Source: Candidatus Woesearchaeota archaeon
GTDB taxonomy: Archaea; Nanobdellota; Nanobdellia; Pacearchaeales; GW2011-AR1
Direction of reading: 5' to 3'
Length of the DNA: 64,000 nucleotides
Assembly: GCA_964413095.1 (NCBI GenBank)
Contig: CAYPRJ010000002.1
Span: 563-64,562 of the forward strand
Both the position numbers and the translations under genes were made by a program. Shown piece after piece: positions 1 through 64,000 of the stretch (its first letter is position 1; each line of letters opens with the position of its first letter). Under the pieces are notes generated by a model that was not told where the DNA came from, ran no database searches, and saw only the letters and a program-made list of their open reading frames with translations.

Positions 1-52
1 AAAACAAAATTCATAGAAAATTTAATAACCTCCTTTTTTATAATAATATTAT

Positions 53-643
53 ATGAAACATTTTATTTATTTTTCATCTCAGGCTGCAACTTCTGGAAAA
101 GCTTTATCAAAATATTCTGAAGGAGGATTAATGAAAGCAGGAAGAATGGATATTGCAATTCATGTTATAATTGCTGCTTTTTTTCTTTCTCATTCTATAA
201 GAGAGAATGTTAAATTACATCTTGTTTTTTATGGTATGCCTACTCCTCCGCGCCATATTGAAATGCAAATAAAAAAAGGAACACCTATTAGCAAAAAAGA
301 TATTGCAGGGTTGTTGAAAAGAATTCTTTATAAATACAAAGAAGGAAAAAAGACAGAGGTTTTTCCAGGATGTTTTGTTGAGAAAAAAAGTTTTTTAGAT
401 GTTATTAGAGAGCTTGAAAAAGATAGTGAAATTTTTATTTTAGATAAAAGTGGGAAAGACATAAGAGAAACAGAAATTCCAGAAAATTGTGCTTTTATTC
501 TTGGAGACCACAATGGACTTCCAAACAAAGAATTGAAAAGATTAAAGAAGATTACAAAAAAAATTTCAATTGGCAAGAAAACTTATTTTGCCTCGCAAAC
601 TGTTGCAATTGTAAATAATGAACTTGACAGGAAAGGTATTTAG
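53..643 (+). CDS. trmY: tRNA (pseudouridine54-N1)-methyltransferase TrmY (SPOUT/DUF358)
   Basis: 196-aa ORF. Blocks GRMDIAIHVIIAAFFLSHSIRENV, PPRHIEM, FILGDHNG and the C-terminal ISIG..ASQTVAIVNNELD match my recollection of M. jannaschii TrmY (GRLDLL..AFFLSHDIRRDV, FIIGDHIG, ISLS..HCITIIHNVLD). Confidence 0.8.
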   Translation: MKHFIYFSSQAATSGKALSKYSEGGLMKAGRMDIAIHVIIAAFFLSHSIRENVKLHLVFYGMPTPPRHIEMQIKKGTPISKKDIAGLLKRILYKYKEGKKTEVFPGCFVEKKSFLDVIRELEKDSEIFILDKSGKDIRETEIPENCAFILGDHNGLPNKELKRLKKITKKISIGKKTYFASQTVAIVNNELDRKGI

Positions 644-855
644 TTTTCTATCTTGTTAATCTCCCTTTTTATCATATATTTTATATCATCTTTTTCTAAG
701 CCCATTTCATAAAGTTCTTCTGCTAAAAATATATATTCTTTTGGTAATTTTTTAAAATCAAGAAATTCTTGTATTTCTTCAATGATTTTAGGTTTTGCTT
801 TAAATGAAATTTTTGCATCAATAAACATTTTTTCACCTATTTTTACTGCCCCCAT
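640..855 (-). CDS. hypothetical small protein (71 aa)
   Basis: ORF only; no recognisable motif. Its start codon sits in the loop of a CCCCC/GGGGG hairpin (849-864). Confidence 0.4.
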   Translation of the reverse strand: MGAVKIGEKMFIDAKISFKAKPKIIEEIQEFLDFKKLPKEYIFLAEELYEMGLEKDDIKYMIKREINKIEN

Positions 856-1033
856 AAAAGGGGGTTGATTATGATCCCTCCACGAAAAGTGAGAGGTGGA
901 GGAGGAAGAGACGAAACTTAACTTGTTAAAATCAAGAAATTAGTTTATAAATCACTTATGAAAAAATAATAAAGAAAAAAATTACAGAAGTTGATTCCAC
1001 AAGCTTTATAAAAAAAAGACTTTATAAAAAAAG

Positions 1034-1777
1034 ATGAAGATAGTTCTTACTCCAGATTGGTTTTTGGGGAAAGACGTATTAATTAACAGTTTTAGTTTTA
1101 TTGTTTTGTTTATTTTCAGTTTTTTATGCTTTAGAAATTATAAAATTAACAAAAGCAAAAAATTCTTATACCTGGGTGGAGGATTTGCTCTAATAGCTCT
1201 TGCACAATTAGCAATGATTTCAACAAAATTAATTTTATATTATGATACAACTGTTACACAAACTGTAGGACAAATGATTATTACACATAATATTGTCAGT
1301 TCTGTGGACATTTTTTATCATTTGGGTTTTTTCTTTTATAGGCTTTTTATTCTTGCAGGTTTTTATATTATTTACAAATTTCCAATTCAAAAAAAATACT
1401 GGGAAGATTTTTTCCTTGTTTTATTTTTTATAACTATAATATCAATTTTAAGCAAAGACTTTTTTCTTTTATTTAATTTAACTTCTCTAGTTTTGCTTGT
1501 GCTAATAACAAAACATTATTATTTGATTTATGAAAAAAATAGATCTGGAAATACCCTGATGCTTGTCTTTGCATTCTCTCTCCTTGCATTAAGTAATGCT
1601 ATATATGTGTTTTCAAAAATAGAAGCACTTTATGTAATGGCAAACATTATAGAATTAATAGGCTATATAACTTTATTAATCTTAATTGTGAGAATTTTGA
1701 ATGGTAAGAAAAAGGAGTCGGATGGACATAATCTCAGACATATTGAGAATCATCCAAGAAAAAAAAGGCAAGATTAA
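1034..1777 (+). CDS. polytopic integral membrane protein, unknown function
   Basis: 247-aa ORF with multiple long hydrophobic segments and a basic C-terminal tail. A duplicated CTTTATAAAAAAA box lies just upstream. Confidence 0.6.
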
Positions 1778-1973
1778 ACCAACCCATTTGATGTATAAAG
1801 CTAACTTGTCTCATGGACAAATGAAATTATATCTTGAAGAGCTTATGAAAAAAAAGTTGGTTAAAAAAGAAGAGTCAGAAGACTCTAATAATATACTTAT
1901 AACAAAAAAAGGAAAGGATTTTTTCTTCCAGTACAAGCAGATGAAAGAATTTGAGAATACTTTTGGGTTGTAA
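1722..1973 (+). CDS. small winged-helix DNA-binding protein (archaeal wHTH, DUF4364-like)
   Basis: Sequence [47 protein letters not shown] fits the small archaeal wHTH pattern. I start the gene at the internal ATG (1722), because the ORF-track start overlaps the upstream membrane-protein gene. Confidence 0.55.
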
Positions 1974-2007
1974 AAAACTTTAATAATCTATTCATACTTT
2001 GTTTTGC

Positions 2008-2283
2008 ATGAAAAAATCAGTCAGAATTTATGTTTCAGGAACAGTGCAGGGGGTTTTTTTCAGAGCTTTTATAAAAGAGAATGCTGAAAGATATAATGTT
2101 AAGGGTTTTGTGAGGAATTTAGAAGATGGAAGAATAGAAATTTTCTTGGAAGGAGATTCAGAAAGAGTTAACAAAATGATTGAATTATGTAAAAAAGGCC
2201 CAAAACATGCTCAGATTAGAAATGTTGAAGTAAAACCAGAGAGATTTCAGGATTTTAAATCATTCAAAGTTTTGCATATATAA
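2008..2283 (+). CDS. acyP: acylphosphatase
   Basis: VRIYVSGTVQGVFFRAFIKENAERYNVKGFVRNLEDGRIEIFLEG is the canonical acylphosphatase signature (V.G.VQGV.FR ... G.V.N..DG.VE). The ORF-track start at 1999 is TTG; the first ATG is at 2008. Confidence 0.85.
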   Translation: MKKSVRIYVSGTVQGVFFRAFIKENAERYNVKGFVRNLEDGRIEIFLEGDSERVNKMIELCKKGPKHAQIRNVEVKPERFQDFKSFKVLHI

Positions 2284-2297
2284 AAAGAGGTAAAATA

Positions 2298-2990
2298 ATG
2301 GTAAAAACAAAAATAATTGCAACAATTGGACCTGCAAGTATTGGAAAAATAAAAAACATGTATGATGCAGGAATGAATATTGCTAGAATAAATACAAAAT
2401 ACTGCTCTGAAAAAGAATGCTTGAAATTTATTAAAAAGGTTAAGAAAGTTAATAATTGTAAGATAATTTTAGATGTTAAAAATAAGGAAAAAATTAATTG
2501 GATTAAAAAGCAGGACTTTGATTATATTGCTCTTTCTTATACAAAAAATAAAAAACATATAAAAGAAATAAGAAAATTATTTCTTCCTAAAAAAATAAAA
2601 GTTATTGCTAAAATAGAAACAAAAGAAGGAATAAAAAATATAGATGAAATTATTAAAGAGAGTGAAGGAGCAATGGTTGCAAGAGGAGATTTGGGAAAAA
2701 ATATTTCTTTTGAAAAAGTCCCTATTATTCAAAAAATAATTCTTAAAAAAGAAAAGAAAAAAGGAAAATTTACAATAACTGCAACTGAAATGCTTTTATC
2801 TTTGATGGATTCAAAAACTCCAGAAAATTCAGAAGTTAGTGATATTGCAAATGCTGTTCTTGATGGTAGTGATGCTTTAATGCTCTCAGAAGAAACTGCA
2901 ATAGGCAAGTATCCTGTTTTAGCTGTCAAGACAATGAATAAAATAATAAAATATACTGAAAAAAACAGAAATAAAATAGAAGAAAAATGA
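2298..2990 (+). CDS. pyruvate kinase-like protein, barrel (A) domain only; no lid (B) or C-terminal domain
   Basis: KTKIIATIGPAS, AKIETKEG, MVARGDLG and TATEMLLSLM..P..SEVSDIANAVLDGSDALMLSEETAIGKYP match pyruvate kinase A-domain motifs. The protein is only 230 aa, and LDVKNKEKINW runs directly into the DFDYIALSY block where the B domain normally sits. Confidence 0.6.
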   Translation: MVKTKIIATIGPASIGKIKNMYDAGMNIARINTKYCSEKECLKFIKKVKKVNNCKIILDVKNKEKINWIKKQDFDYIALSYTKNKKHIKEIRKLFLPKKIKVIAKIETKEGIKNIDEIIKESEGAMVARGDLGKNISFEKVPIIQKIILKKEKKKGKFTITATEMLLSLMDSKTPENSEVSDIANAVLDGSDALMLSEETAIGKYPVLAVKTMNKIIKYTEKNRNKIEEK

Positions 2991-3409
2991 TTTACACAAA
3001 TTCTGACGGAGGTGCAAGAGGAAATCCAGGTCCAGGAGCTATAGGTGTCATAGTCAGGCAAGAGGGAAAAATTCTTACAAAATATAGTTCAAAAATTGGA
3101 GACATAGTTACAAACAATATTGCAGAATATGAAGCTCTGATAAAAGCATTAGAATTAGCTTCTAAGTTCACTAACAAAGAAATTACTTGTCAGCTAGATT
3201 CTGAACTTGTTGTTAAACAGCTTTTAGGAGAATACAGAGTAAAAAATGAAAAACTCAGAGGGTTGTTTTGTAAAGTTCAAAAACTACAAGATAGATTTGA
3301 AAAAATAAAATATGTTCATGTTAGAAGAGAGGATAAATTTCAACAAATAGCTGATGAACTTTTAAATGAAGAATTAGATAAGTTGGGTTATAAGAGGTAT
3401 AAGAGATAA
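2987..3409 (+). CDS. rnhA: ribonuclease HI (archaeal short type)
   Basis: SDGGARGNPGPGAIGVIV, NNIAEYEALIKALELA and DSELVVKQL are RNase H type 1 motifs. A 4-nt ATGA overlap with the upstream gene suggests coupling. Confidence 0.8.
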   Translation: MIYTNSDGGARGNPGPGAIGVIVRQEGKILTKYSSKIGDIVTNNIAEYEALIKALELASKFTNKEITCQLDSELVVKQLLGEYRVKNEKLRGLFCKVQKLQDRFEKIKYVHVRREDKFQQIADELLNEELDKLGYKRYKR

Positions 3410-3427
3410 TTTACACTCCTCTAGTTG

Positions 3428-3505
3428 TTCGCTAAGAAACAATTTAATTAATTCTAGTTTTATATTAATTGTAAATCTGCGAGCGTGAGCGAGCAGGTAT
3501 TCTTA
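3428..3505 (+). repeat. dispersed intergenic element, copy 3 (divergent)
   Basis: TTCGCTAAGAAACAATTTAATTAAT...TGCGAGCGTGAGCGAGCAGGTATT is collinear with the elements at 19844-19936 and 25904-25995 (TTCGCTAA, AATTAAT, TGCGAG, GC.GA.CAGG..ATT). Confidence 0.5.
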
Positions 3506-3547
3506 TGTTCCAAAAACATATTTAAACTTCTCTTCTGTTTTTAGAAT

Positions 3548-5053
3548 ATGGAGAAATTTTTTTGGGCTGATGCTCTTGCAAATAAAATTATCAAAGAAAA
3601 AGGTAAGAAAAGTGAATATGCCTGTGCTTCTGGAATTACTCCTTCTGGAACAATTCATATAGGAAATTTTAGAGAAGTTATAACTACTGAGCTTGTTGTT
3701 AAGGCATTAAAAGATAAAGGAAAAAAAGTTCGGTTTATTTATTCTTGGGATGATTATGATAGATTTAGAAAAGTCCCAAAAGATATTCCTGAAAACAAGA
3801 AAAAAGAATTTGAAAAATATATTGGAATGCCTTTAAGTGAAATTCCTTCTCTATTTGGAAAAGGTGATTATGCGAAATATTTTGAAAAACAGTTTGAATC
3901 TTCTTTAAGTAAGATTGGAATAGAACCAGAATTTATAAGACAAAATCTTATGAACAAAAAATGCAAATATTCAAGTTTGATTAAAAATGCTTTAGACAAA
4001 AGAGAAGACATTATGAAAATTCTTAACAAATATAGAAAAGAGCCACTTAGCAAAAATTGGATGCCTATCAGTGTTTATTGCGAAAAGTGTAAAAAAGATT
4101 CTACTAAGATAACAAAGGTAAAAAATTATATTATAGAATATGAATGTAAATGTGGTTTCAGGGGAGAGTTTGATTTTAGAAAAAAAGGTTTAGCAAAAAT
4201 GAAATGGAGAGTTGACTGGCCTGCTCGTTGGAAATATGAGAAAGTTGATTTTGAGCCAGGGGGAATAGACCATAGTGTTTATGGTGGAAGTTATATGACT
4301 TCAAAAGAAGTTGTAAAAAAAGTATTTGGTTATGAAGCTCCTTTTTATCAAATTTATGAATGGGTCAGAATTAAAGGAGGAAAAGAATTCTCAAGTTCTG
4401 CTGGAAATGTTACAACTTTGAAACAAGTTGAAGAAATTTATGAACCAGAGATTTTAAGATATTTATTTGTTAGTACAAGACCAAACAAAGGCTTTCAAAT
4501 AAGTTTTGATAATGATGTGATAAAAATTTATGAAGATTATGATACTTTAGAAAGAAAATATTACGAAGGAAAAGCAAACGCACAAGAGAAAAGAATTTAT
4601 GAATTATCTCAGATAAAAAAACCAGCAAAGAACAAACCAGAAAGAATTAGTTTCAGGCATTTAATTACAATTATACAGGCAGGAAAACAAAAAGAATTGA
4701 AAGGTAAAAATAAAGAAAGAGCTGAAAAAGTTGCTTCTTGGTTAAGTAAATATGCTGGAGAAGATATGAAATTCCAGATACAAGAAAGCATAAAAACTAA
4801 ATTAAATAATAAAGAAAAAAAAGCTCTTATAAAGTTGAGAGAAAAATTAAAAAAAGAAGATAAAAACCTTACAGAAGAAAAATTATTTAATGAATTTTAT
4901 GAAATTTGTAAAGATGAAAATATAAACAACAAAGAATTTTTTGATGCTGCTTACAGAGCTATTATAAACAAGAAAAAAGGACCGCGTCTAGCTAATTTGA
5001 TTTTAACTATAGGAAAAGATAAAATAATTAAATTATTGGAGAAAATAAAATGA
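3548..5053 (+). CDS. lysK: lysyl-tRNA synthetase, class I
   Basis: FWADALANKII...ASGITPSGTIHIGNFREV (HIGN motif) together with the overall class I LysRS layout; 501 aa. Confidence 0.9.
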   Translation: MEKFFWADALANKIIKEKGKKSEYACASGITPSGTIHIGNFREVITTELVVKALKDKGKKVRFIYSWDDYDRFRKVPKDIPENKKKEFEKYIGMPLSEIPSLFGKGDYAKYFEKQFESSLSKIGIEPEFIRQNLMNKKCKYSSLIKNALDKREDIMKILNKYRKEPLSKNWMPISVYCEKCKKDSTKITKVKNYIIEYECKCGFRGEFDFRKKGLAKMKWRVDWPARWKYEKVDFEPGGIDHSVYGGSYMTSKEVVKKVFGYEAPFYQIYEWVRIKGGKEFSSSAGNVTTLKQVEEIYEPEILRYLFVSTRPNKGFQISFDNDVIKIYEDYDTLERKYYEGKANAQEKRIYELSQIKKPAKNKPERISFRHLITIIQAGKQKELKGKNKERAEKVASWLSKYAGEDMKFQIQESIKTKLNNKEKKALIKLREKLKKEDKNLTEEKLFNEFYEICKDENINNKEFFDAAYRAIINKKKGPRLANLILTIGKDKIIKLLEKIK

Positions 5054-5634
5054 CATTTCCAATTTCCAGAGAGCAAGCAGTTAAATTTCTTAAAAGCATT
5101 CCACAAAAAGAATCAGATATGAATCATTATTTAGAAAGTGAGGCAATTATGAGGGCTGTTGCTGAGAAATTTGGAGAAGATATTGAATACTGGGGGATGT
5201 TGGGTTTGTTACATGATGTAGACTGGGCATTAACAAAAAATAATGTGGCAGAACATTGTGTGAAAGCAGAAGAAATTTTAAAATCAAAAGGATTTGACGG
5301 TGAGTTTATTCAAATTGTGCAGTCACATGGTTATGGGCACGAGATTATTCCAAAATTAAAAGATAAACAAAGAACCAGAAAAGTGGAGTACGCACTTGCT
5401 GCAGCAGAAACTTTAACTGGTTTAATTCATGCTTATACTTTAATGAGAGAAAAGAAAATTTCAGATATGAAAGTTAAAGGATTAAAGAAAAAATTCAAAG
5501 ACAAAACATTTACTGCTAACTGCAATCGGGATATAATCAGAGAAATAGAAAAAACAGGTTTGACACTTGATGGATTTTTTGAAATTTCAATCCAAGCAAT
5601 TAAAAATATAAAAAGCGAGATTGGTTTGAAATAA
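5050..5634 (+). CDS. HD-domain phosphohydrolase (COG2316-like)
   Basis: H...LGLLHDVDW, with further His residues (SHGYGHE), is typical of HD superfamily hydrolases. ATGA overlap with lysK. Confidence 0.65.
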   Translation: MTFPISREQAVKFLKSIPQKESDMNHYLESEAIMRAVAEKFGEDIEYWGMLGLLHDVDWALTKNNVAEHCVKAEEILKSKGFDGEFIQIVQSHGYGHEIIPKLKDKQRTRKVEYALAAAETLTGLIHAYTLMREKKISDMKVKGLKKKFKDKTFTANCNRDIIREIEKTGLTLDGFFEISIQAIKNIKSEIGLK

Positions 5635-5635
5635 G

Positions 5636-5821
5636 ATGTCATTAATCATAAAATCTAATATAAGGAAAGTTGTGAAAGAGCTTGATAAAGAAAATGCAGT
5701 TAGCAGTATTGCAGATGAAGTTGGCATGGCTTTAGAAAGGCGCGTTGAAGAGCTTTTGCAAGATGCAATAAAGCGCGCGAAGGCAAATGGAAGAAGAACA
5801 ATTCAGGCAAGAGATTTGTGA
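5636..5821 (+). CDS. small histone-fold-like protein (DUF1931-like)
   Basis: 61 aa. The ending ...RVEELLQDAIKRAKANGRRTIQARDL resembles the alpha2-L2-alpha3 end of histone-fold/DUF1931 proteins (A...A...GRKT....D). Confidence 0.55.
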   Translation: MSLIIKSNIRKVVKELDKENAVSSIADEVGMALERRVEELLQDAIKRAKANGRRTIQARDL

Positions 5822-5964
5822 TAGAGAAATAGAGATATTAATGACTATTACAAGTGCTGAGCAGAGGGACTTGTGAAAGAGAAATTTAAACAAAACAATA
5901 ACTTTTATAAGTGCCGAGTAAAGAGATTTGTAAAACTTAAATAGTTCTATTGATTATTTTTTTT

Positions 5965-6513
5965 ATGAAAAAGGTGAAAAAGGAAAATAAAGAAAAAATT
6001 ATGGAAATAATTGAAAAGGCAGGAAGCAAAGAATATGAAACTTCTTGGAATGAAAAAGGAGTTCCGTATAAATTAAAGAAAAAATCTGAAATTAAAAAAG
6101 GCAGAAGTTCTAAGGCGCGTGGAGCGAAGTTTGAATTAAAAGTCAGAAAAGATTTAGAAAGCAAAGGAAGAATTGTAGACAAATGGAACAATAATGTTGA
6201 TTTACAAGAAGACAAATTAATTATTGCAAAACGGAAATATAATCCTTATTTTAAAGCTATGACAATTGGAACAGGTTTTCCTGACTTTATCTCTATTAAA
6301 CTTATTCAAAAAGGAATTTATAGTGTTATTGGAGTTGAAGTTAAGATTAATGGAATTTTATCAAAAGAGGAAAAAATAAAATGTGCTTGGTATCTACAAA
6401 AAGGAATTTTTTCTCAAATCTGGATTGCAAAAGCTGTTAAAAAGGGAAGAAAAATAGAAGTTGAATATGATGATTTTGAAGAAAAGTATGGAAAGAAATA
6501 CAATAAAATTTAA
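5965..6513 (+). CDS. PD-(D/E)xK nuclease, Holliday-junction-resolvase (Hjc)-like
   Basis: RGAKFELKVRKDLESKG ... GFPDFISI ... IGVEVK reproduces the Hjc motif order (G.AFE..V...L...G / PD.I / .E.K). The first ATG is at 5965; the track start at 5950 is TTG. Confidence 0.5.
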   Translation: MKKVKKENKEKIMEIIEKAGSKEYETSWNEKGVPYKLKKKSEIKKGRSSKARGAKFELKVRKDLESKGRIVDKWNNNVDLQEDKLIIAKRKYNPYFKAMTIGTGFPDFISIKLIQKGIYSVIGVEVKINGILSKEEKIKCAWYLQKGIFSQIWIAKAVKKGRKIEVEYDDFEEKYGKKYNKI

Positions 6514-6537
6514 AATTAATTATATCTTTAGAAGTTT

Positions 6538-7068
6538 ATGAGAAAATTAGTGGTTTTGGCTTTGTTTTTATTAATTAATATTTCTTTTATTTCTGCATCT
6601 TGTAATGAAGGACAGATTGATGTGAATACTGCAGATAAAGAAAAGTTACAGGAGATTAATGGAATAGGTCCTGCTTATGCAGAACAAATAATCGCATTAA
6701 GACCTTTTGAGTCTATAGATGATTTAGTTAGAGTAAGTGGTATTGCAGAAAAAAGTCTTGAGAATATAAAAACAAATAATCCTGGGCTTATATGTGTTGA
6801 AGAAAGCAAAGATGAAGAAAATGAAGAAGATAAAGAGTATGAAGATTCAGAAGAAAGCAAGAAGATTAAAGAAAATAATCCAATTGAAGAAGTAGTTAAA
6901 AAAGAGCCGAAGTTTGTTGAGTTAGATGCACAAATTATAAAAAGGCAGAAAAATACTGAAAATCACAAGAATAATTATTCAGTTTATGGATTTGTGGGTT
7001 TTTGCGTTTTGCTTGGATTTTTATTCATGTTAAAAAAAATAAGATATAATAAAAATGAATTCAGATGA
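6538..7068 (+). CDS. membrane-anchored ComEA-like helix-hairpin-helix DNA-binding protein
   Basis: N-terminal signal sequence; IDVNTADKEKLQEINGIGPAYAEQIIALRPFESIDDLVRVSGIAEKSLENIK is the ComEA-type HhH pattern. An acidic linker, a C-terminal TM segment and a basic tail follow. Confidence 0.7.
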   Translation: MRKLVVLALFLLINISFISASCNEGQIDVNTADKEKLQEINGIGPAYAEQIIALRPFESIDDLVRVSGIAEKSLENIKTNNPGLICVEESKDEENEEDKEYEDSEESKKIKENNPIEEVVKKEPKFVELDAQIIKRQKNTENHKNNYSVYGFVGFCVLLGFLFMLKKIRYNKNEFR

Positions 7069-7501
7069 AGACACAAAAGGAATTGAAGCTTCTTTAATAT
7101 TTGAAATTATAGGAAAACCCAAGGAGCATATAGTTGAATCTTTGAATAAAATAATAGATGCAATTGACAAAGAAAAAGGGGTGACTGTTAAAAGCAAAAA
7201 AGTGAATGAGCCAAAAGAAATGAAAGATAAAAAAGATTTTTTCACGACTTTTGCAGAAGTTGAGGTTGAAATTGAAGAACTTATGAATCTAGCTATGTTG
7301 ATGTTTAAATATATGCCAGCTCATGTTGAAATTGTTTCTCCTGAACTAATTGCTTTATCAAATAATAGTTGGAGTGAAATTCTTAGTGAATTAACAAGAA
7401 GACTTCATGGTTATGATGAAGTTGCAAGGATGGCTCAGACAGAAAAAGCAATTCTTGAAAAAAAGTTAAGAGAAGCTTTAGGAAAAAATGAGAATAAATA
7501 A
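7055..7501 (+). CDS. hypothetical protein (148 aa)
   Basis: ORF only. Overlaps the upstream gene by 14 nt, suggesting operonic arrangement. Confidence 0.45.
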   Translation: MNSDEDTKGIEASLIFEIIGKPKEHIVESLNKIIDAIDKEKGVTVKSKKVNEPKEMKDKKDFFTTFAEVEVEIEELMNLAMLMFKYMPAHVEIVSPELIALSNNSWSEILSELTRRLHGYDEVARMAQTEKAILEKKLREALGKNENK

Positions 7502-7718
7502 TATAACAGCAATTTCAGGTATTGCTCCTTTTACTGGTTATTGCCATGATTTTATTAAAAAGAGTTGTGATTCTGGAAAAGAACCAGAAGAATTAAAAGA
7601 AAAAAGAATAAATCTAATTTTAGAAGAGGAAAGAAAAAAGGTTCAACCAATTTATAATTCAAAAGGAAAACTTATAGAATATGACAAATATGGAAGACAT
7701 CTCAGTATTACAGTGTGA
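7488..7718 (+). CDS. hypothetical protein (76 aa)
   Basis: ORF only; overlaps the preceding ORF. Confidence 0.35.
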   Translation: MRINNITAISGIAPFTGYCHDFIKKSCDSGKEPEELKEKRINLILEEERKKVQPIYNSKGKLIEYDKYGRHLSITV

Positions 7719-9008
7719 TTATTTTTTTCCTTTTGCTATTTTTAATAAATTTATTGGCTTTTTAGCTTTTTTATATTTTCTTCTATAAAACCAAAAAATT
7801 AAAACCATTATAAAAATAATAATGATTATTGCTATAATTCTTCCTGTTTGACTTTTCCCTTCTTCTTTAATACATTCCCCAAGACAACAAACATTGTCCT
7901 TTGCATATCCTTCTTCTCCGTCACAATTTTCATTATCCTTACAAACAGTTCCCCCTTGTTCTGCACATGTTTTTTCTGTTGTAATCACTCCAGAAGTTTC
8001 CTCTGGAATTTCTTCTTTAGTGTAATTTTTTAAGAAAGTTAAAAAAATGTCAGAAGATACATTTAATTCATCTGTTGTAGCTGTAAGCTTTCCATAAACA
8101 CTTGCTTCTTTTTCTGAAAAAAAAGACACATTTATTTTAATGTTGGACTCTGGCTCTAAGTTCTCAATTTTGCTTGGGGAAGCATTTAAATAAGATTTTA
8201 ATGCACCTGAAAACGAGAAAGTTATATCAGATAAATTTTCTCCTCCTGTATTGTAAAGATAAAAAGTTCTGCTTGTTTTTGAATTCACAGGCAGAGAAAT
8301 TTCTGTTTCAGAGGGCTCAATTTTAAAACTCTTCTCTTTTTTCTTTTCTTCTTGTTGATAAACATAAACAGGAACCTGATACTCTGTATTTTCTGAATCC
8401 AAACTTATCTTGTTTAATCCTAAATCAAAATAATTTAAAGAAAATTTTATTTTTTCTTTTTGTCCTGTTTGCAAAATTATTGAGCTTTGGTTTTCTATTT
8501 CTTCTTGTTCTTCAGACCAACCAAAAAGTCCTTCACTGGTTTTTTCTGGAGCTTTGTTTATGTTAATTTTTATTTCTATATCATGATTTTTTAAATTTTT
8601 AGCTTCAATAAAAAAATCCTTATTTGTTGTTGCAAAACCAGGTTCTATTGAAAAGTCAGCTTTGTTTTCATTTATTGAGAAATTTTTTGTTATGTCTTCT
8701 TCTGTTGTTTTATCAAATTCAACATGCCTAACATTTTTTATTACAAGGGAATAATTGCCTGGATTTTTTCCTAATAAATCAGCATAAATATAAAAATTAT
8801 CTCCTATTTTTGAAACATCATAATTCACAGGAACTCTAACATGTTCTCTATAGAAAAATACATTCTCTTGTAAAATTGGCTCAAGAAAATTTCCTAATAC
8901 TTCAGCTATTAAAGTTTCTCCCTGACTAAAATTTGTTTTCATATCCACTTCTACTGCAGAAATTAAAGGAATTAATAAAACTAAAATTAATATCACTAAC
9001 TTTTTCAT
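7719..9008 (-). CDS. secreted/membrane-anchored surface protein with a juxtamembrane Cys-rich module
   Basis: Signal peptide (MKKLVILILVLLIPLISA), a beta-rich ectodomain, then CAEQGGTVCKDNENCDG...NVCCLGEC, followed by a TM segment (IIAIIIIIFIMVLIFWF) and a basic tail. Confidence 0.6.
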   Translation of the reverse strand: MKKLVILILVLLIPLISAVEVDMKTNFSQGETLIAEVLGNFLEPILQENVFFYREHVRVPVNYDVSKIGDNFYIYADLLGKNPGNYSLVIKNVRHVEFDKTTEEDITKNFSINENKADFSIEPGFATTNKDFFIEAKNLKNHDIEIKININKAPEKTSEGLFGWSEEQEEIENQSSIILQTGQKEKIKFSLNYFDLGLNKISLDSENTEYQVPVYVYQQEEKKKEKSFKIEPSETEISLPVNSKTSRTFYLYNTGGENLSDITFSFSGALKSYLNASPSKIENLEPESNIKINVSFFSEKEASVYGKLTATTDELNVSSDIFLTFLKNYTKEEIPEETSGVITTEKTCAEQGGTVCKDNENCDGEEGYAKDNVCCLGECIKEEGKSQTGRIIAIIIIIFIMVLIFWFYRRKYKKAKKPINLLKIAKGKK

Positions 9009-9061
9009 GACTAATCAAAAGAAAATAGGTTAATAAAGTTTTTTTGTTTTGGTTCTGGAAC

Positions 9062-10912
9062 TTATTTTCCAATTTCTTTTAATTTTTTAAGAACACTATT
9101 GAATTCTTCAGAAGATTTTGGCTTTGTGGGAGGTCCTCTTTGTGGTGGTTTTTGTCCTGGGATTATTTTTCTTGGAACAGGTCTTCTTTGTGGCTGAGAT
9201 GGAAAGCCTGGGGGAGGTCTTGGTCCTGGTCTTGATGGGCCTGATTTTCCTTTACCTTTACCTTTTCCAAATTTAGATTTAAGTTTAAACCATAAAGGTC
9301 TTAATTTATCTTTAAAGACTATTCCTAAGACAACTAAAACAATTAAAATTCCTAAAATTATAATCCAGATATATCCTCCTTTTTTTGTTTTTTTAACACA
9401 ACAAATATCAGTGCTAATTGAACATTCTTTAGCAGATTCTTCTTCATCATCTAAACATTGAGAAACTCTGCAGGTTCCGCCAATAAGTTCACAATCTGAA
9501 ATCTCTGGTTCTTCTTCAACATCTTCGCATGTTCCTCCTATACAACAAACTTGACCATATTTTAAATCTGAAACATCAATTGTTGTTCCGTCAGAACATT
9601 CTTGGTCTGAATCACAAACTTCTCCTCCTTGAGCTGAACAGGTTTCTAAAGTTTTTTCTTCACTACAACAAACATAAGTTCCTGTACAAAAATATTCATT
9701 AAGAACATTTCCTTCAACTTCATTACAACTCATACTTGACATACAATAATAACCAGCATCTTCACAATCCACACCTTCTACATCTGGAGAAATAATTCTT
9801 GGGTCAATAGAGTATAATAAAAAAGCTGTGTTTCTTACATTATTATTGTCCCAGCATCCTTCTGAAGTTTGAACTCCATCACTCAAAAGCCAATCAATTG
9901 AATTTGTTTTTTCTACAGGATTTTCATATTGAAAAGGCATTAAAGCCAAAGCAGTATCATAGTATTTATCTCCTGATTTTTCCCAGTAATATTGTTCATT
10001 AACTTGTTTTTGTAAATTTAAAAGTTCTGAACAATAATCATCTGTTAAAGCGCATAAAAAAGCTTCAGGAAGATATTGCTTATTTGAACTGTCATCTGCC
10101 ATAGTTATTAAATAAGGCAAATAAGAAGATACATCATTTCCTAAAGAATCTAAAACTAAAGCTGCCCATAAACTTGCTTCATAATCGCAACTTCCGTCTC
10201 CAAAACAAAAAGAATTTACTTCTTCAACAACTGTTCCTTCTGGAGATGCAGAGCTTGTTTTTCCTGAAACATAAATTGTATCATCATTAGTTTTTTTGTA
10301 TAGAAGGTTTGTTGAAAAAGATTCATCGCATGAAATTGAAAAATTATTATTATAGCAATTAGAATCAGAATTAATAATATTTAACCAGTAATACTTATTA
10401 GATATTCCTGCTCCTGAAGGACTTAAACAAACCATGCTTTCTGCTCCTGATACTGTTTTGTCTTCATTTACTGTTACAGTTCCTTCTGTTGAATCATAAT
10501 TTATTGTGCATGTAGTTCCTTCTGAAGCAGAAGTGTCAATTTGTAAATACCAGTTTAATTCAGAAGGTGTTTCTTTTTGTTCTAAAAGCCATGACTCTGC
10601 ATCGCTTGTTGAGATGCCTGCATTATCTAAAGCTAAAGCTGCTTGTGCAGTTTTTTTAATATCAGTATCTTTAATATCAGTATCAGACATATAATTAGAA
10701 TCAGCAAGAACTTCTGACTCGCATTTTCCTGTTGCTAACAAAGAAAAAATTTGTCCTTCTGTTGATAAACCAGAGCAGCCCCCGATTTTATCATTTAAAC
10801 AAGAATATGCTTTATCAAGTTTTTCACTATCTGTAGTTTGATTTTGAGCTGCGACAAAAGATAGAGATATGATTATAAGAATCAAAACCCCAAAGAACAT
10901 TCCTCTTTTCAT
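9062..10912 (-). CDS. membrane-anchored Cys-rich surface protein; ectodomain possibly alpha/alpha-toroid (prenyltransferase/terpene-cyclase-repeat-like); Pro-rich cytoplasmic tail
   Basis: Signal peptide; repeated helical-pair-like segments (AQAALALDNAG, SLWAALVLDSLG, YDTALALMPF, NTAFLLYSI). Three C-terminal Cys modules end in CC (e.g. CSAQGGEVCDSDQECSDG...VCCIGGTC). A TM segment and then a GKGKGK/Pro-rich tail follow. Confidence 0.5.
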   Translation of the reverse strand: MKRGMFFGVLILIIISLSFVAAQNQTTDSEKLDKAYSCLNDKIGGCSGLSTEGQIFSLLATGKCESEVLADSNYMSDTDIKDTDIKKTAQAALALDNAGISTSDAESWLLEQKETPSELNWYLQIDTSASEGTTCTINYDSTEGTVTVNEDKTVSGAESMVCLSPSGAGISNKYYWLNIINSDSNCYNNNFSISCDESFSTNLLYKKTNDDTIYVSGKTSSASPEGTVVEEVNSFCFGDGSCDYEASLWAALVLDSLGNDVSSYLPYLITMADDSSNKQYLPEAFLCALTDDYCSELLNLQKQVNEQYYWEKSGDKYYDTALALMPFQYENPVEKTNSIDWLLSDGVQTSEGCWDNNNVRNTAFLLYSIDPRIISPDVEGVDCEDAGYYCMSSMSCNEVEGNVLNEYFCTGTYVCCSEEKTLETCSAQGGEVCDSDQECSDGTTIDVSDLKYGQVCCIGGTCEDVEEEPEISDCELIGGTCRVSQCLDDEEESAKECSISTDICCVKKTKKGGYIWIIILGILIVLVVLGIVFKDKLRPLWFKLKSKFGKGKGKGKSGPSRPGPRPPPGFPSQPQRRPVPRKIIPGQKPPQRGPPTKPKSSEEFNSVLKKLKEIGK

Positions 10913-10964
10913 AAAAAGAATTAGTAATTCTAGTTTTTAAAATTTGTTATGAAAACAGTCTAAG

Positions 10965-13817
10965 TTATTTTCCAGATTTTTTGAATTTTCCTAAGACATA
11001 ACTAACAGGATTTTTGTATCTCAATTCTTCTTCTGTTGGCTGAATTCCTATTCCTTTATAATAATCTTTGTCATAATTTGGGGGAGGAATGATTTTATTT
11101 CTATAAGCCCATGAAAACTGGCTTTTTATATAACCTTGATTCAGAGGAACTTCGTTTTTGCTATTCCAAGAGTAAATTCTTTTTTCCATTTCATCTTTTT
11201 CCATACCAATACTTCTAAAAAAATTAATTAAAATAAACAAAGCTCTTTTTCTTCCATCTTTTACTCCTTGCAATATTTTTTTAATTGAAGGGGGAAAATG
11301 ATTTTCAGACAGATTTTTAATCTGGACTGGTTTAAAATCACGCTCTTCTTTTGGAATTTCTTCTTTGTTATTTTCTTTATACCAATCTAATGCTTGGATT
11401 AAAAGTTCTTGTGCTTCTCCTTTTTCAGATTCTGGCATAAAATTTTTTATTTCCACTCTTAATGGATTAGCATCTCTCATTTCAAAATTTTCAATAGCCT
11501 CTTCTGTTGGCTGTACAACAATACTTGCTAAAGTAGTTTTTTCATGCAAAGAATAAGGAGCTCTGAATAAATGTCTCGGAGCAACTAAAACTAAATCCAG
11601 TCCCATCAACTCAAAAATATCTGTTTCAATATGTCTTGAAAAATTATCTGGTTGACTGTCTGAGCTAATTTCACAATTTCTACATTCATAAATTGTTTTT
11701 GTTTTATTTGTTTCAATTTCAAGAGATATTCCGCAATCAGGACACCTATATTTTTTATTTGTATCTAAATTTTTAGGAATTTTTCTTATTTCTTCTCTTT
11801 GGCATCTTGGACATTTGAAATGTTTCTCCAAAAATTCTTCGGCAATTTCTCCGCAATTATTGCATTTTTTTCCTTTTTTTAATTGTGTATCTTTAAATTG
11901 AGATTCAAAATTTTCAGGAAGCATTTTTTTCATTTCTTTTTCAGATTCTTGTTTAATATAAGAAATTATTTTTCTTGGCAACTCAGGAAATAAATCGCTT
12001 GTTTTTTCTCCTCCAACTTCTTCAGGAAAAGAGTTCCATGGAATTAAAATATGAAACCCCTTCGAACCTGAATTATGTAATAAAACAGGTGAGTAATTTC
12101 CAAAAAAAGATTCAGTATTCTCTACAGAAACATCATAAACCCTTTCTTTTTCTTTTTTTTCTGTTTCTTTAACTTCTACAACAGATATCTCAGAACTAAA
12201 CAATTCCTCATAATTAGAAATGATTTTTTTTGAATTTTCACTAAATTTCTTTTCATTATAATTTTTAAACCAGTTTAAAACCTTTCTAATTCTGTTCAAG
12301 TTTGCTCTTTTCTTTTTTAATGTCATTTGTTCTTTCCTATGATAATTAAACATTTTTGGTTTGATTTGTTTATAAACTTCTTTTAATCCATCTGTAGGGA
12401 AAATCTTACTTCCGGAATAAGGAGAAAATTTGTTTCTTTTTCTATTGAATTCAATATCTTCAAATTCTGATTTGGGGATTTTTAACATATAAACAAAACT
12501 TCCCTTAAAATAATCTCCTTGAGGAAGTTTATGTGGCTTGTTTTGTTCTGAAGATAAATTACAGGAAATATTATTTAGTTTACAAAGCCAGATAAATTCT
12601 GTTATTAATTTTTTTGAAACAGATTTTGCCACAATTTCATATTCTCCTATTTTATAACCATCTCCTCTTATGTATCCTTTTAATAATTCTAAAAATAATT
12701 CTTTTGAAGAGGTCCATGTAAAACCAGGGACATGTTTATTCTTCTTTTTTCCACAAAAATCATCAAAAAAAGACGCCCATTCTTTTGAGTGGATTAGAAT
12801 TTGAGTAGAACTAGGATTTGGATGTCTTATAGAAATTTTTTTCATAGTAATTTCATTTAATAAACTCTTAACATCTTCTATGTATTCTTTTTCATTTTTA
12901 TTAAAAGAAAATCCAACTTGGTTAATTATATTTGTGACATGTCCTTCAGCTAAAAAATATCCCAGAAGTCTCATTAAATCTTTGCTTAATTTGATTTTTT
13001 TTGTAGTTGGTTTTTCTAAAGAATGTTGGTTTTTCTTCATAACAAATTTATTTGTAACAAAATTATTCTTTTGAGCAAAAGGATTTTCAAAAGAATTATA
13101 TGAAACAAGAAAATCTCCTTTTTTTATGTCTGTAACTTTCTTTTCAACTATCTCTCCTTTATTCCAAACAAATACAGAATGGTGTCTAGTTGCTTTTAAA
13201 GGAATTGTGCTTTGAGAATGGGTTATTTCATAAACCGTGTCCTTATGTTCCAAAAAATCATAAACTCTTGAAAATTTTAGCTTTTTGTTTTTATCTAAAG
13301 AGAGAACATCTAGTTTCTCTCCTTTTTTTAGCAATTCTATTACATCAGTTATTGGCAACAAAGAAATTTCTTTTTTGTTTCTAATTAGAATAGGAGTATC
13401 TCCGGAAACACTAAATTTGACCCCCAGATTCTCTATTCCGTGTTTTTTTAGAAATCTTATAATTGCCTGTGTTGCTTTTTTACTATAATCAAAATATTTA
13501 CAATCAATATCTATTAATAAATCCCAGCCAATTCTTAATTCATTTAATTTTGCTCTTGAAATTCCTGTTTGAATTTGCAAAGCGTCTGACCAAATCTCTT
13601 CACTGCAGTGAAAAGAAGTTGCTCCTTTTTTTGCAAGTTCAAAAATATCTGCAGGATATTGGAAAGAATCTGGGCGAGAGCCAAAACCTTCAAAATATCT
13701 TGGAACAACTTCACGATTCTGACAAAAAGAAAAAATTGCTTTTTGTATATCTTTTCTAGAATAATAAAGATTTGTTATGCTTCTAATCCTATTTTCTTTC
13801 ATACTTCTTGAATCCAT
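10965..13817 (-). CDS. priS: DNA primase: PriS catalytic domain fused to a PriL C-terminal-like helical domain, interrupted by an intein
   Basis: GWDLLIDID is the catalytic acidic motif. GVKF|...|SGSKGFHILIPW is restored to FSGSKGFH once the intein is removed. Zn-ribbon CxxC pairs, RAPYSLHEKT and a C-terminal NHFPPSIKKILQG..GRKRALFILINFF resembling the PriL-CTD FPPC block are present. First ATG is at 13817; the track start at 13835 is TTG. Confidence 0.8.
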   Translation of the reverse strand: MDSRSMKENRIRSITNLYYSRKDIQKAIFSFCQNREVVPRYFEGFGSRPDSFQYPADIFELAKKGATSFHCSEEIWSDALQIQTGISRAKLNELRIGWDLLIDIDCKYFDYSKKATQAIIRFLKKHGIENLGVKFSVSGDTPILIRNKKEISLLPITDVIELLKKGEKLDVLSLDKNKKLKFSRVYDFLEHKDTVYEITHSQSTIPLKATRHHSVFVWNKGEIVEKKVTDIKKGDFLVSYNSFENPFAQKNNFVTNKFVMKKNQHSLEKPTTKKIKLSKDLMRLLGYFLAEGHVTNIINQVGFSFNKNEKEYIEDVKSLLNEITMKKISIRHPNPSSTQILIHSKEWASFFDDFCGKKKNKHVPGFTWTSSKELFLELLKGYIRGDGYKIGEYEIVAKSVSKKLITEFIWLCKLNNISCNLSSEQNKPHKLPQGDYFKGSFVYMLKIPKSEFEDIEFNRKRNKFSPYSGSKIFPTDGLKEVYKQIKPKMFNYHRKEQMTLKKKRANLNRIRKVLNWFKNYNEKKFSENSKKIISNYEELFSSEISVVEVKETEKKEKERVYDVSVENTESFFGNYSPVLLHNSGSKGFHILIPWNSFPEEVGGEKTSDLFPELPRKIISYIKQESEKEMKKMLPENFESQFKDTQLKKGKKCNNCGEIAEEFLEKHFKCPRCQREEIRKIPKNLDTNKKYRCPDCGISLEIETNKTKTIYECRNCEISSDSQPDNFSRHIETDIFELMGLDLVLVAPRHLFRAPYSLHEKTTLASIVVQPTEEAIENFEMRDANPLRVEIKNFMPESEKGEAQELLIQALDWYKENNKEEIPKEERDFKPVQIKNLSENHFPPSIKKILQGVKDGRKRALFILINFFRSIGMEKDEMEKRIYSWNSKNEVPLNQGYIKSQFSWAYRNKIIPPPNYDKDYYKGIGIQPTEEELRYKNPVSYVLGKFKKSGK
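12072..13412 (-). mobile_element. intein (447 aa) with LAGLIDADG homing endonuclease domain, inserted in the PriS FSGxKGFH motif
   Basis: Block A SVSGDTPILI has Ser at position 1. LAGLIDADG motifs are LLGYFLAEGHV and LLKGYIRGDGY. Block F is VYDVSVENTESFF and block G is VLLHN, followed by Ser+1. I verified both junction codons against the nucleotide sequence. Confidence 0.85.
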
Positions 13818-13901
13818 ATAAAATGAACTTAACAAAAGTTTAAATAAATACCTTACTTTAAATACAATAATGCTTAAAAAACAGATGATGTTTTTAAAAA
13901 G

Positions 13902-14627
13902 ATGTTAATAAAATTAAATAGTCCTGGACTGCTAATCAAACCAATTGAATTGATTTCTGAACTTGTTTTAGAAGTTAGAATAAAAGTTAATGAGAAAGGA
14001 ATGAGCATTACTGCAATAGACCCTGCAAATGTTGCGATGATTAGTTTTACTCTTCCAAAATCATCTTTTAGTCAGTTTGAAGCAGATAATGAAGTTTTAG
14101 GAGTAAATTTAGAAAATTTAAAACAAATATTAAGGCGTTGCGGGACAGCAAGTTCACTTATTTTAGAAAGAAAAGAAAATGTTTTGAAAATCCAAATAGA
14201 AGATAGAATAAGAAGAAATTTTAGTTTAACTTTAATTGATGTTGAATCAGAAGACAAAGAAATGCCAAAATTAGAATATAGTTCAAGAGTAGAAATTAAT
14301 TCACTAGATTTAATTGCTTCAATAGAAGATTGTGCTGTTGTTTCAGATGCATGTTCTTTTGTAATTCAAGATGAGAAATTTATAATAGAAGCTAAAGGTT
14401 TAAATTCTGCAAAAAGTGAATTTTCTAGCGATGAAGCAAAAATAGAAGCAGAAAATTGTAAATCAAAATACAGTTTAGAGTATCTGCAAAAGTTCATAAA
14501 AGGTTCAAAGTTTGCAGAAAAAACAATCTTAAATTTTGCAGAAGACCATCCTTTAGAAATGAATATTAAAACAAATGATTTAGAATTAAGTTTTATTCTT
14601 GCACCAAGAGTTGAGACCGAAGACTAA
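13902..14627 (+). CDS. pcn: DNA polymerase sliding clamp PCNA
   Basis: 241 aa; AIDPANVAMISFTLP, LGVNLENLKQILRR and the C-terminal LSFILAPRVE match the archaeal PCNA pattern. It is divergent from the primase gene. Confidence 0.9.
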   Translation: MLIKLNSPGLLIKPIELISELVLEVRIKVNEKGMSITAIDPANVAMISFTLPKSSFSQFEADNEVLGVNLENLKQILRRCGTASSLILERKENVLKIQIEDRIRRNFSLTLIDVESEDKEMPKLEYSSRVEINSLDLIASIEDCAVVSDACSFVIQDEKFIIEAKGLNSAKSEFSSDEAKIEAENCKSKYSLEYLQKFIKGSKFAEKTILNFAEDHPLEMNIKTNDLELSFILAPRVETED

Positions 14628-14644
14628 CGCGAAGGAGAAACTTA

Positions 14645-14699
<55 letters not shown>

Positions 14700-14797
14700 T
14701 ATACTGAACGTTGATATGAGTTGAGGTTTAGCGATTTAAGTATCTAAGGATATAAAAATCACTTGTCTAAGTAGAAGATTAAATATTTTAAAAAAAG

Positions 14798-14804
14798 TTT
14801 ATAA
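14798..14804 (+). promoter_or_regulatory. putative archaeal TATA box (AAAAAGTTTATAAG) for cassette A
   Basis: TTTATAA lies 23 nt upstream of the ATG at 14827, with an A-rich BRE-like 5' flank. The same arrangement occurs at cassette B, implying a near-leaderless transcript. Confidence 0.45.
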
Positions 14805-14826
14805 GTGAGTATGTGTTAGTAAAGTC

Positions 14827-15639
14827 ATGAAAAGAGGGATTTTTAACAGAGGACAAATAACTATTTTTGTAATTATTGCCCTGATTATTGTTGCTGTTGT
14901 AGTTTTGTTTTTATTTCTAAGAGGAGGAACTACTACAAAAATTGGTGGAGGGATTACAGAAGCAGATTCTGAAAGTTTTATGAAAACTTGTCTTGAAGAT
15001 AAAGTTAGAGGAGGAATTGGGATTATTTCTAATCAAGGGGGATATATTGAACCTGTTTTATACAAAGGAATTTGGTTTGATGAAGAAGGTCCAATAGATG
15101 TCTCTTATTTATGTTATACTAAGGAGGATTATGTCCCTTGTATAAATCAAGAACCATTATTAATTAAACACATACAAGATGAAATAAAAGATTACATTCA
15201 AGAAGATGTTGAAGAATGTTTTAAGAATCTGAAAAAAAGTTTAGAAAAAGGAGGTTATACAACTGAAGGAGAACTTGATAATTTTGATATTAAAATAAAG
15301 CCACAAGGTGTTATTATTGAAATAAACTCTGAACTTGTACTAACAAAAAGTGGAGAAACTTCAAGAAAAGATGGTTTTGAAATTACCTTTAAAAGTGGAT
15401 TTTATAATATAATAGAATTTGTTAAAGAAATTATTAAATTAGAACAATCAATGAGTAATTTTGATTATGCTACCCATATGGCAATATCCCCTAACTTTGA
15501 TATAAAAAGAATTACAACAAGTGATTTGTCAAAAGTTTATACTATTAAATCCCAAAAAACACAGAAGGTCTTTAGGTTTGCTGTTAGAGGAAGGGTAATA
15601 CCTCCTGGCTGGGGAATAACTTTAGAAGAGGAAGAATGA
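14827..15639 (+). CDS. cassette A, gene 1: pilin-like protein with class III (type IV pilin-type) signal peptide, 4 conserved Cys
   Basis: N-terminus MKRGIFNRGQITIFVIIALIIVAVVVLF (R-G-Q followed by a hydrophobic stretch). Paralog of 20278-21105, sharing QGG.IEP, YLCYT..YVPC..Q.PLL..HI..EIK.YI.EDV..CF..LKK and PPG[WY]GIT. Confidence 0.6.
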   Translation: MKRGIFNRGQITIFVIIALIIVAVVVLFLFLRGGTTTKIGGGITEADSESFMKTCLEDKVRGGIGIISNQGGYIEPVLYKGIWFDEEGPIDVSYLCYTKEDYVPCINQEPLLIKHIQDEIKDYIQEDVEECFKNLKKSLEKGGYTTEGELDNFDIKIKPQGVIIEINSELVLTKSGETSRKDGFEITFKSGFYNIIEFVKEIIKLEQSMSNFDYATHMAISPNFDIKRITTSDLSKVYTIKSQKTQKVFRFAVRGRVIPPGWGITLEEEE

Positions 15640-18600
15640 TGTTAAAAAAAAGTCTAAAAAAGAAAAAGGAAATGACTTTAATAGCTGTGGTAATATTTCA
15701 GATTTTTTTATTGGCAATGTTAGTTCCTGCAAATAGTTATTCAATTAATCAAATCACTAATTCAAAAAATTCAATTTCTGAAAAAGAAAAAAATGATAAA
15801 CATTTGTTGGGAAATTTAGGTAATTTTTTAATTAATTTAATTTCAATAAAACAAATAGGGACTGTTTCTGCAGAAACAACTTATTGTTGTGAAAAAAGAA
15901 AAGACGGTGAAGGAGGAGGATGGTGTATTGCTGTAGATGATTCCTCAAAGTGTGATGGTGAATATGGGTCTTCTCCTACATCTTGTGAATCAACTTCATA
16001 TTGTAAACTTGGAGTTTGTGTTTATGAAGAAACTGGAGAATGTACTTCTAATTCTATAAAAGCAGCTTGTGAAGAGGAAGGAGGAATTTGGGAAGATGGA
16101 ACAAGTGAAGAAGTTGATAAATGCAAAACAGGATGCTGCACACTTAATGACGGAACTGAAAAGAAATTTGTAAGCAAAGTTAAATGTGATTATTTGGGTG
16201 GAGATAGTTTTGATACTTCTGTTGCTCAAGGAGATTGTGTTATTTCTTCACAAGATATGGGAGCTTGTGCTCTTGATAATAATGGATGCGAATTTGTCAC
16301 AGAAGAAACTTGTGATGAATATGATGGCATTTATTATCATGGATATTTATGCACTCACCCAGATTTAAATACAATTTGTAAAAAACCGGAAGACAAGAGT
16401 GATATAGAAACTGTCTGTTATGAAGGAAGAGTTCATTTTATAGATAGCTGTCAACAAATAGCAAATGTTTATGATATGAACAAATGGAATAAGGAAAGTT
16501 ATTGGGAAACTTTTATGGACCCTTCCAGTAGTAGTATTTGTGGCAGTGATGAAAATGAAGGAAACATAAAGGATGATGCATGTGGAAATTGTAAGTATCC
16601 TTACTTAAGTATCTGTACAGATGCTGATGAAGTTGAAGATGCAAGCCCTGAACAAGGAAATTATATTTGCAAGGATTTAAGTTGTGGGGAAGTTGATGGA
16701 GAAGTTAGGAATAATGCAGAGTCATGGTGTGTTTTTGAGAATTATGTTGGAACTTTTACAAAAGAAACTACTCCTACAAATGAGGGGATAGAGTTAGATA
16801 CAAATGACGCATTAGGATTACGGGAAAGGCAAGCGATTTGGAAGGCATTAGTGACCTTAGAACATAAGTTTTCTAGTTGGGAAAATGCCAGAGATAGCAA
16901 ACATCAGTATCCTGGTGGTGCAATGGTTAGTAAATGGATAAATTGGTTGGAAGATTCTGAAGAGAATGGGGGAGTCGGTTTTACTGAGGGAACTGGAAAG
17001 GCATTTATGGAAAAGGCAATACAAGAAAAAACAGCGATTCTTCCTGAGAATATGAGTTTCAGTGCTGATACTGTTGGAAGTTCTCACTGGATAAAAACTT
17101 GTTCTAATGGAGAAGTAATAACTGAACCTTGTGGAGGTAATTCTTACAGAGGGAATATTTGTGTTGATATGACTGATGAAGGTAGTAGTTTTTCAGAAGC
17201 TAAATGTGTTGTAAATGATGGCTATGAATGTTTAAGACTTAATGAAGAACTAGAGCCTTATGAATGGACTGAAAAAGGAGAATCAATGATTAATCCAGAA
17301 GAAACAAAAGCAAAAAACAAAGAAATTTGTGAGGAAAATATTGATTATCCAAATTGCAGACTTCAATCAATAGCTACTGACTATTATTTCTTATTTGATG
17401 TTTGTGTTCCTGAATTTCCAATGGGACTCGGGTTTTGGGATACAACAGAAGAAACAATGAATGGCATATGTTCAATTGCAACTACTACATGCACAACAAC
17501 TTGGGAAAGAGGATTTGACAGAAAATGGAGTTGTATTGGAAATTGTGGTTGTTTGAGCCAGGAATTTGCAAATCAAATGAATGACCTTTGTGTTTCTTTA
17601 GGAGATTGTGGAGGTTATATTAATTATAATAAAGATTATACTGGAAGTGTAAAAGATGGATTTGAAACTTTTGATATTTCTGTATTAGAGGGTACTAGAC
17701 CCAAACATATTTTAAAAGAATATGGGCAAGAATTTACTGCTGATGGAGACATAAGTGAAGCAAGAAAAGAAATATATGAAGGAATAATAGGAAAGACTGA
17801 GGATAATAGAGAATCAAACTTACCTTCATTAAATGCCGCACAAAAAGCTATCATCGAGGAAATATCAGCGCAAATTGGAGAAACTGAAAAAGAATTTTTA
17901 AGTCCTTGGAAATTGGTTGGAGCGGGAGCAGCTGTTGCCGCAGCTATAACAGGGGCCATAATAACTACTGCTATAGTTGCCGCAGTTCCAGGCCTAACTA
18001 TAGCTTTTAGCATAACTGCTGCAACTTTAAGCGCTATTACTGGAGGATTATATACTGCATTAACTGGAACTCTTGCAGCAACTGCAGCATCCACTGCTCC
18101 AGTTCCTTTTATAGGATGGTTTATTGCAGCTGCTGCTGCACTTACTGCTGCATTCATAGCTCTTTGGACATTCATTGGAGGAGTAGGAGATACAAAAGAA
18201 GTTGAAGTTGAATTTGAATGTAATGCATGGAAAGCCCCACAAGCAAGTGAAGAACAATGTGAATTGTGTAACAATGACCCAGACGGACTTCCATGCAATG
18301 AATACAGATGTCATTCATTAGGAGAAGGGTGTAGAATAATAGGAGAAGATGAGTTATATGAAAATGAAACAACTGTTTGTTATTATGCTGGAGAAGGGGA
18401 TAATACTGCTCCATATATCATGAAGGACTCTATTGAAGGGGATTATCAGTTTATAACAGATAATCTTCCAGAAAATGTAGATTTACAGATTAAAAAATCA
18501 AATACAGAATGCATACAAGAAAATTCCAAAATTAGTTTTAAATTAAAAACAACAGATGGTGGTGGCGGGGAAGATGAATATGCTGTATGTGCTTATAATT

Positions 18601-19772
18601 GGGAATCTGTAGGTGTTAATCCAGAAAATAATTATGAAAATGTTCCTGAAGTTACTGATGGAGAATATTTTAATGGAGGAAGAGTTTTCGCAAAAACTCA
18701 TATTTTTGACAAAAGGCTTCCAGGAATTGATGAAGCAGAAAGTGTAAGTGGAAACCCTGGAAACAGAGAAGGAGATTTAAACATGTATGTGAGATGCATA
18801 GATTATGGGCAAGGCAATGATGGTGCTGGGAACTTCAATATTGAAGAATATGTAATTAACATTTGCATAACAGACAGACCTGATGAAGAAATTGCAACAA
18901 TAAATAAGTATCTTCCTAGTTCTGGTTCTTACATACCTTATGGAAAAAATGAATCTTCCCTACAAATTTATTTAAGTGAACCAGCTAGTTGTAGTTGGAG
19001 TGAAAAAGATGAGGGTTATGAAGAAATGAAGCCTTTTACGCTTTGTGAAGATAATTATAACAAATGTTCTTCAGGCATAAATTGTAAATGCTCAACTCTT
19101 CTTTCAGAATTAACACAAGAAGAAAATAAGATTTATATTAAATGTAAGGATACAAATGGTAATATAAATTTACAATCTTTTGAATATATAATAAAAGCTA
19201 CCCAAAGTCCTTTAGAAATAACATCAACTTCTCCTGAAGGTAAAATTAAAAGAGGTGGAACAGAAGGGGCAGTAGAATTAACAGCTACAACTTCAGGAGG
19301 AGCATATAATGGTAAATCAATATGTAGATATAAATTTATAAGGGGCTCTAATTTTGAGGGCTTAGGAGATGAATTTTATAATACTAATTCTACAAATCAT
19401 AAACAAGTATTTACAGAAGGACTTCCAGATGGAGATTATACTATATTAACAGAATGTAAAGATGAAGCTGACAATAAAGCTCAAAAAAATATTACTTTTA
19501 CTTTGGAGGTCGATGACTCCCCCCCAGTTGTGGTGAGAGCTTATAAAGATGGAGGAAACTTAAAATTAATAACAGATGAAAATGCAAGATGTTATTATTC
19601 TTTTAAAGATTGTAATTTTGGTTTTGATGATGAAGATGTAACTTCAATGACAACTGCTTTATCAAAAGAACACAGTGCAAAATGGATTGGTGGGAAAAAT
19701 TATTATGTTAAATGCGAAGATGCATGGGAGACAAGAAATTCCGGTTGTGCTATAAAAATTTCTACTGCTTAA
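15636..19772 (+). CDS. cassette A, gene 2: giant (1378 aa) cysteine-rich membrane/surface protein, no recognised family
   Basis: ATGA overlap with gene 1. N-terminal TM/signal; Cys-rich region (YCCEK, SCESTSYCKLGVCV, KCKTGCC, LGDCGGY). Central Gly/Ala/Thr-rich hydrophobic block (17914-18190). Then ECNAW...C.LCN...LPCNEYRCHSLGEGC and four ~100-aa repeats with conserved Cys pairs (EPASCSWS...YIKCKD..GN), ending PPVVVRAY...YYVKCED. Confidence 0.7.
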   Translation: MMLKKSLKKKKEMTLIAVVIFQIFLLAMLVPANSYSINQITNSKNSISEKEKNDKHLLGNLGNFLINLISIKQIGTVSAETTYCCEKRKDGEGGGWCIAVDDSSKCDGEYGSSPTSCESTSYCKLGVCVYEETGECTSNSIKAACEEEGGIWEDGTSEEVDKCKTGCCTLNDGTEKKFVSKVKCDYLGGDSFDTSVAQGDCVISSQDMGACALDNNGCEFVTEETCDEYDGIYYHGYLCTHPDLNTICKKPEDKSDIETVCYEGRVHFIDSCQQIANVYDMNKWNKESYWETFMDPSSSSICGSDENEGNIKDDACGNCKYPYLSICTDADEVEDASPEQGNYICKDLSCGEVDGEVRNNAESWCVFENYVGTFTKETTPTNEGIELDTNDALGLRERQAIWKALVTLEHKFSSWENARDSKHQYPGGAMVSKWINWLEDSEENGGVGFTEGTGKAFMEKAIQEKTAILPENMSFSADTVGSSHWIKTCSNGEVITEPCGGNSYRGNICVDMTDEGSSFSEAKCVVNDGYECLRLNEELEPYEWTEKGESMINPEETKAKNKEICEENIDYPNCRLQSIATDYYFLFDVCVPEFPMGLGFWDTTEETMNGICSIATTTCTTTWERGFDRKWSCIGNCGCLSQEFANQMNDLCVSLGDCGGYINYNKDYTGSVKDGFETFDISVLEGTRPKHILKEYGQEFTADGDISEARKEIYEGIIGKTEDNRESNLPSLNAAQKAIIEEISAQIGETEKEFLSPWKLVGAGAAVAAAITGAIITTAIVAAVPGLTIAFSITAATLSAITGGLYTALTGTLAATAASTAPVPFIGWFIAAAAALTAAFIALWTFIGGVGDTKEVEVEFECNAWKAPQASEEQCELCNNDPDGLPCNEYRCHSLGEGCRIIGEDELYENETTVCYYAGEGDNTAPYIMKDSIEGDYQFITDNLPENVDLQIKKSNTECIQENSKISFKLKTTDGGGGEDEYAVCAYNWESVGVNPENNYENVPEVTDGEYFNGGRVFAKTHIFDKRLPGIDEAESVSGNPGNREGDLNMYVRCIDYGQGNDGAGNFNIEEYVINICITDRPDEEIATINKYLPSSGSYIPYGKNESSLQIYLSEPASCSWSEKDEGYEEMKPFTLCEDNYNKCSSGINCKCSTLLSELTQEENKIYIKCKDTNGNINLQSFEYIIKATQSPLEITSTSPEGKIKRGGTEGAVELTATTSGGAYNGKSICRYKFIRGSNFEGLGDEFYNTNSTNHKQVFTEGLPDGDYTILTECKDEADNKAQKNITFTLEVDDSPPVVVRAYKDGGNLKLITDENARCYYSFKDCNFGFDDEDVTSMTTALSKEHSAKWIGGKNYYVKCEDAWETRNSGCAIKISTA

Positions 19773-19843
19773 TTTAAAATGACTCGCTAATTAGTATTTC
19801 TAGTGTTTATAAAATGTCCTTCACTGTTTTAAAAATAGCCTAT

Positions 19844-19936
19844 TTCATTCGCTAATAACAGGATAGAATTAATGCAAAACTGACAAAGATTAGTGATTAT
19901 TTGCGAGTAATCTGGGCAGACAGGCAAATTATTTTT
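19844..19936 (+). repeat. dispersed intergenic element, copy 1 (possible structured RNA)
   Basis: TTCATTCGCTAATAACAGGATAGAATTAATGC...TTATTTGCGAGTAATCTGGGCAGACAGGCAAATTATTTTT aligns with 25904-25995 at roughly two-thirds identity by eye. The TTCGC/GCGAG stem is retained or compensated in the other copies. Confidence 0.55.
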
Positions 19937-20248
19937 TAATTATAAATTTCACAGAAATACTCTAATACTTTTTTTGCAATTAATATACTACAAAAAATTT
20001 CTAGTTAAAAAAGAGTTTTAATTGATATTAATCATAATTAAAAGAATCTAATTTTGTGTTTATAATATTTATCAATATTTCTGCAATTAGATATTTTAGC
20101 TTACTAATACTTGCTTTCATATTTATGTAAAAGCTAATACAAATTAGAGTTTTCATTAATTAAAATTTATAATCAATTGTTAGCTTAGAGTTTATTAAAA
20201 CAAATGTAAAATTAGTTTATCTGAGTAAATACTATTTAAAGAAAAATG

Positions 20249-20256
20249 TTTATAAA
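20249..20256 (+). promoter_or_regulatory. putative archaeal TATA box (GAAAAATGTTTATAAA) for cassette B
   Basis: TTTATAAA lies 22 nt upstream of the ATG at 20278, the same spacing and flank as at cassette A. Confidence 0.45.
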
Positions 20257-20277
20257 CGAGAATTCCTTAAAAAAGAT

Positions 20278-21105
20278 ATGAATGGAAATTCAATAAAAAA
20301 AAGAGGAAATCAGAGATTTAATTATAAAAAAAATCTTATACAACAAAAACGAGGACAAGTTACTATTTTTATTATTATTGCTGTTATTGTTGTTGCATTA
20401 GGAGTTCTTGTTTATTTATTTTATCCTCAGATTAGAACAACTTTTGGAATTAGAGAAGAAACTCCGCAAAATTATATTGACTCTTGTTTAAATGAGAAAA
20501 TAAAAGAATCTGTTGAAATACTTTCTTTACAAGGTGGAAGTATAGAACCAGAAAATTATTTTTCTTATGCAGGAGAAAAAGTTGAATATTTATGTTACAC
20601 AAATGATTATTATGTTCCTTGTGTTGTTCAGCAACCTTTATTAAAACAACATATTGAGAGAGAAATAAAAAATTACATTGCTGAAGATGTTGTTAGTTGT
20701 TTTAATTCTCTTAAAAAAAATTATCAAAAAAAAGGTTATGATGTAAGTCTTACTTCAGGAAGTACAGAAGTTGAATTATTACCAGAAAAAATTGTAACGA
20801 GTTTTGAAAGGAAATTAACTTTAACAAAGCAAGAAACAGAAGTTTATGAAAACTTTGATGTAGTTTTAAACAATAATCTTTATGAACTTGTTAGTATAGC
20901 AAATAGTATTGTGACTTCAGAAACAGAAATTGGTGATACAGAAACAACAGCTTACATGAATTATTACCATTATTTAAAAGTTGAGAAGAAAAAGCAAAGT
21001 GACGGAACAACTATTTATATTATAACAAACAGAGATACAGGAAATAAATTTCAATTTGCTTCAAGGAGTATTGTATGGCCTCCTGGATATGGCATAACAA
21101 CTTAA
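20278..21105 (+). CDS. cassette B, gene 1: pilin-like protein with class III signal peptide (paralog of 14827-15639)
   Basis: QKRGQVTIFIIIAVIVVALGVLVYLF, plus the conserved blocks listed for cassette A gene 1. It ends in WPPGYGIT. Confidence 0.6.
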   Translation: MNGNSIKKRGNQRFNYKKNLIQQKRGQVTIFIIIAVIVVALGVLVYLFYPQIRTTFGIREETPQNYIDSCLNEKIKESVEILSLQGGSIEPENYFSYAGEKVEYLCYTNDYYVPCVVQQPLLKQHIEREIKNYIAEDVVSCFNSLKKNYQKKGYDVSLTSGSTEVELLPEKIVTSFERKLTLTKQETEVYENFDVVLNNNLYELVSIANSIVTSETEIGDTETTAYMNYYHYLKVEKKKQSDGTTIYIITNRDTGNKFQFASRSIVWPPGYGITT

Positions 21106-21106
21106 A

Positions 21107-22834
21107 ATGTTGAACAAAAAAACTGTGATAATTTTTGCAGGGATTTTTTTATTTTTAATAGCTGGAATTATTTCTGCACAAACAACTTCTTATTGTTGTG
21201 AGAAAACTGTTTCAGGAGCTTGGTGTCAAAATGCTCCTGAAGAAGAATGTAATCCTAGTTTTAGAAGCGTTCCAACATCTTGTGAAGCAACTTCTTATTG
21301 TAAGCTCGGAACTTGTGTAAATTCAGGAGAAGGAACTTGCATAAAAAATACTCCAAGAATTGTTTGTGAAAATGAAGAGGGAGTCTGGTATGAACAAGAT
21401 AAAGATGAACTTTCTCAGTGCCAGCTGGGATGTTGCTTGATGGGAGACCAAGCAGCTTATGTAACACAAACAAGATGCAAGAAATTATCTTCTATTTATG
21501 GTTTAGAAACAAATTTTCAAGCAAGCATTAAAAATGAATTAACATGTATTGCAAGTGCAACTCCTGATATTGAAGGAGCTTGTGTGATTGAAGAAGAAAC
21601 AGGAAGAACTTGCAGATTTATAACAAAAAAAGAATGTCAAGAAATTGGGGGAGATTTTAATGAAGGGTTTTTGTGTTCTGCTGAAGAACTGGGAGCTGAT
21701 TGTGGTCCAAGAGGTGGAACAACTTGTGTAGAAGGAAGAGACGCAGTTTATTTTTTAGATACATGCGGAAATTTGGCAAATGTTTATGATTATTCTTTGA
21801 TTGATGATACTGATTATTGGACTTATATTCAACCTCCTGAATGTGGAGATGGGGATGGAAATAAAAATTCTGAAACTTGTGGTTTATGTGATTATTATGC
21901 TGGAAGCACTTGTGGTGAAGGAAATGCAAAATACAAAAATTATATTTGCCAAGATTTAGGTTGTGAATGGGAAGGCGAAAAATATGAACATGGCGAATCA
22001 TGGTGTGTGAAAGCTAGTGCATCTGACACAGAATCAGAAGGACATAAACCTTTAGTTAGCTCAGGAGAAACAACAGAATTCAGTGATTTAGATTCTATTA
22101 GTTTAAACAATGCAGATAATATTCCAGGAAATAGAGATTTTAGACTTTTGTGCTATAATGGGGAAGTTATGGTTGAGCCTTGTGCTGATTATAGGCAAGA
22201 AGTTTGTGTTCAGGGAGAAGTTGGTTCAGGGAATAATGCATTTAAATCAGCTGTATGTAAAACAAATTTATGGAGAGATTGTTACAGCCAGGATAATAAA
22301 AAAGATTGTGAGAACACAGACAAGAGAGATTGTGTTTGGATTAAGGGTATAAGTATTTTAACAGGAGAGAATGGAGAGGAGCTAATTGTTAAAGAATCTG
22401 GAACTGGAGAAGATGCAAATGAAGAGTTAGTTGTAAAAGAAGAAGATGAAGAGGGGGTTGGTGCGTCTTGTGTTCCGAAGTATACTCCTGGATTTGACTT
22501 TTGGAAAGAAAATACAGAGGCAGCAGATTTATGCTCAATAGCAAGTGTAACATGTACTGCTTATTTTGAAAAAGGAGTTAGTGGAGAAATAGAGAGAGTT
22601 GTTACAACAGAAGAAGATTGGTTTGGAAAAAGAGAGGATGCAGAAATAGTCTGTTTTGATAAAAGCGGAGAATTAGTTGATGACTGGATTGAGAATAGAA
22701 TACATTTATGTTCTGCTCTTGGAGATTGTGGTCTGAGTGTAAATTATGTTGGAGGATATAGTTATTATGATAAAGAGGATCTTTATTCAATAATTGAAGA
22801 AGATGAAGAATCTTCAGAAAGCAGTTCAGAATAA
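21107..22834 (+). CDS. cassette B, gene 2: Cys-rich secreted/anchored protein, equivalent to the N-terminal ~45% of the 1378-aa protein
   Basis: Collinear with cassette A gene 2: YCCEK, SCEATSYCKLGTCV, QCQLGCC, YFLDTCGNLANVYD, NYICQDLGC, ESWCV and LGDCGLSVNY. Terminates about 20 aa after the LGDCG block with an acidic tail. Confidence 0.7.
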   Translation: MLNKKTVIIFAGIFLFLIAGIISAQTTSYCCEKTVSGAWCQNAPEEECNPSFRSVPTSCEATSYCKLGTCVNSGEGTCIKNTPRIVCENEEGVWYEQDKDELSQCQLGCCLMGDQAAYVTQTRCKKLSSIYGLETNFQASIKNELTCIASATPDIEGACVIEEETGRTCRFITKKECQEIGGDFNEGFLCSAEELGADCGPRGGTTCVEGRDAVYFLDTCGNLANVYDYSLIDDTDYWTYIQPPECGDGDGNKNSETCGLCDYYAGSTCGEGNAKYKNYICQDLGCEWEGEKYEHGESWCVKASASDTESEGHKPLVSSGETTEFSDLDSISLNNADNIPGNRDFRLLCYNGEVMVEPCADYRQEVCVQGEVGSGNNAFKSAVCKTNLWRDCYSQDNKKDCENTDKRDCVWIKGISILTGENGEELIVKESGTGEDANEELVVKEEDEEGVGASCVPKYTPGFDFWKENTEAADLCSIASVTCTAYFEKGVSGEIERVVTTEEDWFGKREDAEIVCFDKSGELVDDWIENRIHLCSALGDCGLSVNYVGGYSYYDKEDLYSIIEEDEESSESSSE

Positions 22835-22850
22835 GAAGAAAGTGGATAAA

Positions 22851-25655
22851 ATGGATAAAAAAGGAAAAGGAAGTTTAGCAATAAGCCAGATTTTAATTTT
22901 AATAGTAGGAATTATAGCAATAAGTTATGCTATTGGGAGTAGTGTTGGGGAAGTTAGTGGGCAAGGAACTAGTTTTAAATATGAGACTCAAACATCTGAT
23001 TGGAAGACATTAGAAGTTAAGACATATACTGTAGGACAAGAAGATGGCACTATAATTGTTAAATCAGATAGTGGAGATATAATAAGGAAGGATAACACAG
23101 GTTTTTATTTAGATAAAAATAATAATGAGAAAAAAGACCCTGGGGAAGATTACTTTCATCCTTGTTTTTATGATTTAGTTTATGGAAATTCTGAATCAAA
23201 ATACTGTGTTGGATCAGAGACAGAAGGAGCATATAAACAAAAAGCTCCAGAAGAAGAAATTCCTGAAGAAGAAAGTGAAACAGATTATTGGGCTACTAAA
23301 GATACACAAAGAGGACCTTCTAAAGAAATTGAAACAGAAACAGAACAATCCTCTGATGATTCTTCTACTAGTTTGCCTGCTGCATTTACTACTGCATATA
23401 GTACTTACCAAGCATTTGAAAGTGCAGTTGGGAAATTAAAAGGAATCGGAGATGCAGGAGAAACATCTTTAATTTGTGGGGAAGATATACCTCCCTCTGA
23501 TCCAAGGTGTCAGGGTAAAGAACCTGGAAGTGAAGCAACTCCTGCTGGAAAAACAGATGCAGGAAATATTGCAAAAGCAGTTGGAGGAGATCTTGTTGCT
23601 CAAACATTTGATGTGGGAAATGTTATAGGAAATCCTGAGAAAACTCTTGCAGATGCTATATCTACTGAAAAGTTACCTGGTGACAAAACAGAATATTTCT
23701 TTAAAGATGGTTCTTCAGTTATTCTTGATAAAAATAATAAAGTTACTCAAATAGATACTGGACTTCCTGTTAAAGGAACAATAGCTGGATCAGCTTTAGA
23801 AAATTGGTTTAATGCTAATTCAGCAGTAGCAAACAGTGTTGGGCATATAATAGATGGTGCAGTTATTGCAGGAGGAATGTTAATATTTAGAAAAGAGATT
23901 AAAGACTTGCTTGGTGGTATTTTTGGAGAAGAAGGAGAAGGATGGGCAAGAGGTTTATCTGTTGCACTACCTGTTGCAGTTTTTGGAGTTGAAACAACTG
24001 TGGGTTTATTAAAAAAAGGAGGTTTAATAGGTGGAACAACAGGCACTACTGCAGGAGGTTGGGCTATTGGGTTAGGAATAACAGCAGTAGTAACAGTTGT
24101 AACTTTTTTAGCACATTACAAAACTTATGACCAAAAAACAGTTGTGTTTGAATGCTTACCTTGGCAACCAGATACAGGAGGAGCAGATTGTGATAAATGT
24201 AACCAACAAGGAATTCTTCCATGCAGTGAATATCAATGCAGAAGCTTAGGACAAGGTTGTGAACTTTTAAATGACGAGGAAAGTGGAGAAGCTGTTTGTG
24301 TTTATGTTAGCAGAGATGATTCAGAATATCCGACAATAGAAGCTTGGGAAGATGTTTTAACAAGTGGATATGAATACTCTCCAGATAATGCAATTTCTCC
24401 TCCAGACAGAGGTGTTAAAATAATTAATCCTGAATCAAGTGATGGATGTATTCCTGCATTTACTGCATTAAACTTTGGAATAGAATTAAACGAGCCTGCT
24501 CAGTGTAAAATAGATACAACAAGAAAGCAATCTTATGAAGAAATGAGTTTCACTATGAGCAGTGGTTTGTTCAAAGAAGAACATATTTACTCTTTAAGTT
24601 TACCTTCTCCTTCATCTTTAGAAGCAGAAGGAATAGAAACTGAAGTAGGAGGAGAACAAAATTTATATGTAAGATGCCAGGACGCAAATGGAAATTCTAA
24701 TCCTGCAACATTTATATTTAAATTTTGTATAGAAGAAGGAGCTGACACAACACCTCCTTTGATAGTTTCAACTGACTTATTAAATAATATGCCTATTGCC
24801 TATAATCAGAGTACAATAAATTTAAATCTTTATGTGAATGAACCAGCAGAGTGTAGTTGGAGTCGCAATGACCAAGCTTACGAAAATATGGAAAATAAGA
24901 TGGGTTGTTCATTGGCTGATTCTGTAAATGACATGAATGCTCAGGGACTTTATACATGTACAACAACTTTAACAGGAATAAAAGACGGTTTAAACAATAA
25001 ATTTTATTTCAGATGTAAAGACCAGCCAAGTGCAGAAGAAAGTAATAGAAACACAAATGTAGAATCTTATGAATTCACAATAAAAGGAACTCAGCCATTA
25101 GCTATTACATCTTTGAGTCCAAATGGCACAACAATAAAAGACTCAACAACAGATGTTAAAGTTACTTTAGAAGCTGAAACTTCTGCTGGGTATAATAAAG
25201 GAGAAGCAACTTGTTATTATAAAGAATCAGATGAAGCTGAAAGTGCTTATTCTATGTTTTTAGAAACAGGAAGCTATCAACATAGCCATGAATTATGGCT
25301 TAAAACAGGAGAACACAGTTATGATATCAAATGTGTAGATTTAGGAGGAAATTCAGATTATGGGGAAATAACATTTGAAGTTGAAACAGATACAAATCCT
25401 CCTGTTGTTGTGAGAGCTTATCATGAAGATACATATTTAAAAATAATCACAGATGAAAAAGCAGAATGTGTTTATGATTTTGTTGATTGTAATTATGCTT
25501 TTGACGACGGATTATCCATGACTACTACAAATGATGTAAATCACTTCACAGAATGGAAAACAAACAGAAATTTCTACATTAAATGTAGAGATGAATATGG
25601 CAGAGAACCTCGCCCAGATGAGTGCAGTATAATAGCAAAACCTTTTCAAATTTAG
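22851..25655 (+). CDS. cassette B, gene 3: membrane protein, equivalent to the C-terminal half of the 1378-aa protein
   Basis: Own N-terminal TM (GSLAISQILILIVGIIAISYAIG); a unique Gly/Thr/Ala-rich region; a TM cluster. Then ECLPW..C.KCN..GILPCSEYQCRSLGQGC and four Cys-pair repeats (EPAECSWS, FYFRCKD), ending PPVVVRAY...FYIKCRD. I place the start at the ATG at 22851; the track start at 22794 is TTG and overlaps the upstream gene. Confidence 0.7.
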   Translation: MDKKGKGSLAISQILILIVGIIAISYAIGSSVGEVSGQGTSFKYETQTSDWKTLEVKTYTVGQEDGTIIVKSDSGDIIRKDNTGFYLDKNNNEKKDPGEDYFHPCFYDLVYGNSESKYCVGSETEGAYKQKAPEEEIPEEESETDYWATKDTQRGPSKEIETETEQSSDDSSTSLPAAFTTAYSTYQAFESAVGKLKGIGDAGETSLICGEDIPPSDPRCQGKEPGSEATPAGKTDAGNIAKAVGGDLVAQTFDVGNVIGNPEKTLADAISTEKLPGDKTEYFFKDGSSVILDKNNKVTQIDTGLPVKGTIAGSALENWFNANSAVANSVGHIIDGAVIAGGMLIFRKEIKDLLGGIFGEEGEGWARGLSVALPVAVFGVETTVGLLKKGGLIGGTTGTTAGGWAIGLGITAVVTVVTFLAHYKTYDQKTVVFECLPWQPDTGGADCDKCNQQGILPCSEYQCRSLGQGCELLNDEESGEAVCVYVSRDDSEYPTIEAWEDVLTSGYEYSPDNAISPPDRGVKIINPESSDGCIPAFTALNFGIELNEPAQCKIDTTRKQSYEEMSFTMSSGLFKEEHIYSLSLPSPSSLEAEGIETEVGGEQNLYVRCQDANGNSNPATFIFKFCIEEGADTTPPLIVSTDLLNNMPIAYNQSTINLNLYVNEPAECSWSRNDQAYENMENKMGCSLADSVNDMNAQGLYTCTTTLTGIKDGLNNKFYFRCKDQPSAEESNRNTNVESYEFTIKGTQPLAITSLSPNGTTIKDSTTDVKVTLEAETSAGYNKGEATCYYKESDEAESAYSMFLETGSYQHSHELWLKTGEHSYDIKCVDLGGNSDYGEITFEVETDTNPPVVVRAYHEDTYLKIITDEKAECVYDFVDCNYAFDDGLSMTTTNDVNHFTEWKTNRNFYIKCRDEYGREPRPDECSIIAKPFQI

Positions 25656-25903
25656 AGCTTTGGTGGATTCCTGTTTATTTTTTTATTTTATCACCTCTTT
25701 TTATGATACAAATTAAAATTGTAAAATTATAAATTAAACATCGTTGTTTCTTTATCAAATCTAAAGAATGTAAAATTTTTAACTATCTTTATTAAATCTA
25801 AAATCTATTTAGTTTATTCATTAAAATTCCGTCTTCTATGAGTATCTCTGATACTTATAAAGGGTATTCTTATTTTTCAATAACTTGGCTCACTTCATTC
25901 GCT

Positions 25904-25995
25904 ATTGATAATATAATTAATGCTAAAACCAACGAGGATTGCAGTTATTTGTGGATTAATTTGAGCCAATAGGCGAACTATTTTTCATTCAAAAA
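25904..25995 (+). repeat. dispersed intergenic element, copy 2
   Basis: TTCATTCGCTATTGATAATATAATTAATGCTAAAACC...GTTATTTGTGGATTAATTTGAGCCAATAGGCGAACTATTTTT occupies the same position (about 250 nt after the giant-gene stop, versus about 70 nt for copy 1) and the same orientation as copy 1. Confidence 0.55.
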
Positions 25996-26167
25996 ACTCA
26001 TCTGAGATAGTTCTATTAAATCTAAAATAATCTGTGAGGAACGAGTAGGAAATTAATAATTTCCCATGGTTTCATCAGAGCCTAATTTAGCTAATATTTT
26101 TAAATTATAGTTTTCTTTTTTATTGAAAGGAGGAAAAGTTTAAAAGTCTTAAAAGTTAGAAGAAAGC

Positions 26168-26371
26168 ATGGAACAAACCACTCTTGAATCAGTTCAAAAA
26201 GAGATAGAATCTCTAAAAAAATTAGTTATTGCTATGCAAGAAACTATTTCTGATTGTTTTTTAACAGCTGAAGAGGAAGAGAATCTTGAAAGAGGGTTGA
26301 AAGAACTTGAAAAAGGAGAAGCAGTTTCTCTTCAGGATTTAGAACTTGAAAGAAAAAATGTTAGAAATTAA
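26168..26371 (+). CDS. putative type II antitoxin (small helical protein upstream of RelE-like toxin)
   Basis: 67 aa; overlaps the downstream toxin gene; the C-terminal LERGLKELEKGEAVSLQDLE resembles addiction-module antitoxin tails. Confidence 0.45.
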   Translation: MEQTTLESVQKEIESLKKLVIAMQETISDCFLTAEEEENLERGLKELEKGEAVSLQDLELERKNVRN

Positions 26372-26612
26372 ACTCTCTAATATTTCTAAAAAATTTTTAA
26401 AAAAATGTGATGAAATTCTCTATAAGAGAATTATAAAAAAGATAAAAGAACTTGTTAAGCAACCATTTCCCCCTGATTCTGTGAGAATTATTAATAGGAA
26501 AGAAAGAGTATTTAGAGTGAGAATTGGAAGTTCTAGAATAATCTATGCTGTATTTAAAGAGAAAAATTTAATTTTTATTTCAGAAATAAATAAAAGAAGT
26601 AAAATCTATTAA
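26346..26612 (+). CDS. relE: RelE/ParE-family toxin (type II TA)
   Basis: 88 aa; ...VFRVRIGSSRIIYAVFKEKNLIFISEINKRSKIY matches the RelE/StbE core pattern (yR.RvGdYRiiY.i......i.i..i.hR...Y). Confidence 0.6.
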   Translation: MKEKMLEIKLSNISKKFLKKCDEILYKRIIKKIKELVKQPFPPDSVRIINRKERVFRVRIGSSRIIYAVFKEKNLIFISEINKRSKIY

Positions 26613-26617
26613 AAAGC

Positions 26618-27073
26618 ATGAAAAAGAGGGAACTGCAAAGAAATAAAAAAGCACAAATGAAATTGTCTTTTGGAATGATTTTTTCAATAATTCTTATAAT
26701 AGTTTTTGTTGCATTTGCTTTTTATGCAATTCAAAAGTTTGTTGGGTTTCAAAAACAAATAACTATAGAAACATTTGCTGAAGATTTACAAGAGGATATA
26801 GATACTGTTTGGAAAAGTTCTCAGGCATCTCAGGAAAAAGAATATTCTTTGCCAAAAAAAATAGAAGAAGTTTGTTTTACAAATAAAGATGATTTTCAAA
26901 ATATGTATTTTGAATCTTCTGAATATGTTGCTGGAAAAAAAATAGAACATTTAAACATAGAAAAAATCGTCGAAGATAAAGATCCTTTTTGTATTAAAAC
27001 TATTAATGGAAAAGTTAAGATGATAATTAAAAAAGATTTTGGTGAATCTTTGGTTAGTATTGAAAAAAATTGA
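26618..27073 (+). CDS. pilin-like protein (class III signal peptide)
   Basis: N-terminus ...RNKKAQMKLSFGMIFSIILIIVFVAFAFYAI ([KR]-[GA]-Q followed by a hydrophobic stretch). First gene of a tightly packed four-gene operon. Confidence 0.5.
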   Translation: MKKRELQRNKKAQMKLSFGMIFSIILIIVFVAFAFYAIQKFVGFQKQITIETFAEDLQEDIDTVWKSSQASQEKEYSLPKKIEEVCFTNKDDFQNMYFESSEYVAGKKIEHLNIEKIVEDKDPFCIKTINGKVKMIIKKDFGESLVSIEKN

Positions 27074-28000
27074 ATGATGAGAAAAAAGGGGTTTCAAATG
27101 TCTTTTGCATGGCTTTTTGCAATTATTGTAGGAGGTTTTATATTATTTTTAGCAATTTATGCTACTACAAAAATCGTTAATATTGGAGAGTATGAAATGA
27201 GTGCTGAAACACAAAAAGAAATAGGTGTTTTATTAAATCCTCTTGAAACAGGAGTAGAATCAGGAAAAGTAACTTCTATGAGTATTAAAGGAGATACTAG
27301 AATTTACACACAATGTTCCAATACAAGTTTATTCGGAAAACAGATAATAAAAATATCACAAAAAAGTTTTGGGCAATGGACTGAAACATTAGAAGGAGCT
27401 TCATTCAAAAACAAATATATTTTTTCTGAAGATTTTGCAGAAGGAAAAAAGTTTTATATTTTTTCAAAACCATTTGAATTTCCATTTAAAGTAACTGATT
27501 TAATTTACCTGGGTTCTGCTTCACAAACATATTGTTTCTTAGATGCTCCTGATAATATTGAAAATGAAATAAAATTATTAGAACTGCAAAATGTAAACTT
27601 AGAAAATTGTTCAAATAAAGATGCTAAAGTTTGTTTTGGCTCTGTTTCAGAGAATTGTGATATAGAAGTTAATTATCCTGGAAAATTTGTTAAGAAAGAT
27701 AAAGAGAAAATGTATTTTGAGGGTGATACTTTAATGTATGCTGCTGTTTTTTCAACACCAGAAGTTTATGAATGCCAGGTTGAAAGACTAATGAAAAGAG
27801 CTTCTCAGTTAGCTTTGTTGTATAGAGATAAAGCGAATTTTGTTGCCAGAGAAGGCTGCAGTTCAAGTTTAAACAGCGAACTTTTGCAATTAAGTAATCT
27901 TGCAAAAAGTGTTGAAAGTTCTTCTGATTTAATTGGAATAGCAAATATTGTGGAAAAAATCAAAGAAAAAAACGAGGATGCTTATTGTAAATTATGGTAA
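27074..28000 (+). CDS. pilin-like protein (class III signal peptide), Cys-containing ectodomain
   Basis: MMRKKGFQMSFAWLFAIIVGGFILFLAIYA (K-G then a hydrophobic stretch); 308 aa with multiple Cys residues. Confidence 0.5.
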   Translation: MMRKKGFQMSFAWLFAIIVGGFILFLAIYATTKIVNIGEYEMSAETQKEIGVLLNPLETGVESGKVTSMSIKGDTRIYTQCSNTSLFGKQIIKISQKSFGQWTETLEGASFKNKYIFSEDFAEGKKFYIFSKPFEFPFKVTDLIYLGSASQTYCFLDAPDNIENEIKLLELQNVNLENCSNKDAKVCFGSVSENCDIEVNYPGKFVKKDKEKMYFEGDTLMYAAVFSTPEVYECQVERLMKRASQLALLYRDKANFVAREGCSSSLNSELLQLSNLAKSVESSSDLIGIANIVEKIKEKNEDAYCKLW

Positions 28001-28509
28001 AAAAAGCACAAATGAAAATTCAGCAGATGGCGTTTATGCTGATAGCTGTGACTTTATTTTTTGTTATGGCTGGTATGCTTGTTTTGGTTTTTAGATTTTC
28101 TGGATTAAGGGAGAAGGCAACACTTCTTGAACAAGAAAATGCCATGCTTTTAGTAAGTAAACTTGCAAATTCTCCTGAGTTTTCATGTGGAGAAGCTTTT
28201 GGAAACAGAAGAACAAATTGTATTGATGCTGATAAAGTAATGATGTTAAAAGAAAGTATTTCTAAATATATTGGTTTTTGGGGTGTTACAAATATAGAAA
28301 TTAGAAAAATTTACCCTGAATCATATGAAAATACAGAATGTGAAGTTGGAAATTATCCTGATTGCTCAGTAATCAAAATACGTTCTGGTGAAACAAAAGG
28401 TATAGGAGTAGCGAACTTTGTTTCTTTATGCAGAAAAGAGCTCTCGCAAGGAAATACTTATGATAAATGTGAATTAGCTAAATTAATTATAAGTTATGAA
28501 GAAAAATGA
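27994..28509 (+). CDS. pilin-like protein (class III signal peptide)
   Basis: MVKKAQMKIQQMAFMLIAVTLFFVMAGMLVLVF. Overlaps the upstream gene by 7 nt. Confidence 0.5.
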   Translation: MVKKAQMKIQQMAFMLIAVTLFFVMAGMLVLVFRFSGLREKATLLEQENAMLLVSKLANSPEFSCGEAFGNRRTNCIDADKVMMLKESISKYIGFWGVTNIEIRKIYPESYENTECEVGNYPDCSVIKIRSGETKGIGVANFVSLCRKELSQGNTYDKCELAKLIISYEEK

Positions 28510-29012
28510 TGGATAAAATTTTCTCAAAATCAGGGCAAGAAGAGATGGTAGGGTTTGCATTAATAATAATTCTAGTATCTGTTATTTTGTTAGTTTTTTT
28601 GGGAATTTTTTTGTCAAGAGGTTCTGGAAGTGAAAGTGTGGAAAGTTATGAAGTAGAAAGTTTTGTTCAGGCATCTCTTCAATATACAACAGACTGCAAG
28701 GATAATTTTGGATATCTTTCAGTAAGAGAGCTGATTTTTGATTGTGATGATGAAGAAACTTGTTTAGATGAAAGAGATACTTGTGAAGTTCTTAATTCAA
28801 CTTTAAGAGAAATTATAGAAGAAAGCTGGGATGTTGGACAAGAAAGTCCTGTAAAAGGATATAATTTAGAGATTATTTACAATGAAGTTTACAATGAAGA
28901 AAATTCATTTATTTTAAATAAGGGAAATGTCACTTCTAATTCTAAAGGTTCTGTGCAAGAGTTTTCAAGAGGAGGAGATTCTGTTGAGTTAAATCTTGTT
29001 GTTTATTATTAA
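28506..29012 (+). CDS. pilin-like protein (class III signal peptide)
   Basis: MMDKIFSKSGQEEMVGFALIIILVSVILLVFLGIF (S-G-Q with acidic +2/+3 positions and a hydrophobic stretch). ATGA overlap with the upstream gene. Confidence 0.5.
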   Translation: MMDKIFSKSGQEEMVGFALIIILVSVILLVFLGIFLSRGSGSESVESYEVESFVQASLQYTTDCKDNFGYLSVRELIFDCDDEETCLDERDTCEVLNSTLREIIEESWDVGQESPVKGYNLEIIYNEVYNEENSFILNKGNVTSNSKGSVQEFSRGGDSVELNLVVYY

Positions 29013-29356
29013 ATTTTCAGATGAATTATAACATTATCAGTTGTTATTTTTGGTCTGTATCTTATTCTGTTTTTTGTGCTTTCTTTAATTAGCTCGATGA
29101 AGCCAAATCTTTTGAGAAGTTTTACATCATCATTAACAGATTTAAAACCTCTGTCAAGTTTTTTAGCTAAATCATATATAGATATTGGCTCTTTTGTTTT
29201 TATAACATGTAAAATTCTTGCTTTTTCATTGTGCAAAAGCTGTCTTAATGCTAAAATTCCTGAAAAATCATAATCCTTTTTAGATGTCTTGGGTTTTTTG
29301 AATAAAGAAAATGCTCCTTTTGATTGTATAATTGTTATTTCTCTTGTTTTTGTCAT
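29009..29356 (-). CDS. winged-helix transcriptional regulator
   Basis: 115 aa; ARILHVIKTKEPISIYDLAKKLDRGFKSVNDDVKLLKRFGFIE fits the ArsR/MarR-like wHTH pattern. Convergent with the pilin-like operon and overlaps its end by 4 nt. Confidence 0.55.
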   Translation of the reverse strand: MTKTREITIIQSKGAFSLFKKPKTSKKDYDFSGILALRQLLHNEKARILHVIKTKEPISIYDLAKKLDRGFKSVNDDVKLLKRFGFIELIKESTKNRIRYRPKITTDNVIIHLKI

Positions 29357-29601
29357 TTTTATTGAATATCCTTAAGTTATTATCTATATTAAATTTTTTT
29401 AATATATATTATTTTTTATTATATATTAAAGATAATTACCCTATATTAATAAATGTTTTGATTTGCTAAAATTTAGGTATTGTATTAATATATCAGTGAC
29501 AACGTAATATTTATAAATAAAACCTTGAAAAATAAACAATTTACTCTAAAATGCCAATAAACTAACAATAATCTTTTTAAAGAGAAATGTGTGAAATGAT
29601 T

Positions 29602-29705
29602 ACACTCAATCGAAAGAAAGAGTGTTCTACATAGGGGTTATGTTCATCTCAGCTAAAAAGTTAACCCTATGGCTATTTAGTTGGGAGGAGGTTGTCATAG
29701 ACAAC
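29602..29705 (+). promoter_or_regulatory. structured 5' leader of the S-layer gene (three hairpins)
   Basis: Three inverted repeats read directly from the sequence: ACACTC/GAGTGT (29602-29625); CATAGGGGTTA/TTAACCCTATG (29630-29671, one bulged G); GTTGTC-ATA-GACAAC (29691-29705). GGAGG lies at 29724-29728. Confidence 0.45.
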
Positions 29706-29743
29706 ATGATTATAATGGTGAAAGGAGGTTTAAATAAATAGAG

Positions 29744-32398
29744 ATGAAACTTTTTAGAAAGATTTCAGCAATCGCAGCTAGTGCACTGATGGTAGGTATG
29801 TCTGCTGGTATTGCTGCTGCTGCAAATTATCCTAGCCCTTTTGTGGTTGGAGGTAGTGCAGATGTAGCAATTGTGTATGGTTCAGATTCTCCTAATGGAA
29901 TTGATATAGTTCCTGCAGGAAACATTCAAACAAATCTGCAATCACACATGGGAACATCAACTGATGGTACAACTACAACAAGTGGAGAGATTTATGCTTT
30001 AGATACTGGCTCAGATAGAATCTACATGAATGATACTCTTGATAATGTAAATAGTCTTGTAACAAGTACAGACATGCCAACTGCTTTAGCAGATACTACA
30101 TTTAGTGGTGCTGCTGATGGAACTTCAACTAAGTCAACTACAGTAAGTCACACTATAGAAATAGGAGATGATGCTAGATTAGAATTTGACCAACAACCAT
30201 CTCCAAGTACAGAACCTGGAGTAGTTTGGGATTTGCCAACAACAGCTTCTGCATCAAGTCAGATATTTAATTTGACAGTAGATTTTGACAATGCAATTAA
30301 TTTCACAGACACAGATTCTCACGGAGAAGAAATAACATTGTTTGGAAAGGCATATACTGTTGGAGCAAGTACAACTAACACTAGTTTATATCTTCTTGGA
30401 GCTTCTGACAAAGTAAGTTTAGAAGTTGGAACAGGAGCTACTGGCTCAAGTTCTGCAACAGTAACTGTTGACGGAGAAGAATATACTGTTGAGTTAATGA
30501 CTGCATCAGATTCTGATGCAAAAATCAGCATAACAGATTCTTCCGGAGATTCTAAGACTAAGACAATTAGTCAAGATACGTCTGCAACACTTCTTGGAGT
30601 AGATGTTACTGTATCAGATCCATTTAGTAGTACACCACAAAATACAGAAGGAGCTGATGTATCTGTTGGAACAGGACAAGTTCTTTTGAAAGATGGAAGT
30701 AGTGTTAAAGTTACTTCTGATGAAGACACAGTAACTGGAACAAACGTTGTTTTCGATTCAGGACTTGTAGATATAACAAGTATATCTATCCAGGTTTCTG
30801 CAGAAGATGCTAGTTCAGATGGAATTAATGAAGGAGAAGAGTTTGTTGACCCTGTGTTTGAAGCAGTAAAATTAATGTTTCCTGGATTGAACATTCCTTT
30901 AGATTCATCTGACAGAGAAACAATATCTATTAAAACAACAGATGACCGTGCTACAATAAGTTTCACTACAGACGATGGAGAATCACTAAGTGACTTTAAC
31001 TGGTATTACAATGCTTCTAACAGTGGTGGAGTGGCAGAACTTGGAGATTCTGAAGGTAATGACATCCATGTTGTAGAAGGAGCTAATATATCTACAACAG
31101 AAAATGGTACTGAATATGTAGTTGTAGGAAACGAAAATACTGGACACTTATTGCAGTTGACAACATTAACTAACCTCACAGATGGATATAGTGATGATGA
31201 AGTAATCTTTACAGACCAAGCTTCAGGTAAAGAGCACTCACCAACAATTAGTAGTGAAGGTAGTGGTACAATGAAAATTGGCGGAACATCATATACTGTA
31301 ACATATGTAAAATTATCAGGCAATGAATATGGATATGTTTTCTTGGACTATGATGGAACAGCTGGAAAGATAGATGTATACCCAACTATTGAAACTTCCA
31401 AAGGAGCAAAGCTTGCGTTTTATGAACCATTGAATATTAGTTTGAATAATGTAGATGGTGCTAATGCAGATGCAAGTGAGATAGCACTCCCTAATGGAGA
31501 TGGCTTCAGTACTTTTAGTGTTTCCAGTCATGGTAACGATTCATGGAAAATTGACTCAAAAGTAGTAAATACTAGCTTGGATGCCAATGGAACAACTCTT
31601 AGTGCAGGAGAGCTTACTTATGTCATTAATGGTAGTGCTGCCAACCAAACACAAATCAGACTTAGAGATGTTGATGGAAGTGAAATAGACTATCCAGGAA
31701 TTATCTTGTTTGAAGAGCAAGATGATGACAACTCTAACTATGAAGCACTTATTGTAAAGATGAGTGATGGTGGAACTGTTTCTGTTAGTGATGTTGAAGA
31801 TACATGGAATAGTGACAGCAGACCTAGTGGCTGGAAACATGAAGTCCAACTAGAATCTGACACTGACTTGTATAGAGAAATGAACTTGTGGGGAACTATC
31901 GTCACAGTAGACCAATCTGATTCAGACAACCATGATGCTGAAATTAGTTACCCTGACGAGCAAGTCTATGCACAAATGTACTTAGGAGCTTCTGATGCAA
32001 GTGTTTCAGGAGTTACAAGCACAACAAGTAGTTCAGAACAGTTAGGAGATGTTCTTGTTAAAGATAGTGAAGTAAGCTCTGTAAGTTCAAAGAACTTAAT
32101 AGTAGTTGGTGGAAGCTGTGTAAACTCAGTTGCTGCTAATTTATTAGGAGGAGCTTATTGTGGAAGTAGTTTCACAGACAACACAGATGTTGGTTCAGGA
32201 CAATTCTTGATCCAAAGCTTTGGCGATGCTTACACAAGTGGTAAGGTTGCTTTATTAGTTGCTGGTTATGAAGCTGCAGACACTGTAAATGCTGCTACTT
32301 ATCTAAGAACTCAAACTGTTGATGCAACTGCTGGTAAGAAGTACAAAGGTACTTCATCAACTAGTGCTGAACTTGTAACAGAAGAAAGTTCTGAATAA
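29744..32398 (+). CDS. S-layer protein (major surface glycoprotein candidate)
   Basis: Signal peptide MKLFRKISAIAASALMVGMSAGIAAAA, then NYPSPFVVGGSADVAIVYGS. Thr/Ser/Asp-rich with many N-x-S/T sequons. The C-terminal NLIVVGGSCVNSVAANLLGG...VALLVAGYEAADTVNAATYL resembles the archaeal S-layer C-terminal domain. Codon composition is visibly different and less AT-rich than in neighbouring genes. Confidence 0.65.
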   Translation: MKLFRKISAIAASALMVGMSAGIAAAANYPSPFVVGGSADVAIVYGSDSPNGIDIVPAGNIQTNLQSHMGTSTDGTTTTSGEIYALDTGSDRIYMNDTLDNVNSLVTSTDMPTALADTTFSGAADGTSTKSTTVSHTIEIGDDARLEFDQQPSPSTEPGVVWDLPTTASASSQIFNLTVDFDNAINFTDTDSHGEEITLFGKAYTVGASTTNTSLYLLGASDKVSLEVGTGATGSSSATVTVDGEEYTVELMTASDSDAKISITDSSGDSKTKTISQDTSATLLGVDVTVSDPFSSTPQNTEGADVSVGTGQVLLKDGSSVKVTSDEDTVTGTNVVFDSGLVDITSISIQVSAEDASSDGINEGEEFVDPVFEAVKLMFPGLNIPLDSSDRETISIKTTDDRATISFTTDDGESLSDFNWYYNASNSGGVAELGDSEGNDIHVVEGANISTTENGTEYVVVGNENTGHLLQLTTLTNLTDGYSDDEVIFTDQASGKEHSPTISSEGSGTMKIGGTSYTVTYVKLSGNEYGYVFLDYDGTAGKIDVYPTIETSKGAKLAFYEPLNISLNNVDGANADASEIALPNGDGFSTFSVSSHGNDSWKIDSKVVNTSLDANGTTLSAGELTYVINGSAANQTQIRLRDVDGSEIDYPGIILFEEQDDDNSNYEALIVKMSDGGTVSVSDVEDTWNSDSRPSGWKHEVQLESDTDLYREMNLWGTIVTVDQSDSDNHDAEISYPDEQVYAQMYLGASDASVSGVTSTTSSSEQLGDVLVKDSEVSSVSSKNLIVVGGSCVNSVAANLLGGAYCGSSFTDNTDVGSGQFLIQSFGDAYTSGKVALLVAGYEAADTVNAATYLRTQTVDATAGKKYKGTSSTSAELVTEESSE

Positions 32399-32407
32399 AC
32401 AGATTTA

Positions 32408-32438
32408 ATTTTTTATTTTTCTTTTTCTTTCTTTTTTT
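32408..32438 (+). terminator. oligo-T tract terminator candidate after the S-layer gene
   Basis: TTTTTTATTTTTCTTTTTCTTTCTTTTTTT occurs immediately after the stop; archaeal termination uses T-runs. Confidence 0.5.
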
Positions 32439-32517
32439 AATAACTGGCGAGAGCTTTGTTATTACAAAAATTGTCTGCTAACGCATAGTTGAGTAAATAT
32501 TAATAAGTAATTGTGAT

Positions 32518-32633
32518 TTATTTTTTAGCCTGTCTTTTTAATATATAAAGTTTGACTCGCCCAGCTCGCGATTAAAGGGGATATTAACTAAAAGCAGATT
32601 TTATTTGTTAATCATATTAAAGTGCGAGTGAAT
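32518..32633 (-). repeat. dispersed intergenic element, copy 4 (reverse orientation, with an internal insertion)
   Basis: The reverse complement reads TTCACTCGCAC...ATCGCGAGCTGGGCGAG[~20-nt insert]AGACAGGCTAAAAAAT, collinear with copy 1. The stem here is CTCGC/GCGAG, so the T.G pair of copy 1 becomes C-G. Confidence 0.45.
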
Positions 32634-32704
32634 TTAATGAGCAAACCAAATCTTTCCAGAGCAAAAATAAAAAACATTTTTATATAGTAAAACTCTTTCA
32701 AGTT

Positions 32705-33295
32705 ATGAGAAAAATAGTTTCAAAACAAAAACAAGAGAAAAAGAAGAAAAAAAATCAGTTGATTGTAGGAATAGTTCTTGTATCTATAATGCTTTTTAGT
32801 GTTATTGGATATTCTTTTACTGCAAGGGATAATTCTTCTCAAAAGAGAATAGTTTATAATGGAATTGATTTTTTAGAAAATAATGGCTACTGGTTTGCAG
32901 AGATATTTGGAGCTGAATTTTTCTTCAAATATAATCCAAAAGAAACAGAAAACTTAACAGAGATAAATGTTTTAAAAGATATTAATGATTATTTAGAAAA
33001 ACCTCTTTACATTTATTCAGAAAATTATAATGCAGAAAGAGAAATATATCAGAATCTTGATAAAGTTGTTTTAAGAAGGCAGTATGCTTGTCCTGATTTA
33101 GAAAATTCAACAGCAGAATTTGAATGTGATTCTGAATGGCCAGTAAAAACTTGTGAAGATAATTTTATCATAATTCAAGAATCTGAAAACAGCGAAGTAA
33201 AGCAAGAGGAAAATTGTATTTTTATTTATGGCAAAGGAGAGGAAATTATAAAAGCAACAGATAAGTTTTTATTTGAAATACTTAAAGTGCAATAA
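32705..33295 (+). CDS. N-terminally membrane-anchored protein, unknown function
   Basis: A K-rich N-terminus, one TM segment (LIVGIVLVSIMLFSVIGYSF) and a Cys-containing ectodomain. Confidence 0.5.
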   Translation: MRKIVSKQKQEKKKKKNQLIVGIVLVSIMLFSVIGYSFTARDNSSQKRIVYNGIDFLENNGYWFAEIFGAEFFFKYNPKETENLTEINVLKDINDYLEKPLYIYSENYNAEREIYQNLDKVVLRRQYACPDLENSTAEFECDSEWPVKTCEDNFIIIQESENSEVKQEENCIFIYGKGEEIIKATDKFLFEILKVQ

Positions 33296-33326
33296 ACCTT
33301 AAAAACCTTTATAGAGAAATATAAAA

Positions 33327-34058
33327 ATGGAAGATAAAAAAGAAGATGAAAAAAGAGAAGATAAAGAGGAAAAAGAAAAAAATATAGATAAAGAAGAAAA
33401 AGAAAAAGGAGTTTCAAAGAGTAAAGAAAGTGAAACTTTAAAGAAATTTCTTATTGGAATAGGTGTTTTTATTTTAATTATTTTAGGAGTTGTTTGGGGG
33501 GCTAATGCCATGAATAGTTTTAATTATAATGGAGTTGATTTTGTGAAAGAAAGTTTTTGCGACGCTGAACCTTGTTTGTTAGTATATAAAGCTTCTTTTC
33601 CTGTTCAATATAAAGACAGCATAACTGGAAAAGTAGTTTCTACAGATTATAATATTTATTTAAGAAACGACCCAAGAAAACTCGAAGAAGTTCCTTTTAA
33701 TGGAGAACTTTTGTTAAGAAAAGATGTTGTGCTTGATATCGCGGGAAATTTTGACTGCGACGGAGATCAAAATATTGCAATTGCTAATATGCTAAAATTA
33801 GATATTTTTGGAGTAAAAATAATCAAAGATGAAAATGCAACTTGTGATTCTCATGGCAGATACACTTTTATACAAGTACAGGAAGCTAATGAATCTTATA
33901 TAGAACAAACAGGACCATCTTGTTATACTTTAAATGTTGCTGATTGTGAGATTTTAGAAGTTACTGAAAGATTTATGGTAGAATATTTTGTAAAAAGTGA
34001 GGGAAAAACAAGGGAAGAAGGGAAAATCAAAGAAATAATTAATAATTTGTTTAACTAG
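33327..34058 (+). CDS. N-terminally membrane-anchored protein with K/E-rich cytoplasmic head, unknown function
   Basis: MEDKKEDEKREDKEEKEKNIDKEEKEKG, then a TM segment (FLIGIGVFILIILGVVWGA), then a Cys-containing ectodomain. Confidence 0.5.
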   Translation: MEDKKEDEKREDKEEKEKNIDKEEKEKGVSKSKESETLKKFLIGIGVFILIILGVVWGANAMNSFNYNGVDFVKESFCDAEPCLLVYKASFPVQYKDSITGKVVSTDYNIYLRNDPRKLEEVPFNGELLLRKDVVLDIAGNFDCDGDQNIAIANMLKLDIFGVKIIKDENATCDSHGRYTFIQVQEANESYIEQTGPSCYTLNVADCEILEVTERFMVEYFVKSEGKTREEGKIKEIINNLFN

Positions 34059-34065
34059 GATAGAA

Positions 34066-34545
34066 ATGGATTTTAGATTTATTTATGCATTAATTCTCAC
34101 AGTTTTGCCTGTAACAGAATTGAGAGTTGGACTGCCATTAGCTGTTTTATATGCTACAGAAAATCAAATTCCTATTTTATTAGTTTTTGCTTCTGTTATT
34201 TTATTAAATATTTTAGTTATTTTTTTTATATTTTATTTTTTAGATAATATTCATAAAATGCTTTTGGGATTGAAAATATATCAAAGGTTTTTTAATGCTT
34301 ATCTAAAGAAATTTCAAAAAAGAATGGATAAGTTTGAAAAGAAATATGAATCCATGGGATTTTTTGCTTTGATGTTTCTCGTTGCTGTTCCTCTTCCAGG
34401 AACTGGTGCTTGGACAGGCTGTCTTGTTTCATGGCTTATGGGTTTAGATAGAAAAAAGAGTATTCTTGCAATAGCTTCAGGAGTTTTGATAGCAGGAATT
34501 ATTATACTTCTTGGAACAATAAAAATGATTAGTGCTTTTTCTTGA
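34066..34545 (+). CDS. small multidrug-export-like membrane protein (PF06695-like)
   Basis: 159 aa; LPVTELRVGLPLAV near the N-terminus and a four-TM layout, as in the 'putative small multi-drug export' family. Confidence 0.5.
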   Translation: MDFRFIYALILTVLPVTELRVGLPLAVLYATENQIPILLVFASVILLNILVIFFIFYFLDNIHKMLLGLKIYQRFFNAYLKKFQKRMDKFEKKYESMGFFALMFLVAVPLPGTGAWTGCLVSWLMGLDRKKSILAIASGVLIAGIIILLGTIKMISAFS

Positions 34546-35074
34546 ATTTTCTGACTTTTCCAAAAATAAATTTTAAATCTGAATAAAAAGGAATTCCTTT
34601 GATTTTGAATATTTTTACCTCAGCAAACCAAATTGCAACTACAAAGAAAATACTTCCAGCATACCAAAAAAGTTTATGGGCTATGTCAAACCAAGTTTTT
34701 TCATAAGCATATGCTAACCCTAAAACAAAAATTCTTAAAACATTTACAAAGAAAAAAGTTCCAAAAGAAAAAAGAAGCATCTTTAATCTTTTATTGATTT
34801 TTATTCTTGGAATTGATAAATTTAAAATTACAAGAAGATAATATGCTGAACCTGCAACACAAGCTTTTACCAGTTCTATAGGGATTTTATTGTTAAGTAA
34901 AATTGTGCTTCCTTGAAGTGAAGTTTCAAAAAAAAAGCTGAACAAGAAAAAAGTTGCATAAGCTGTCAGAGGCGTGAAAACAAAATAAAAAATCCAAAGA
35001 TTAGGAATAGCAAGAAATAACAGGATTATATACCTAAAAAAAATATTTGAAAATCGGATTTGAAGTTTTTTCAT
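34529..35074 (-). CDS. archaeosortase/exosortase-family transpeptidase (small, pacearchaeosortase-like)
   Basis: Polytopic membrane protein with the family Cys/Arg/His triad in the expected order: VKACVAGSAYY (Cys), FFVNVLRIF (Arg), DIAHKLFWY (His). First ATG is at 35074. Confidence 0.6.
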   Translation of the reverse strand: MKKLQIRFSNIFFRYIILLFLAIPNLWIFYFVFTPLTAYATFFLFSFFFETSLQGSTILLNNKIPIELVKACVAGSAYYLLVILNLSIPRIKINKRLKMLLFSFGTFFFVNVLRIFVLGLAYAYEKTWFDIAHKLFWYAGSIFFVVAIWFAEVKIFKIKGIPFYSDLKFIFGKVRKFKKKH

Positions 35075-35122
35075 AAAAGTCAAAGTAGAAATTTATTTAA
35101 ATAATTTGGCTTTTGAAAATTC

Positions 35123-35737
35123 ATGAAAAAAAGAAACTTATTTATTTTGATGGTTTTTGTTTTTATTATATTAACAAGTCTTTATTTTGACTCTGAAATA
35201 ATAAGCATGATTTCATCTTTTAGGGGAAATATTCTTGATAATTTTTTTACAATAATAAATTTTCTTAGTTCTAAAATAATCATTTTTTCTATTTTAACTG
35301 GTTTATTTTTATTATACAAAAATAAAAGAAGATTAGTTTTTCCTTTATGGATAACTATAGGATTTTCTGTGGTAATTAGTTTTTTGTTAAAAGTTTTTGT
35401 GCAAAGAGCAAGACCTTTTCAAATTGGAATTGTATCTCTTCCTGTATTTTTAGAAAAAGCAAATCATTTAATCTGGAATTTTTCTTTCCCTTCTTTTCAT
35501 GCAATGTTGGCATTTTGTGCTCTTCCTTTGTTATCAAAAGAATTTCCTAAAATAAAATATATCTGGCTCGGATTTGCTTTTTTAATTGCTTTTTCAAGAA
35601 TTTATTTTGGATTACACTTTTTGAGTGATGTTCTTTCAGGAGCATTAATAGGTTATATTGTTGGAATAATAGTTCTTAAAAAAGAATCAGAAGATAAATT
35701 AGGAGAGAAGATTTATAAGAAAATTTTCAAAAAATAA
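35123..35737 (+). CDS. PAP2-family lipid phosphatase (undecaprenyl/dolichyl-diphosphatase-like)
   Basis: All three PAP2 motifs are present: KVFVQRARP (KxxxxxxRP), PSFH (PSGH) and SRIYFGLHFLSD (SRxxxxxHxxxD). Confidence 0.75.
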   Translation: MKKRNLFILMVFVFIILTSLYFDSEIISMISSFRGNILDNFFTIINFLSSKIIIFSILTGLFLLYKNKRRLVFPLWITIGFSVVISFLLKVFVQRARPFQIGIVSLPVFLEKANHLIWNFSFPSFHAMLAFCALPLLSKEFPKIKYIWLGFAFLIAFSRIYFGLHFLSDVLSGALIGYIVGIIVLKKESEDKLGEKIYKKIFKK

Positions 35738-37708
35738 TTATTCTTTTTTTCTGACAAGTCTCACTGCAACAAAGATAATTATCAAAACTAAGATTATGTT
35801 TAGTGCTCCAATTCCCCATAAATACCAGTTTTCTTCTGAAATTATTCCTCCAGTTATAGAGTTAAAATTAAAACCTGCTTTTTCAATTGTGACTGTAACT
35901 GGCTGGGAAATAACGTTTTCATCTTCAGTTAATATTACACTGAAAGCTTTTTCTCCTGAAACATCTTTGTTTACATTTAATGTGATTAAAATATCTTCAG
36001 ATTCTTCTGAATCAAGAACTAATACTTCAGGAGCAACATCTACTAGTTCTGACCAAGAGCTGTAACCATCTGCGCTTGTTGTGAAAGTTCTTGTTTCTGA
36101 AGCAGTGTTTGTAACTGTTGCCTTGACAACAAGTTCTTCTCCTGCAATTCCACCAGATTGTAATGAAGTAGAAATTGTTGCTTCTGGCTTGAAAATGCAA
36201 TTTCCTTCAATTGTTAAATAATCAGAATATATTGCTTCTTCATCTTCCTTGCTTGTTTCAAAAACATCGCCATCACTCATATCTTCATCATCATAAGCTA
36301 TGAATTCAATTTTATAAGTTCCTTCTTCAAAGTCCTCTGGAATTTGAATATAAAAAGAAATCTTTTCACTATCCATTGCATCAATTCCTGAAGAAAATTC
36401 AAATTCTTCATTAATTCCTAATGCTTTATTATATACTAAAACATAAACTTCGTCATCATCTAAGTCATCATCTCCTACATTCCAAACATCTGCTGTTATT
36501 TGGACTTCAGAGCCACAAGTAACTGGACTTGCTGGTTCAAAATGTATATCATTTATTATTACAAATTCATCATCTGTTACTATCTCTATTTCTTGAGAAT
36601 CTGAATCTCCAGTTTTATCTCCATCAACATCATCTGGTGCGCTATTATCATCAATTATTCCAACTGCTTTTATATAAACTGTATACTCTGTATTACCCTC
36701 TTCTAATTCATCTGCATCAACTTCAAAAATCATTGTAACATCTAAATCATCTCCTTCATCTAAATCAAATTTATCATCACTTATATCCATATCATCTTCA
36801 TCAAAAATGCATTTTTCATCTTCTTCATCCCAAATACAAGCTTCAATTTCAATATCTTCAATATCCCACTCACCTTTATTATCTACATTAAAATCTATTT
36901 TAACTTCATCAAAAGGATACCAATAATCTTCATCATCACCAAATCCTGATTCTGTATTAAAATCAATATCAGAAACTTTTAAGTTTCCTTGATTTTCTCC
37001 TGTATAGAAAGGAAGATTTGTTGAAACTTTGCCAGTAGTTGTTGTTTCATCATCTGCAGTTGCAGTAACTGTTACTGATTGTGGTCCAACACCACTTAAA
37101 GAACTTGTTCTTGTAATGGTAATTAATTTAGTAGTTCCTTCAGAGATAGAAGCTATTTTATCAGAAGAATCTACATCTCCAGAAATATTTACATCAAAAT
37201 CTCCTGATGCAGTAATTTGAATGTTTTCTAAAAGTGTATTTCCGTCATTAGTAAGAGTAAGAGTTGTTGTGTTTTCAGAATAAGATATTGTTTCTGAAGT
37301 AAGAGATAGTGATTTGTCTTGGTTGATTGTAATTGCTGAAAGAGTTAATTCATTAGATAATACTAGGTTATCCTTTACTTTTAATTTTGCATCACTAATA
37401 GTTCCTGAAGCATATTGATTTACTTTAAGAACTGCTGTTAAAGTTATCTCATCGCCATTGTTAATTGAAGTGATTGTTGGAAGTGTTTTCCAAGTTGCTT
37501 TTGAACCAGCATCACTTTCTGACCAATCAAGAGAATCGTAATCATCTGTTGCAGTTAAATTAAAACTAATTGTGGCCTCAGAATTATGGTCAACAGTTGT
37601 AGAGGACCAAGAATTTTCTTCTAATGTCAAACTTGCACTTGCAAAACTAACTAACATTAGCAATGTAAAAACACTTAAACTCAATAATGTAAAAAACTTG
37701 TTTTTCAT
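35738..37708 (-). CDS. acidic cell-surface protein with signal peptide and C-terminal TM plus basic tail (candidate archaeosortase substrate)
   Basis: Signal peptide ...LMLVSFASA; Thr/Asp/Glu-rich beta-rich repeats. C-terminus is GGIISEENWYLWGIGALNIILVLIIIFVAVRLVRKKE-stop. Its stop directly abuts the PAP2 gene stop. Confidence 0.55.
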   Translation of the reverse strand: MKNKFFTLLSLSVFTLLMLVSFASASLTLEENSWSSTTVDHNSEATISFNLTATDDYDSLDWSESDAGSKATWKTLPTITSINNGDEITLTAVLKVNQYASGTISDAKLKVKDNLVLSNELTLSAITINQDKSLSLTSETISYSENTTTLTLTNDGNTLLENIQITASGDFDVNISGDVDSSDKIASISEGTTKLITITRTSSLSGVGPQSVTVTATADDETTTTGKVSTNLPFYTGENQGNLKVSDIDFNTESGFGDDEDYWYPFDEVKIDFNVDNKGEWDIEDIEIEACIWDEEDEKCIFDEDDMDISDDKFDLDEGDDLDVTMIFEVDADELEEGNTEYTVYIKAVGIIDDNSAPDDVDGDKTGDSDSQEIEIVTDDEFVIINDIHFEPASPVTCGSEVQITADVWNVGDDDLDDDEVYVLVYNKALGINEEFEFSSGIDAMDSEKISFYIQIPEDFEEGTYKIEFIAYDDEDMSDGDVFETSKEDEEAIYSDYLTIEGNCIFKPEATISTSLQSGGIAGEELVVKATVTNTASETRTFTTSADGYSSWSELVDVAPEVLVLDSEESEDILITLNVNKDVSGEKAFSVILTEDENVISQPVTVTIEKAGFNFNSITGGIISEENWYLWGIGALNIILVLIIIFVAVRLVRKKE

Positions 37709-37835
37709 TTGTAATCATTTCGCAGTTACTATGATTTATAAAGATTTCTATTTTCAGATATATGCATTAAAATAAGGATTTTGATGATTTTAGAATATAT
37801 GAAACATTTAAATATTTTTGTTTGCTGTTTATTTC

Positions 37836-38225
37836 ATGATAAAAGCTAAGGAAACTTCTTTTGGTGCATGGGCTTTTTTAATAGGTGTTGTGCTTGCTGT
37901 TTTTATAGGGCTTTTATCTTCAATACTTATTGATATGTCTTTGTTCAAGTCTTATAGCTCAATAGTTTATGCTATTTTGGTTTTTCTTGGAATAATTGTT
38001 GGTTTTTCTATTAATGTTGGAGGAAAGGATTCACAGACATTTTTAATTGCTGGTGCTGTTCTTGTTGTAGTTAGTAAATTTGGAATGGAAAGTGTAACTG
38101 GCTCTGTTATAGGAATAAGTATCTGGGAAATAGTCTCTTCAATATTTGCTGCATTAATTGTCTTATTTGTTCCTGCAACAATAATTGTGGCTCTAAAAAC
38201 AGTTTTCTCAATTGCCAAGGTTTAA
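37836..38225 (+). CDS. small polytopic membrane protein, unknown function
   Basis: Four hydrophobic segments. First ATG is at 37836; the track start is TTG. Confidence 0.5.
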   Translation: MIKAKETSFGAWAFLIGVVLAVFIGLLSSILIDMSLFKSYSSIVYAILVFLGIIVGFSINVGGKDSQTFLIAGAVLVVVSKFGMESVTGSVIGISIWEIVSSIFAALIVLFVPATIIVALKTVFSIAKV

Positions 38226-38828
38226 ATCTGAGACATTTATAATCCTTATATCCATGTCAAGTCTTGGACAAGCAGTATTTATCCAGCTTTTAATTGAAAA
38301 ATTTTCAAATTCTTCTGAATTAATATTATTTCCTAAAAATAAATAGCATTTTTTATCTTTGAGATTTTTTTTCAAACTTAAAGCTTTTTGAAGATTTTGC
38401 TGTCCTGGTTTTATTGAAACTAAAATCCCTGCTTCTTCTGAATTAAGAAAATTCAAATAAGAAGCTTTTTTGTTTTTTTTGTAAGAATCTATATCTTTTT
38501 CAGATATTTTGTAAAATTTATCTCTCTCTAATATATAAATAGGAAGAGATATTTCTGAAGCAAGAGATAAAGCATGGAACTTTCCAGAACCAATTAATAA
38601 TATAGCTTTTGTTTGCTTGGGAAATTTTGGCTTTGAACAACCTAAAACCTGGGTAAATTTTGTTATTTTATGCTTTTCTGAGAGAATTTTTTTAATTTCT
38701 TCTGCTATTTTTTTATATTGTATAGAATAAACAACAGAAATGCTTTTGGGCAGTTTTTTTGAAATTTTTTCAATTTTTGAATAATTAACTTCTGCTTTAG
38801 CTTCAGCAGGAATAAATAAAGTTTCCAT
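38208..38828 (-). CDS. dph2: diphthamide synthase Dph2-like protein, shortened (206 aa)
   Basis: LLIGSGKFHAL, GILVSIKPGQQ and WINTACPRL resemble Dph2 blocks (G.FH; ILVS.K.GQ; NTACPR), but the protein is roughly two-thirds of the usual archaeal length. Confidence 0.5.
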   Translation of the reverse strand: METLFIPAEAKAEVNYSKIEKISKKLPKSISVVYSIQYKKIAEEIKKILSEKHKITKFTQVLGCSKPKFPKQTKAILLIGSGKFHALSLASEISLPIYILERDKFYKISEKDIDSYKKNKKASYLNFLNSEEAGILVSIKPGQQNLQKALSLKKNLKDKKCYLFLGNNINSEEFENFSIKSWINTACPRLDMDIRIINVSDLNLGN

Positions 38829-38858
38829 ATAATTTTATGAGAAGATGTGTTTAAAAGT

Positions 38859-39248
38859 TTATTCAAACTTATTTTTCTTTTCTTGATTTGATTTTGTTGC
38901 TTCTTTGTGGATTTTAGCAAAAGAAGGAGTCACTATGATTAAATTTTCTCCAAAACCAGCAATGTTTCCTTCAAGAGCATCTGTTGTTTTTTTGATTTTT
39001 GAAACAGCTCTTTTCAGCTCAATAGAGTCCTTTTGTCTTAATGTTTTTATGTCAATTACAGCAATTGTGTAGCCTTCTCTTAAAGCATCAAGGACATTTG
39101 TAATATCTCCATAATCTTTTAGAACAAAAAGTTTTACAAGAACTTTATTTTCCTTTTCTTCCTTGTCTAAATCTATTTCTAAATATTCGTCATTAATTTC
39201 CTCGTTTTTTTCACCCAAGAAAGCTTTTTTTATTTTATCTAAAACCAT
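38859..39248 (-). CDS. sepF: SepF-like cell-division protein (archaeal FtsZ anchor)
   Basis: Acidic N-terminal part, then VLVKLFVLKDYGDITNVLDALREGYTIAVIDIKTLRQKD...LKRAVSKIKKTTDALEGNIAGFGENLIIVTP, matching the SepF/DUF552 core pattern. Confidence 0.6.
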   Translation of the reverse strand: MVLDKIKKAFLGEKNEEINDEYLEIDLDKEEKENKVLVKLFVLKDYGDITNVLDALREGYTIAVIDIKTLRQKDSIELKRAVSKIKKTTDALEGNIAGFGENLIIVTPSFAKIHKEATKSNQEKKNKFE

Positions 39249-39300
39249 ATTAAGTTCACATCTAAGATATTTATAAATATTTCGTCGATTTTTTGCATAT

Positions 39301-39618
39301 TTAATTTTCCTCTTTAGTAATTTCTCCTTTTGATTTTTCTAATTTTTCTCTTAAAGAATTCTCTTGCTTTTCAATAGAACTTATTCTCAAATTAAGGATT
39401 TTTTCTTTATTTTCAAGTTCTTCTTTTACTTTATCTTTATCTGCTTTCAACATTAATTGTCCAATGATTTTGAAAACTTCATCTCCAGAACTTTCAATTT
39501 GCTTTAGTGCAGATTTTGTTTCTGCAAGTTCCATCTCAAAAGCTTGTTTCTGGAATAGCAAATTTTGAAAATTCTGTTCTAATGTTTGTATTTCCTGAAT
39601 TTTTTCTTGCTCTTTCAT
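39301..39618 (-). CDS. pfdB: prefoldin beta subunit
   Basis: 105-aa coiled-coil with the central FKIIGQLMLKADKDKV hairpin; conserved L37Ae-RpoP-prefoldin gene order. Confidence 0.8.
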   Translation of the reverse strand: MKEQEKIQEIQTLEQNFQNLLFQKQAFEMELAETKSALKQIESSGDEVFKIIGQLMLKADKDKVKEELENKEKILNLRISSIEKQENSLREKLEKSKGEITKEEN

Positions 39619-39752
39619 TCTGCTTTAATTTTTTTAACTTTGTTTCGCGACTTATAGAAAATTTTCGAATCACAATTTGGGCATTTGAATCTTTTTTTAA
39701 GATTAGCTTCAGAGATTTTCCTTCCACAATTAAAGCACTTATAGGATGTCAT
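39615..39752 (-). CDS. rpoP: DNA-directed RNA polymerase subunit P (Rpo12)
   Basis: 45-aa ORF absent from the track. My translation is MTSYKCFNCGRKISEANLKKRFKCPNCDSKIFYKSRNKVKKIKAE, a CxxC...CxxC zinc ribbon typical of RpoP. Its TGA overlaps the prefoldin ATG (ATGA). Confidence 0.75.
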   Translation of the reverse strand: MTSYKCFNCGRKISEANLKKRFKCPNCDSKIFYKSRNKVKKIKAE

Positions 39753-39753
39753 T

Positions 39754-39972
39754 TTATTTTAAAGTGTATATGTTTGAAGCGAATTTTTTATTGCATTTTT
39801 TACAATACCAAATTCCCTTTGATAATCTTTTAATTCCTTGCTTTCCGCAAAAAGGGCATTCTTGTTTTTTTCTTTGTTTTTCTTCAACTTTAACAAGTCT
39901 TGCTCTTATAGACCTTCCGTATTTTGCTCCAAATCTTCCTGCAGATTTTGTTTTTTTTAATTTTGTTGGCAT
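39754..39972 (-). CDS. rpl37ae: 50S ribosomal protein L37Ae (eL43)
   Basis: SAGRFGAKYGRSIR...CPFCGK...WYCKKCNKKFA is the canonical eL43 zinc ribbon. Confidence 0.9.
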   Translation of the reverse strand: MPTKLKKTKSAGRFGAKYGRSIRARLVKVEEKQRKKQECPFCGKQGIKRLSKGIWYCKKCNKKFASNIYTLK

Positions 39973-40120
39973 TGTTTCACTCGTTTATTTATATAAATAA
40001 ATTGAAAAATCAGTTTTTAAAAGTTGTTATGTCTTATCTTGCTCTGCCTTACTAAACAATCATGGACTTCAATCAATAATTCTGGCTGGCTTTTTATCAT
40101 CTTAATATTTGGTAGTTTAT

Positions 40121-40459
40121 CTAAGGAATTATTGCTGGTTCTCCTTCCCTAACAATTAGAGAAGTTAGATTAGGCATCTCAAAGATATAAGAAGATCTTT
40201 CAATTTGAAAATCATAACCTGTTAATTTTAAGTCTTTTTCAGATTGTTTTTTAAAAAATTCAAAATCCAATTTCCCTAAATCAAAAGTTAATTCTTCATA
40301 AATTTCTCTGATTATTGCCTCTTCAGGAGTTTCTCCAGGCTCTATTTTTCCTCCAAATAAACAATAATCTTCTCCCCACTTACTCTTCTTTCTTCTATCT
40401 TGAATTAGAAATCCTCCTTGAGAGTTATAAATTATTGCAACTGTTGTTTTGAATATCAT
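40121..40459 (-). CDS. Nudix hydrolase
   Basis: Nudix box GGKIEPGETPEEAIIREIYEEL. I place the start at MIFKTTVAII (40459), because the track N-terminal extension runs through the tRNA-Pro gene. Confidence 0.8.
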   Translation of the reverse strand: MIFKTTVAIIYNSQGGFLIQDRRKKSKWGEDYCLFGGKIEPGETPEEAIIREIYEELTFDLGKLDFEFFKKQSEKDLKLTGYDFQIERSSYIFEMPNLTSLIVREGEPAIIP

Positions 40460-40470
40460 TTTTAAAAAAA

Positions 40471-40578
40471 TGGGGCTACCAGGATTTGAACCTGGGTCGT
40501 CAAGTCCCAAACCTGAAAGGCTATTGTCCTTGTTTTTTCTTTTTAGAGAAAAACCAATCCAGACTACCCCATAGCCCC
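40471..40578 (-). tRNA. tRNA-Pro (anticodon UGG) with a ~35-nt non-canonical intron in the D-loop
   Basis: Hand fold: acceptor GGGGCTA/TAGCCCC, discriminator A; D-stem GGGT/GCCT; anticodon arm TCAGG-TTTGGGA-CTTGA; T-arm CCAGG-TTCAAAT-CCTGG. No encoded CCA; followed by T7. Total 108 nt, so about 35 nt are extra, located between D-loop ...AGTCTGG and TA-GCCT. Confidence 0.75.
40524..40558 (-). other. predicted tRNA-Pro D-loop intron (boundaries +/- 2 nt)
   Basis: The intron forms a long hairpin (TTG.TTTTTCT / AGAAAAA.CAA). Exon GTC pairs with intron GAC, flanked by bulges TGGA and AAT(A) next to the D-stem, giving a relaxed bulge-helix-bulge. Removal leaves a standard D-loop, AGTCTGGTA. Confidence 0.5.
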
Positions 40579-41370
40579 ATTTAATTTTAAAGGTTTTATT
40601 TCTTTAATAAACTTTGCTACTTCAAATTTTCTGTATAGACAAACATTTTTCTTATTAGCATTTGCAAAAGAATAACCAAAATTTTTTGTTAATTTCTTAA
40701 AATCAAGTAATAATATTCTATTAAAATTAGTAAATTTAATGTAAATTTGTTTTTCTCTTTTACACAAGTAAATACAACCATCAGTGTCAATCAAACCCTT
40801 TATACATTTTTTTGAATAATTTTTATTCTCTTTTATCCATTTTGGAATCCCAATTTTATTCTGAATTTTATTTCCTCTCATAAGCCCAAATTTAAGTAAT
40901 TCCTCTACTACAAACAAATTTGTGCAATATAAATATGCCTGATTTGTTCTTTCTAAAATTTCTTTTTTTAGTTTTATTCTAAAGATTTTCTCAAATAAAC
41001 TTGAGGCATAATCTATATATTTTAAATTTCTCTTATCAAAAGCAATTCTAATTCGATTTTTCCAAATGTTTCCATCCCCAAGCATTATACCAATAAATTC
41101 TGCTAACTTCTTACTTTCTCTTATCTTTGGGATAGACTTAGTTATGCTATTTGTATTAAGATTTTTTCCATAATCAAGATTGATCTTTTTGAGATTAAAA
41201 TTAACTTTTAATAATAAAGAAATTTTATGAATATGGTCTTTTTTAATTGTTAAATTTTTATTGAGGACATTTCTTATTTCAAAACCAAGCAGATTATTAA
41301 GTTCTCTAATAGTATATTTACTCTTCTTAATCTGATTCTTTAGTTTATTATTTATTAGATATCTTTCCAT
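40564..41370 (-). CDS. free-standing LAGLIDADG homing endonuclease (two-motif)
   Basis: Both motifs are present: LAEFIGIMLGDGNI and CIKGLIDTDGCIY. The last 5 codons (NGAMG-stop) overlap the first 15 nt of tRNA-Pro. A TTTATAAAT box lies about 35 nt upstream of the ATG. Confidence 0.8.
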   Translation of the reverse strand: MERYLINNKLKNQIKKSKYTIRELNNLLGFEIRNVLNKNLTIKKDHIHKISLLLKVNFNLKKINLDYGKNLNTNSITKSIPKIRESKKLAEFIGIMLGDGNIWKNRIRIAFDKRNLKYIDYASSLFEKIFRIKLKKEILERTNQAYLYCTNLFVVEELLKFGLMRGNKIQNKIGIPKWIKENKNYSKKCIKGLIDTDGCIYLCKREKQIYIKFTNFNRILLLDFKKLTKNFGYSFANANKKNVCLYRKFEVAKFIKEIKPLKLNGAMG

Positions 41371-41413
41371 CCTTAGTCTTCCTAATTACACCAAAGAATT
41401 CTTAATTTATAAA

Positions 41414-42043
41414 TTATTTCTTTTCTTCTTTTGGTTCTTCATCTTCTTTAGGTGCTTCTTCTTTTTTCTCTTCAGCTTCTTCTATTTTTTTCTGTTTTTC
41501 TTGTTTACTTTTTACATCTGAAAAATATTTATCTAATTCTGATTTTTTCTCTTCAGAAGTTTCTGTTTTTTCTTGATTAATCTCTGAATTATATTTCCCT
41601 TCTTCAATTTCCTGTTCAATTTCCACAGCTGGTTTATTTTCAATTAAAATTCCTAAAGTTGCGCATGTTCCAACTATTGTTTTAACTGCTGATTTTAAAT
41701 CTTTAGAAAGTAAATTTGGAAGTTTTCTTTTTGCAATTGAAATGATTTGCTCTATTGAAGCATTTGCAACTTTTGTTTTATCTTGAGTTCCTGAACCTTT
41801 TTCTACGCCTAATTCTTTTTTTAATAATTCTGAAACTGGTGGTGAAAAAACTTTGACATCAAAATTTTTTGTCGCTGCATCAACATCTAATTCTACTGGA
41901 ACTTTTAGTCCTTGAAAAGATTTTGTTGCTTCATTAACTTTTTGTATTACTTGTCCTAAGTTTATTCCCATAGGTCCGAGTTTTTGGCTAACTGCTGGTC
42001 CTGGTTTCATGTTTCCGCCTTCAACTAAAAGTTTAACTTGCAT
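41414..42043 (-). CDS. rpl11: 50S ribosomal protein L11 (uL11) with a ~50-aa K/E-rich C-terminal extension
   Basis: VEGGNMKPGPAVSQKLGPMGINLGQV and TIVGTCATLGI are uL11 signatures. The tail is ...EKTETSEEKKSELDKYF...KKEEAPKEDEEPKEEKK. Confidence 0.9.
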   Translation of the reverse strand: MQVKLLVEGGNMKPGPAVSQKLGPMGINLGQVIQKVNEATKSFQGLKVPVELDVDAATKNFDVKVFSPPVSELLKKELGVEKGSGTQDKTKVANASIEQIISIAKRKLPNLLSKDLKSAVKTIVGTCATLGILIENKPAVEIEQEIEEGKYNSEINQEKTETSEEKKSELDKYFSDVKSKQEKQKKIEEAEEKKEEAPKEDEEPKEEKK

Positions 42044-42103
42044 TGCGAGGACGCCTGAACTTTTCCAGCACAGGTTCGCTTAATCTTCCTTCTCGGAACT
42101 GAT

Positions 42104-42145
42104 AAGCGATTTCTCTCTTTGCCTCTGATGGAAATTGCATAGGCA
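42104..42145 (-). promoter_or_regulatory. conserved leader motif upstream of rpl11 (paralog of the motif upstream of spt5)
   Basis: Sense strand reads TGCCTATGCAATTTCCATCAGAGGCAAAGAGAGAAATCGCTT. It aligns with 42645-42687 (GAGGCAA[A/T]GAGAGAAA..CGCTT), within a GC-richer 120-nt spacer. Confidence 0.4.
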
Positions 42146-42165
42146 GAAATTTAATTAAATTAAAC

Positions 42166-42615
42166 TTATTCATTTTCTTCTTCCCTCCTTATAACTCTAA
42201 CATCTTCTACTTTTAATGTTACTGGCATAGGAACTACTGCTCCTAAAAGACTGACTACTACATCTCCTTTTTGTTTGTCAACTCTCATAACTTTTGCTTT
42301 TTCTCCTTTAAGTGTATGTCCTATCATTTCAACTATGTCTCCTTCTTGTATTGAAATTGCTTCTGCAGTAGGTTCAACCATATTTTTTATCTCATCGTAA
42401 GTTATTGTTTTTCCTATAATTCCTTTCACATAGGGCAAATTAAAAACAGCTTCTTCTGTAGTTTCTCTGTTTTCTGCTTCTACTAAAATATATCCTCTTA
42501 AACCATGTGGTCTTGAAACTGAAAAAACATTGAGATTTTTCTTTTCAATTCTTTCAGCAATCATATCCACTGCTTTCTCTTCTTTGTTGGTTGTAACCTT
42601 AATAATAAAAATCAT
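42166..42615 (-). CDS. spt5: transcription elongation factor Spt5 (NusG)
   Basis: NGN domain (IFIIKVTTNKEEKAV...GYILVEAE) plus KOW domain (GDIVEMIGHTLKGEKAKVMRVD); conserved position next to rpl11. Confidence 0.85.
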   Translation of the reverse strand: MIFIIKVTTNKEEKAVDMIAERIEKKNLNVFSVSRPHGLRGYILVEAENRETTEEAVFNLPYVKGIIGKTITYDEIKNMVEPTAEAISIQEGDIVEMIGHTLKGEKAKVMRVDKQKGDVVVSLLGAVVPMPVTLKVEDVRVIRREEENE

Positions 42616-42644
42616 TTTTCAAAACCTACGGTTTTGTATCCCTC

Positions 42645-42687
42645 AAGCGACTTTCTCTCATTGCCTCCGAGGAAAGTCTGAATAGCA
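42645..42687 (-). promoter_or_regulatory. conserved leader motif upstream of spt5
   Basis: Sense strand reads TGCTATTCAGACTTTCCTCGGAGGCAATGAGAGAAAGTCGCTT; see 42104-42145. Confidence 0.4.
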
Positions 42688-42780
42688 AAACCTATTGTTT
42701 AGCTCTGTCTAAGATTAAATATCTTAGAAAGATATATTTATGTGAAAAAAAGAGTTTATAAGGTTTTTTATTTGCCTTGT

Positions 42781-44523
42781 TTAGTAGTAAGAAACTATAA
42801 GTTTTGGTCTTTTGCTCGGATCTTCAGAATAATCTCCGCTCTTGAATTTTCCTCCTTCATCATTTCCTGTAGTCATAAGTGCGATGCCATAATTGGGGTC
42901 ATTCTCCTCAATCCAATCTTTGACAAATGTTGTTATGTCCCACTCATTCCATCTCATCTTGCTTTCAGAAAAAGTACATTCCTCAGAATTAGTTCCATAA
43001 TTTGGTTTATTATCCCAATTAACAGAAGATTCATCCCATGGTTCTATTATCTTTCTTACCTTAAAAACAGGTTCTACATCTGTATAATTACTATTTCCAT
43101 AACCATATAGTTTTAATTTTCCGGAGATTATCCTTGCATTAGAAGGAATTGAAAATAAAGGGAATTCGATAAGAGTATCATCGTCTATTCCATGACTTCC
43201 AATAAATTCGTGCTGAATTTCTAATAGATCTGCATCTGGATACCCGTAATAATACTCTTCACCATCAGGATAGAGAACGTATCTTACCCAAGCATCTTTT
43301 CCTTCTGAACCTGGTTGGATTGTAATTGTAGTTATATCTTGTGGTGGTTCTGAACTTTCAGATTCATCTAAAAGTTTTCTGTATTCAATTATTTTCTTAG
43401 AATAATCAGCTAAACTTTTACTAAATATTTCCATTTTTACTCCAAGAAGTGCTTCTAATCCACCATAAAGCTGCCAGGAGTTTTCATCTGAATTAAGTTC
43501 TAAATAATCAGCTACTTTTCCATAAGGTCCTGTAAGTCCATATATTAAAAAATTTAATTCTGGCCCTGCTGAAGCCTTAAAATTAAAATTTCCTGAAGAC
43601 TCTGGAGAAGAAAAATCAAAATCATTTGAGAAATTTTTTATTAGGCTCCACCTTCCATTTTCATAATTTAAACCTGCAGTTAAAACAGCTTCTTGTGTTA
43701 CTATGGCTTTTGTAGAAGAAATCCCTCCATCAAAATTAAAACCTACTTCTAAATTTGGTTTTATTATAACTGGAATTGGAGTTCCTGGAATTACTCCAGC
43801 TACAAAGGGAGGAAAATCATATTCAACAAGATTTACTTTTTTAATTATTCTTGCAGAAATATCTGACTTTATCTCTACTTCACAATTTTCATTTATTATT
43901 TTTTTAAAAGTTAATGAATCAAGATTATGATTTTTAATTTCAAAATCAAGAACATAATCTGAGTTAAAAGAAATTTCTCCATTTCCTATTATTTGATCTC
44001 CTGTTGTAGATTTATCTCCATCAGAGTCATAAAGAATGACATTGTTTATATCAATCTTAAAATTAAATCCACTGGAAGAAGTAGAAATTCCTTTTTTATT
44101 AATTAATGCTCTTGTACCAGATGGAGAAATAGAGCCCCTATGCTCAAAACTTCCGTCTTCCACAGCATTTTCAAGACTTGCTTGTTCTGTATAAACTGTT
44201 TTTCCGTCAGAAGAAACACTTTTCACTTTTCTAAGAAGTCCATTAGGTGTTAAATTGCTAATATCACAGACTAAAACATCGCCCGAGGAATAATTAACTT
44301 CTTCAGAGAATTTTAATACATCTCCTGAAACAAATTGCAGTTTTTCTAGTTCATTGCCTGAAAGAACATATGTTTCTGGATTTTCCTCCTTTTCTGGAGG
44401 AGACTCTGGGGGAATTACTGGCTGTTTACATGAACTAAAAAATAAAACAGAAGAAGCTAAACCCGCAAGGGCAATTTTCTTGGCAGAGTTTATTCCTTTC
44501 CTAATAATATTCTCTAAGTTCAT
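42781..44523 (-). CDS. surface lipoprotein candidate with C-terminal DNRLRE-like domain
   Basis: Lipobox-like LFFSSC after a signal peptide. The C-terminal region contains EPWDESSVNWDNKPNYG, WNEWDITTFVKDWIEENDPNYGIAL and SEDPSKRPKLIV, which match my recollection of the DNRLRE domain pattern (W.E..vtW.n.P; w..fDvT..v..W; N.G..l; P.L.v). Confidence 0.5.
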   Translation of the reverse strand: MNLENIIRKGINSAKKIALAGLASSVLFFSSCKQPVIPPESPPEKEENPETYVLSGNELEKLQFVSGDVLKFSEEVNYSSGDVLVCDISNLTPNGLLRKVKSVSSDGKTVYTEQASLENAVEDGSFEHRGSISPSGTRALINKKGISTSSSGFNFKIDINNVILYDSDGDKSTTGDQIIGNGEISFNSDYVLDFEIKNHNLDSLTFKKIINENCEVEIKSDISARIIKKVNLVEYDFPPFVAGVIPGTPIPVIIKPNLEVGFNFDGGISSTKAIVTQEAVLTAGLNYENGRWSLIKNFSNDFDFSSPESSGNFNFKASAGPELNFLIYGLTGPYGKVADYLELNSDENSWQLYGGLEALLGVKMEIFSKSLADYSKKIIEYRKLLDESESSEPPQDITTITIQPGSEGKDAWVRYVLYPDGEEYYYGYPDADLLEIQHEFIGSHGIDDDTLIEFPLFSIPSNARIISGKLKLYGYGNSNYTDVEPVFKVRKIIEPWDESSVNWDNKPNYGTNSEECTFSESKMRWNEWDITTFVKDWIEENDPNYGIALMTTGNDEGGKFKSGDYSEDPSKRPKLIVSYY

Positions 44524-44554
44524 ATATAATACTATAAAAATAGGTTTTTAGTTT

Positions 44555-44746
44555 TTACTCAATAAATATCTTCATAATCATGGATATTAAAAATCCAAAA
44601 AATCCCAGCACCAGAATCCCAAGAGCAGAAACTTTTGCAACTTGTTGAAATTCTTTTTTTGTAGGTTTTTTCAAAACGAGCCAAACTCTTTTACATTTAA
44701 AAGCAAATGATTTTATTTTTCCTGGAAATTCTTTAATATTTACCAT
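44555..44746 (-). CDS. secE: preprotein translocase subunit SecE (Sec61 gamma)
   Basis: 63 aa; KRVWLVLKKPTKKEFQQVAKVSALGILVLGFFGFLI is the typical SecE amphipathic segment plus single TM. It lies in the ftsZ-secE-spt5-rpl11 neighbourhood. Confidence 0.75.
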   Translation of the reverse strand: MVNIKEFPGKIKSFAFKCKRVWLVLKKPTKKEFQQVAKVSALGILVLGFFGFLISMIMKIFIE

Positions 44747-44780
44747 AAACTAATCATATAAAAAGAGTTTTTAAGGTTTT

Positions 44781-45017
44781 TCAATAATTATTATTTAGAA
44801 TTTTCCTGGCTTCTAAAAGATCATTTGGGAGTGTTCCCCATGGTCTTATATCTCCGAGTTCTGTTGCTCTTTGCCTAAGGAAATCATATTGTTCTATTAA
44901 AAATTTATATTCTTCCTGATTTAATGCTTCATACTTAATATTAGACAAAACTATCTCTGCATTCTCTGTTACTTCATCTATTGTTTTAATTTCTCCAATA
45001 TCTATCATTTTATTCAA
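44781..45017 (-). CDS. hypothetical small protein (78 aa) coupled to ftsZ
   Basis: ORF start overlaps the ftsZ stop by 8 nt; no recognisable motif. Confidence 0.45.
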   Translation of the reverse strand: MNKMIDIGEIKTIDEVTENAEIVLSNIKYEALNQEEYKFLIEQYDFLRQRATELGDIRPWGTLPNDLLEARKILNNNY

Positions 45018-46119
45018 AAAAATCTATTCCTAATTCTTCTTCAATTTCTTTATGTTTAACATCTTCTATTGAATCTCCTTTACCTAAAATTTGTGAGCTT
45101 TTTACTCCTGTAACAATTAATAAAACACGTAAGGCTTTATCCATGTCTTCTGAAATTTTTGCACCCCAGATTAATTTTGCATCTGGGCTTAATTTGTTTC
45201 CTATATTTTCTATAATTGTCTTGCATTCATCTAAACTCATGTCACTTCCTCCAACTATATTCACTAAAGAACCTGTGGCATTGGAAATATCAACATCTAA
45301 CAAAGGGTTGCTAATTGCTTTTTCAACAGCATCAATTGCTCTTTGCTGGCTGTCTGATTCTCCCATGCCTATTAAAGAAACTCCTCCGTCAACCATAATT
45401 GCCTTAACATCAGCAAAATCCAGATTTACTAAGCCAGAGCTAGTAACTAGTTCTGTAATTCCCTTAACAGCATTTGTTAAAATTTCATCAGCAATTTTAA
45501 ATGCTGTATGTAAGGGTAATTCAGGAGCTAATTCTAAAAGTTTATCATTTGGAATGACAATTAAAGTATCAACAACTCCCTCCATTCTTTCTAAACCTTC
45601 CATTGCATTTTCAACTCTTTTTCTTCCTTCAATTGTAAAAGGCAAAGTTACAACACCAATTGTCAATGCACCTTGTTTTTTTGCTAAAGAAGCTATTAAA
45701 GGAGCAGCTCCTGTTCCTGTTCCACCTCCTAATCCGCAGGTAATAAAAACCATATCACTTCCAGAAATTTTCTTTTTTATATCTGACTGAGATTCTTTTG
45801 CTGCTTCTTCTCCTATTTTGGGGTTACTTCCTGCACCTAAACCCTGAGTTAATTCTTTTCCTATTAATATTTTATGGTCTGCATTAGTATAAAGTAAATC
45901 TTGAGCATCTGTATTAATTGCTATTAGTTCTCCTCCTTTTATTCCAATTTCATTCATTCTGCTTAAAGAATTTCCACCCCCACCACCAACACCAATTACT
46001 CTAATTCGTGCTGTTTGTTTTTTTAATAATTCTTCTAATTCAGCGTCTATGTTTTTAACTTCATCAGACAAAAAAGCATTTCCTTGAGAATTCATATTTT
46101 GATTATAGATATCTTCCAT
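45010..46119 (-). CDS. ftsZ: cell division GTPase FtsZ
   Basis: IRVIGVGGGGGNSLSRM, the tubulin signature GLGGGTGTGAAPLIA, and NVDFADV-like LVNLDFADV. Confidence 0.95.
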   Translation of the reverse strand: MEDIYNQNMNSQGNAFLSDEVKNIDAELEELLKKQTARIRVIGVGGGGGNSLSRMNEIGIKGGELIAINTDAQDLLYTNADHKILIGKELTQGLGAGSNPKIGEEAAKESQSDIKKKISGSDMVFITCGLGGGTGTGAAPLIASLAKKQGALTIGVVTLPFTIEGRKRVENAMEGLERMEGVVDTLIVIPNDKLLELAPELPLHTAFKIADEILTNAVKGITELVTSSGLVNLDFADVKAIMVDGGVSLIGMGESDSQQRAIDAVEKAISNPLLDVDISNATGSLVNIVGGSDMSLDECKTIIENIGNKLSPDAKLIWGAKISEDMDKALRVLLIVTGVKSSQILGKGDSIEDVKHKEIEEELGIDFFE

Positions 46120-46166
46120 TAAAATGAGAATTGAAAATTATTTATAAGGATTATTGTAGTGAAAAA

Positions 46167-46841
46167 CTATTCCTTCTTCTGAAAACTATTTTCTTTCTTT
46201 GCTTTTTGTTTATTTTCTTTCCCTTTAACTTCTAGTTCTAAACCAAAAATATTTTTAAATTTATCTTTAAACATTTCAACATATGGCTTCGTTTGTTTTT
46301 CTACTTTAATTATTAACTTTTTATCTTTTACTTCAAATTCTAATTCTCTTTTAAATAAAAATTCTATAATGGCTTTAATTTGTTCTTCGAGTTTTTCAAC
46401 TTTCTTTAAAACTTTTATATTGTAAACCACATCTTTTCCTGCTAAAGGGTTATTAAAATCAGCCATTACTCTTCCTCCTGAAACAGTTAGTATTTTTCCT
46501 ATTCTGCCATCAAAATTAAACATTGCTCCAGGAACAGGATTTGTATTATTCTGCCTGAAAACTCTCATAGGAATCATCTGAATTAATTTTGGATTTCTTT
46601 TTCCAAAAGCTTTTTCTGGAGTCAACTCAATTGTATGCTCTCCTATATTTTTGCCGATAAGAAAATTATCTATTTCTTTAAGAAACATATCTTCTCCTAG
46701 ACAAGAAATAAATGGCTTTGCTTTTGTTTTTGAACCAATTTTTTCCAAATCTTCTTTAATATTTGAATCAAAAATCTCTCCAGTATCTTTAATTCTTCCT
46801 GTAAATTTTATTTCTACAAAATCTTTTTTCTTTAATACCAT
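46167..46841 (-). CDS. FKBP-type peptidyl-prolyl cis-trans isomerase (long archaeal type)
   Basis: VEIKFTGRIKDTGEIFDSN, the insert-in-flap region, and NPLAGKDVVYNIKVLKV are typical of archaeal FKBP/SlyD-like PPIases. Confidence 0.75.
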   Translation of the reverse strand: MVLKKKDFVEIKFTGRIKDTGEIFDSNIKEDLEKIGSKTKAKPFISCLGEDMFLKEIDNFLIGKNIGEHTIELTPEKAFGKRNPKLIQMIPMRVFRQNNTNPVPGAMFNFDGRIGKILTVSGGRVMADFNNPLAGKDVVYNIKVLKKVEKLEEQIKAIIEFLFKRELEFEVKDKKLIIKVEKQTKPYVEMFKDKFKNIFGLELEVKGKENKQKAKKENSFQKKE

Positions 46842-46891
46842 TTTATTTTCTCGAGAAAAATGTTTATAAATGTATTTTTTCTGGATACAAT

Positions 46892-47278
46892 ATGGTTTTA
46901 AAATTTATTAATGCAACAGAAGCAAAAGTAAATACAAATATTATAGTTGATAAACAGCCATATACTATTAAAAAGATTGACACAAGCAAGACAGGAAAAC
47001 ACGGACATAGTAAGGCTAGAATAGAAGCTGTTGGAATTATTAATAATCAGAAAAAAGTTTTTGTTGTGCCGGGTCATGAAAGATTTGAAATTCCCAGAGT
47101 GGAAAAAAGAAAGGGGCAAGTTCTTTCAATTGCAGATAAAGTTAGTATAATGGATTTAGAAAATTTTGAAACACTTGAAGTTCCTTGTCCGCCTGAAATA
47201 AAATCAGAGCTTCAGGAAAATTCAAATGTAGAATACTGGGATATAGAGGGAGAGAAAATAATCAAGAGGAAATTATAA
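46892..47278 (+). CDS. eif5a: translation initiation factor 5A (aIF5A)
   Basis: The hypusination loop TSKTGKHGHSKARIEAVGI, plus a C-terminal OB fold. Confidence 0.9.
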   Translation: MVLKFINATEAKVNTNIIVDKQPYTIKKIDTSKTGKHGHSKARIEAVGIINNQKKVFVVPGHERFEIPRVEKRKGQVLSIADKVSIMDLENFETLEVPCPPEIKSELQENSNVEYWDIEGEKIIKRKL

Positions 47279-47475
47279 TGATACCTATTTATAATCCAAA
47301 AAATAATATTTATATTATAAAAGATAAACAAAACAGAGTTAAATATTTAATAGGAAAAGAAGAAAATTTATCTTCAATGGTGGATATTGCAAGAGCAAAT
47401 ATTGAAAAACCAAAAAATTCAGAGATTATGAAATCAATTGAAGATATTTGTAAAATAAAATCAGAGAGTATATAA
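47278..47475 (+). CDS. hypothetical small protein (65 aa)
   Basis: ORF packed tightly between eif5a and rpl40e, with 1-nt overlaps on both sides. Confidence 0.4.
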   Translation: MIPIYNPKNNIYIIKDKQNRVKYLIGKEENLSSMVDIARANIEKPKNSEIMKSIEDICKIKSESI

Positions 47476-47636
47476 TGGCAAAGATAAAAGAAGCATCAGA
47501 TAGAATGTTCAAAAATGTTTTTGTTTGTAAAAAATGCAGTACAAAAATTAAAGCAGAACCTCAAAAAATTCTAGCTGGAAAAATTAAATGTAGAAAATGC
47601 AAAAAGAGTTCTTTCCGTCCTCTTAAGAAAAAATAA
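47475..47636 (+). CDS. rpl40e: 50S ribosomal protein L40e (eL40)
   Basis: 53-aa ORF absent from the track. My translation is MAKIKEASDRMFKNVFVCKKCSTKIKAEPQKILAGKIKCRKCKKSSFRPLKKK. The C..C...C.KC zinc-ribbon pattern and the LR/FRPxKK end are as in archaeal L40e. Confidence 0.7.
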   Translation: MAKIKEASDRMFKNVFVCKKCSTKIKAEPQKILAGKIKCRKCKKSSFRPLKKK

Positions 47637-47641
47637 TCAAG

Positions 47642-49066
47642 ATGGATTTTATTGTTTATGATATAATTTTGCTAATTTCTTTTGTGATATTTATTTCTAT
47701 ATTTCTTTATATTAAGAGAAAGAATACAAAAAGAGAAGGATTATTATTTTTATACAGAGCAAAATGGGGGATAAGATTAATTAATCATATTGGAAAAAAA
47801 TATAGAAAATTTTTGAATTTTTTGGGTTATTTTGCTATTGGATTAGGTTATATTTTAATGGCAGGAATTTTTTATTTTCTTGGAAAAATAGTTTGGATTT
47901 ATCTTTTTAACCGAGATATTGTCAGAGCAATTAAAGTTCCTCCTATAATGCCTTTAGTTCCTTATATTACAAATATTGTTGATATACCTGGATTACCTCC
48001 ATTTTATTTTATTTATTTTGTTGTTGTTGTTGCTATAATTGCAATACCTCATGAATTTTTCCATGGGATTTTTGCAGCAGCAAGCAAAGTCAAAATAAAG
48101 AAAACAGGATTTGGATTTTTTCCTTTTTTCTTCCCGGTTTTTCCTTTAGCTTTTGTAGAACAAGATGAAAAAAGCATGAAAAAAGCCAGTAAAAAGAAAC
48201 AAATGGCAATACTTTCTGCAGGAACTTTTGCAAATATATTAACTGCTATCCTCTTCTTTTTCTTATTACTTTTATTTTTTAGTTTAGCTTTTACTTCTGC
48301 TGGAGTTAATTTTGATTCCTATTCTTATTCTGTTATTGGTATTGCTAGTATTTCTTCAATAAATGGAGTTGCAGTTGAAAACACAAGTTATGAACAAATT
48401 TTTAATTTAGTAAATAAAACAGAACAAAGTAAAATTAAAACAGAGGAAGAAACATATGTTTTGACAAAAAACTTTCTAGAAAAACAAAAAAATGTAGAAG
48501 AATATATTTATTTATATGATAATGCTCCTGCAGTTAATGCAGAGCTAAAAGGAGCAATAACTAAAATTAATAACATAAAAATTGACAGTAAAGAAAAATT
48601 AGAAGAAGAGCTATATAAATATTCTCCTAATGATACTATAACAATAACAATGAATAACAAAGGTGAGATTTATGAAAAAGAAATTGTTCTTGATGAGCAT
48701 CCTGAAAAACAAGGAAAACCTTGGCTTGGAATTGGTTTTGCAGTCCAGGAGCAAGAAGGAATAATCGGGAAAATGACTAGTTTAATTTATTCAGTAAAAA
48801 AACCAAATATATATTATGAATCAAATTTTGAGGCTGCGACATTTATTTATAATTTATTATGGTGGATTATTTTGATTAGCATTAGTGTTGCATTGATAAA
48901 TATGTTGCCTGTTGGAATTTTCGACGGAGGAAGATTCTTATTTTTAACAGTATTTGCAATAACAAAAAGTAAAGATAAAGCTCAAAAAGTTTTCAAATTC
49001 TTGACTTATTTCATATTATTCTTAGTTGTAATATTAATGGTTTCTTGGGTATTTAGTTTTTGGTAA
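47642..49066 (+). CDS. site-2 protease family (M50) membrane metalloprotease with PDZ-like insert
   Basis: HEFFHG (HExxH) lies in a TM segment, with NMLPVGIFDGGR (NxxPxxxLDG) near the C-terminus; the protein is polytopic. Confidence 0.75.
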   Translation: MDFIVYDIILLISFVIFISIFLYIKRKNTKREGLLFLYRAKWGIRLINHIGKKYRKFLNFLGYFAIGLGYILMAGIFYFLGKIVWIYLFNRDIVRAIKVPPIMPLVPYITNIVDIPGLPPFYFIYFVVVVAIIAIPHEFFHGIFAAASKVKIKKTGFGFFPFFFPVFPLAFVEQDEKSMKKASKKKQMAILSAGTFANILTAILFFFLLLLFFSLAFTSAGVNFDSYSYSVIGIASISSINGVAVENTSYEQIFNLVNKTEQSKIKTEEETYVLTKNFLEKQKNVEEYIYLYDNAPAVNAELKGAITKINNIKIDSKEKLEEELYKYSPNDTITITMNNKGEIYEKEIVLDEHPEKQGKPWLGIGFAVQEQEGIIGKMTSLIYSVKKPNIYYESNFEAATFIYNLLWWIILISISVALINMLPVGIFDGGRFLFLTVFAITKSKDKAQKVFKFLTYFILFLVVILMVSWVFSFW

Positions 49067-49097
49067 AGTTTAAAACTTGATTGTTTTTTGCATTGCT

Positions 49098-50090
49098 ATG
49101 ATTCCAGATAAAGTTAGAAAAACTCTTGAAAAACAGCATTATAGAATAGTTGGAAATCATTCTGCAGTTCAGGTTTGTTTATGGACTAAAAAATCCTTGA
49201 ACAACAAGGGGGTTTGCTGGAAAGAAAAATTTTATGGAATCCAGTGCCATAGATGTTGTCAGTTTTCTCCTGCTGTTATGTGGTGCGAAAACAGATGTTT
49301 ACATTGTTGGCGTCCTATAGAAATGAATTTAGGAACAAAACTTGGAAAAATCAATGAGCCAAAAAAAATTTTAGAGGGAGTTATAGAAGCAAGAAAAAAA
49401 TTATTGGATGGATTTAAGGGAAATAAGGATGTTTCAAAGAAAAAACTCAAAGAAGCTATGGAACCAAATTTTTTCACCTTTTCTCTTTCAGGAGAACCAA
49501 CCCTCTACCCAAAAATGCCAGAACTTATTAAAGAAATTAAAAAAAGAAATGCAATTGCATATTTAGTTACAAATGGACAGAATCCAGATATGCTAAAAAA
49601 ACTTGAGAAAGAGAATGCCCTTCCCACACAAATGGTTATTTCAACAAATGCTCCTAACAAAGAACTTTTTGAAAAATGGCACAACTCAGAAAAAAAAGAT
49701 GCTTGGGAAAAATTTAATGAAACTTTAAATGTCATGAAAGAATTGAAAGGGAAAACCAGAAGAGTTATTAGGTTGACTCTTGCAAAAGAAGGTGATGAAA
49801 AAGAAAAGATTAAAATTTCAAATATGAAAAAAGAGCATGTTCCTCAATATGCAAATATAATAAAAAAATCAGAACCAGATTTTATTCATATTAAAGGATT
49901 TAAATCTTTAGGATATTCTCGGAAAAGGCTGGGTTATAGTAAACAGCCATTGCATCCAGAAGTTAAAGATTTTGCAGAAAAACTTGAAGCTGAATTAGAA
50001 AATTTTGGGTATAAAAAATTAGGAGAAGAAGAAAGAAGTTGTGTTGTTTTGCTTGGAAAGAGTAAAGAAAGAATAAAGATTAAAATATAA
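49098..50090 (+). CDS. taw1: 4-demethylwyosine synthase Taw1 (TYW1, radical SAM)
   Basis: LEKQHYRIVGNHSAVQVCLWTKKSL, the CHRCCQFSP...C.NRCLHCWR Cys clusters, and LSGEPTLYP. First ATG is at 49098. Confidence 0.8.
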   Translation: MIPDKVRKTLEKQHYRIVGNHSAVQVCLWTKKSLNNKGVCWKEKFYGIQCHRCCQFSPAVMWCENRCLHCWRPIEMNLGTKLGKINEPKKILEGVIEARKKLLDGFKGNKDVSKKKLKEAMEPNFFTFSLSGEPTLYPKMPELIKEIKKRNAIAYLVTNGQNPDMLKKLEKENALPTQMVISTNAPNKELFEKWHNSEKKDAWEKFNETLNVMKELKGKTRRVIRLTLAKEGDEKEKIKISNMKKEHVPQYANIIKKSEPDFIHIKGFKSLGYSRKRLGYSKQPLHPEVKDFAEKLEAELENFGYKKLGEEERSCVVLLGKSKERIKIKI

Positions 50091-50094
50091 AAAA

Positions 50095-50445
50095 TTACAA
50101 ATCAATGACTCCTTCTCTTGTTAGGGCTGCAAATCTAATTCCTACAGGCAAATTAATTAGAGCTGAAATTAAAGCCATGTGCTCTTTACCGTCGCCAGAA
50201 GCTATTGTCAAAGCAACTTCTGTTCCATCAATTTTTCCCTTAAGTTTTTTTGAAAATTCTTCTTTTAAGTCTTTTATTTTTTTATTTAAATCCACATTAA
50301 TAAATTCAAAATCTTTCTCATGTGTAAATTGCTTTGCGAAATCATCTCCAAGAACAATTATTTTATCCCATTCTCCGTGTTTCATTAAACCAGAAACCTG
50401 AGCCCATGAACCTTTTCCTTTAGAAAGTAATGCAATTAATTCCAT
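50095..50445 (-). CDS. hypothetical protein (116 aa)
   Basis: ORF only. Confidence 0.45.
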   Translation of the reverse strand: MELIALLSKGKGSWAQVSGLMKHGEWDKIIVLGDDFAKQFTHEKDFEFINVDLNKKIKDLKEEFSKKLKGKIDGTEVALTIASGDGKEHMALISALINLPVGIRFAALTREGVIDL

Positions 50446-50706
50446 AACAAAAAAAGAAAATAGAGTTTTTTAAGGATTATTGTGATGGGGCTTTGTTGGA
50501 AAAGTTGCTATTTTTTTAACTTATTAAATGGAAAATTGGCTCTTCTGTTTGCAGATTGATAAATTATTATTTGTGAGATTTTATTATTAGTTATTAATCG
50601 TGAGCTGGAAGAGAACGCAATATTTTTTAACCAGATTTTAATTATTAAACAAAGCTTTGTGATGGGTTAGATTTATAAATGATTATTTGTTGGAGAATTC
50701 AACGCA

Positions 50707-50752
50707 CTACATCGTTGCAAGATAGTTTCTAGACTTGTGACGCATTATGTAG
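50707..50752 (+). promoter_or_regulatory. extended hairpin in the rpl1 leader (possible autoregulatory site)
   Basis: CTACAT-CGTTGCAAG-[12-nt loop]-CTTGTGACG-CATT-ATGTAG: a 9-bp inner stem (including two G.U pairs) plus a 6-bp outer stem, ending 10 nt before the rpl1 ATG. Confidence 0.4.
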
Positions 50753-50762
50753 AAGTTATAAA

Positions 50763-51392
50763 ATGGCTGAACTTAAACAAGATTTGAAAAAAGCTTTAAC
50801 TGAGCTTAGAAAAGAAAAAGAAAGAAAATTTGAACAGTCAGTAGACTTAATTATAAACTTGAAAAAATTTGATGTTAAAAAAAATTCTATAAATCTTTTT
50901 GTTCCTCTTAAACATAAAATAAAAGATAAAAAAATATGTGGTTTTTTAGAATCTAAAAATAAAAATATAGAAACAATCACGCCTGAAGAATTCAAAAAGT
51001 ATTCAGACAAAAAAGAACTTCACAAATTAGTAAAAAAATTTGATTTTTTTGCTTCTCAGGCAAGTTTAATGCCAAAAGTAGCTACAACTTTTGGAAGAGT
51101 TTTAGGGCCAGTAGGTAAAATGCCTTCACCACAATTAGGAATTCTCACAAATATCGATGACAACTCTATAGACGAGTTAAAAAGAAAAGTCAACAATAGT
51201 GTAAAAATAAGAACAAAAGAACCGAGTATAAAATTGTCTGTTGGTAAACAAAGTATGAAAGATGAAGATATTATTGAAAATATTCTTACTATTTATAATG
51301 CTATTCTAAAAGTTCTTCTAAGAGGAAAAGAGAATATAAAAAATATAGAAATAAAATTCACTATGACTAAACCAAAAAAAATAGAAGTATAA
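50763..51392 (+). CDS. rpl1: 50S ribosomal protein L1 (uL1)
   Basis: FEQSVDLIINLK, LGPVGKMPSP and operon context with P0 and P1. Confidence 0.9.
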   Translation: MAELKQDLKKALTELRKEKERKFEQSVDLIINLKKFDVKKNSINLFVPLKHKIKDKKICGFLESKNKNIETITPEEFKKYSDKKELHKLVKKFDFFASQASLMPKVATTFGRVLGPVGKMPSPQLGILTNIDDNSIDELKRKVNNSVKIRTKEPSIKLSVGKQSMKDEDIIENILTIYNAILKVLLRGKENIKNIEIKFTMTKPKKIEV

Positions 51393-51393
51393 A

Positions 51394-52446
51394 ATGGAAG
51401 CACATGTTTCAGAAGCAAAAAAAGAGTTAGTTAAAGGGTTTGAAAATTTAGCAAAGAATAGTAAGACTATTTTAATAGCCTCTATAAAAAATATTCCTGC
51501 TTCACAACTCCAGGAGATTAGAAAAGAATTAAGAAATAAGGCTGTTATAAAAGTTCCTAAAAGAAGTTTAATATTAAGAGCATTAGATTCTTTAAAAAAA
51601 GAAGAATTAAAAAAATTTAAAGAAAAAATTATAGAAAATGTCGCTGTTTTATTTTCAAATTTAGATTCTTTTGAACTTGCAGCTGAATTAATAAAAAACA
51701 AAAGACCTGCAGGAGCTAAAGCAGGACAAGAAGCACCAGAAGATATAGAGATTCCTGCTGGCCCTACTGAATTAGTTCCAGGACCTGCAATAAGTGAGTT
51801 AGGAGCATTAGGAATAAAAGTTCAGGTTGAAAATGGAAAAATAAGTATTAAAGAACCAAAAGTTATAGTAAAAAAAGGAGAAAAAATATCTGCAGAAGTT
51901 GCTGGAATAATGAACAAACTTGACATAAAACCTTTTTCAATTGGTTTAATTCCTATAGCTGCTTTTGATATTGAAAAAGGAGAATTATATTTAGATATAA
52001 AAATTGATAATGAAGAAGCTGTAAAGGATTTGAAAAATGCTTTTGGAAAAGCTCTGCCTTTTGCAGTAGAAATAGGATATATTTGTAAGGATACAATTTT
52101 ATTTTTATTGCAAAAATCTGAGAAAGAAGCTAAAGCTTTAGAGAAGTTTGCTGAAGGAAAAGAAGAGAAAAAAGAAGAAGGCAAGGAAGAAACTTCAGAA
52201 AATAAAAAAAATTCTGAATCTCAAGAAAAAGAAAGTGAAGAAAAAAGTGCTGAATCTAAAGATTCAGATATTGAAAAGGGGAATAATAGGAAAAACACTG
52301 AGAGTCAGGGTCAAAATAAAGAAGAACAATTAACAGAAGAAAATTCTAAGTCGCAGAGCGAAGCAAATGAAAGTGAAAGAGCAAGTGAAGAATCAAATGA
52401 AAATCAAACTCCTGAAGGAAATAAATCTGAAGGGGAGGAAAAATAA
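51394..52446 (+). CDS. rpl10: 50S ribosomal stalk protein P0 (uL10) with an atypical low-complexity C-terminus
   Basis: The N-terminal uL10 domain is recognisable (IASIKNIPASQLQEIRKELR, VLFSN). The C-terminal ~110 aa are E/K/S/N-rich and end ...NKSEGEEK, without the GL..LFG-type peptide. Confidence 0.85.
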   Translation: MEAHVSEAKKELVKGFENLAKNSKTILIASIKNIPASQLQEIRKELRNKAVIKVPKRSLILRALDSLKKEELKKFKEKIIENVAVLFSNLDSFELAAELIKNKRPAGAKAGQEAPEDIEIPAGPTELVPGPAISELGALGIKVQVENGKISIKEPKVIVKKGEKISAEVAGIMNKLDIKPFSIGLIPIAAFDIEKGELYLDIKIDNEEAVKDLKNAFGKALPFAVEIGYICKDTILFLLQKSEKEAKALEKFAEGKEEKKEEGKEETSENKKNSESQEKESEEKSAESKDSDIEKGNNRKNTESQGQNKEEQLTEENSKSQSEANESERASEESNENQTPEGNKSEGEEK

Positions 52447-52746
52447 ATGGAAAATGTATATGCGGCACTTTTGTTGCACAAAGCAGGAAAAGATGTCAAT
52501 GAAGAGAACTTGAAAAAAGTTGTTGCAGCTGCTGATTTAGAAGTAGATGAAGCAAAAATAAAGTCTCTTATAGCCAGTTTGAAAGGTGTAGACATTGATA
52601 AAGAACTTGAAAATGCAAGCCAGAATTTTGCCAGCACAGGTGCGCCTGTTTCTGGAGAAGCAAAGCAAGCTGAAGAGAAAAAAGAACCTGAAAAGGAAGA
52701 AAAGAAAGAAGCTGCAGCTGAAGGACTTAGCGCACTCTTCGGATAA
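52447..52746 (+). CDS. rpl12: 50S ribosomal stalk protein P1 (aL12)
   Basis: MENVYAALLLHKAGKDVNEENLKKVV..., an E/K/A-rich hinge and the canonical C-terminal EGLSALFG. Confidence 0.9.
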   Translation: MENVYAALLLHKAGKDVNEENLKKVVAAADLEVDEAKIKSLIASLKGVDIDKELENASQNFASTGAPVSGEAKQAEEKKEPEKEEKKEAAAEGLSALFG

Positions 52747-53053
52747 GATTATTGATTTTTATTAATCTGAAGAGTATTCTCTATTTGGGAATCTAAGTTT
52801 GATGAAATTTTCTAACTTAACCTTATTAGGGTTGTTATTAAAAGCTCCAATAGACAAAATCATCTTAGCTAATTGGAGATTACAGTAAGAACGAACAAAT
52901 TTCTATTTCTTATTTATTTTTGGATAATTTAATTTTTTGATTAGACAGGCAATCCTCTTTTCTAGTTTATACTGAAGAATAATAATTCTTAAAAAAAAGA
53001 TTTCTAAAATAAATCCCCACAAAACTTATAACATCCTTGTAATTTTTCTATTC

Positions 53054-55021
53054 ATGGCTTGGAGTTTATATGAAAATGAGAAATTTCTTGAACCATTAAA
53101 ATTTTCAAACAACAAAACACAGGAAGATGTTGTGAAAGAAGTTTTGGATTTGATTAAAGAGGGAGAGAGAATAATTTTTATTCATGGAATTTGTGGAACT
53201 GGAAAAAGTGCTATAGCCCTGAATATTGCGAGAAATCTTGGAAAGACTTCTATAGTTGTTCCAATAAAAAACCTTCAGGAACAATACAAAAAAGATTATG
53301 AAAATAACAAATATATCTTGAAAAAATCAAATTTTGAAAAATTCCCACAATTGAAGAATCTGGAAGATAAAAAAGAGAAATTAAAAATTAGAGTGATAAC
53401 AGGGAGAAAAAACCATAAATGCAAATTTTTAGAAGATAATAAAAATGCTGTTCCAAAAGTTGTAAAAGAAGTAAATGCAAAACTTCATGATATTTTTGAA
53501 GGGAAAAGAAAAGAAAAATCAACTAAAGAAGATTTGTCTGCAGATAATAAAGATATTCCCTGCAAAATTGAAATAAAAGAAAAGAACTGGAAAAAAATTC
53601 AGAAGTTTTTAGAGAAAAATAAAAAAATAAAAACAAGAGATTTTTTGGATATTAAAGATGTTAAAAGAATTTCTGTTGCAGGTGCCTGCCCTTATTGGTG
53701 TCCTCTATTGCCCGACAAATATGAATTAAAACACTTTGATGACTTTACAAAGCGCGAATATACTGGCCTTAATAATACTAAATTTATTTTTTATTCAAAG
53801 AAATCTTGCTGTGATTTTTATAATCAATTCAATTCATATATTGATGCTAATGTGATGGTTTTTAATTCTTCAAAATATTTTTTAGAAAGCGCGTTAAACA
53901 GAAAACCAGATACAAATGTTGAAATAATTGACGAGTGTGATGAATTCTTAGATAGTTTTTCAAACCAGAGAACAATTAATATTGACAGACTTCAAAATTC
54001 CTTGAGATATTTATTTGGGTTTAAACAAGAAGATATGAAAAAAATCCGAGATGTTGAAAAAATCTCCGGGCAAATTAAAAAAGATGAAAGAATCAATGAT
54101 GCTTTTGAATCTGGGGCAATAATTCCAATTAAAGAAACTGAAGTTTATAACTTATTGAAAATTTTTTTAGAATCTCCTAATTTCCTTGATGAGATTGACG
54201 AAGAAAATTACTTATTTGAAATTGAAGAAACTGCTAAAATATTTGAAGAGTTTTTTGATGAATCTTATTTGAGTGTGAGTAAAAAAAATGACAACCTAAT
54301 TGTTGGGATTGTTACAACAAATCTTGCAAAAAGATTTCAGGAGATGGTTAAGAAAAATAAGATTCTTGTTTTTATGTCTGGAACTCTACACTCTGATATA
54401 GTTCTAAAAGGAGTTTTTGGTTTGGACAATTATAAAATAGTTGAAGCAGAAACAGAGCATCAAGGAAGGATTGAAGTTCACAAAACAGGAATGGAAATGG
54501 ATTGCAAATATGCTAATTTTTCCTCTGGTAAATTTTCAAGGGGAGATTATCTAAAAGTTCTTAACAAATGTATTGAAGTTGCTAAGAAACCTGCGCTGAT
54601 TCATGTGAATGCGTTTTTGGATTTGCCTTCAGAAAAGGAAATTGAAAAATTTGACTTGCATAATTTGATGAGCAGAGAAAAATTAAAGGAAATACAAAAT
54701 AAAGATAAAATTGGGAGTTTAGTTGAGAGATTCAAAAGAGGTCAAAGTGAAGTTTTGTTCACTACTCGTTGTGGTCGCGGGATTGACTTTCCTGGAAAGC
54801 AGTGCAATAGTATTATTTTTACAAAATATCCAAATCCAAATGTACAAGGTGCTTTTTGGAGGATTTTAAACAAAACCAAACCAGAACATTATTGGGATTT
54901 TTATAAAGACAAAGCAAAGAGAGAATTGTGGCAGAAAGTTTATCGTGGACTGAGATTCAAAGAAGACCATGTTTATCTTTTAAGTCCTGATTCAAGAGTT
55001 TTGGAAGTTTTTGAGAATTAA
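53054..55021 (+). CDS. XPD/Rad3/DinG-family SF2 helicase with a four-Cys (Fe-S-like) insert
   Basis: Walker A GICGTGKSAIAL; motif II IIDECDEF. The Cys residues are spaced as in the XPD Fe-S domain (GRKNHKCKF, DIPCKIE, GACPYWCP). C-terminal motif VLFTTRCGRGIDFPG. Confidence 0.6.
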   Translation: MAWSLYENEKFLEPLKFSNNKTQEDVVKEVLDLIKEGERIIFIHGICGTGKSAIALNIARNLGKTSIVVPIKNLQEQYKKDYENNKYILKKSNFEKFPQLKNLEDKKEKLKIRVITGRKNHKCKFLEDNKNAVPKVVKEVNAKLHDIFEGKRKEKSTKEDLSADNKDIPCKIEIKEKNWKKIQKFLEKNKKIKTRDFLDIKDVKRISVAGACPYWCPLLPDKYELKHFDDFTKREYTGLNNTKFIFYSKKSCCDFYNQFNSYIDANVMVFNSSKYFLESALNRKPDTNVEIIDECDEFLDSFSNQRTINIDRLQNSLRYLFGFKQEDMKKIRDVEKISGQIKKDERINDAFESGAIIPIKETEVYNLLKIFLESPNFLDEIDEENYLFEIEETAKIFEEFFDESYLSVSKKNDNLIVGIVTTNLAKRFQEMVKKNKILVFMSGTLHSDIVLKGVFGLDNYKIVEAETEHQGRIEVHKTGMEMDCKYANFSSGKFSRGDYLKVLNKCIEVAKKPALIHVNAFLDLPSEKEIEKFDLHNLMSREKLKEIQNKDKIGSLVERFKRGQSEVLFTTRCGRGIDFPGKQCNSIIFTKYPNPNVQGAFWRILNKTKPEHYWDFYKDKAKRELWQKVYRGLRFKEDHVYLLSPDSRVLEVFEN

Positions 55022-55025
55022 TAAT

Positions 55026-55097
55026 GCCTCAGTAGCTCAGTGGCAGAGCATTTCACTCGTAATGAAAAGGTCGCAAGTTCAAATCTTGCCTGAGGCT
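55026..55097 (+). tRNA. tRNA-Thr (anticodon CGU)
   Basis: Hand fold: GCCTCAG-TA-GCTC-AGTGGCA-GAGC-A-TTTCA-CTCGTAA-TGAAA-AGGTC-GCAAG-TTCAAAT-CTTGC-CTGAGGC-T. 72 nt, no encoded CCA. Confidence 0.9.
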
Positions 55098-55201
55098 TTA
55101 AAATAATAAGAAACAGCCAGCTTAGAAATTAAAAATTTCTGATACCTCTGTTCTTCTTAAAATGAACCTATGATGAATTGAACCTAGAACAAGTTGAAGG
55201 A

Positions 55202-55321
55202 CGCCCCCGCCAGGAATCGAACCTGGAAGCCCGTTAGGGCCCGGTTATCTTGCCTCAAAGAGGAAAGCAAAGCATAAAGCTTAGACTCAAGACCGGTGCA
55301 CTACCATTATGCGACAGAGGC
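55202..55321 (-). tRNA. tRNA-Ser (anticodon UGA) with a 39-nt canonical (37/38) intron and long variable arm
   Basis: Hand fold: acceptor GCCTCTG/CGGGGGC (two G.U pairs), discriminator G; D-arm GCAT-AATGGTA-GTGC; anticodon stem CCGGT/ACCGG with loop CTTGAG|intron|A; variable arm GCCCTAACGGGC; T-arm CCAGG-TTCGATT-CCTGG. The intron spans 55247-55285. Confidence 0.8.
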
Positions 55322-55379
55322 TTGATTAAATAATTAATTAAGAAGTTTTAAAGATTACGATTGTTAACAAATTATGAAG

Positions 55380-55706
55380 TTACAGTTTTATTACATCAAT
55401 CTCAATTCCACCAAATATTTTTTTTGCACCTTTACCTAAATCTTCTGCATATTCATCTAAATTAGGAGAATAACTTTCAATTTGATAACCCATGCTATCA
55501 ATACCTGGCTTTATTTTTATTCCTGGCTCAACTCTAAAAAGTATTCCTCTTTTCATCAGAGGTCCGTTTTTTTCTAATTTAAAAAGATAACCTGGAAGTT
55601 CTTTAGATAATTTTTTTAATTGTTTTTCTAAATAAATTCCGCATCTTTCATAATTAACAAATTGTTGTTTTTGTTCTTCTGTTCTCAAATTTATTATCTG
55701 AAACAT
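55380..55706 (-). CDS. hypothetical protein (108 aa)
   Basis: ORF only. Confidence 0.45.
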   Translation of the reverse strand: MFQIINLRTEEQKQQFVNYERCGIYLEKQLKKLSKELPGYLFKLEKNGPLMKRGILFRVEPGIKIKPGIDSMGYQIESYSPNLDEYAEDLGKGAKKIFGGIEIDVIKL

Positions 55707-55750
55707 ATCTCTTTAATAAGAAGGGGATTTTTAAGTTTTTGTGTTTTCAC

Positions 55751-56020
55751 CTATAAATCCAGAAGTCTTTTCCACCAAGGTTTTTTTATTTTTATTGGCT
55801 TGTTATTCTCGTCGATGATTTCATATTTTATTTTTGGCTTTTCTTTTAATATGGGAGCTTTCTCTGCAAGTTCTTTTTGTGCTTTATCTAAAGCTGATTC
55901 AACTGCTGAACGAGAATATCCCTGATTAATTAAGGCCCATTTTAATGTTTCTGTGGTATAACCTCTTGAGAGATTTTTTTTAAAATAATTCACAAGATTT
56001 TTTCTATAATCTTCCACCAT
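55751..56020 (-). CDS. hypothetical protein (89 aa)
   Basis: ORF only. It has a helical N-terminal half and a K-rich C-terminal half. Confidence 0.4.
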   Translation of the reverse strand: MVEDYRKNLVNYFKKNLSRGYTTETLKWALINQGYSRSAVESALDKAQKELAEKAPILKEKPKIKYEIIDENNKPIKIKKPWWKRLLDL

Positions 56021-56059
56021 TTAATAAAATAAAAATCTGAGTTTAAAAAATTAGTTGTG

Positions 56060-57547
56060 TTAGTTTATTTTAATTGGCTTTTCAGTTTTATAAAATTTAA
56101 CTGCTTCTTTAAGTCTTTGTTCAGAACTAGAATAAATTGTTAAAAGTTTCTGTCTTTTTTTAATTTTGTCGCCAGTATGATAATAAAGATAAACTCCTGA
56201 AGATTTGCTTATTGGACATCCTGTTAATCTAGCTAAAGAATTTATCTTTTTTATTTGTATTTCTCTTATTTTTCCTGTTCTATAGGATAAAATATTTCTC
56301 TTGTATTTAGCAGGTTTTAATTTGTCTATTTTTTTCACATCTCCTTTTTGAGCTTCAATTATTTTTTTAAATTTTTCAAATGCTTTTCCATCATCTAAAA
56401 TTTTTTTTGCTAATTGCTTTCCCTTTCCTTTTTTTGCTTTTCCTGTTAATTCTAAAAGCTCTCCTGAAATTTCAAGTGATTTTTCCTCTAACTTATGGCA
56501 AGGATTTTTCCTAGTTAAAATTTTTATGGCGTCAATCATTTCTAGAACAGGACCAATACCATTTCCTATTGGGCCTGAAACTTTTGTTAAAACAACTTTA
56601 ATTTTTTTATGAAAATATTCTGCTATTTTTTCAAATTTTCTTTTTAACTTTAGTGCTTTTTTCTTATCTACTTTTGCTCCTTTTCCATAAGGTATGTGGA
56701 TAACTAAATATTTACTTCCTGCAGCTAATTTTTTTGACATTATTGATGCTAAAAGTTGTGCTTCTGGATCAATTCCAAGTTGTCTTTCTACCTTAATTAT
56801 CTTAGAATCAGCAGGAACTAATCCTAAAGCTCCTCCCCAAACTATACAAGCATTTGTTTTTTTTATGATTTTTTTTATTTCTTTTATTGAAAATTCAACT
56901 TTTGCTAAGGTTTCAATAGCATCAGCAGTTCCTGAAGGAGAAGTGATTGCTCGTGAAGAGCTTTTTGGAAAGGTTAAACCAGCAGCTGCACAAATAGAAA
57001 CAATTATCGGTGTTGTTCTTCCAGGAATTCCTCCTATAGAATGTTTATCAGCAATAAGTTTGCTCTTCAAATTAAAATGATTTCCTGATTCATAAATTGC
57101 TTTTGTCAAATAAATTGTTTCTTTTATATTCATTCCTTGTCTATACATTGCTGAAATAAAAAGTGCAATTTCTGCTTCAGAAAGAGAATTAGTAACAACA
57201 TCTTGAATAATTTCCTCTATTTCTTTTTTTGAAAAAGTGCTCCCATCTAATTTATTTTTTATATAATCTAAACTTTTTTGTGCTGGTGCAAGAACCACTT
57301 CTACTTTTTGATTATCTCTTAAGTTAAGAACATTTTTTAATTCTGAAGAAACAGCTATCTCTTTTCTACTTACTAAATGATCTGCAATAGTATCAACAAT
57401 TGTAGAAATTTTTTTAGAATTTTTGGAAAGTGTTTTAATAGAAACTCTGTCTTTTGTATGGACACCCATTTCTTTTGCTGTTTTTTCATTAAGCATAGCA
57501 ACAGGTAATCCTGCAGACCATTTTAGAAATTTAATTTTTAGTTTCAT
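56060..57547 (-). CDS. deoA: AMP phosphorylase (thymidine phosphorylase family, archaeal long type)
   Basis: 495 aa. An N-terminal extra domain (MKLKIKFLKWSAGLPVAMLNEKTAKEMGV) precedes the DKHSIGGIPG, TSPSGTADA and GIDPEAQLLASIMSKK motifs. Confidence 0.8.
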   Translation of the reverse strand: MKLKIKFLKWSAGLPVAMLNEKTAKEMGVHTKDRVSIKTLSKNSKKISTIVDTIADHLVSRKEIAVSSELKNVLNLRDNQKVEVVLAPAQKSLDYIKNKLDGSTFSKKEIEEIIQDVVTNSLSEAEIALFISAMYRQGMNIKETIYLTKAIYESGNHFNLKSKLIADKHSIGGIPGRTTPIIVSICAAAGLTFPKSSSRAITSPSGTADAIETLAKVEFSIKEIKKIIKKTNACIVWGGALGLVPADSKIIKVERQLGIDPEAQLLASIMSKKLAAGSKYLVIHIPYGKGAKVDKKKALKLKRKFEKIAEYFHKKIKVVLTKVSGPIGNGIGPVLEMIDAIKILTRKNPCHKLEEKSLEISGELLELTGKAKKGKGKQLAKKILDDGKAFEKFKKIIEAQKGDVKKIDKLKPAKYKRNILSYRTGKIREIQIKKINSLARLTGCPISKSSGVYLYYHTGDKIKKRQKLLTIYSSSEQRLKEAVKFYKTEKPIKIN

Positions 57548-57588
57548 TTTTCCTCTTTTTTAATAATTAGAAAAAATGATTTTTATAT

Positions 57589-58632
57589 CTATTGTTTATC
57601 TGACTGAATAATAAGACTGGGAATGTTTTTCTTTCTATAAAGCTCTAAGAAAATTATTAGATAAGCTAAAATTAATGGTCCAAGGATAAATCCTAAAATT
57701 CCTAAGAATAAATAGCCCCCAATCATTCCAATTAAAGCTACAGCAGGATGTAGTTTGGATTTTCTTGAGACAAGAATTGGCCTTAATAAATTGTCAACAA
57801 AAGAAGAAATTATTGCAAAAATTATAATTCCAACTAAAGCTATTGTATTGCCCTGTATAATTAAAAAAATTCCAACTGGTATTGCTATTAAAGCAGGTCC
57901 TATTATAGGAAAAATTCCTGCTAAAACAGAGAAGAAAGTTAAAAGCAACGCATTTGGAATTCCAAAAATAAAAAACCCAAGTCCTAAAATTAGTCCCTGA
58001 ATAATTCCTATAATTATTTGTCCATATAAAACAGATTTAGTTATTCCTTCTGAAGATTTAATCAGTTTATATTCAATATCTTTTGAAAAAGGTATTAAAC
58101 TTTTAATATAGGGTAAAAGTTTGTCTTTATCCCTTACAACAAAAAATAAAGTGAAAAAAACCAAAACTAAATGTAAAAGAATATTTGGAAGTTTAAATAT
58201 TATATCTGAAAAAGAACTCATTAAAGAATTTATTGTCTTGGTTATAAAAGAAGAAATAACAGGGACTATCTGTTCTGAAAATTGCTCTGAAGAAAATAAA
58301 GCAGGAAAAATCTCTTTTAGTGGAGTAATTAAATCCATTTCCTGCGCAGATAAATAAAGTCTCACAGATTGTTCAACAAATAATGGAGTTAAAAATATTA
58401 AAGGAAGAATTATTATTAACAATAAGATTATACAAATTATAAGAGCAGAAAGATTTTTCCTTTTGATTTTTTTGTAAACCCAGTCATAAAAAGGAGAAAA
58501 AACAAATGCAAGAATTAAACCAAAAATTATTGAGAGCAAAATTGGTTTTAATAAGAAAAAAGATAAAACTATAAGTGCAGCTAAAATAACCAAAGTTAGG
58601 ATTTTTTTAAAATAAGTATCATCTAATTTCAT
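57589..58632 (-). CDS. AI-2E family transporter (UPF0118/PerM-like)
   Basis: 347-aa polytopic protein with IPNALLLTFFSVLAGIFPIIGPALIAIP and VDNLLRPILVS blocks typical of the family. Confidence 0.7.
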   Translation of the reverse strand: MKLDDTYFKKILTLVILAALIVLSFFLLKPILLSIIFGLILAFVFSPFYDWVYKKIKRKNLSALIICIILLLIIILPLIFLTPLFVEQSVRLYLSAQEMDLITPLKEIFPALFSSEQFSEQIVPVISSFITKTINSLMSSFSDIIFKLPNILLHLVLVFFTLFFVVRDKDKLLPYIKSLIPFSKDIEYKLIKSSEGITKSVLYGQIIIGIIQGLILGLGFFIFGIPNALLLTFFSVLAGIFPIIGPALIAIPVGIFLIIQGNTIALVGIIIFAIISSFVDNLLRPILVSRKSKLHPAVALIGMIGGYLFLGILGFILGPLILAYLIIFLELYRKKNIPSLIIQSDKQ

Positions 58633-58706
58633 TTTCTTATAAGGTGTTTTAAATTTATAAAACTTTGTTAAGAAAAATTTATAAGCATAGGGAGGATAAA
58701 AAAGAT

Positions 58707-59420
58707 ATGAATTTTATAAAAAAGATTTTTGACGGAAAAGCAGATGAGCAAGTTCATTTGCAATTTCAAAAATTTAGTAAAGGTGAGTTTAGAAATAAAG
58801 CATTAATCAAAGCTAAAAGGACAGGAAATAAATATACAATTTCAACAAGTGCAGAATTCGGAAATGAGCTTGTAAGAGTTGTTGCTGAAAAAATTGGCTC
58901 TGAAAAAGTTAAAGTTACTGGTGCTGTTGTTTCTACTAATGATTTAAAAGATAAATTGGAAATAAAAGATGTAAAGCAATTTCAAGGAGTTAAAAGATAT
59001 ATTATTGATAATGAAATGTCTGGTGATGAGATTCTTGGCTTGCTTGATGAATTTCCAAAGATTTTTTTTGCTTTAAGTTTTAGCACTCCTGATAAAGAAA
59101 ATGTTTTGAAAATAAAACCAAAAGCTCCAAAATCCGGAAAACCTGGTAAAAAGGGTGATAAAAAACCAAAAGTAGATTTTTGCAAGCTTGTGACAACAAA
59201 TAAAAAAATTGCAGAAAGTTTTGTTTGGGAAAAAGATAATTTTAAGATAGCAGAAATAAATCATACTTTTTTAATTGATGGAATAATTATTCCTGAAGAA
59301 CTAAAAAGCTCAGAAGATTTTAAGAAAATAAGAGAAGAATCAAAAAGAAAAGGAAAAATTGTCAGAGAAGCAAATATAGATGGACAAGTTGTAAAAGAAG
59401 AGAAGGAATTTGAAGCTTAA
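58707..59420 (+). CDS. hypothetical protein (237 aa) preceding the ribosomal protein operon
   Basis: The ATG at 58707 is preceded by GGAGG; no motif recognised. An internal K/P/G-rich linker ([19 protein letters not shown]) is present. Confidence 0.5.
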
Positions 59421-59436
59421 GGTGAAAATAAAACTT

Positions 59437-59541
59437 ATGTTCGCATGGTATGATTTTTGGATAGGATTCTACTGGAACAAAAAAAAGAAAACACTCTACT
59501 TTCTTCCATTTCCTATGCTGGGATTAAAAATAAGTTTTTAA
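59437..59541 (+). CDS. possible 34-aa small membrane peptide
   Basis: My translation is [34 protein letters not shown]. The aromatic/hydrophobic-basic-hydrophobic pattern resembles small peptides I recall as widespread (YD.WIG.YWD...LY..P.P), but no database check was possible. Confidence 0.3.
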
Positions 59542-59636
59542 GGATAAAAATAATTAACAAAACCCTTAAAAAGCCCCAGTTTCTACTAAATATATCCAGG
59601 GTAAGAATAAAATGATAATTTCCGCTAAAATAAGAA

Positions 59637-60578
59637 ATGCCGACAAGGAAATCACCAAGAAAAGGAAGTTTGCAGTATTGGCCAAGAAAAAGAGCCAGTA
59701 AATTTTTGCCTAGTGTAAACTGGAAGGCAATTGATTCTGAAAAAAATTTTAAAGGATTTATTTGCTATAAAGCTGGAATGACTTCTGCCTATGTTAAAGA
59801 TAATACAGAACATTCTATGACTAAGGGGAAAGGAATTATTGCTCCTGCTACAATTCTTGAATGTCCTCAAATGAAAATTTTCTCTGTAAGATTCTACAAA
59901 AATGATAAAATAGCTAAAGAAGTTTTGTCTGAAAAATTAGATAAAGAATTAAAAAGCAAAGTTAAACTTCCTAAACAAAACAAAAAATTTCCTGAAAAAA
60001 CAGAGAATTATGATAATGCGAAAATTATATGTTATTCTTCTGTTAAAAATACAAATATAAAAAAAACTCCTGATTTAATAGAAATAGGTTTATCTGGAAG
60101 TTTTGAAGATAAAATGAATTTTATTAAAGAAAATCTTGGCAAAGAAATTTCTATTACAGATTTTTTTGAAAAAGGAGAGCTTGTTGATATAAGGGGTTTG
60201 ACAAAAGGCAAAGGACTTCAAGGGCCTGTAAAAAGATTTGGTATAACTTTAAAACAACATAAATCAGAAAAAGGGAGAAGACGTCCTGGTAGCTTGGGAC
60301 CATGGCATCCTGCAAGAGTAACTTTCAGAGCACCACAAGCAGGACAATTAGGAATGTTTACAAGAATCATATATAATAATAAAATTCTTGATATAGGAAA
60401 TGCTAAAGAGAAACCTGAATTAAGAAACATAAAAAATTTTGGAGATATAAAAACAGATTATATTGTTGTTGCAGGAAGTATTCAAGGGCCAGCAAAAAGA
60501 CAATTACTTATTACAGCGCCTTTAAGAAAAACTAAAAGACAAACTAAAAAGAATTTTGAGCTTTTGGAGTTGAGATGA
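59637..60578 (+). CDS. rpl3: 50S ribosomal protein L3 (uL3)
   Basis: PRKGSLQYWPRKRA, GYKAGMT, TKGKGLQGPVKRFG and PGSLGPWHPARV. Confidence 0.95.
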   Translation: MPTRKSPRKGSLQYWPRKRASKFLPSVNWKAIDSEKNFKGFICYKAGMTSAYVKDNTEHSMTKGKGIIAPATILECPQMKIFSVRFYKNDKIAKEVLSEKLDKELKSKVKLPKQNKKFPEKTENYDNAKIICYSSVKNTNIKKTPDLIEIGLSGSFEDKMNFIKENLGKEISITDFFEKGELVDIRGLTKGKGLQGPVKRFGITLKQHKSEKGRRRPGSLGPWHPARVTFRAPQAGQLGMFTRIIYNNKILDIGNAKEKPELRNIKNFGDIKTDYIVVAGSIQGPAKRQLLITAPLRKTKRQTKKNFELLELR

Positions 60579-61000
60579 TTGAAAAGATATGCTTATGTTC
60601 AAGTAGAAAGTTTTTTGATAAACTTAAGATAATGAAAAAAGATTTAGAAGAGCTGGGTTATGAAGTTTTACTTCCAAGTATGAACAATATCCAAGATGAT
60701 TTTTATCTTAAAAATAGAAGAGAAACTGAATTTGCTAAAATCCATTATGATTTAATCAGAAATCATTTTAAAAAAATTGAAAAAAGTGATGCTATTCTTG
60801 TATGCAATTATGATAAGAAAGGCATTAAGGGTTACATTGGAGGAAGTGTCTTGATAGAGATGGCTAAAGCTTTTGATAGTGATAAACCAATTTTTTTATT
60901 GAACTCTGTTCCAGAGATAGATTATAGGGCAGAGATTCTTGCTATGCAACCCATTGAATTAAACAAATTAGAAAATATTAAACAATATCCAGAAAAATGA
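60575..61000 (+). CDS. nucleoside 2-deoxyribosyltransferase-superfamily-like protein (Rossmann-like), inserted between rpl3 and rpl4
   Basis: 141 aa; KSDAILVCNYDKKGIKGYIGGSVLIEMAKAFDSDKPIFLL resembles the NDT-like/DUF4406-type pattern (SDA.....g...S.G...E...A...gKpv..l). ATGA overlaps on both sides. Confidence 0.4.
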   Translation: MIEKICLCSSRKFFDKLKIMKKDLEELGYEVLLPSMNNIQDDFYLKNRRETEFAKIHYDLIRNHFKKIEKSDAILVCNYDKKGIKGYIGGSVLIEMAKAFDSDKPIFLLNSVPEIDYRAEILAMQPIELNKLENIKQYPEK

Positions 61001-61785
61001 AAACAAAAATATTATCAATAGATGGAAAAGAAAAGACAAACATTGAATTGCCGAAAGTTTTTGACTCTGAAGTAAGAGAAGATATTGTTGCAAAGGTTTT
61101 AGAAGCAAAAAAAGTTATGCAACCTTATGCTCCTTTTTTAATGGCAGGAAAACAGCATGCTGCTAAAGGAAAAATTGTTCACAGACGACATGTTTGGAAA
61201 AGTCAGTATGGAAGAGGATGGTCTCGTGTGCCAAGAAAACTTTTTACTAGAAAAGGTTCGCAATTCCATATGGAAGCTGCAGAGGTTCCTCATGCAAGAG
61301 GAGGAATGAGAGCACATCCTCCTAAAATAATATCAATGACTCCTAAAAGAATAAACAAAAAAGAGTTAAAAATTGCTTTGAATTCTGCAATAGCTGCAAC
61401 ATCAAAAGAAGAATATGTTAAAAAGAAGTATTCAACAATAAAAGGAATGAAAGAATTACCTTTAGTTATAGATAAAAAAATTCTTTCTTTGAAAACAAAA
61501 GATTTATTGAAAAATATGAAAAATATTCTTGGAGAACTCTATGGTATTGCTATAAAGAAAAAAACTATAAGAGCAGGGAGAGGAAAATTAAGAGGCAGAA
61601 AATATAAATCAAATGCAGGAATGCTTTTAGTTATAGGAAATGATGAGAAATTAAAAACTAATGCTTTTGATGTCAAACAAGTGAAAAACCTGTCAATTAG
61701 TGATTTAGCTAAAGGGGGTTTAGGAAGATTGACTGTTTATACTGAAAAAGCAATTAAAGGCTTGGGAGAGAGGTTTGAAAAATGA
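60997..61785 (+). CDS. rpl4: 50S ribosomal protein L4 (uL4)
   Basis: RRHVWKSQYGRGWSRVPR, GGMRAHPPK and RAGRGKLRGRKYK. Confidence 0.95.
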   Translation: MKTKILSIDGKEKTNIELPKVFDSEVREDIVAKVLEAKKVMQPYAPFLMAGKQHAAKGKIVHRRHVWKSQYGRGWSRVPRKLFTRKGSQFHMEAAEVPHARGGMRAHPPKIISMTPKRINKKELKIALNSAIAATSKEEYVKKKYSTIKGMKELPLVIDKKILSLKTKDLLKNMKNILGELYGIAIKKKTIRAGRGKLRGRKYKSNAGMLLVIGNDEKLKTNAFDVKQVKNLSISDLAKGGLGRLTVYTEKAIKGLGERFEK

Positions 61786-62018
61786 AACCTATAGTAACTG
61801 AAAAAGCTGTTATGATGATTGAAAGAGATAATGTTTTAACATTTGAAGTTGAAATGAAAAAAACAAAAGATGAAATTAAAAAAGAAGTTGAAGAATTATT
61901 TAATGTTAAAATTAACAGTGTAAGAACCCTAATAAAAAAAGGAAAGAAATATGCTTATATTAATTTAAATAAAAAAACTCCTGCTATTGATATAGCTACG
62001 AAGTTAGGGTTGATGTAA
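61782..62018 (+). CDS. rpl23: 50S ribosomal protein L23 (uL23)
   Basis: PIVTEKAVMMIERDNVLTFEV..KTKDEIKKEVEELFNVKI. Confidence 0.9.
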   Translation: MKPIVTEKAVMMIERDNVLTFEVEMKKTKDEIKKEVEELFNVKINSVRTLIKKGKKYAYINLNKKTPAIDIATKLGLM

Positions 62019-62716
62019 TGGGAAAAAGAATAATTCAGCAAGCTAGAGGAAAAGGAAGCAGCACTTACAGGGTTAGAAGAAAAGCTTTTAGATATAGATT
62101 AAAATATCCTGCAAAACTTGAAGTAGAAGGAATTGTAATTAAGCTGTTCAATTCTCCAGGACATAGTGCTCCATTAGCAAAAATAAAATATAATAAAGAG
62201 ATATTTTTTATTCCTGCATTTAAAGAAATGTTTGAAGGACAAAAAATAAGTTTTGGAAAAGAAACAAAACCTGGAAATATTTTGAAATTAAAAGATGTTC
62301 CAATTAAAACAAATATTTATTGCATTGAATCAAGGCCAAAAGATGGCGGGGTCTTTATTAAAACAGGAGGAAGTTCTGGAACAGTTACAAGAAAAGTTGG
62401 AAAAGATGTTTTTGTCCTGATGCCCTCTAAAAAAGAGAAAAAGTTTAATGAAAATTGCAGAGCTGTTATTGGAATTGTTGCTGGAGCAGGAAGATTAGAT
62501 AAACCTGTTGTCAAAGCCGGAAAAAAATATTATATTAAAAAAACTAAAAGTAAATTATGGCCAAGAACATCTGCTGTTAAAGTAAATGTTATAGATCACC
62601 CTTTTGGCTCGGGCAGAGGTAAAAACCCAAAAAGCAAAATTGCTAAAAGAAATGCACCCCCTGGAAAAAAAGTTGGTTTATTGAGACCAAAAAGAACTGG
62701 TAGGAGAAAGAGATAA
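62018..62716 (+). CDS. rpl2: 50S ribosomal protein L2 (uL2)
   Basis: GKRIIQQARGKGS, GGVFIKTGGSSGTV, GAGRLDKP and DHPFGSGRGK. Confidence 0.95.
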   Translation: MGKRIIQQARGKGSSTYRVRRKAFRYRLKYPAKLEVEGIVIKLFNSPGHSAPLAKIKYNKEIFFIPAFKEMFEGQKISFGKETKPGNILKLKDVPIKTNIYCIESRPKDGGVFIKTGGSSGTVTRKVGKDVFVLMPSKKEKKFNENCRAVIGIVAGAGRLDKPVVKAGKKYYIKKTKSKLWPRTSAVKVNVIDHPFGSGRGKNPKSKIAKRNAPPGKKVGLLRPKRTGRRKR

Positions 62717-63115
62717 ATGGAAGAAAATCAAAAAAAACAATTTGCATATAGAGGAAAAAATATTGAAGAATTAAAAAAACTGGATATTAGAGAATTTGCA
62801 AAATATTTGAAATCAAGAGCTAGAAGAAATGTGCTTAGACAATTTCAGGATATTCAGAATTTTGTGAACAGAGCTAAAAAGAAAATAGAGAAAAATAAAG
62901 CAGTAAAAACTCATTACAGACATATGGTAATTATTCCTGAAATGGTAGGAATGAAAATTCAGGTTTATGATGGAAAAGGATTTGTTCCTGTTGAAATAAC
63001 TGGAGAGATGATTGGACATAAATTAGGAGAATTTGCGCTGACAAGAGGAAGAGTCAAACACGGAAGTGCAGGAGTGGGTGCAACTAAAGGAACTAGAGCT
63101 AAAGCTAAAAAATAA
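62717..63115 (+). CDS. rps19: 30S ribosomal protein S19 (uS19)
   Basis: [44 protein letters not shown] and GEFALTRG. Confidence 0.95.
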
Positions 63116-63116
63116 G

Positions 63117-63722
63117 ATGACAGAAAAAGATTATAATCCAAAACAAAAAGAAAAAAAAGCTATGAAAAAACAGCAAAAGGTTGAAAACAAAAAAACTCCA
63201 GTTGAAACTCCAAAGAAAAAAGAAGATAAATCAAAACAAGAAAATGAAGAATTGGCAAAGAAAAAAATAGAAAATGAAAAAGCTAAAGAGATAGAAGAAA
63301 AGAAACCAATGCCTGTAAAAAAAGCAAAAGCTGTTGTATATGGAAGAAATCTGCCGATTTCAACCTTGCATTCAATAGCAATTTGTAAATTTATAAGAAA
63401 TAAAAAAATAACAGAAGCAATAAAAGATTTAGAAGAAGTTTTAATGCACAAAAAAGCAATACCCATGAAGGGAGAACTTCCCCATAGAAAAGGAAAAATA
63501 ATGTCAGGAAGATATGCTGATAAATCTGTAAAGAATTTTATCAAGTTATTAAAAAGTTTACAAGGAAATGCTAACTCTAACAATATAGAAGAACCAATCA
63601 TAATTGAATCTACTGCAAACATTGCTTCTCGTCCTTATGGAAAATTTGGAAGAGTCAGAAAAAAAAGAACTCATGTTAAAATTCTTGCCAAAGAAAAATT
63701 AAATTCAAAAAATAAAAAATAA
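63117..63722 (+). CDS. rpl22: 50S ribosomal protein L22 (uL22) with a ~70-aa K/E-rich N-terminal extension
   Basis: Core KAVVYGRNLPISTLHSIAICKFIRNKK...AIPMKGE. I use the ATG at 63117, just after the rps19 stop; the track GTG start overlaps rps19. Confidence 0.9.
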   Translation: MTEKDYNPKQKEKKAMKKQQKVENKKTPVETPKKKEDKSKQENEELAKKKIENEKAKEIEEKKPMPVKKAKAVVYGRNLPISTLHSIAICKFIRNKKITEAIKDLEEVLMHKKAIPMKGELPHRKGKIMSGRYADKSVKNFIKLLKSLQGNANSNNIEEPIIIESTANIASRPYGKFGRVRKKRTHVKILAKEKLNSKNKK

Positions 63723-63723
63723 A

Positions 63724-64000
63724 ATGGAAGAAAGAAATACAGTTGATTTCAAAAAGAAAGAATTTGCTGTTAAGGAATATATTAAAAAATCTTTAGAAAA
63801 AGGAAAAGTAAGTAAAGTTAGGATTGAGTACACTCCAATAGGAGAAAAAATAATTGTCTCAACACATAAGCCAGGTTTGGTAATTGGAAGAAAAGGAGAG
63901 AGAATAGATGAACTTACAAAAACACTAAAAAATAGATTTAAATTAGAAAATCCTACTATAGAAATTGATGAGATAACAAAACCAGAACTTGATGCTCAAA
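63724..64000 (+). CDS. rps3: 30S ribosomal protein S3 (uS3), 5' partial; runs off the window
   Basis: The KH domain reads VSKVRIEYTPIGEKIIVSTHKPGLVIGRKGERIDELT. The ORF is open to the window end. Confidence 0.9.
   Translation, partial: MEERNTVDFKKKEFAVKEYIKKSLEKGKVSKVRIEYTPIGEKIIVSTHKPGLVIGRKGERIDELTKTLKNRFKLENPTIEIDEITKPELDAQ

Follow-up and report, generated by a model that had tools for sequence, protein, structure and literature searches.

An anciently duplicated gene cluster encoding small pilin-like anchor proteins and very large disulfide-rich surface proteins in Pacearchaeota and Woesearchaeota

Background

The fimU-pilVWXY1E minor pilins, which with PilY1 form a tip or priming complex in bacterial type IVa pili, and the GspHIJK pseudopilus tip in type II secretion are well established and provide a reference for the locus described here. 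In Methanococcus maripaludis the Epd pilins have KGQ[VI] processing sites, and the sites of EppA substrates are KGQV, KGQI and RAQI (PMC4371748). The Sulfolobus bindosome comprises large non-pilin surface proteins that carry class III signal peptides and are assembled by a dedicated PilB/PilC pair (PMC4371748). Type IV pilus-like genes have also been reported in Woesearchaeota (PMC6642349).

Organisation of the locus

The window analysed here is a 64-kb stretch of DNA and all coordinates are positions within it. The ORF listing gives two paralogous modules, A and B, between 14827 and 25655, with all ORFs of the first-pass annotation found where it had placed them (↓, predicted processing site):

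14827..15639, plus strand: g1A, 270 aa, N-terminus NRG↓QITIFVIIALIIV... (ORF, family alignment, N-terminal logo, AF2)
15636..19772, plus strand: g2A, 1378-aa membrane-anchored Cys-rich surface protein (ORF, alignment, AF2)
20278..21105, plus strand: g1B, 275-aa paralog of g1A, N-terminus KRG↓QVTIFIIIAVIVV... (ORF, alignments; B-position orthologous group)
21107..22834, plus strand: g2B-N, 575-aa secreted Cys-rich head (ORF; plain Sec-type signal ..IISA↓QTTSYCCEK)
22851..25655, plus strand: g2B-C, 934 aa (N-terminal TM, acidic linker, TM hairpin, Cys knot, four Ig-like repeats)

Module A is g1A coupled to g2A, and module B is g1B followed by g2B as two ORFs in different reading frames. Gene 2 had been described as one very large protein, which is true of copy A but not of copy B; the same annotation, in its list of checks, had already given gene 2 of copy B as two ORFs. 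The g1A and g1B proteins share 34% identity over 241 aligned aa (E=4e-46), and the blocks QGG.IEP, YLCYT..YVPC, EIK.YI.EDV..CF..LKK and PPG[WY]GIT proposed as common to both are seen in their alignment. The g2A protein is 35% identical to g2B-N over 328 aa and 28% over a further 226 aa, and 33% identical to g2B-C over 555 aa.

The conserved unit is a translationally coupled pair, a g1 of ~260 aa and a secreted or membrane-anchored g2 of ~1200 aa. As previously noted, the g1A stop and the g2A start overlap in ATGA and a 1-nt spacer lies between g1B and g2B-N, both read directly from the sequence. The coupling suggested on this basis was reinforced by related genomes, where the two genes either overlap at the g1 stop and g2 start or are at most 20 nt apart in 64/78 A pairs and 39/69 B pairs.

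Both modules also share the following non-coding features:

14798..14804, plus strand: TATA-like box TTTATAA, 22 nt 5' of the g1A ATG (read from the sequence)
20249..20255, plus strand: TATA-like box TTTATAA, 22 nt 5' of the g1B ATG (read from the sequence)
19790..19967, plus strand: non-coding repeat, copy A (matches 25838-26018)
25838..26018, plus strand: non-coding repeat, copy B (matches 19790-19967)

The equal TATA spacing that had been claimed is therefore exact, and an A-rich (BRE-like) stretch precedes both boxes. Each module is followed by ~0.5 kb without ORFs (19773-20277 and 25656-26167), and the conserved element described in these spacers was recovered as the repeat, whose copies are 75% identical over 172 nt (local score 63; the highest of 200 shuffles reached 41). 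The repeat gave no match in Rfam and no fold signal.

The pilin-like g1 proteins

The g1 proteins combine a prepilin-type N-terminus with a predicted extracellular, disulfide-bonded alpha/beta domain. In g1A a flexible linker joins the class III-like N-terminus to an alpha/beta ectodomain with two predicted disulfides (AF2 pLDDT 88). Six residues, Q10, T12, C55, C96, C105 and C131, are invariant in an alignment of 28 family members, which extends to the family the four Cys already recognised as shared by the two copies. The N-terminal logo gives the motif [KR][KR][G/A/S]↓Q-[VI]-T-I-F followed by ~22 hydrophobic residues: position -1 is G, A or S in 99% of the sequences, -2 and -3 are mostly K or R, and +1 is Q. 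The class III signal with Gln at +1 read in the two window proteins thus holds throughout the family and equals the KGQ[VI] sites of Epd pilins.

The likeness to the EppA-processed Epd pilins of M. maripaludis comprises the [KR][GA]↓Q[VIL] site, a hydrophobic helix of ~20 residues and the clustering of several genes. However, position +5 of g1 is Phe and not Glu, and the protein of ~260 aa has a flexible linker, its globular fold differing from those of known pilins. In the AF2 model a disordered Pro/Gly linker parts the TM helix from the globular domain, whereas pilins have a continuous alpha1. No Pfam pilin or class III model matched g1; Foldseek with the confidently predicted fold gave no PDB match and no pilin among its matches, and g1A had no PDB match by sequence either. 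The description of g1 as pilin-like is supported for the N-terminal motif, and the predicted fold of the protein is not a recognisable pilin.

The large cysteine-rich g2 proteins

Four parts make up the g2 proteins, namely a Cys-rich head of novel type, a membrane hairpin rich in small residues, a Cys knot and a set of four Ig-like domains:

15873..17639, plus strand: g2A Cys-rich N-terminal ectodomain, residues 80-668 (conserved Cys columns; AF2)
16758..17060, plus strand: g2A head insert of ~100 aa, residues ~375-475 (alignment occupancy 0.03-0.2)
17907..18188, plus strand: g2A Gly/Ala/Thr-rich uncharged hydrophobic block, residues 758-851 (hydropathy scan)
18198..18395, plus strand: g2A membrane-proximal Cys knot EC..W...C..CN...LPC.EY.C.SLG.GC (near-invariant C, W, P, Y, S, L and G columns)
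18411..19772, plus strand: g2A four Ig-like beta-sandwich repeats, each with a Cys pair (AF2, repeat HMM cross-matches)
23955..24119, plus strand: g2B-C TM hairpin
24135..24308, plus strand: g2B-C Cys knot (module HMM)

The TM block, knot and four repeats first described by eye are all present, and of the dozens of Cys (66 in g2A, 41 in g2B-N and 25 in g2B-C) almost every one falls in a conserved column when 41 sequences are aligned. The motif PPVVVRAY, previously taken as the protein end, instead opens the fourth repeat. In AF2 the g2A head consists of beta-hairpin/helix modules. Its insert is missing from nearly all orthologs, is predicted to be helical with low confidence (pLDDT <50) and has no match in Pfam. 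The Gly/Ala/Thr-rich block, read here as a membrane hairpin or hairpins, is moderately conserved, and the HMM of the Cys-knot module matches only g2A and g2B-C in the window. The N-terminal TM of g2B-C is homologous to that of g2A, and these segments carry conserved polar residues (QI.LL...A.SY.I).

Searches of Pfam, NCBIfam and PDB with the Cys-rich head were without match. The C-terminal repeats gave only tandem Ig/FN3 matches in Foldseek; Big_13, DUF4625 and Big_3_3 match some members of the g2 family, mostly below threshold, and the g2 proteins of the window reach 17-18 bits against a Pfam threshold of 27. Apart from these Ig-like matches the giant proteins lie outside characterised families, as had been supposed. 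They resemble the bacterial Ig-like repeat adhesins of these three models in that the C-terminal third forms four beta-sandwich domains with the end motif Y.[IV].C.D..GN. They differ from them in the Cys pair of each domain, in the attachment of the chain on the C-terminal side of a membrane hairpin and Cys knot, and in the additional novel Cys-rich head of ~590 aa.

An extracellular location of g1 and g2 is indicated because of the conserved Cys pairs, the charges around the TM segments, which fit an outside location of both ectodomains, the Ig-like C-terminal fold, N-glycosylation sequons rarer than in cytoplasmic controls, and the neighbouring genes. The latter encode an S-layer-like protein, a conserved neighbour in 18 loci, and other membrane proteins with Cys modules.

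Downstream genes and extent of the cluster

The first-pass annotation had set the limits of the cassette at 14827-25655. Both modules lie inside, but the conserved unit of about nine genes ends at 29012:

26168..26612, plus strand: toxin-antitoxin pair, a 67-aa antitoxin-like ORF and an 88-aa ParE-family toxin (ParE_toxin 29.1 bits, cutoff 23)
26618..27073, plus strand: pl151, small protein, N-terminus [KR][GA]↓QMKLSFGMIFS (ORF, conserved N-terminus)
27074..28000, plus strand: pl308, N-terminus [KR][GA]↓[FY]xxxSFAWLFAIIVG, 8 Cys
27994..28509, plus strand: pl171, N-terminus [KR][GA]↓QxKIQQMAFMLIAVTLFF, 6 Cys
28506..29012, plus strand: pl168, N-terminus K[GA]↓QEE[MI]VGFALII, 4 Cys

The toxin-antitoxin pair is an insertion outside the conserved cluster, and only two related loci have one. 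The modules are followed by the four small genes, whose class III-like N-termini ([KR][GA]↓Q/F/Y) are as conserved as those of g1. In many genomes the cluster runs straight into them, the first lying 2-41 nt after the last g2 (one locus has a 3-nt overlap) in 15 of the 27 loci with small genes. Across the window such N-termini are confined to the g1/g2/small-gene cluster. Against the Pfam pilin and class III models the small proteins gave one weak Pilin_N match (1/68 sequences). These conserved pilin-like genes directly downstream strengthen the tie to type IV pilus-like biology that had been proposed.

The arrangement resembles fimU-pilVWXY1E and GspHIJK in that four unequal pilin-like genes (151, 308, 171 and 168 aa) stand beside genes for very large surface proteins in one operon. 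There is, however, no relation in sequence or fold, and vWA and beta-propeller domains are absent from g2. The majority of g2 proteins are anchored in the membrane, and the large-protein module is present as two duplicates, each paired with a g1 of its own.

Distribution and age of the duplication

At least 598 occurrences of the g1/g2 families were found among the species-representative genomes that bear Pacearchaeota, Woesearchaeota or Nanoarchaeota in their titles. The gene order is the same, usually with primase and PCNA directly before the cluster. The A and B positions form separate orthologous groups, in parallel for g1 and g2, and the duplication therefore predates this radiation; the groups and gene layouts across relatives agree with the earlier view of an old duplication with both copies maintained. 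The head of copy B became a separate secreted protein. Its split is the normal state and not an assembly error, with 72 related ORFs for the split g2B, and the standalone g2B-N family comprises 1939 clusters, none of them annotated. A distant lineage has a single pair of overlapping g1 and g2 genes in a different neighbourhood, and its g2 (P0039) is without the TM hairpin, which means that g1 can be the sole anchor of membrane or pilin type.

Possible function of the cluster

Tentatively, and at somewhat less than even confidence, we read the cluster from its sequences as a lineage-wide membrane-anchored surface complex of Pacearchaeota/Woesearchaeota-type DPANN that would use the type IV filament pathway. 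A prepilin peptidase would cut six class III-type proteins, both g1 and the four small ones, after G, A or S, leaving Gln at +1, and through that pathway their hydrophobic N-terminal helices could then form a bundle, either a short pilus-like one or one close to the membrane. The cognate g2 would be held by its g1, with Cys-rich heads and Ig-like arms displayed outside the cell. In function such a complex may parallel the minor-pilin/PilY1 tip complex of bacterial type IV pili or the Sulfolobus bindosome. With the latter it shares prepilin-type N-termini on proteins far larger than pilins, each N-terminus leading through a tether to a globular domain. In contrast to the bindosome there is no homology to substrate-binding proteins, and no Bas-like ATPase or platform genes are found in the neighbourhood.

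The absence of a Pfam pilin match, the linker and fold of g1, the Phe at +5 and the lack of nearby machinery count against the type IV filament reading. The machinery that the first-pass annotation had named as worth seeking (prepilin peptidase, FlaI/PilB-type ATPase and FlaJ/PilC platform) was found neither in the window nor in the 10 kb on either side of the cluster at 80 related loci, EppA/Epd machinery included, and no candidate major pilin was identified. Moreover, the membrane anchors present in most g2 proteins fit poorly with travel on a filament tip.

A less probable alternative is a static scaffold of the envelope that has no relation to type IV filaments, its g1 and g2 being membrane proteins with ordinary signal anchors. 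The conserved g1 Q/T and g2 Q/N/S/Y helix residues would make helix-helix contacts in the cell's own membrane, and the complex would space or anchor the S-layer, as do SlaB or FlaF/FlaG. The lack of pilus machinery nearby, the polar residues of the g2 N-terminal TMs, the flexible tether after the g1 TM and the S-layer-like neighbour all suit a scaffold, as do a core genome family with fixed synteny and sequon depletion, which suggests tightly packed protein interfaces. Conservation along g2 is likewise even and fairly high in the alignment, with no hypervariable tip. However, a basic pair followed by a near-absolute G/A/S at -1 and an equally strict Q at +1 is predicted by a peptidase site and not by helix packing, the same kind of N-terminus is found on four adjacent small proteins, and a TM-less g2 exists.

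The even conservation of g2 also argues against a fast-evolving host-specific adhesin. It likewise counts against a further, improbable explanation, an episymbiont apparatus for host contact or membrane bridging, where the Cys-rich head and Ig arm would hold two cells together and the Gly/Ala/Thr-rich block would enter the partner membrane as a fusion or insertion peptide. An uncharged small-residue-rich block of ~95 residues beside a rigid Cys knot is compatible with this, and so are the two maintained specialised modules and the carriers, small-genome DPANN archaea, although their symbiotic lifestyle is putative. Nevertheless g2 has no structural likeness to any viral or cellular fusogen in PDB or BFVD, the block is among its less conserved parts and is missing in P0039, and the charges on its flanks suit a normal hairpin lying in the membrane, with KKGG as the cytoplasmic loop of g2B-C. 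That unrelated adhesin genes are neighbours by chance, with g1 and g2 non-interacting and a duplication devoid of functional meaning, is very improbable given the widespread stop/start overlaps, the pairing kept in the distant lineage and the parallel A/B orthology.

Conclusions

The gene set is real and anciently duplicated, and its proteins fall outside every described family. Hundreds of tiny Pacearchaeota and Woesearchaeota archaea have kept it at one and the same place in the chromosome. Within a complex using the type IV filament pathway, the displayed surface would most likely serve cell-cell, cell-substrate or envelope-anchoring contact through a conserved ligand and not a rapidly changing host receptor. 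The cluster is a strong candidate for a surface structure by which these archaea make contact with their surroundings or hosts.

Arrangement of the duplicated modules

The chromosome segment in the window is archaeal and of low GC content (about 29%), and its genes include those for ribosomal proteins, FtsZ, class I LysRS, PCNA and an intein-containing primase. The first-pass annotation had described two modules of the same architecture at 14827-25655, and this arrangement was confirmed, every ORF being present on the plus strand. In the list below g1 is the small pilin-like protein and g2 the giant Cys-rich surface protein, which in copy B is made up of two ORFs.

14827-15639, plus strand: g1A, ORF of 270 aa
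15636-19772, plus strand: g2A, ORF of 1378 aa
20278-21105, plus strand: g1B, ORF of 275 aa
21107-22834, plus strand: g2B-N, ORF of 575 aa
22851-25655, plus strand: g2B-C, 934 aa counted from the ATG, the frame being open from 22794

The gene junctions read in the sequence are also those noted before, namely an ATGA overlap in copy A, which is preceded by the purine-rich gaagaggaagaa, and a single-base spacer in copy B. The equal TATA spacing is exact, TTTATAA lying 22 nt before the ATG of both g1A and g1B. The products of the two copies are clearly related: g1A and g1B share 34% identity (E=4e-46), and residues 53-366 and 476-669 of g2A align with g2B-N and residues 839-1373 with g2B-C, at 28-35% identity.

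Each module is followed by about 0.5 kb without ORFs, and the conserved element that had been reported there proved to be a 172-nt repeat. Its two non-coding copies (about 175 nt; 19790-19967 and 25838-26018) share one orientation, one copy following each module, and are 75% identical, whereas the proteins that they follow are 33% identical. Stops occur in all six frames, and a metagenome pattern scan gave chance matches only. As the repeat matches nothing in Rfam, shows no excess folding energy and is absent from 83 related loci, whose spacers are short, neither a known RNA nor a relic of the duplication is supported; a genome-specific repeat or regulatory element, seen in two copies only, is more likely.

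Other features of the segment can be mentioned. The primase gene (10965-13835, minus strand, 956 aa) contains an intein, which has a LAGLIDADG homing endonuclease domain; the primases of relatives have 410-512 aa. Between PCNA and the g1A promoter (14645-14700) there are about 18 units of a perfect (TTA)n microsatellite. Moreover, two Rfam tRNA matches on the minus strand (40471-40578 and 55202-55321), of 108 and 120 nt and missed by ARAGORN, are probably intron-containing tRNA genes.

Distribution and age of the duplication

A search with g2A returned 40 proteins of about 1200 aa, none with an annotation; those of named source are all from Candidatus Pacearchaeota. The search with g1A returned 52 proteins of about 260 aa. 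An exhaustive g1 profile search reached 7080 cluster representatives at E<=1e-3, of which 597 passed E<=1e-30; nearly all of the 150 best matches have 250-290 aa. A separate profile of the Cys-rich head matched 1939 clusters, none of them annotated. When one genome per GTDB species was scanned, at least 598 stretches were confirmed, with titles naming Pacearchaeota, Woesearchaeota, Nanoarchaeota or Nanoarchaeia, a few plain 'archaeon', one 'Parvarchaeum' and one 'Aenigmatarchaeota'. No relatives were found among the 2.9 million viral contigs of IMG/VR, which indicates a cellular family.

ORFs were called in 80 related loci from other genomes, and g1 and g2 were located in them with HMMs built from the family alignments A1 and A2. 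The canonical order is g1A, full-length g2A, g1B and g2B-N, with g2B-C following 0-5 kb later. PCNA is upstream on the same strand in 51 loci, mostly directly adjacent, and the primase is present in 48. The gene pair is kept in related genomes, and it is a coupled one: in 64/78 A pairs and 39/69 B pairs the start of g2 overlaps the stop of g1 or is no more than 20 nt away from it, which is the arrangement of translational coupling that the junctions had suggested. In a distant lineage (locus L094, on a 617-kb contig, 9204-13231) there is a single unduplicated and overlapping g1+g2 pair in another neighbourhood, its g2 (P0039, 1076 aa) being without the membrane hairpin described below. These layouts make the g1+g2 pair the basic unit.

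The division of g2 in copy B is recurrent, with an N-half of about 500-600 aa, a separate C-half of about 700-900 aa and often intervening genes. The 81 sources (80 loci and the window) hold 72 standalone N-halves, 41 standalone C-halves and 87 full-length g2, and a fused copy B was seen in few genomes only. A frameshift or assembly artefact was rejected because the identical split exists in dozens of independent genomes, so the split g2B of the window is the usual state and no error. The N-terminal TMs of g2B-C (..SQILILIVGIIAISYAIG..VSG) and g2A (..FQIFLLAMLVPANSYSI..) are homologous, and g2B-N has a plain Sec-type signal ending in ISA/Q..SYCCEK (here and below a slash separates -1 from +1); together these indicate that the B form arose by the Cys-rich head moving into a gene of its own. 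In about a dozen genomes the g2B halves flank the gene of a protein of about 160-290 aa whose ...[AS]GC motif is lipobox-like (L014 15893-16378, L022 16014-16652, L035 15215-15904 and L070 8166-8912 are examples); this protein is absent from the window, and seven of these proteins are detectably interrelated. Two loci have in this place a polytopic membrane protein of about 336 aa (L039 15457-16467, L040 15475-16488) which by eye resembles a GlcNAc-1-phosphate transferase.

The best match in another genome belongs to the same positional class for 71/78 g1A, 67/69 g1B, 87/87 full-length g2 (head comparison) and 68/72 g2 N-halves. Positional classes A and B are orthologous groups, and the duplication is therefore ancient, older than the sampled radiation, with both modules retained. 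The opinion that an old duplication is maintained in both copies, formed by eye on the window, is in this way borne out across the 80 loci and the window.

The small protein g1: signal and fold

The N-terminus of g1 is class III signal-like, as had been proposed. In archaea this prepilin-type signal is described by a FlaFind-type rule (short basic N-region, [KR][GA] at -2/-1, cleavage and a hydrophobic stretch of about 20 residues), to which the N-termini conform over 281 sequences. K/R is found at -3 in 79% and at -2 in 84%, and position -1 is G in 69%, A in 21% and S in 9% (G/A/S 99%). Then follow Q-V/I-T(92%)-I(81%)-F(94%), some 22 hydrophobic residues, a basic residue and a Pro/Gly-rich linker, the +1 Gln being invariant in the 28-sequence alignment and in the N-terminal logo. 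The Methanococcus pilins processed by the peptidase EppA have the sites KGQV, KGQI and RAQI, and the peptidase requires the +1 Gln (PMC4371748). Their -2 to +2 pattern is that of g1; however, EppA-type substrates and bacterial pilins have Glu at +5, where g1 has Phe in 94%.

The pilin character does not extend to the fold. In the AlphaFold2 model of g1 (family alignment, pLDDT 88) a TM helix at 8-33 and a disordered segment at 34-44 precede a separate alpha/beta domain, and not the long continuous N-terminal helix packed on a beta-sheet or sandwich which defines pilins. Foldseek against the PDB gave no match below E=1e-3 (best E 1.8e-3, TM below 0.16) and no pilin, pseudopilin or archaellin among its matches, and the g1 sequence profile matched no PDB sequence. 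Curated pilin and class III models likewise had no g1 match in single-protein scans at E<=1 (Pfam) and 0.1 (NCBIfam), and no Pfam family, these models included, recurred across 28 g1 members (25 families listed). The N-terminal logo and the searches without a fold match characterise g1 as a protein whose N-terminus is of the prepilin type and whose domain has an unrecognised fold; the four invariant Cys are predicted to form two extracellular disulfides. An MltG/YceG endolytic transglycosylase was considered and rejected: g1B scored 16.6 bits against an NCBIfam cutoff of 103.4, g1A had no match, and MltG was not among the Foldseek PDB matches of g1.

The downstream pl genes

Four small genes with class III-like N-termini lie downstream of the modules.

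26618-27073, plus strand: pl151, N-terminus [KR][GA]/QMKLSFGMIFS
27074-28000, plus strand: pl308, N-terminus [KR][GA]/[FY]..[IM]SFAWLFAIIVG
27994-28509, plus strand: pl171, N-terminus [KR][GA]/Q.KIQQMAFML
28506-29012, plus strand: pl168, N-terminus K[GA]/QEE[MI]VGFALI

These N-termini are highly conserved, prepilin-like and in agreement with the FlaFind-type rule, with Q at +1 in pl151, pl171 and pl168. A rule-based scan of all window ORFs found class III-like N-termini confined to the cluster, where six proteins carry them. A weak Pilin_N match was obtained in 1/68 pl sequences (E 0.036).

The pl genes abut or overlap one another. They were found in 27 loci, and in 15 of these pl151 starts 2-41 nt beyond the last g2 gene, on the same strand (with one 3-nt overlap). 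In the window the 0.5-kb spacer and an inserted toxin-antitoxin pair (26168-26612) come between g2B-C and the pl genes; the toxin of this pair matches ParE with 29.1 bits against a cutoff of 23. The conserved unit is thus larger than the two modules and comprises about nine genes. Spacers of locus L001 (14515-15140 and 16910-18213) hold MNT/HEPN toxin-antitoxin pairs inside the cluster, and pairs of ORFs of about 100 aa were seen in the same spacers of L010, L016 and L066; the cluster spacers may be a recurrent landing site for toxin-antitoxin-like modules.

Architecture of g2

The architecture of g2 was derived from hydropathy, alignment and an AF2 model (pLDDT 71.5; domain-wise 75-95). An N-terminal TM is followed by a Cys-rich head of about 590 aa built of beta-hairpin/helix modules, by an acidic variable linker and by an uncharged Gly/Ala/Thr-rich block of about 95 residues, whose flanking charges fit a putative membrane hairpin that has its two flanks on the outer side of the cell. 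The last TM is immediately followed by a nearly invariant seven-Cys knot, and this by four beta-sandwich repeats, all of which have a Cys pair and the end motif Y.[IV].C.D..GN; the modelled strands cover model residues 848-1200 with pLDDT mostly 75-95. The head of g2A has an insert of about 100 aa (residues ~375-475; nt 16758-17060) which occurs in almost no ortholog, is predicted to be helical with low confidence and had no family match. Conservation is even across head and arm (0.45-0.55 per 40-residue block), and no hypervariable region appeared in these blocks.

The claim that the giant proteins stand outside recognised families survived the searches, since Pfam, NCBIfam, PDB and Foldseek yielded matches to the arm only, all Ig-like. 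Foldseek (PDB, BFVD) found only generic tandem Ig/FN3 proteins, with E down to 1e-8, and no g2 match was given by NCBIfam or PDB sequence profiles. The arm has the tandem beta-sandwich fold of the bacterial Ig-like families (AF2, Foldseek), but it misses the Pfam gathering thresholds of Big_13, Big_3_3 and DUF4625 (17-18 bits for g2A and 13 for g2B-C, cutoffs 27). Across 41 g2 members Pfam returned Ig-like families only, with Big_13 in 17 (E<=0.1; best E 1.1e-6), DUF4625 in 11, Big_3_3 in 6 and Y_Y_Y in 4. The module HMMs match only g2 proteins within the window, and the S-layer models of Pfam (S_layer_C/N) match neither g1 nor g2.

Two other ideas about g2 were discarded. A viral or cellular fusogen, or a viral origin, was rejected because there is no fold match and there are no IMG/VR relatives; fusexin/HAP2 and viral class I-III fusogens were not among the 50 listed g2 Foldseek matches (PDB, BFVD). 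In addition, g2B-C has a KG/S motif in this genome and was dropped as a class III protein, as its orthologs are without a conserved -1 Gly.

Probable extracellular location and envelope neighbours

The conserved Cys pairs, the fitting flanking charges and a depletion of sequons point to an extracellular location of the cluster proteins. N-glycosylation sequons (N-x-S/T) are depleted family-wide, with observed/expected ratios of 0.49 in g1, 0.40 in the g2 head and 0.65-0.73 in the remaining g2, and of about 0.5 in pl151, pl308 and pl171. The controls gave 0.96 for cytoplasmic PCNA, 1.00 for primase and 1.23 for the neighbouring S-layer-like protein, and sequons are enriched (1.2-2.0) in this last protein, in a 429-aa membrane protein and in pl168. 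The depletion suggests that these surfaces would meet the glycosylation machinery and that selection keeps them bare.

The surroundings of the cluster are an envelope island. The 884-aa product of 29744-32398 (plus strand), rich in Thr/Ser/Asp, matches the S-layer outer domain at both ends (PF05124, S_layer_C, E 2.4e-10) and is probably the S-layer protein; its gene is a conserved cluster neighbour in 18 loci and is preceded by an HVO_A0114-type HTH gene (29009-29356, minus strand). Upstream of the cluster, 7719-9008 and 9062-10912 (both minus strand) encode type I membrane proteins of no Pfam family, which begin with a signal peptide, have a TM at the C-terminal end and a tail that is basic or Pro-rich, and are conserved neighbours in 25 and 38 loci. 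They carry membrane-proximal Cys modules, C..QGG.VC......C...VCC.G.C; their identity with the g2 module is not supported, because the module HMMs match g2 only.

Comparison with known systems

Three known systems resemble the cluster in part. The likeness to EppA-type archaeal pilins is limited to the signal and that to the minor-pilin/PilY1 module of bacterial type IV pili to gene organisation, and with the Sulfolobus bindosome the cluster shares a prepilin signal on non-pilin proteins. Genes of PilY1 tip adhesins lie beside about four minor pilin genes, as g2 lies beside pl151, pl308, pl171 and pl168; however, PilY1 has a C-terminal beta-propeller or an N-terminal vWA domain, and g2 has neither (Pfam, NCBIfam, Foldseek). 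The cluster lacks at least one tested defining feature of each of the three systems. No description of the g1, g2 or pl families was found in the literature searched. Judging from its sequences, the cluster would be a class III-signal surface assembly built from new protein families. At least three families are new (g1, the g2 Cys-rich head, and the g2 knot with its Ig arm), and the four pl proteins probably represent four further new small families.

Possible mechanism

A prepilin peptidase would cut the six class III-type proteins, the helices of which would enter a type IV filament pathway and give a short pilus-like or membrane-proximal bundle. Each g1 would hold its own g2, and the Cys-rich heads and Ig arms would be displayed where they could touch a conserved ligand or envelope partner. 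Such a filament-pathway surface complex displaying g2 is, as a whole, a tentative reading to which we give somewhat short of an even chance. Genes for a prepilin peptidase, a FlaI/PilB ATPase or a FlaJ/PilC platform were not found within the 64-kb window, nor was a T2SSE-type Walker A protein within 10 kb of the cluster in 80 loci. This lack of pilus machinery nearby favours the main rival: a static scaffold of the envelope, working without filament machinery, whose conserved polar helix residues would be intramembrane contacts. The tether after the g1 TM, the membrane anchors that g2 itself possesses and its even conservation argue in the same direction, and we nevertheless consider the scaffold rather doubtful. 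An apparatus inserting into the membrane of a host is very unlikely, having no structural support.

The filament-pathway complex has also a bolder form, which is quite unlikely: the nine-gene cluster would build a previously unseen and lineage-defining surface organelle of Pacearchaeota/Woesearchaeota, with a short pilus-like core of six prepilin-type proteins carrying two different giant disulfide-locked modules, whose small-residue hydrophobic hairpins and Cys-rich heads would engage the envelope of another cell. If this were true, the organelle would physically underlie contact or exchange between cells in the DPANN group that is the largest and the least understood.

Few uncultivated archaea are as widespread as Pacearchaeota and Woesearchaeota. 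Over hundreds of species the cluster keeps its sequence, gene order and place in the chromosome, and every member of it is annotated as 'hypothetical'. It offers a defined peptidase-site prediction and paralogous modules with a testable division of labour, and supplies concrete candidates for the surface apparatus of these archaea, including targets for antibodies and cryo-ET.

Follow-up and report, generated by a model that had tools for sequence, protein, structure and literature searches.

Positions 26,618 to 29,012 of the analysed window (64,000 nucleotides of DNA from Candidatus Woesearchaeota archaeon) encode four different prepilin-like envelope proteins. The four genes, ORF1–4, make up a module that is lineage-wide among Pacearchaeota-type DPANN archaea and for which no Pfam or NCBIfam model exists. 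We estimate at roughly 50% the probability that they represent a previously undescribed set of four minor-pilin-like envelope proteins shared across the lineage.

All four genes lie on the plus strand: ORF1 at 26618..27073 (151 aa), ORF2 at 27074..28000 (308 aa), ORF3 at 27994..28509 (171 aa) and ORF4 at 28506..29012 (168 aa), which confirms the original prediction of four tightly packed reading frames of these lengths. The gap between ORF1 and ORF2 is 0 nt, while ORF2 overlaps ORF3 by 7 nt and ORF3 overlaps ORF4 by 4 nt; in ~70 genomes the median gaps are 1, −7 and −4 nt, and the gene order is invariant in ~170 loci. Because the genes abut or overlap, joint translation probably keeps their products in a fixed ratio. 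ORF2 and ORF3 have 1218 and 1699 homologues, respectively, at ~55–73% identity, and a search with the ORF3 profile reaches 538 clusters at 50% identity. Judged by sequence conservation, ORF1–4 are real genes. The gene call of ORF2 in the public record is truncated, and the leader is thereby lost.

The N-termini of ORF1–4 share one layout, in which a short basic leader is followed by a small residue and a conserved hydrophobic helix. The prepilin-like ORF1 has the leader MKKRELQRNKKA and the mature N-terminus QMKLSFGMIFSIILII..., with putative cleavage before Q13; ORF2 has the leader MMRKKG, followed by FQMSFAWLFAIIVGGFILFLA; ORF3 has the leader MVKKA, Gln at +1 and the mature N-terminus QMKIQQMAFMLIAVTLFF; and ORF4 has the leader MMDKIFSKSG, Gln at +1 and an invariant QEE preceding MVGFALIIIL. 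The putative mature proteins begin with QMKLSFG (ORF1), (YL)QISFAW (ORF2), QLKIQQMAF (ORF3) and QEEMVGF (ORF4). The N-terminal motifs on which the original prediction was based are present in all four ORFs, with ORF2 displaying the variant KKG↓FQMSF (the arrow marks the putative cleavage site). Site statistics were collected from 72–85 homologues per ORF family, each count including the sequences that have the position. Position −1 of ORF1 is G, A or S in 66/66 sequences and position +1 is Gln in 61/66 (92%). ORF4 has A, G or S at −1 and Gln at +1 in all 73 sequences, and ORF3 has Gln at +1 in 79/79, with G, A or S in every sequence having position −1. The aligned small residue of ORF2 is G or A in 67 of the 85 sequences, and the Gln is found at +2 or +3. 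Position −2 is mostly K or R across the families. The leaders vary in length (~3 to 25 aa) and show the lowest conservation (0.33–0.50), whereas conservation peaks in the first 28 'mature' residues (0.75–0.81, against 0.57–0.66 for the rest of each protein). This is the class III signal-like architecture that had been proposed, and it is still present in remote relatives at ~35–45% identity. The alignments indicate that the class III signal-like site is real and under selection as a site.

The motif is also rare in its surroundings: a hydrophobic stretch preceded by [KR]x?[GAS]Q occurs in 5 of the 70 window ORFs of at least 100 aa, namely ORF1, ORF3, ORF4 and the two gene-1 proteins of the upstream cassettes, and this distribution is not due to chance. 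In the cassette gene-1 family represented at 20278, position −1 is G, A or S and position +1 is Gln in 38/38 sequences. The hydrophobic stretches span 19–23 or more residues with Kyte–Doolittle means of 2.5–3.4 over 19 residues, which corresponds to transmembrane length. In ORF1, ORF3 and ORF4 the site is followed by polar or charged residues (QMK, QxKIQQ and QEE), so that the hydrophobic stretch starts 3–8 residues past it. A FlaFind-type hexamer, [KRDE][GA][ALIFQMVED][ILMVTAS]x3, matches both cassette gene-1 proteins and none of ORF1–4 (0/4). Similarity among the four families is confined to the N-terminus, where hhalign relates ORF2 to ORF1 with 93% probability. Pilins, too, resemble one another only at the N-terminus.

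Conserved cysteines occur in even numbers, in agreement with the Cys-containing domains noted originally: two are invariant in ORF1, eight in ORF2 and six in ORF3, while ORF4 has three invariant Cys and one more present in at least 90% of sequences. The even numbers indicate that the domains are extracellular. The three invariant Cys pairs of ORF3 include one at the C-terminus. The AlphaFold model of ORF3 (pLDDT 83) has a helix of 57 residues (2–58) and four strands as well as a short region of helical loop, a predicted topology that is pilin-like; the model of ORF2 (pLDDT 83) consists of a helix at 11–53, a beta domain and a C-terminal helical bundle. Foldseek retrieved no pilin from the PDB for either ORF2 or ORF3 (best E = 0.07–0.1, TM-score ≤ 0.2).

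Family searches gave a similar outcome. No Pfam Pilin_N (PF07790), Class_IIIsignal (PF04021) or NCBIfam pilin/archaellin N-terminal model matched the window proteins at E ≤ 0.1–1, and the ORF1, ORF3 and ORF4 families, represented by 25–32 members apiece, gave no match to these models either. Profile searches of PDB sequences returned no pilin or other match for the ORF families, and remote or fused relatives of ORF3 had no Pfam match. Of 25 ORF1 family members, 10 show a sub-threshold match to DUF7248, a Pfam model of 58 aa that covers an N-terminus. One ORF3-family member bears the automatic UniRef name 'PilX N-terminal domain-containing'. A literature search for HVO_A0114, DUF7248 and pacearchaeosortase found no papers. 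The absence of pilin-family and fold matches, the 3–8 residues between site and hydrophobic stretch in ORF1, ORF3 and ORF4, and the lack of an assembly ATPase or peptidase motif around the module (see below) together count substantially against a pilin identity, and the sequence conservation of 55–73%, which is unusually high for pilins, counts against it as well. The reading of the operon as a minor-pilin module is supported by the site signature, the predicted topology of ORF3 and the N-terminal-only similarity, and finds no backing in pilin models, the PDB or Foldseek.

Two cassettes, each with a gene for a prepilin-like protein, precede the operon on the plus strand. One (14827..19772) encodes a 270-aa prepilin-like protein (NRG↓QITIFVII) and a 1378-aa protein with 66 Cys. 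Gene 1 of the other (20278..21105) encodes a 275-aa protein, KRG↓QVTIFIIIAV, recognised as prepilin-like by the site statistics and the FlaFind-like hexamer match, and is followed by the genes for two large Cys-rich envelope proteins of 575 and 953 aa (21107..25655), the former with a Sec-type signal and the latter with an N-terminal transmembrane segment and an internal transmembrane hairpin. The four genes do not lie immediately downstream of the cassettes, as had been stated: ~500 bp of non-coding DNA and a plus-strand gene pair for an antitoxin and a ParE-family toxin (26168..26612; Pfam ParE_toxin, E = 1.5e-6) intervene. This pair is inserted 5 nt upstream of ORF1, is absent from that position in most related loci and lies outside the ORF1–4 module.

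At the other end, a convergent winged helix-turn-helix (wHTH) gene of the HVO_A0114 family (29009..29356, minus strand; Pfam PF25212, E = 2.4e-15) overlaps the stop of ORF4 by 4 nt, exactly as first described, and is kept at this position in most related loci, distant lineages included. It is followed on the plus strand by the gene for an S-layer protein of 884 aa (29744..32398), assigned by Pfam S_layer_C (E = 2.4e-10), which has a Sec-type signal and no C-terminal anchor. After the S-layer gene come two genes (32705..34058, plus strand) for conserved, N-terminally anchored, Cys-containing proteins of 196 and 243 aa without a [GAS]↓Q site, and then a pacearchaeosortase gene on the minus strand (34529..35083; NCBIfam NF033505, 212 bits, cut-off 80; Pfam Exosortase_EpsH). 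The pacearchaeosortase serves as a marker for the lineage and for a region with the character of envelope biogenesis.

Comparison of related loci separates the module from the cassettes. The recurrent set comprises ORF1–4, the convergent HVO_A0114 wHTH gene, the S-layer gene and the pacearchaeosortase gene, with or without cassettes. ORF1–4 adjoin the S-layer gene in most related contigs examined, and their linkage to the wHTH and S-layer genes is more constant than that to the cassettes; large Cys-rich proteins of the 21107..25655 type are found upstream of ORF1–4 in only a subset of loci. The module remains near the cassettes even when rearranged: in one locus (L086) a cassette of the 14827..19772 type sits between ORF2 and ORF3. 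The four genes had been placed in the context of the duplicated cassettes, but they form a self-standing conserved module, and the idea that they merely extend the cassettes was rejected, as the module also occurs without them. By gene neighbourhood, ORF1–4 are part of the conserved core and not a cassette appendage, and the large Cys-rich cassette proteins are optional partners of the module. The constant neighbour of the module is an S-layer gene and not a pilus locus, which counts against a pilin identity.

Pfam searches of ~37 ORFs, which include most of the larger or membrane proteins of the window, found no T2SSE/FlaI, FlaJ/TadC or A24 family member, upholding the original observation that the window has no assembly ATPase, platform protein or peptidase. 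The sole P-loop protein of the window is a helicase (53054–55021), and a six-frame scan of the window detected no G-x-G-D-x-K motif. An ORF at 1034–1777 was considered as a hidden prepilin peptidase and rejected for having no GxGD motif. We also scanned ~170 related loci with ~10 kb on either side (~2 Mb) using regular expressions for the type IV filament-type Walker A and GxGDxK motifs; neither the Walker motif of a type IV filament ATPase nor GxGDxK was present, and the only match of the scan was one ABC-transporter ATPase. In distant lineages, five gene contexts and 80 additional metagenome loci likewise display no assembly machinery beside the module. Published surveys disagree on type IV filaments in DPANN: type IV pilus components are said to be missing from DPANN genomes (bioRxiv 10.1101/2020.05.14.094862), whereas Epd-type 'system 1' type IV filament clusters have been reported in some DPANN (bioRxiv 10.64898/2026.04.22.720090).

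Among known systems, the closest site is that of the Epd pilins of M. maripaludis, which are processed by EppA at RAQI, KGQV, KGQL and KGQI (PMC4371748); EppA requires Gln at +1 (PMC4371748; PMC2910488). The sites of ORF1, ORF3 and ORF4 are identical to the Epd pilin site [KR][GA]↓Q, with its conserved +1 Gln, and a short basic leader precedes the site in both. As in the Epd system, several different small pilin-like proteins are encoded together with adhesin-like large proteins. Unlike the EppA substrates (DUF361), however, ORF1–4 lack the QXSXEXXXL motif, of which ORF2 has only Q-x-S, and do not match PF04021. They further differ from Epd pilins in being polar or charged at +2 to +6, and the module locus lacks EppA, the ATPase and the pair of platform genes by which the Epd cluster is defined.

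The grouping of four pilin-like proteins in one tight operon recalls the bacterial core minor pilins (GspH-I-J-K, FimU-PilV-PilW-PilX and ComGD-GG), and so does the restriction of similarity among ORF1–4 to the N-terminal helix. ORF2, at 308 aa approximately twice the size of the others and with an extra helical domain, may be comparable to GspK. Association with a large adhesin (PilY1-like) is a further point in common with some bacterial minor-pilin systems. The resemblance is one of organisation only: no PDB sequence homology to GspHIJK or FimU-PilVWX was found and no fold match by Foldseek for ORF2 and ORF3, the site of ORF1, ORF3 and ORF4 is of the archaeal type with Gln at +1 in place of the bacterial G↓[FM]xxxE, and the module neighbourhood contains no major pilin and no machinery. 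With FlaF and FlaG (ArlF and ArlG), the archaellum stator proteins that act at the S-layer, ORF1–4 share the plan of a small monotopic protein that combines an extracellular domain with an N-terminal helix of pilin type, together with a genomic tie to an S-layer gene. They differ in having no Pfam archaellin/FlaG or Foldseek match, in numbering four and not two, and in having no archaellum genes nearby. Sulfolobus bindosome subunits also have a class III-type N-terminus on proteins that are not necessarily filament subunits, but they are recognisable substrate-binding proteins, whereas ORF1–4 have no recognisable domain. Since class III signal peptides also occur on non-pilin proteins, processing is not tied by precedent to a classical pilus (PMC2910488).

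Three other explanations of the N-termini were weighed against the minor-pilin-like one. It is highly improbable that they are ordinary Sec signal peptides, cut by signal peptidase I after the hydrophobic region to release soluble secreted products. All four proteins do have the basic N-terminus and hydrophobic stretch expected of such signals, but the stretches are of transmembrane length (19–23 or more residues, Kyte–Doolittle 2.5–3.4), constitute the best-conserved part of the proteins and are extended by AlphaFold into helices of 43–57 residues in ORF2 and ORF3; no conserved small-x-small site lies downstream of them, and the genuine Sec signals of the window (29744 and 21107) look different. 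We rejected ordinary Sec signals, the hydrophobic regions being too long and too conserved. The proteins might instead be uncleaved signal-anchor proteins (N-in, C-out) that form a membrane complex with ectodomains under the S-layer, their resemblance to prepilins being superficial; such a complex might anchor or scaffold the S-layer protein, which has no anchor of its own, or serve in envelope biogenesis. This is possible, if somewhat unlikely. It accords with the adjacency of ORF1–4, the wHTH gene and the S-layer gene, followed by the two N-anchored proteins and the pacearchaeosortase, which is kept even in cassette-less lineages, and with an S-layer protein that has a Sec-type signal and no C-terminal anchor. 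It also accords with the lack of pilin-family or pilin-fold matches for ORF1–4, with ~170 loci devoid of nearby type IV filament machinery, with a sequence conservation as high as is typical of a fixed complex, and with the published claim that DPANN have no type IV pilus components (bioRxiv 10.1101/2020.05.14.094862). Yet it leaves unexplained why a small residue and an invariant Gln occupy the cytoplasmic edge of the helix in four unrelated families and in the cassette partners, and why leader length and sequence vary freely. The S-layer adjacency is itself weak functional evidence, because synteny in one small-genome order also takes in the housekeeping genes PCNA and SepF, and genuine type IV pilus loci of archaea commonly contain S-layer-like genes (PMC4858521).

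The third explanation accepts cleavage by a prepilin peptidase but not polymerisation: the products would form a static membrane complex in contact with the S-layer, similar to the archaellum stator proteins FlaF and FlaG or to the bindosome subunits of Sulfolobus, and would not require an ATPase or platform of their own. It is established that non-filament proteins can carry class III signals and that FlaF binds the S-layer. The site evidence is identical for this explanation and for the minor-pilin-like one, an ATPase or platform gene is never adjacent in ~170 loci, the S-layer gene is a constant neighbour, and class III signals are known on substrate-binding proteins (PMC2910488). On the other hand, ORF1–4 show no sequence or fold similarity to FlaF, FlaG or substrate-binding proteins (Pfam; Foldseek against the PDB for ORF2 and ORF3), and a tight operon of four distinct subunits looks more like a minor-pilin set. 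Processing without polymerisation therefore seems quite unlikely to us. The Sulfolobus Bas system also speaks against it, as bindosomes in turn depend for their assembly on an ATPase and platform of type IV filament-like kind.

The minor-pilin-like explanation suggests the following course of events. Each product of ORF1–4 would insert in the membrane with its basic leader inside, and an EppA-type class III (prepilin) signal peptidase, requiring Gln at +1, would remove the leader. Packing of the four conserved hydrophobic N-terminal helices, with the disulfide-bonded globular domains outside the membrane, could then yield a minor-pilin-like hetero-oligomer beneath the S-layer, either as a pseudopilus stub or as the base or tip of a short pilus. 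In some genomes the complex may present or anchor the large Cys-rich cassette proteins, each accompanied by a prepilin-like partner of its own. Genes for the peptidase, ATPase and platform would lie in another part of the genome. A more speculative variant, which we regard as rather unlikely, is that Pacearchaeota-type DPANN have no type IV filament ATPase or platform, in keeping with the published claim for DPANN, yet have kept the four-subunit prepilin-like 'stub' as a motor-less descendant of a type IV filament: a self-assembling bundle of the N-terminal helices bridging the membrane and the anchor-less S-layer, and a socket for huge Cys-rich proteins that hold the host.

Few DPANN archaea are as reduced or as strongly attached to their hosts as the Pacearchaeota (bioRxiv 10.1101/2020.05.14.094862). 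The module consists of four well-defined families without a Pfam or NCBIfam model and with a sharp processing signature, and new family models would end the 'hypothetical' annotation of ORF1–4. It adjoins an S-layer gene, a regulator and giant surface proteins, and offers concrete targets for work on the envelope and on host attachment. If the motor-less variant is true, the prepilin-like 'stub' would be a type IV filament descendant turned into a fixed organelle of the envelope or of attachment.

The four genes of the prepilin-like operon lie on the plus strand at 26618-27073 (ORF1), 27074-28000 (ORF2), 27994-28509 (ORF3) and 28506-29012 (ORF4), with 0 nt between ORF1 and ORF2 and overlaps of 7 nt and 4 nt at the two following joints. 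The coordinates and strand of these tightly packed ORFs are exactly as originally predicted, and the convergent wHTH gene said to overlap the operon end by 4 nt was confirmed, its 115-aa product matching the HVO_A0114 family in Pfam. The operon had also been placed immediately downstream of the duplicated cassettes (14827-19772 and 20278-25655), which does not hold: a ParE toxin/antitoxin pair identified with Pfam (26168-26612) intervenes and ends 5 nt upstream of ORF1. Toxin/antitoxin modules repeatedly occupy operon joints in related loci. The ORF1/ORF2 joint carries an insert of ~1 kb in ~14 of 71 loci, in one of which (L015, 9074-9999) the translations read as a pair resembling a nucleotidyltransferase and a HEPN-like protein; inserts of 0.4-0.6 kb are found at other joints in several loci.

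The window has ~29% G+C and carries archaeal markers, PCNA and an S-layer protein of the Pfam S_layer_C family, together with a pacearchaeosortase (34529-35083, minus strand; NCBIfam NF033505, scoring 212 bits where the cut-off is 80). Public homologues carry the labels Pacearchaeota, Woesearchaeota or Nanoarchaeota; together these features place the window in a Pacearchaeota-type DPANN archaeon. Near the pacearchaeosortase lies a 656-aa protein (35738-37708, minus strand) with a Sec-type signal, a C-terminal TM helix with a basic tail, and a weak fn3-type similarity that stays below threshold (E = 8.5e-4); it is a likely substrate of the sortase, whereas the S-layer protein itself has no C-terminal signal of this kind. 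A 580-aa surface protein (42781-44523, minus strand) ends in a CBM96 carbohydrate-binding module (E = 4e-17), and its N-terminal Cys might belong to a lipobox. Elsewhere in the window, the DNA primase large-subunit gene (10965-13835, minus strand) is split by an intein that carries a LAGLIDADG homing-endonuclease domain, and a free-standing LAGLIDADG ORF occurs at 40564-41370 (minus strand).

Alignments of 72-85 homologues per family, drawn from 80 GTDB genomes, reveal a common signature at the putative cleavage site. Position -1 is Gly, Ala or Ser in every sequence of ORF1 (66/66), ORF3 (79/79), ORF4 (73/73) and the cassette gene-1 family represented by the window ORF at 20278-21105 (38/38); Lys or Arg occupies -2 in 54/66, 70/79, 58/73 and 33/38, respectively, and Gln occupies +1 in 61/66 ORF1 sequences and in all those of the other three families (79/79, 73/73 and 38/38). 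ORF2 has a variant site, KKG|(Y/F)(L)Q-I-S-F-A-W. The leader, ~3 to 25 residues long, is the least conserved segment (mean column identity 0.33-0.50), and the 28 residues after it are the most conserved of each protein (0.75-0.81 versus 0.57-0.66 in the globular part). Relatives at just 35-45% identity retain the pattern [KR][GAS]|Q[LFM]KIQ[QE]MAF. Of the 70 window ORFs that reach 100 aa, only five show [KR]x?[GAS]Q and then a hydrophobic stretch, and all five come from this locus. The site agrees with those mapped by experiment in the Methanococcus maripaludis Epd pilins, RAQI, KGQV, KGQL and KGQI (PMC4371748), whose peptidase, EppA, needs Gln at +1 (PMC4371748; PMC2910488). Judged from these alignments, the signature behaves as one would expect if a peptidase recognised it where the helix meets the cytoplasm.

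The proposed class III signal architecture is supported by the selected site signature. Unlike in textbook class III signals, the site is trailed by polar or charged residues (QMK in ORF1; in ORF3 an invariant K3 and Q5-Q6; in ORF4 an invariant E2-E3), so that the hydrophobic run begins 3-8 residues later. A hexamer approximating the FlaFind rule matches the cassette gene-1 proteins and none of ORF1-4.

The genomic block is largely collinear in the 80 GTDB genomes. It begins with PCNA and an optional pair of genes for a 256-aa prepilin-like and a ~1200-aa protein, followed by a group made up of a 260-aa prepilin-like gene, a 550-aa gene and a 750-aa gene, and then by ORF1-2-3-4; then come the convergent wHTH gene, the S-layer gene, two N-anchored proteins, the convergent pacearchaeosortase, PAP2 and a convergent CARDB-like protein. 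Median gaps within the four genes are 1, -7 and -4 nt, and the upstream large gene is separated from ORF1 by a median of 131 nt, often by more than 200 nt. In a further set of 87 more divergent loci (27-41% G+C), the ORF1-2-3-4 order is kept wherever neighbours are visible, with one partial exception (L132), and the wHTH, S-layer and sortase genes usually remain downstream. Gene order is fixed across a large DPANN clade. Seeing the operon as a mere outgrowth of the duplicated cassettes does not fit, since other lineages possess ORF1-4 without any cassette, which identifies the four-gene unit as the conserved core and the cassettes as its optional partners. The wHTH and S-layer genes are its most constant neighbours. 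In L086 a cassette is located between ORF2 and ORF3, so cassettes and four genes, where both are present, remain together through rearrangement. A trypsin-like protease is encoded upstream of ORF1-4 in L001-3 and L088-L092; in the cassette-less L088, L089, L091 and L092, this serine protease gene lies ahead of the module together with a small ~90-aa ORF. The 1378-aa protein of cassette 1 (15636-19772) contains 66 Cys and looks as if the two large proteins encoded by cassette 2 (21107-25655) had been fused; BLAST similarity is found to the second of these only (that beginning at 22794). Both similar proteins have an N-terminal TM segment and an internal two-helix TM hairpin, atypical of adhesins.

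AlphaFold models were obtained for ORF3 (32-sequence alignment) and ORF2, both with a pLDDT of 83. In the ORF3 model a continuous helix spans residues 2-58 and is followed by a short helical loop region, with four strands at 100-167, a layout that in general terms is that of a type IV pilin. In the ORF2 model a helix covers 11-53, and a beta domain is joined by a region of four helices at the C-terminus. The predicted Cys-containing domains were borne out by the alignments, with eight invariant Cys in ORF2 and three invariant pairs in ORF3. Foldseek searches of the PDB with both models returned no pilin and nothing significant (best E = 0.07-0.1, TM-score <= 0.2), and profile searches of PDB sequences were empty. 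The modelled folds are compatible with a pilin reading, but not diagnostic of it. Similarity between the four families in hhalign is confined to the N-terminal segment, with 93% probability for ORF1 against ORF2 and weak scores for the remaining pairs.

Homologues number 1218 for ORF2 and 1699 for ORF3 (55-73% identity), all unnamed or 'hypothetical' and none with a precomputed Pfam domain. An exhaustive profile search for ORF3 recovered 538 clusters at 50% identity (E <= 1e-3), 324 of them at E <= 1e-10; the family is far broader than a single genus. Neither ORF1-4 nor 25-32 relatives each of ORF1, ORF3 and ORF4 have an above-threshold match in Pfam or NCBIfam. Only one weak signal recurs: 10/25 ORF1 relatives match, below threshold, the N-terminal model DUF7248, which covers 58 residues and has no known function; one ORF3 relative is automatically named 'PilX N-terminal domain-containing' in UniRef. 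The public NCBI call for ORF2 (P0001, 300 aa) is 100% identical to the window ORF across 97% of its length and, given that length, probably starts at Met9, which would lose the basic KKG leader; in homologues it is the longer start that is conserved. Some ORF3-family members (P0249, P0319 and P0339; e.g. L086 9929-11200) reach 346-399 aa through a ~200-residue insertion between the N-terminal two-thirds and the final two strands, which makes for a modular architecture, a 'pilin with an inserted domain'.

As first noted, the window ORFs scanned include neither an ATPase of type IV filaments nor a platform protein nor an A24 peptidase; the sole P-loop protein is a helicase, and the GxGDxK motif is absent in all frames. 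The multi-pass membrane ORF at 1034-1777 was considered as a peptidase and rejected for lack of a peptidase motif. Motif scans of ~170 related loci (~2 Mb) found one ABC-transporter ATPase and no filament machinery. The literature is divided on such machinery in DPANN. Epd-type 'system 1', 4A and Aap-like clusters are listed for some DPANN in a 2026 census (bioRxiv 10.64898/2026.04.22.720090), and annotations of FlaI, FlaJ and FlaK exist for Nanoarchaeota and Woesearchaeota (PMC8407392) and for a DPANN order that has been newly proposed (PMC8561730). Makarova et al. describe nanoarchaeal ATPases with pilins not findable (PMC4858521); He et al. report type IV pilus components as missing in DPANN and single out Pacearchaeota as strongly host-attached (bioRxiv 10.1101/2020.05.14.094862). 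The literature searched does not mention the associated families HVO_A0114, DUF7248 and pacearchaeosortase.

The functionally closest systems are the M. maripaludis Epd pilins, which share the site type, and bacterial four-member minor-pilin sets, which share the organisation. Membership of a curated pilin family failed the tests run, and we therefore do not file ORF1-4 there; the description that suits them best is four protein families lacking a Pfam or NCBIfam model, a variant of the prepilin-like theme set apart by its fixed four-gene architecture, high conservation, the polar residues that trail the site, linkage with the S-layer locus and absence of machinery nearby.

The four products of ORF1-4 are co-translated extracytoplasmic proteins that are anchored at the N-terminus and contain disulfides, and their families share an EppA-like site signature under selection. 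We assign a probability of about 0.5 to a minor-pilin-like or pseudopilus role. That they are plain signal-anchor proteins of the envelope or of an S-layer scaffold appears rather unlikely. That the proteins are processed but never polymerised, in a bindosome-like or FlaF/G-like manner, we consider unlikely. Sec-secreted proteins are very improbable.

Under the minor-pilin-like reading, a class III peptidase would remove the leaders and the four conserved helices would pack into a heteromeric complex, in which, speculatively, the invariant K3 of ORF3 could pair with E2-E3 of ORF4 between subunits. The module is linked to a regulator and an S-layer gene and, facultatively, to giant Cys-rich proteins, each of which has its own prepilin-like partner. 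Such a complex may act at the interface of membrane and S-layer, presenting or anchoring surface proteins.
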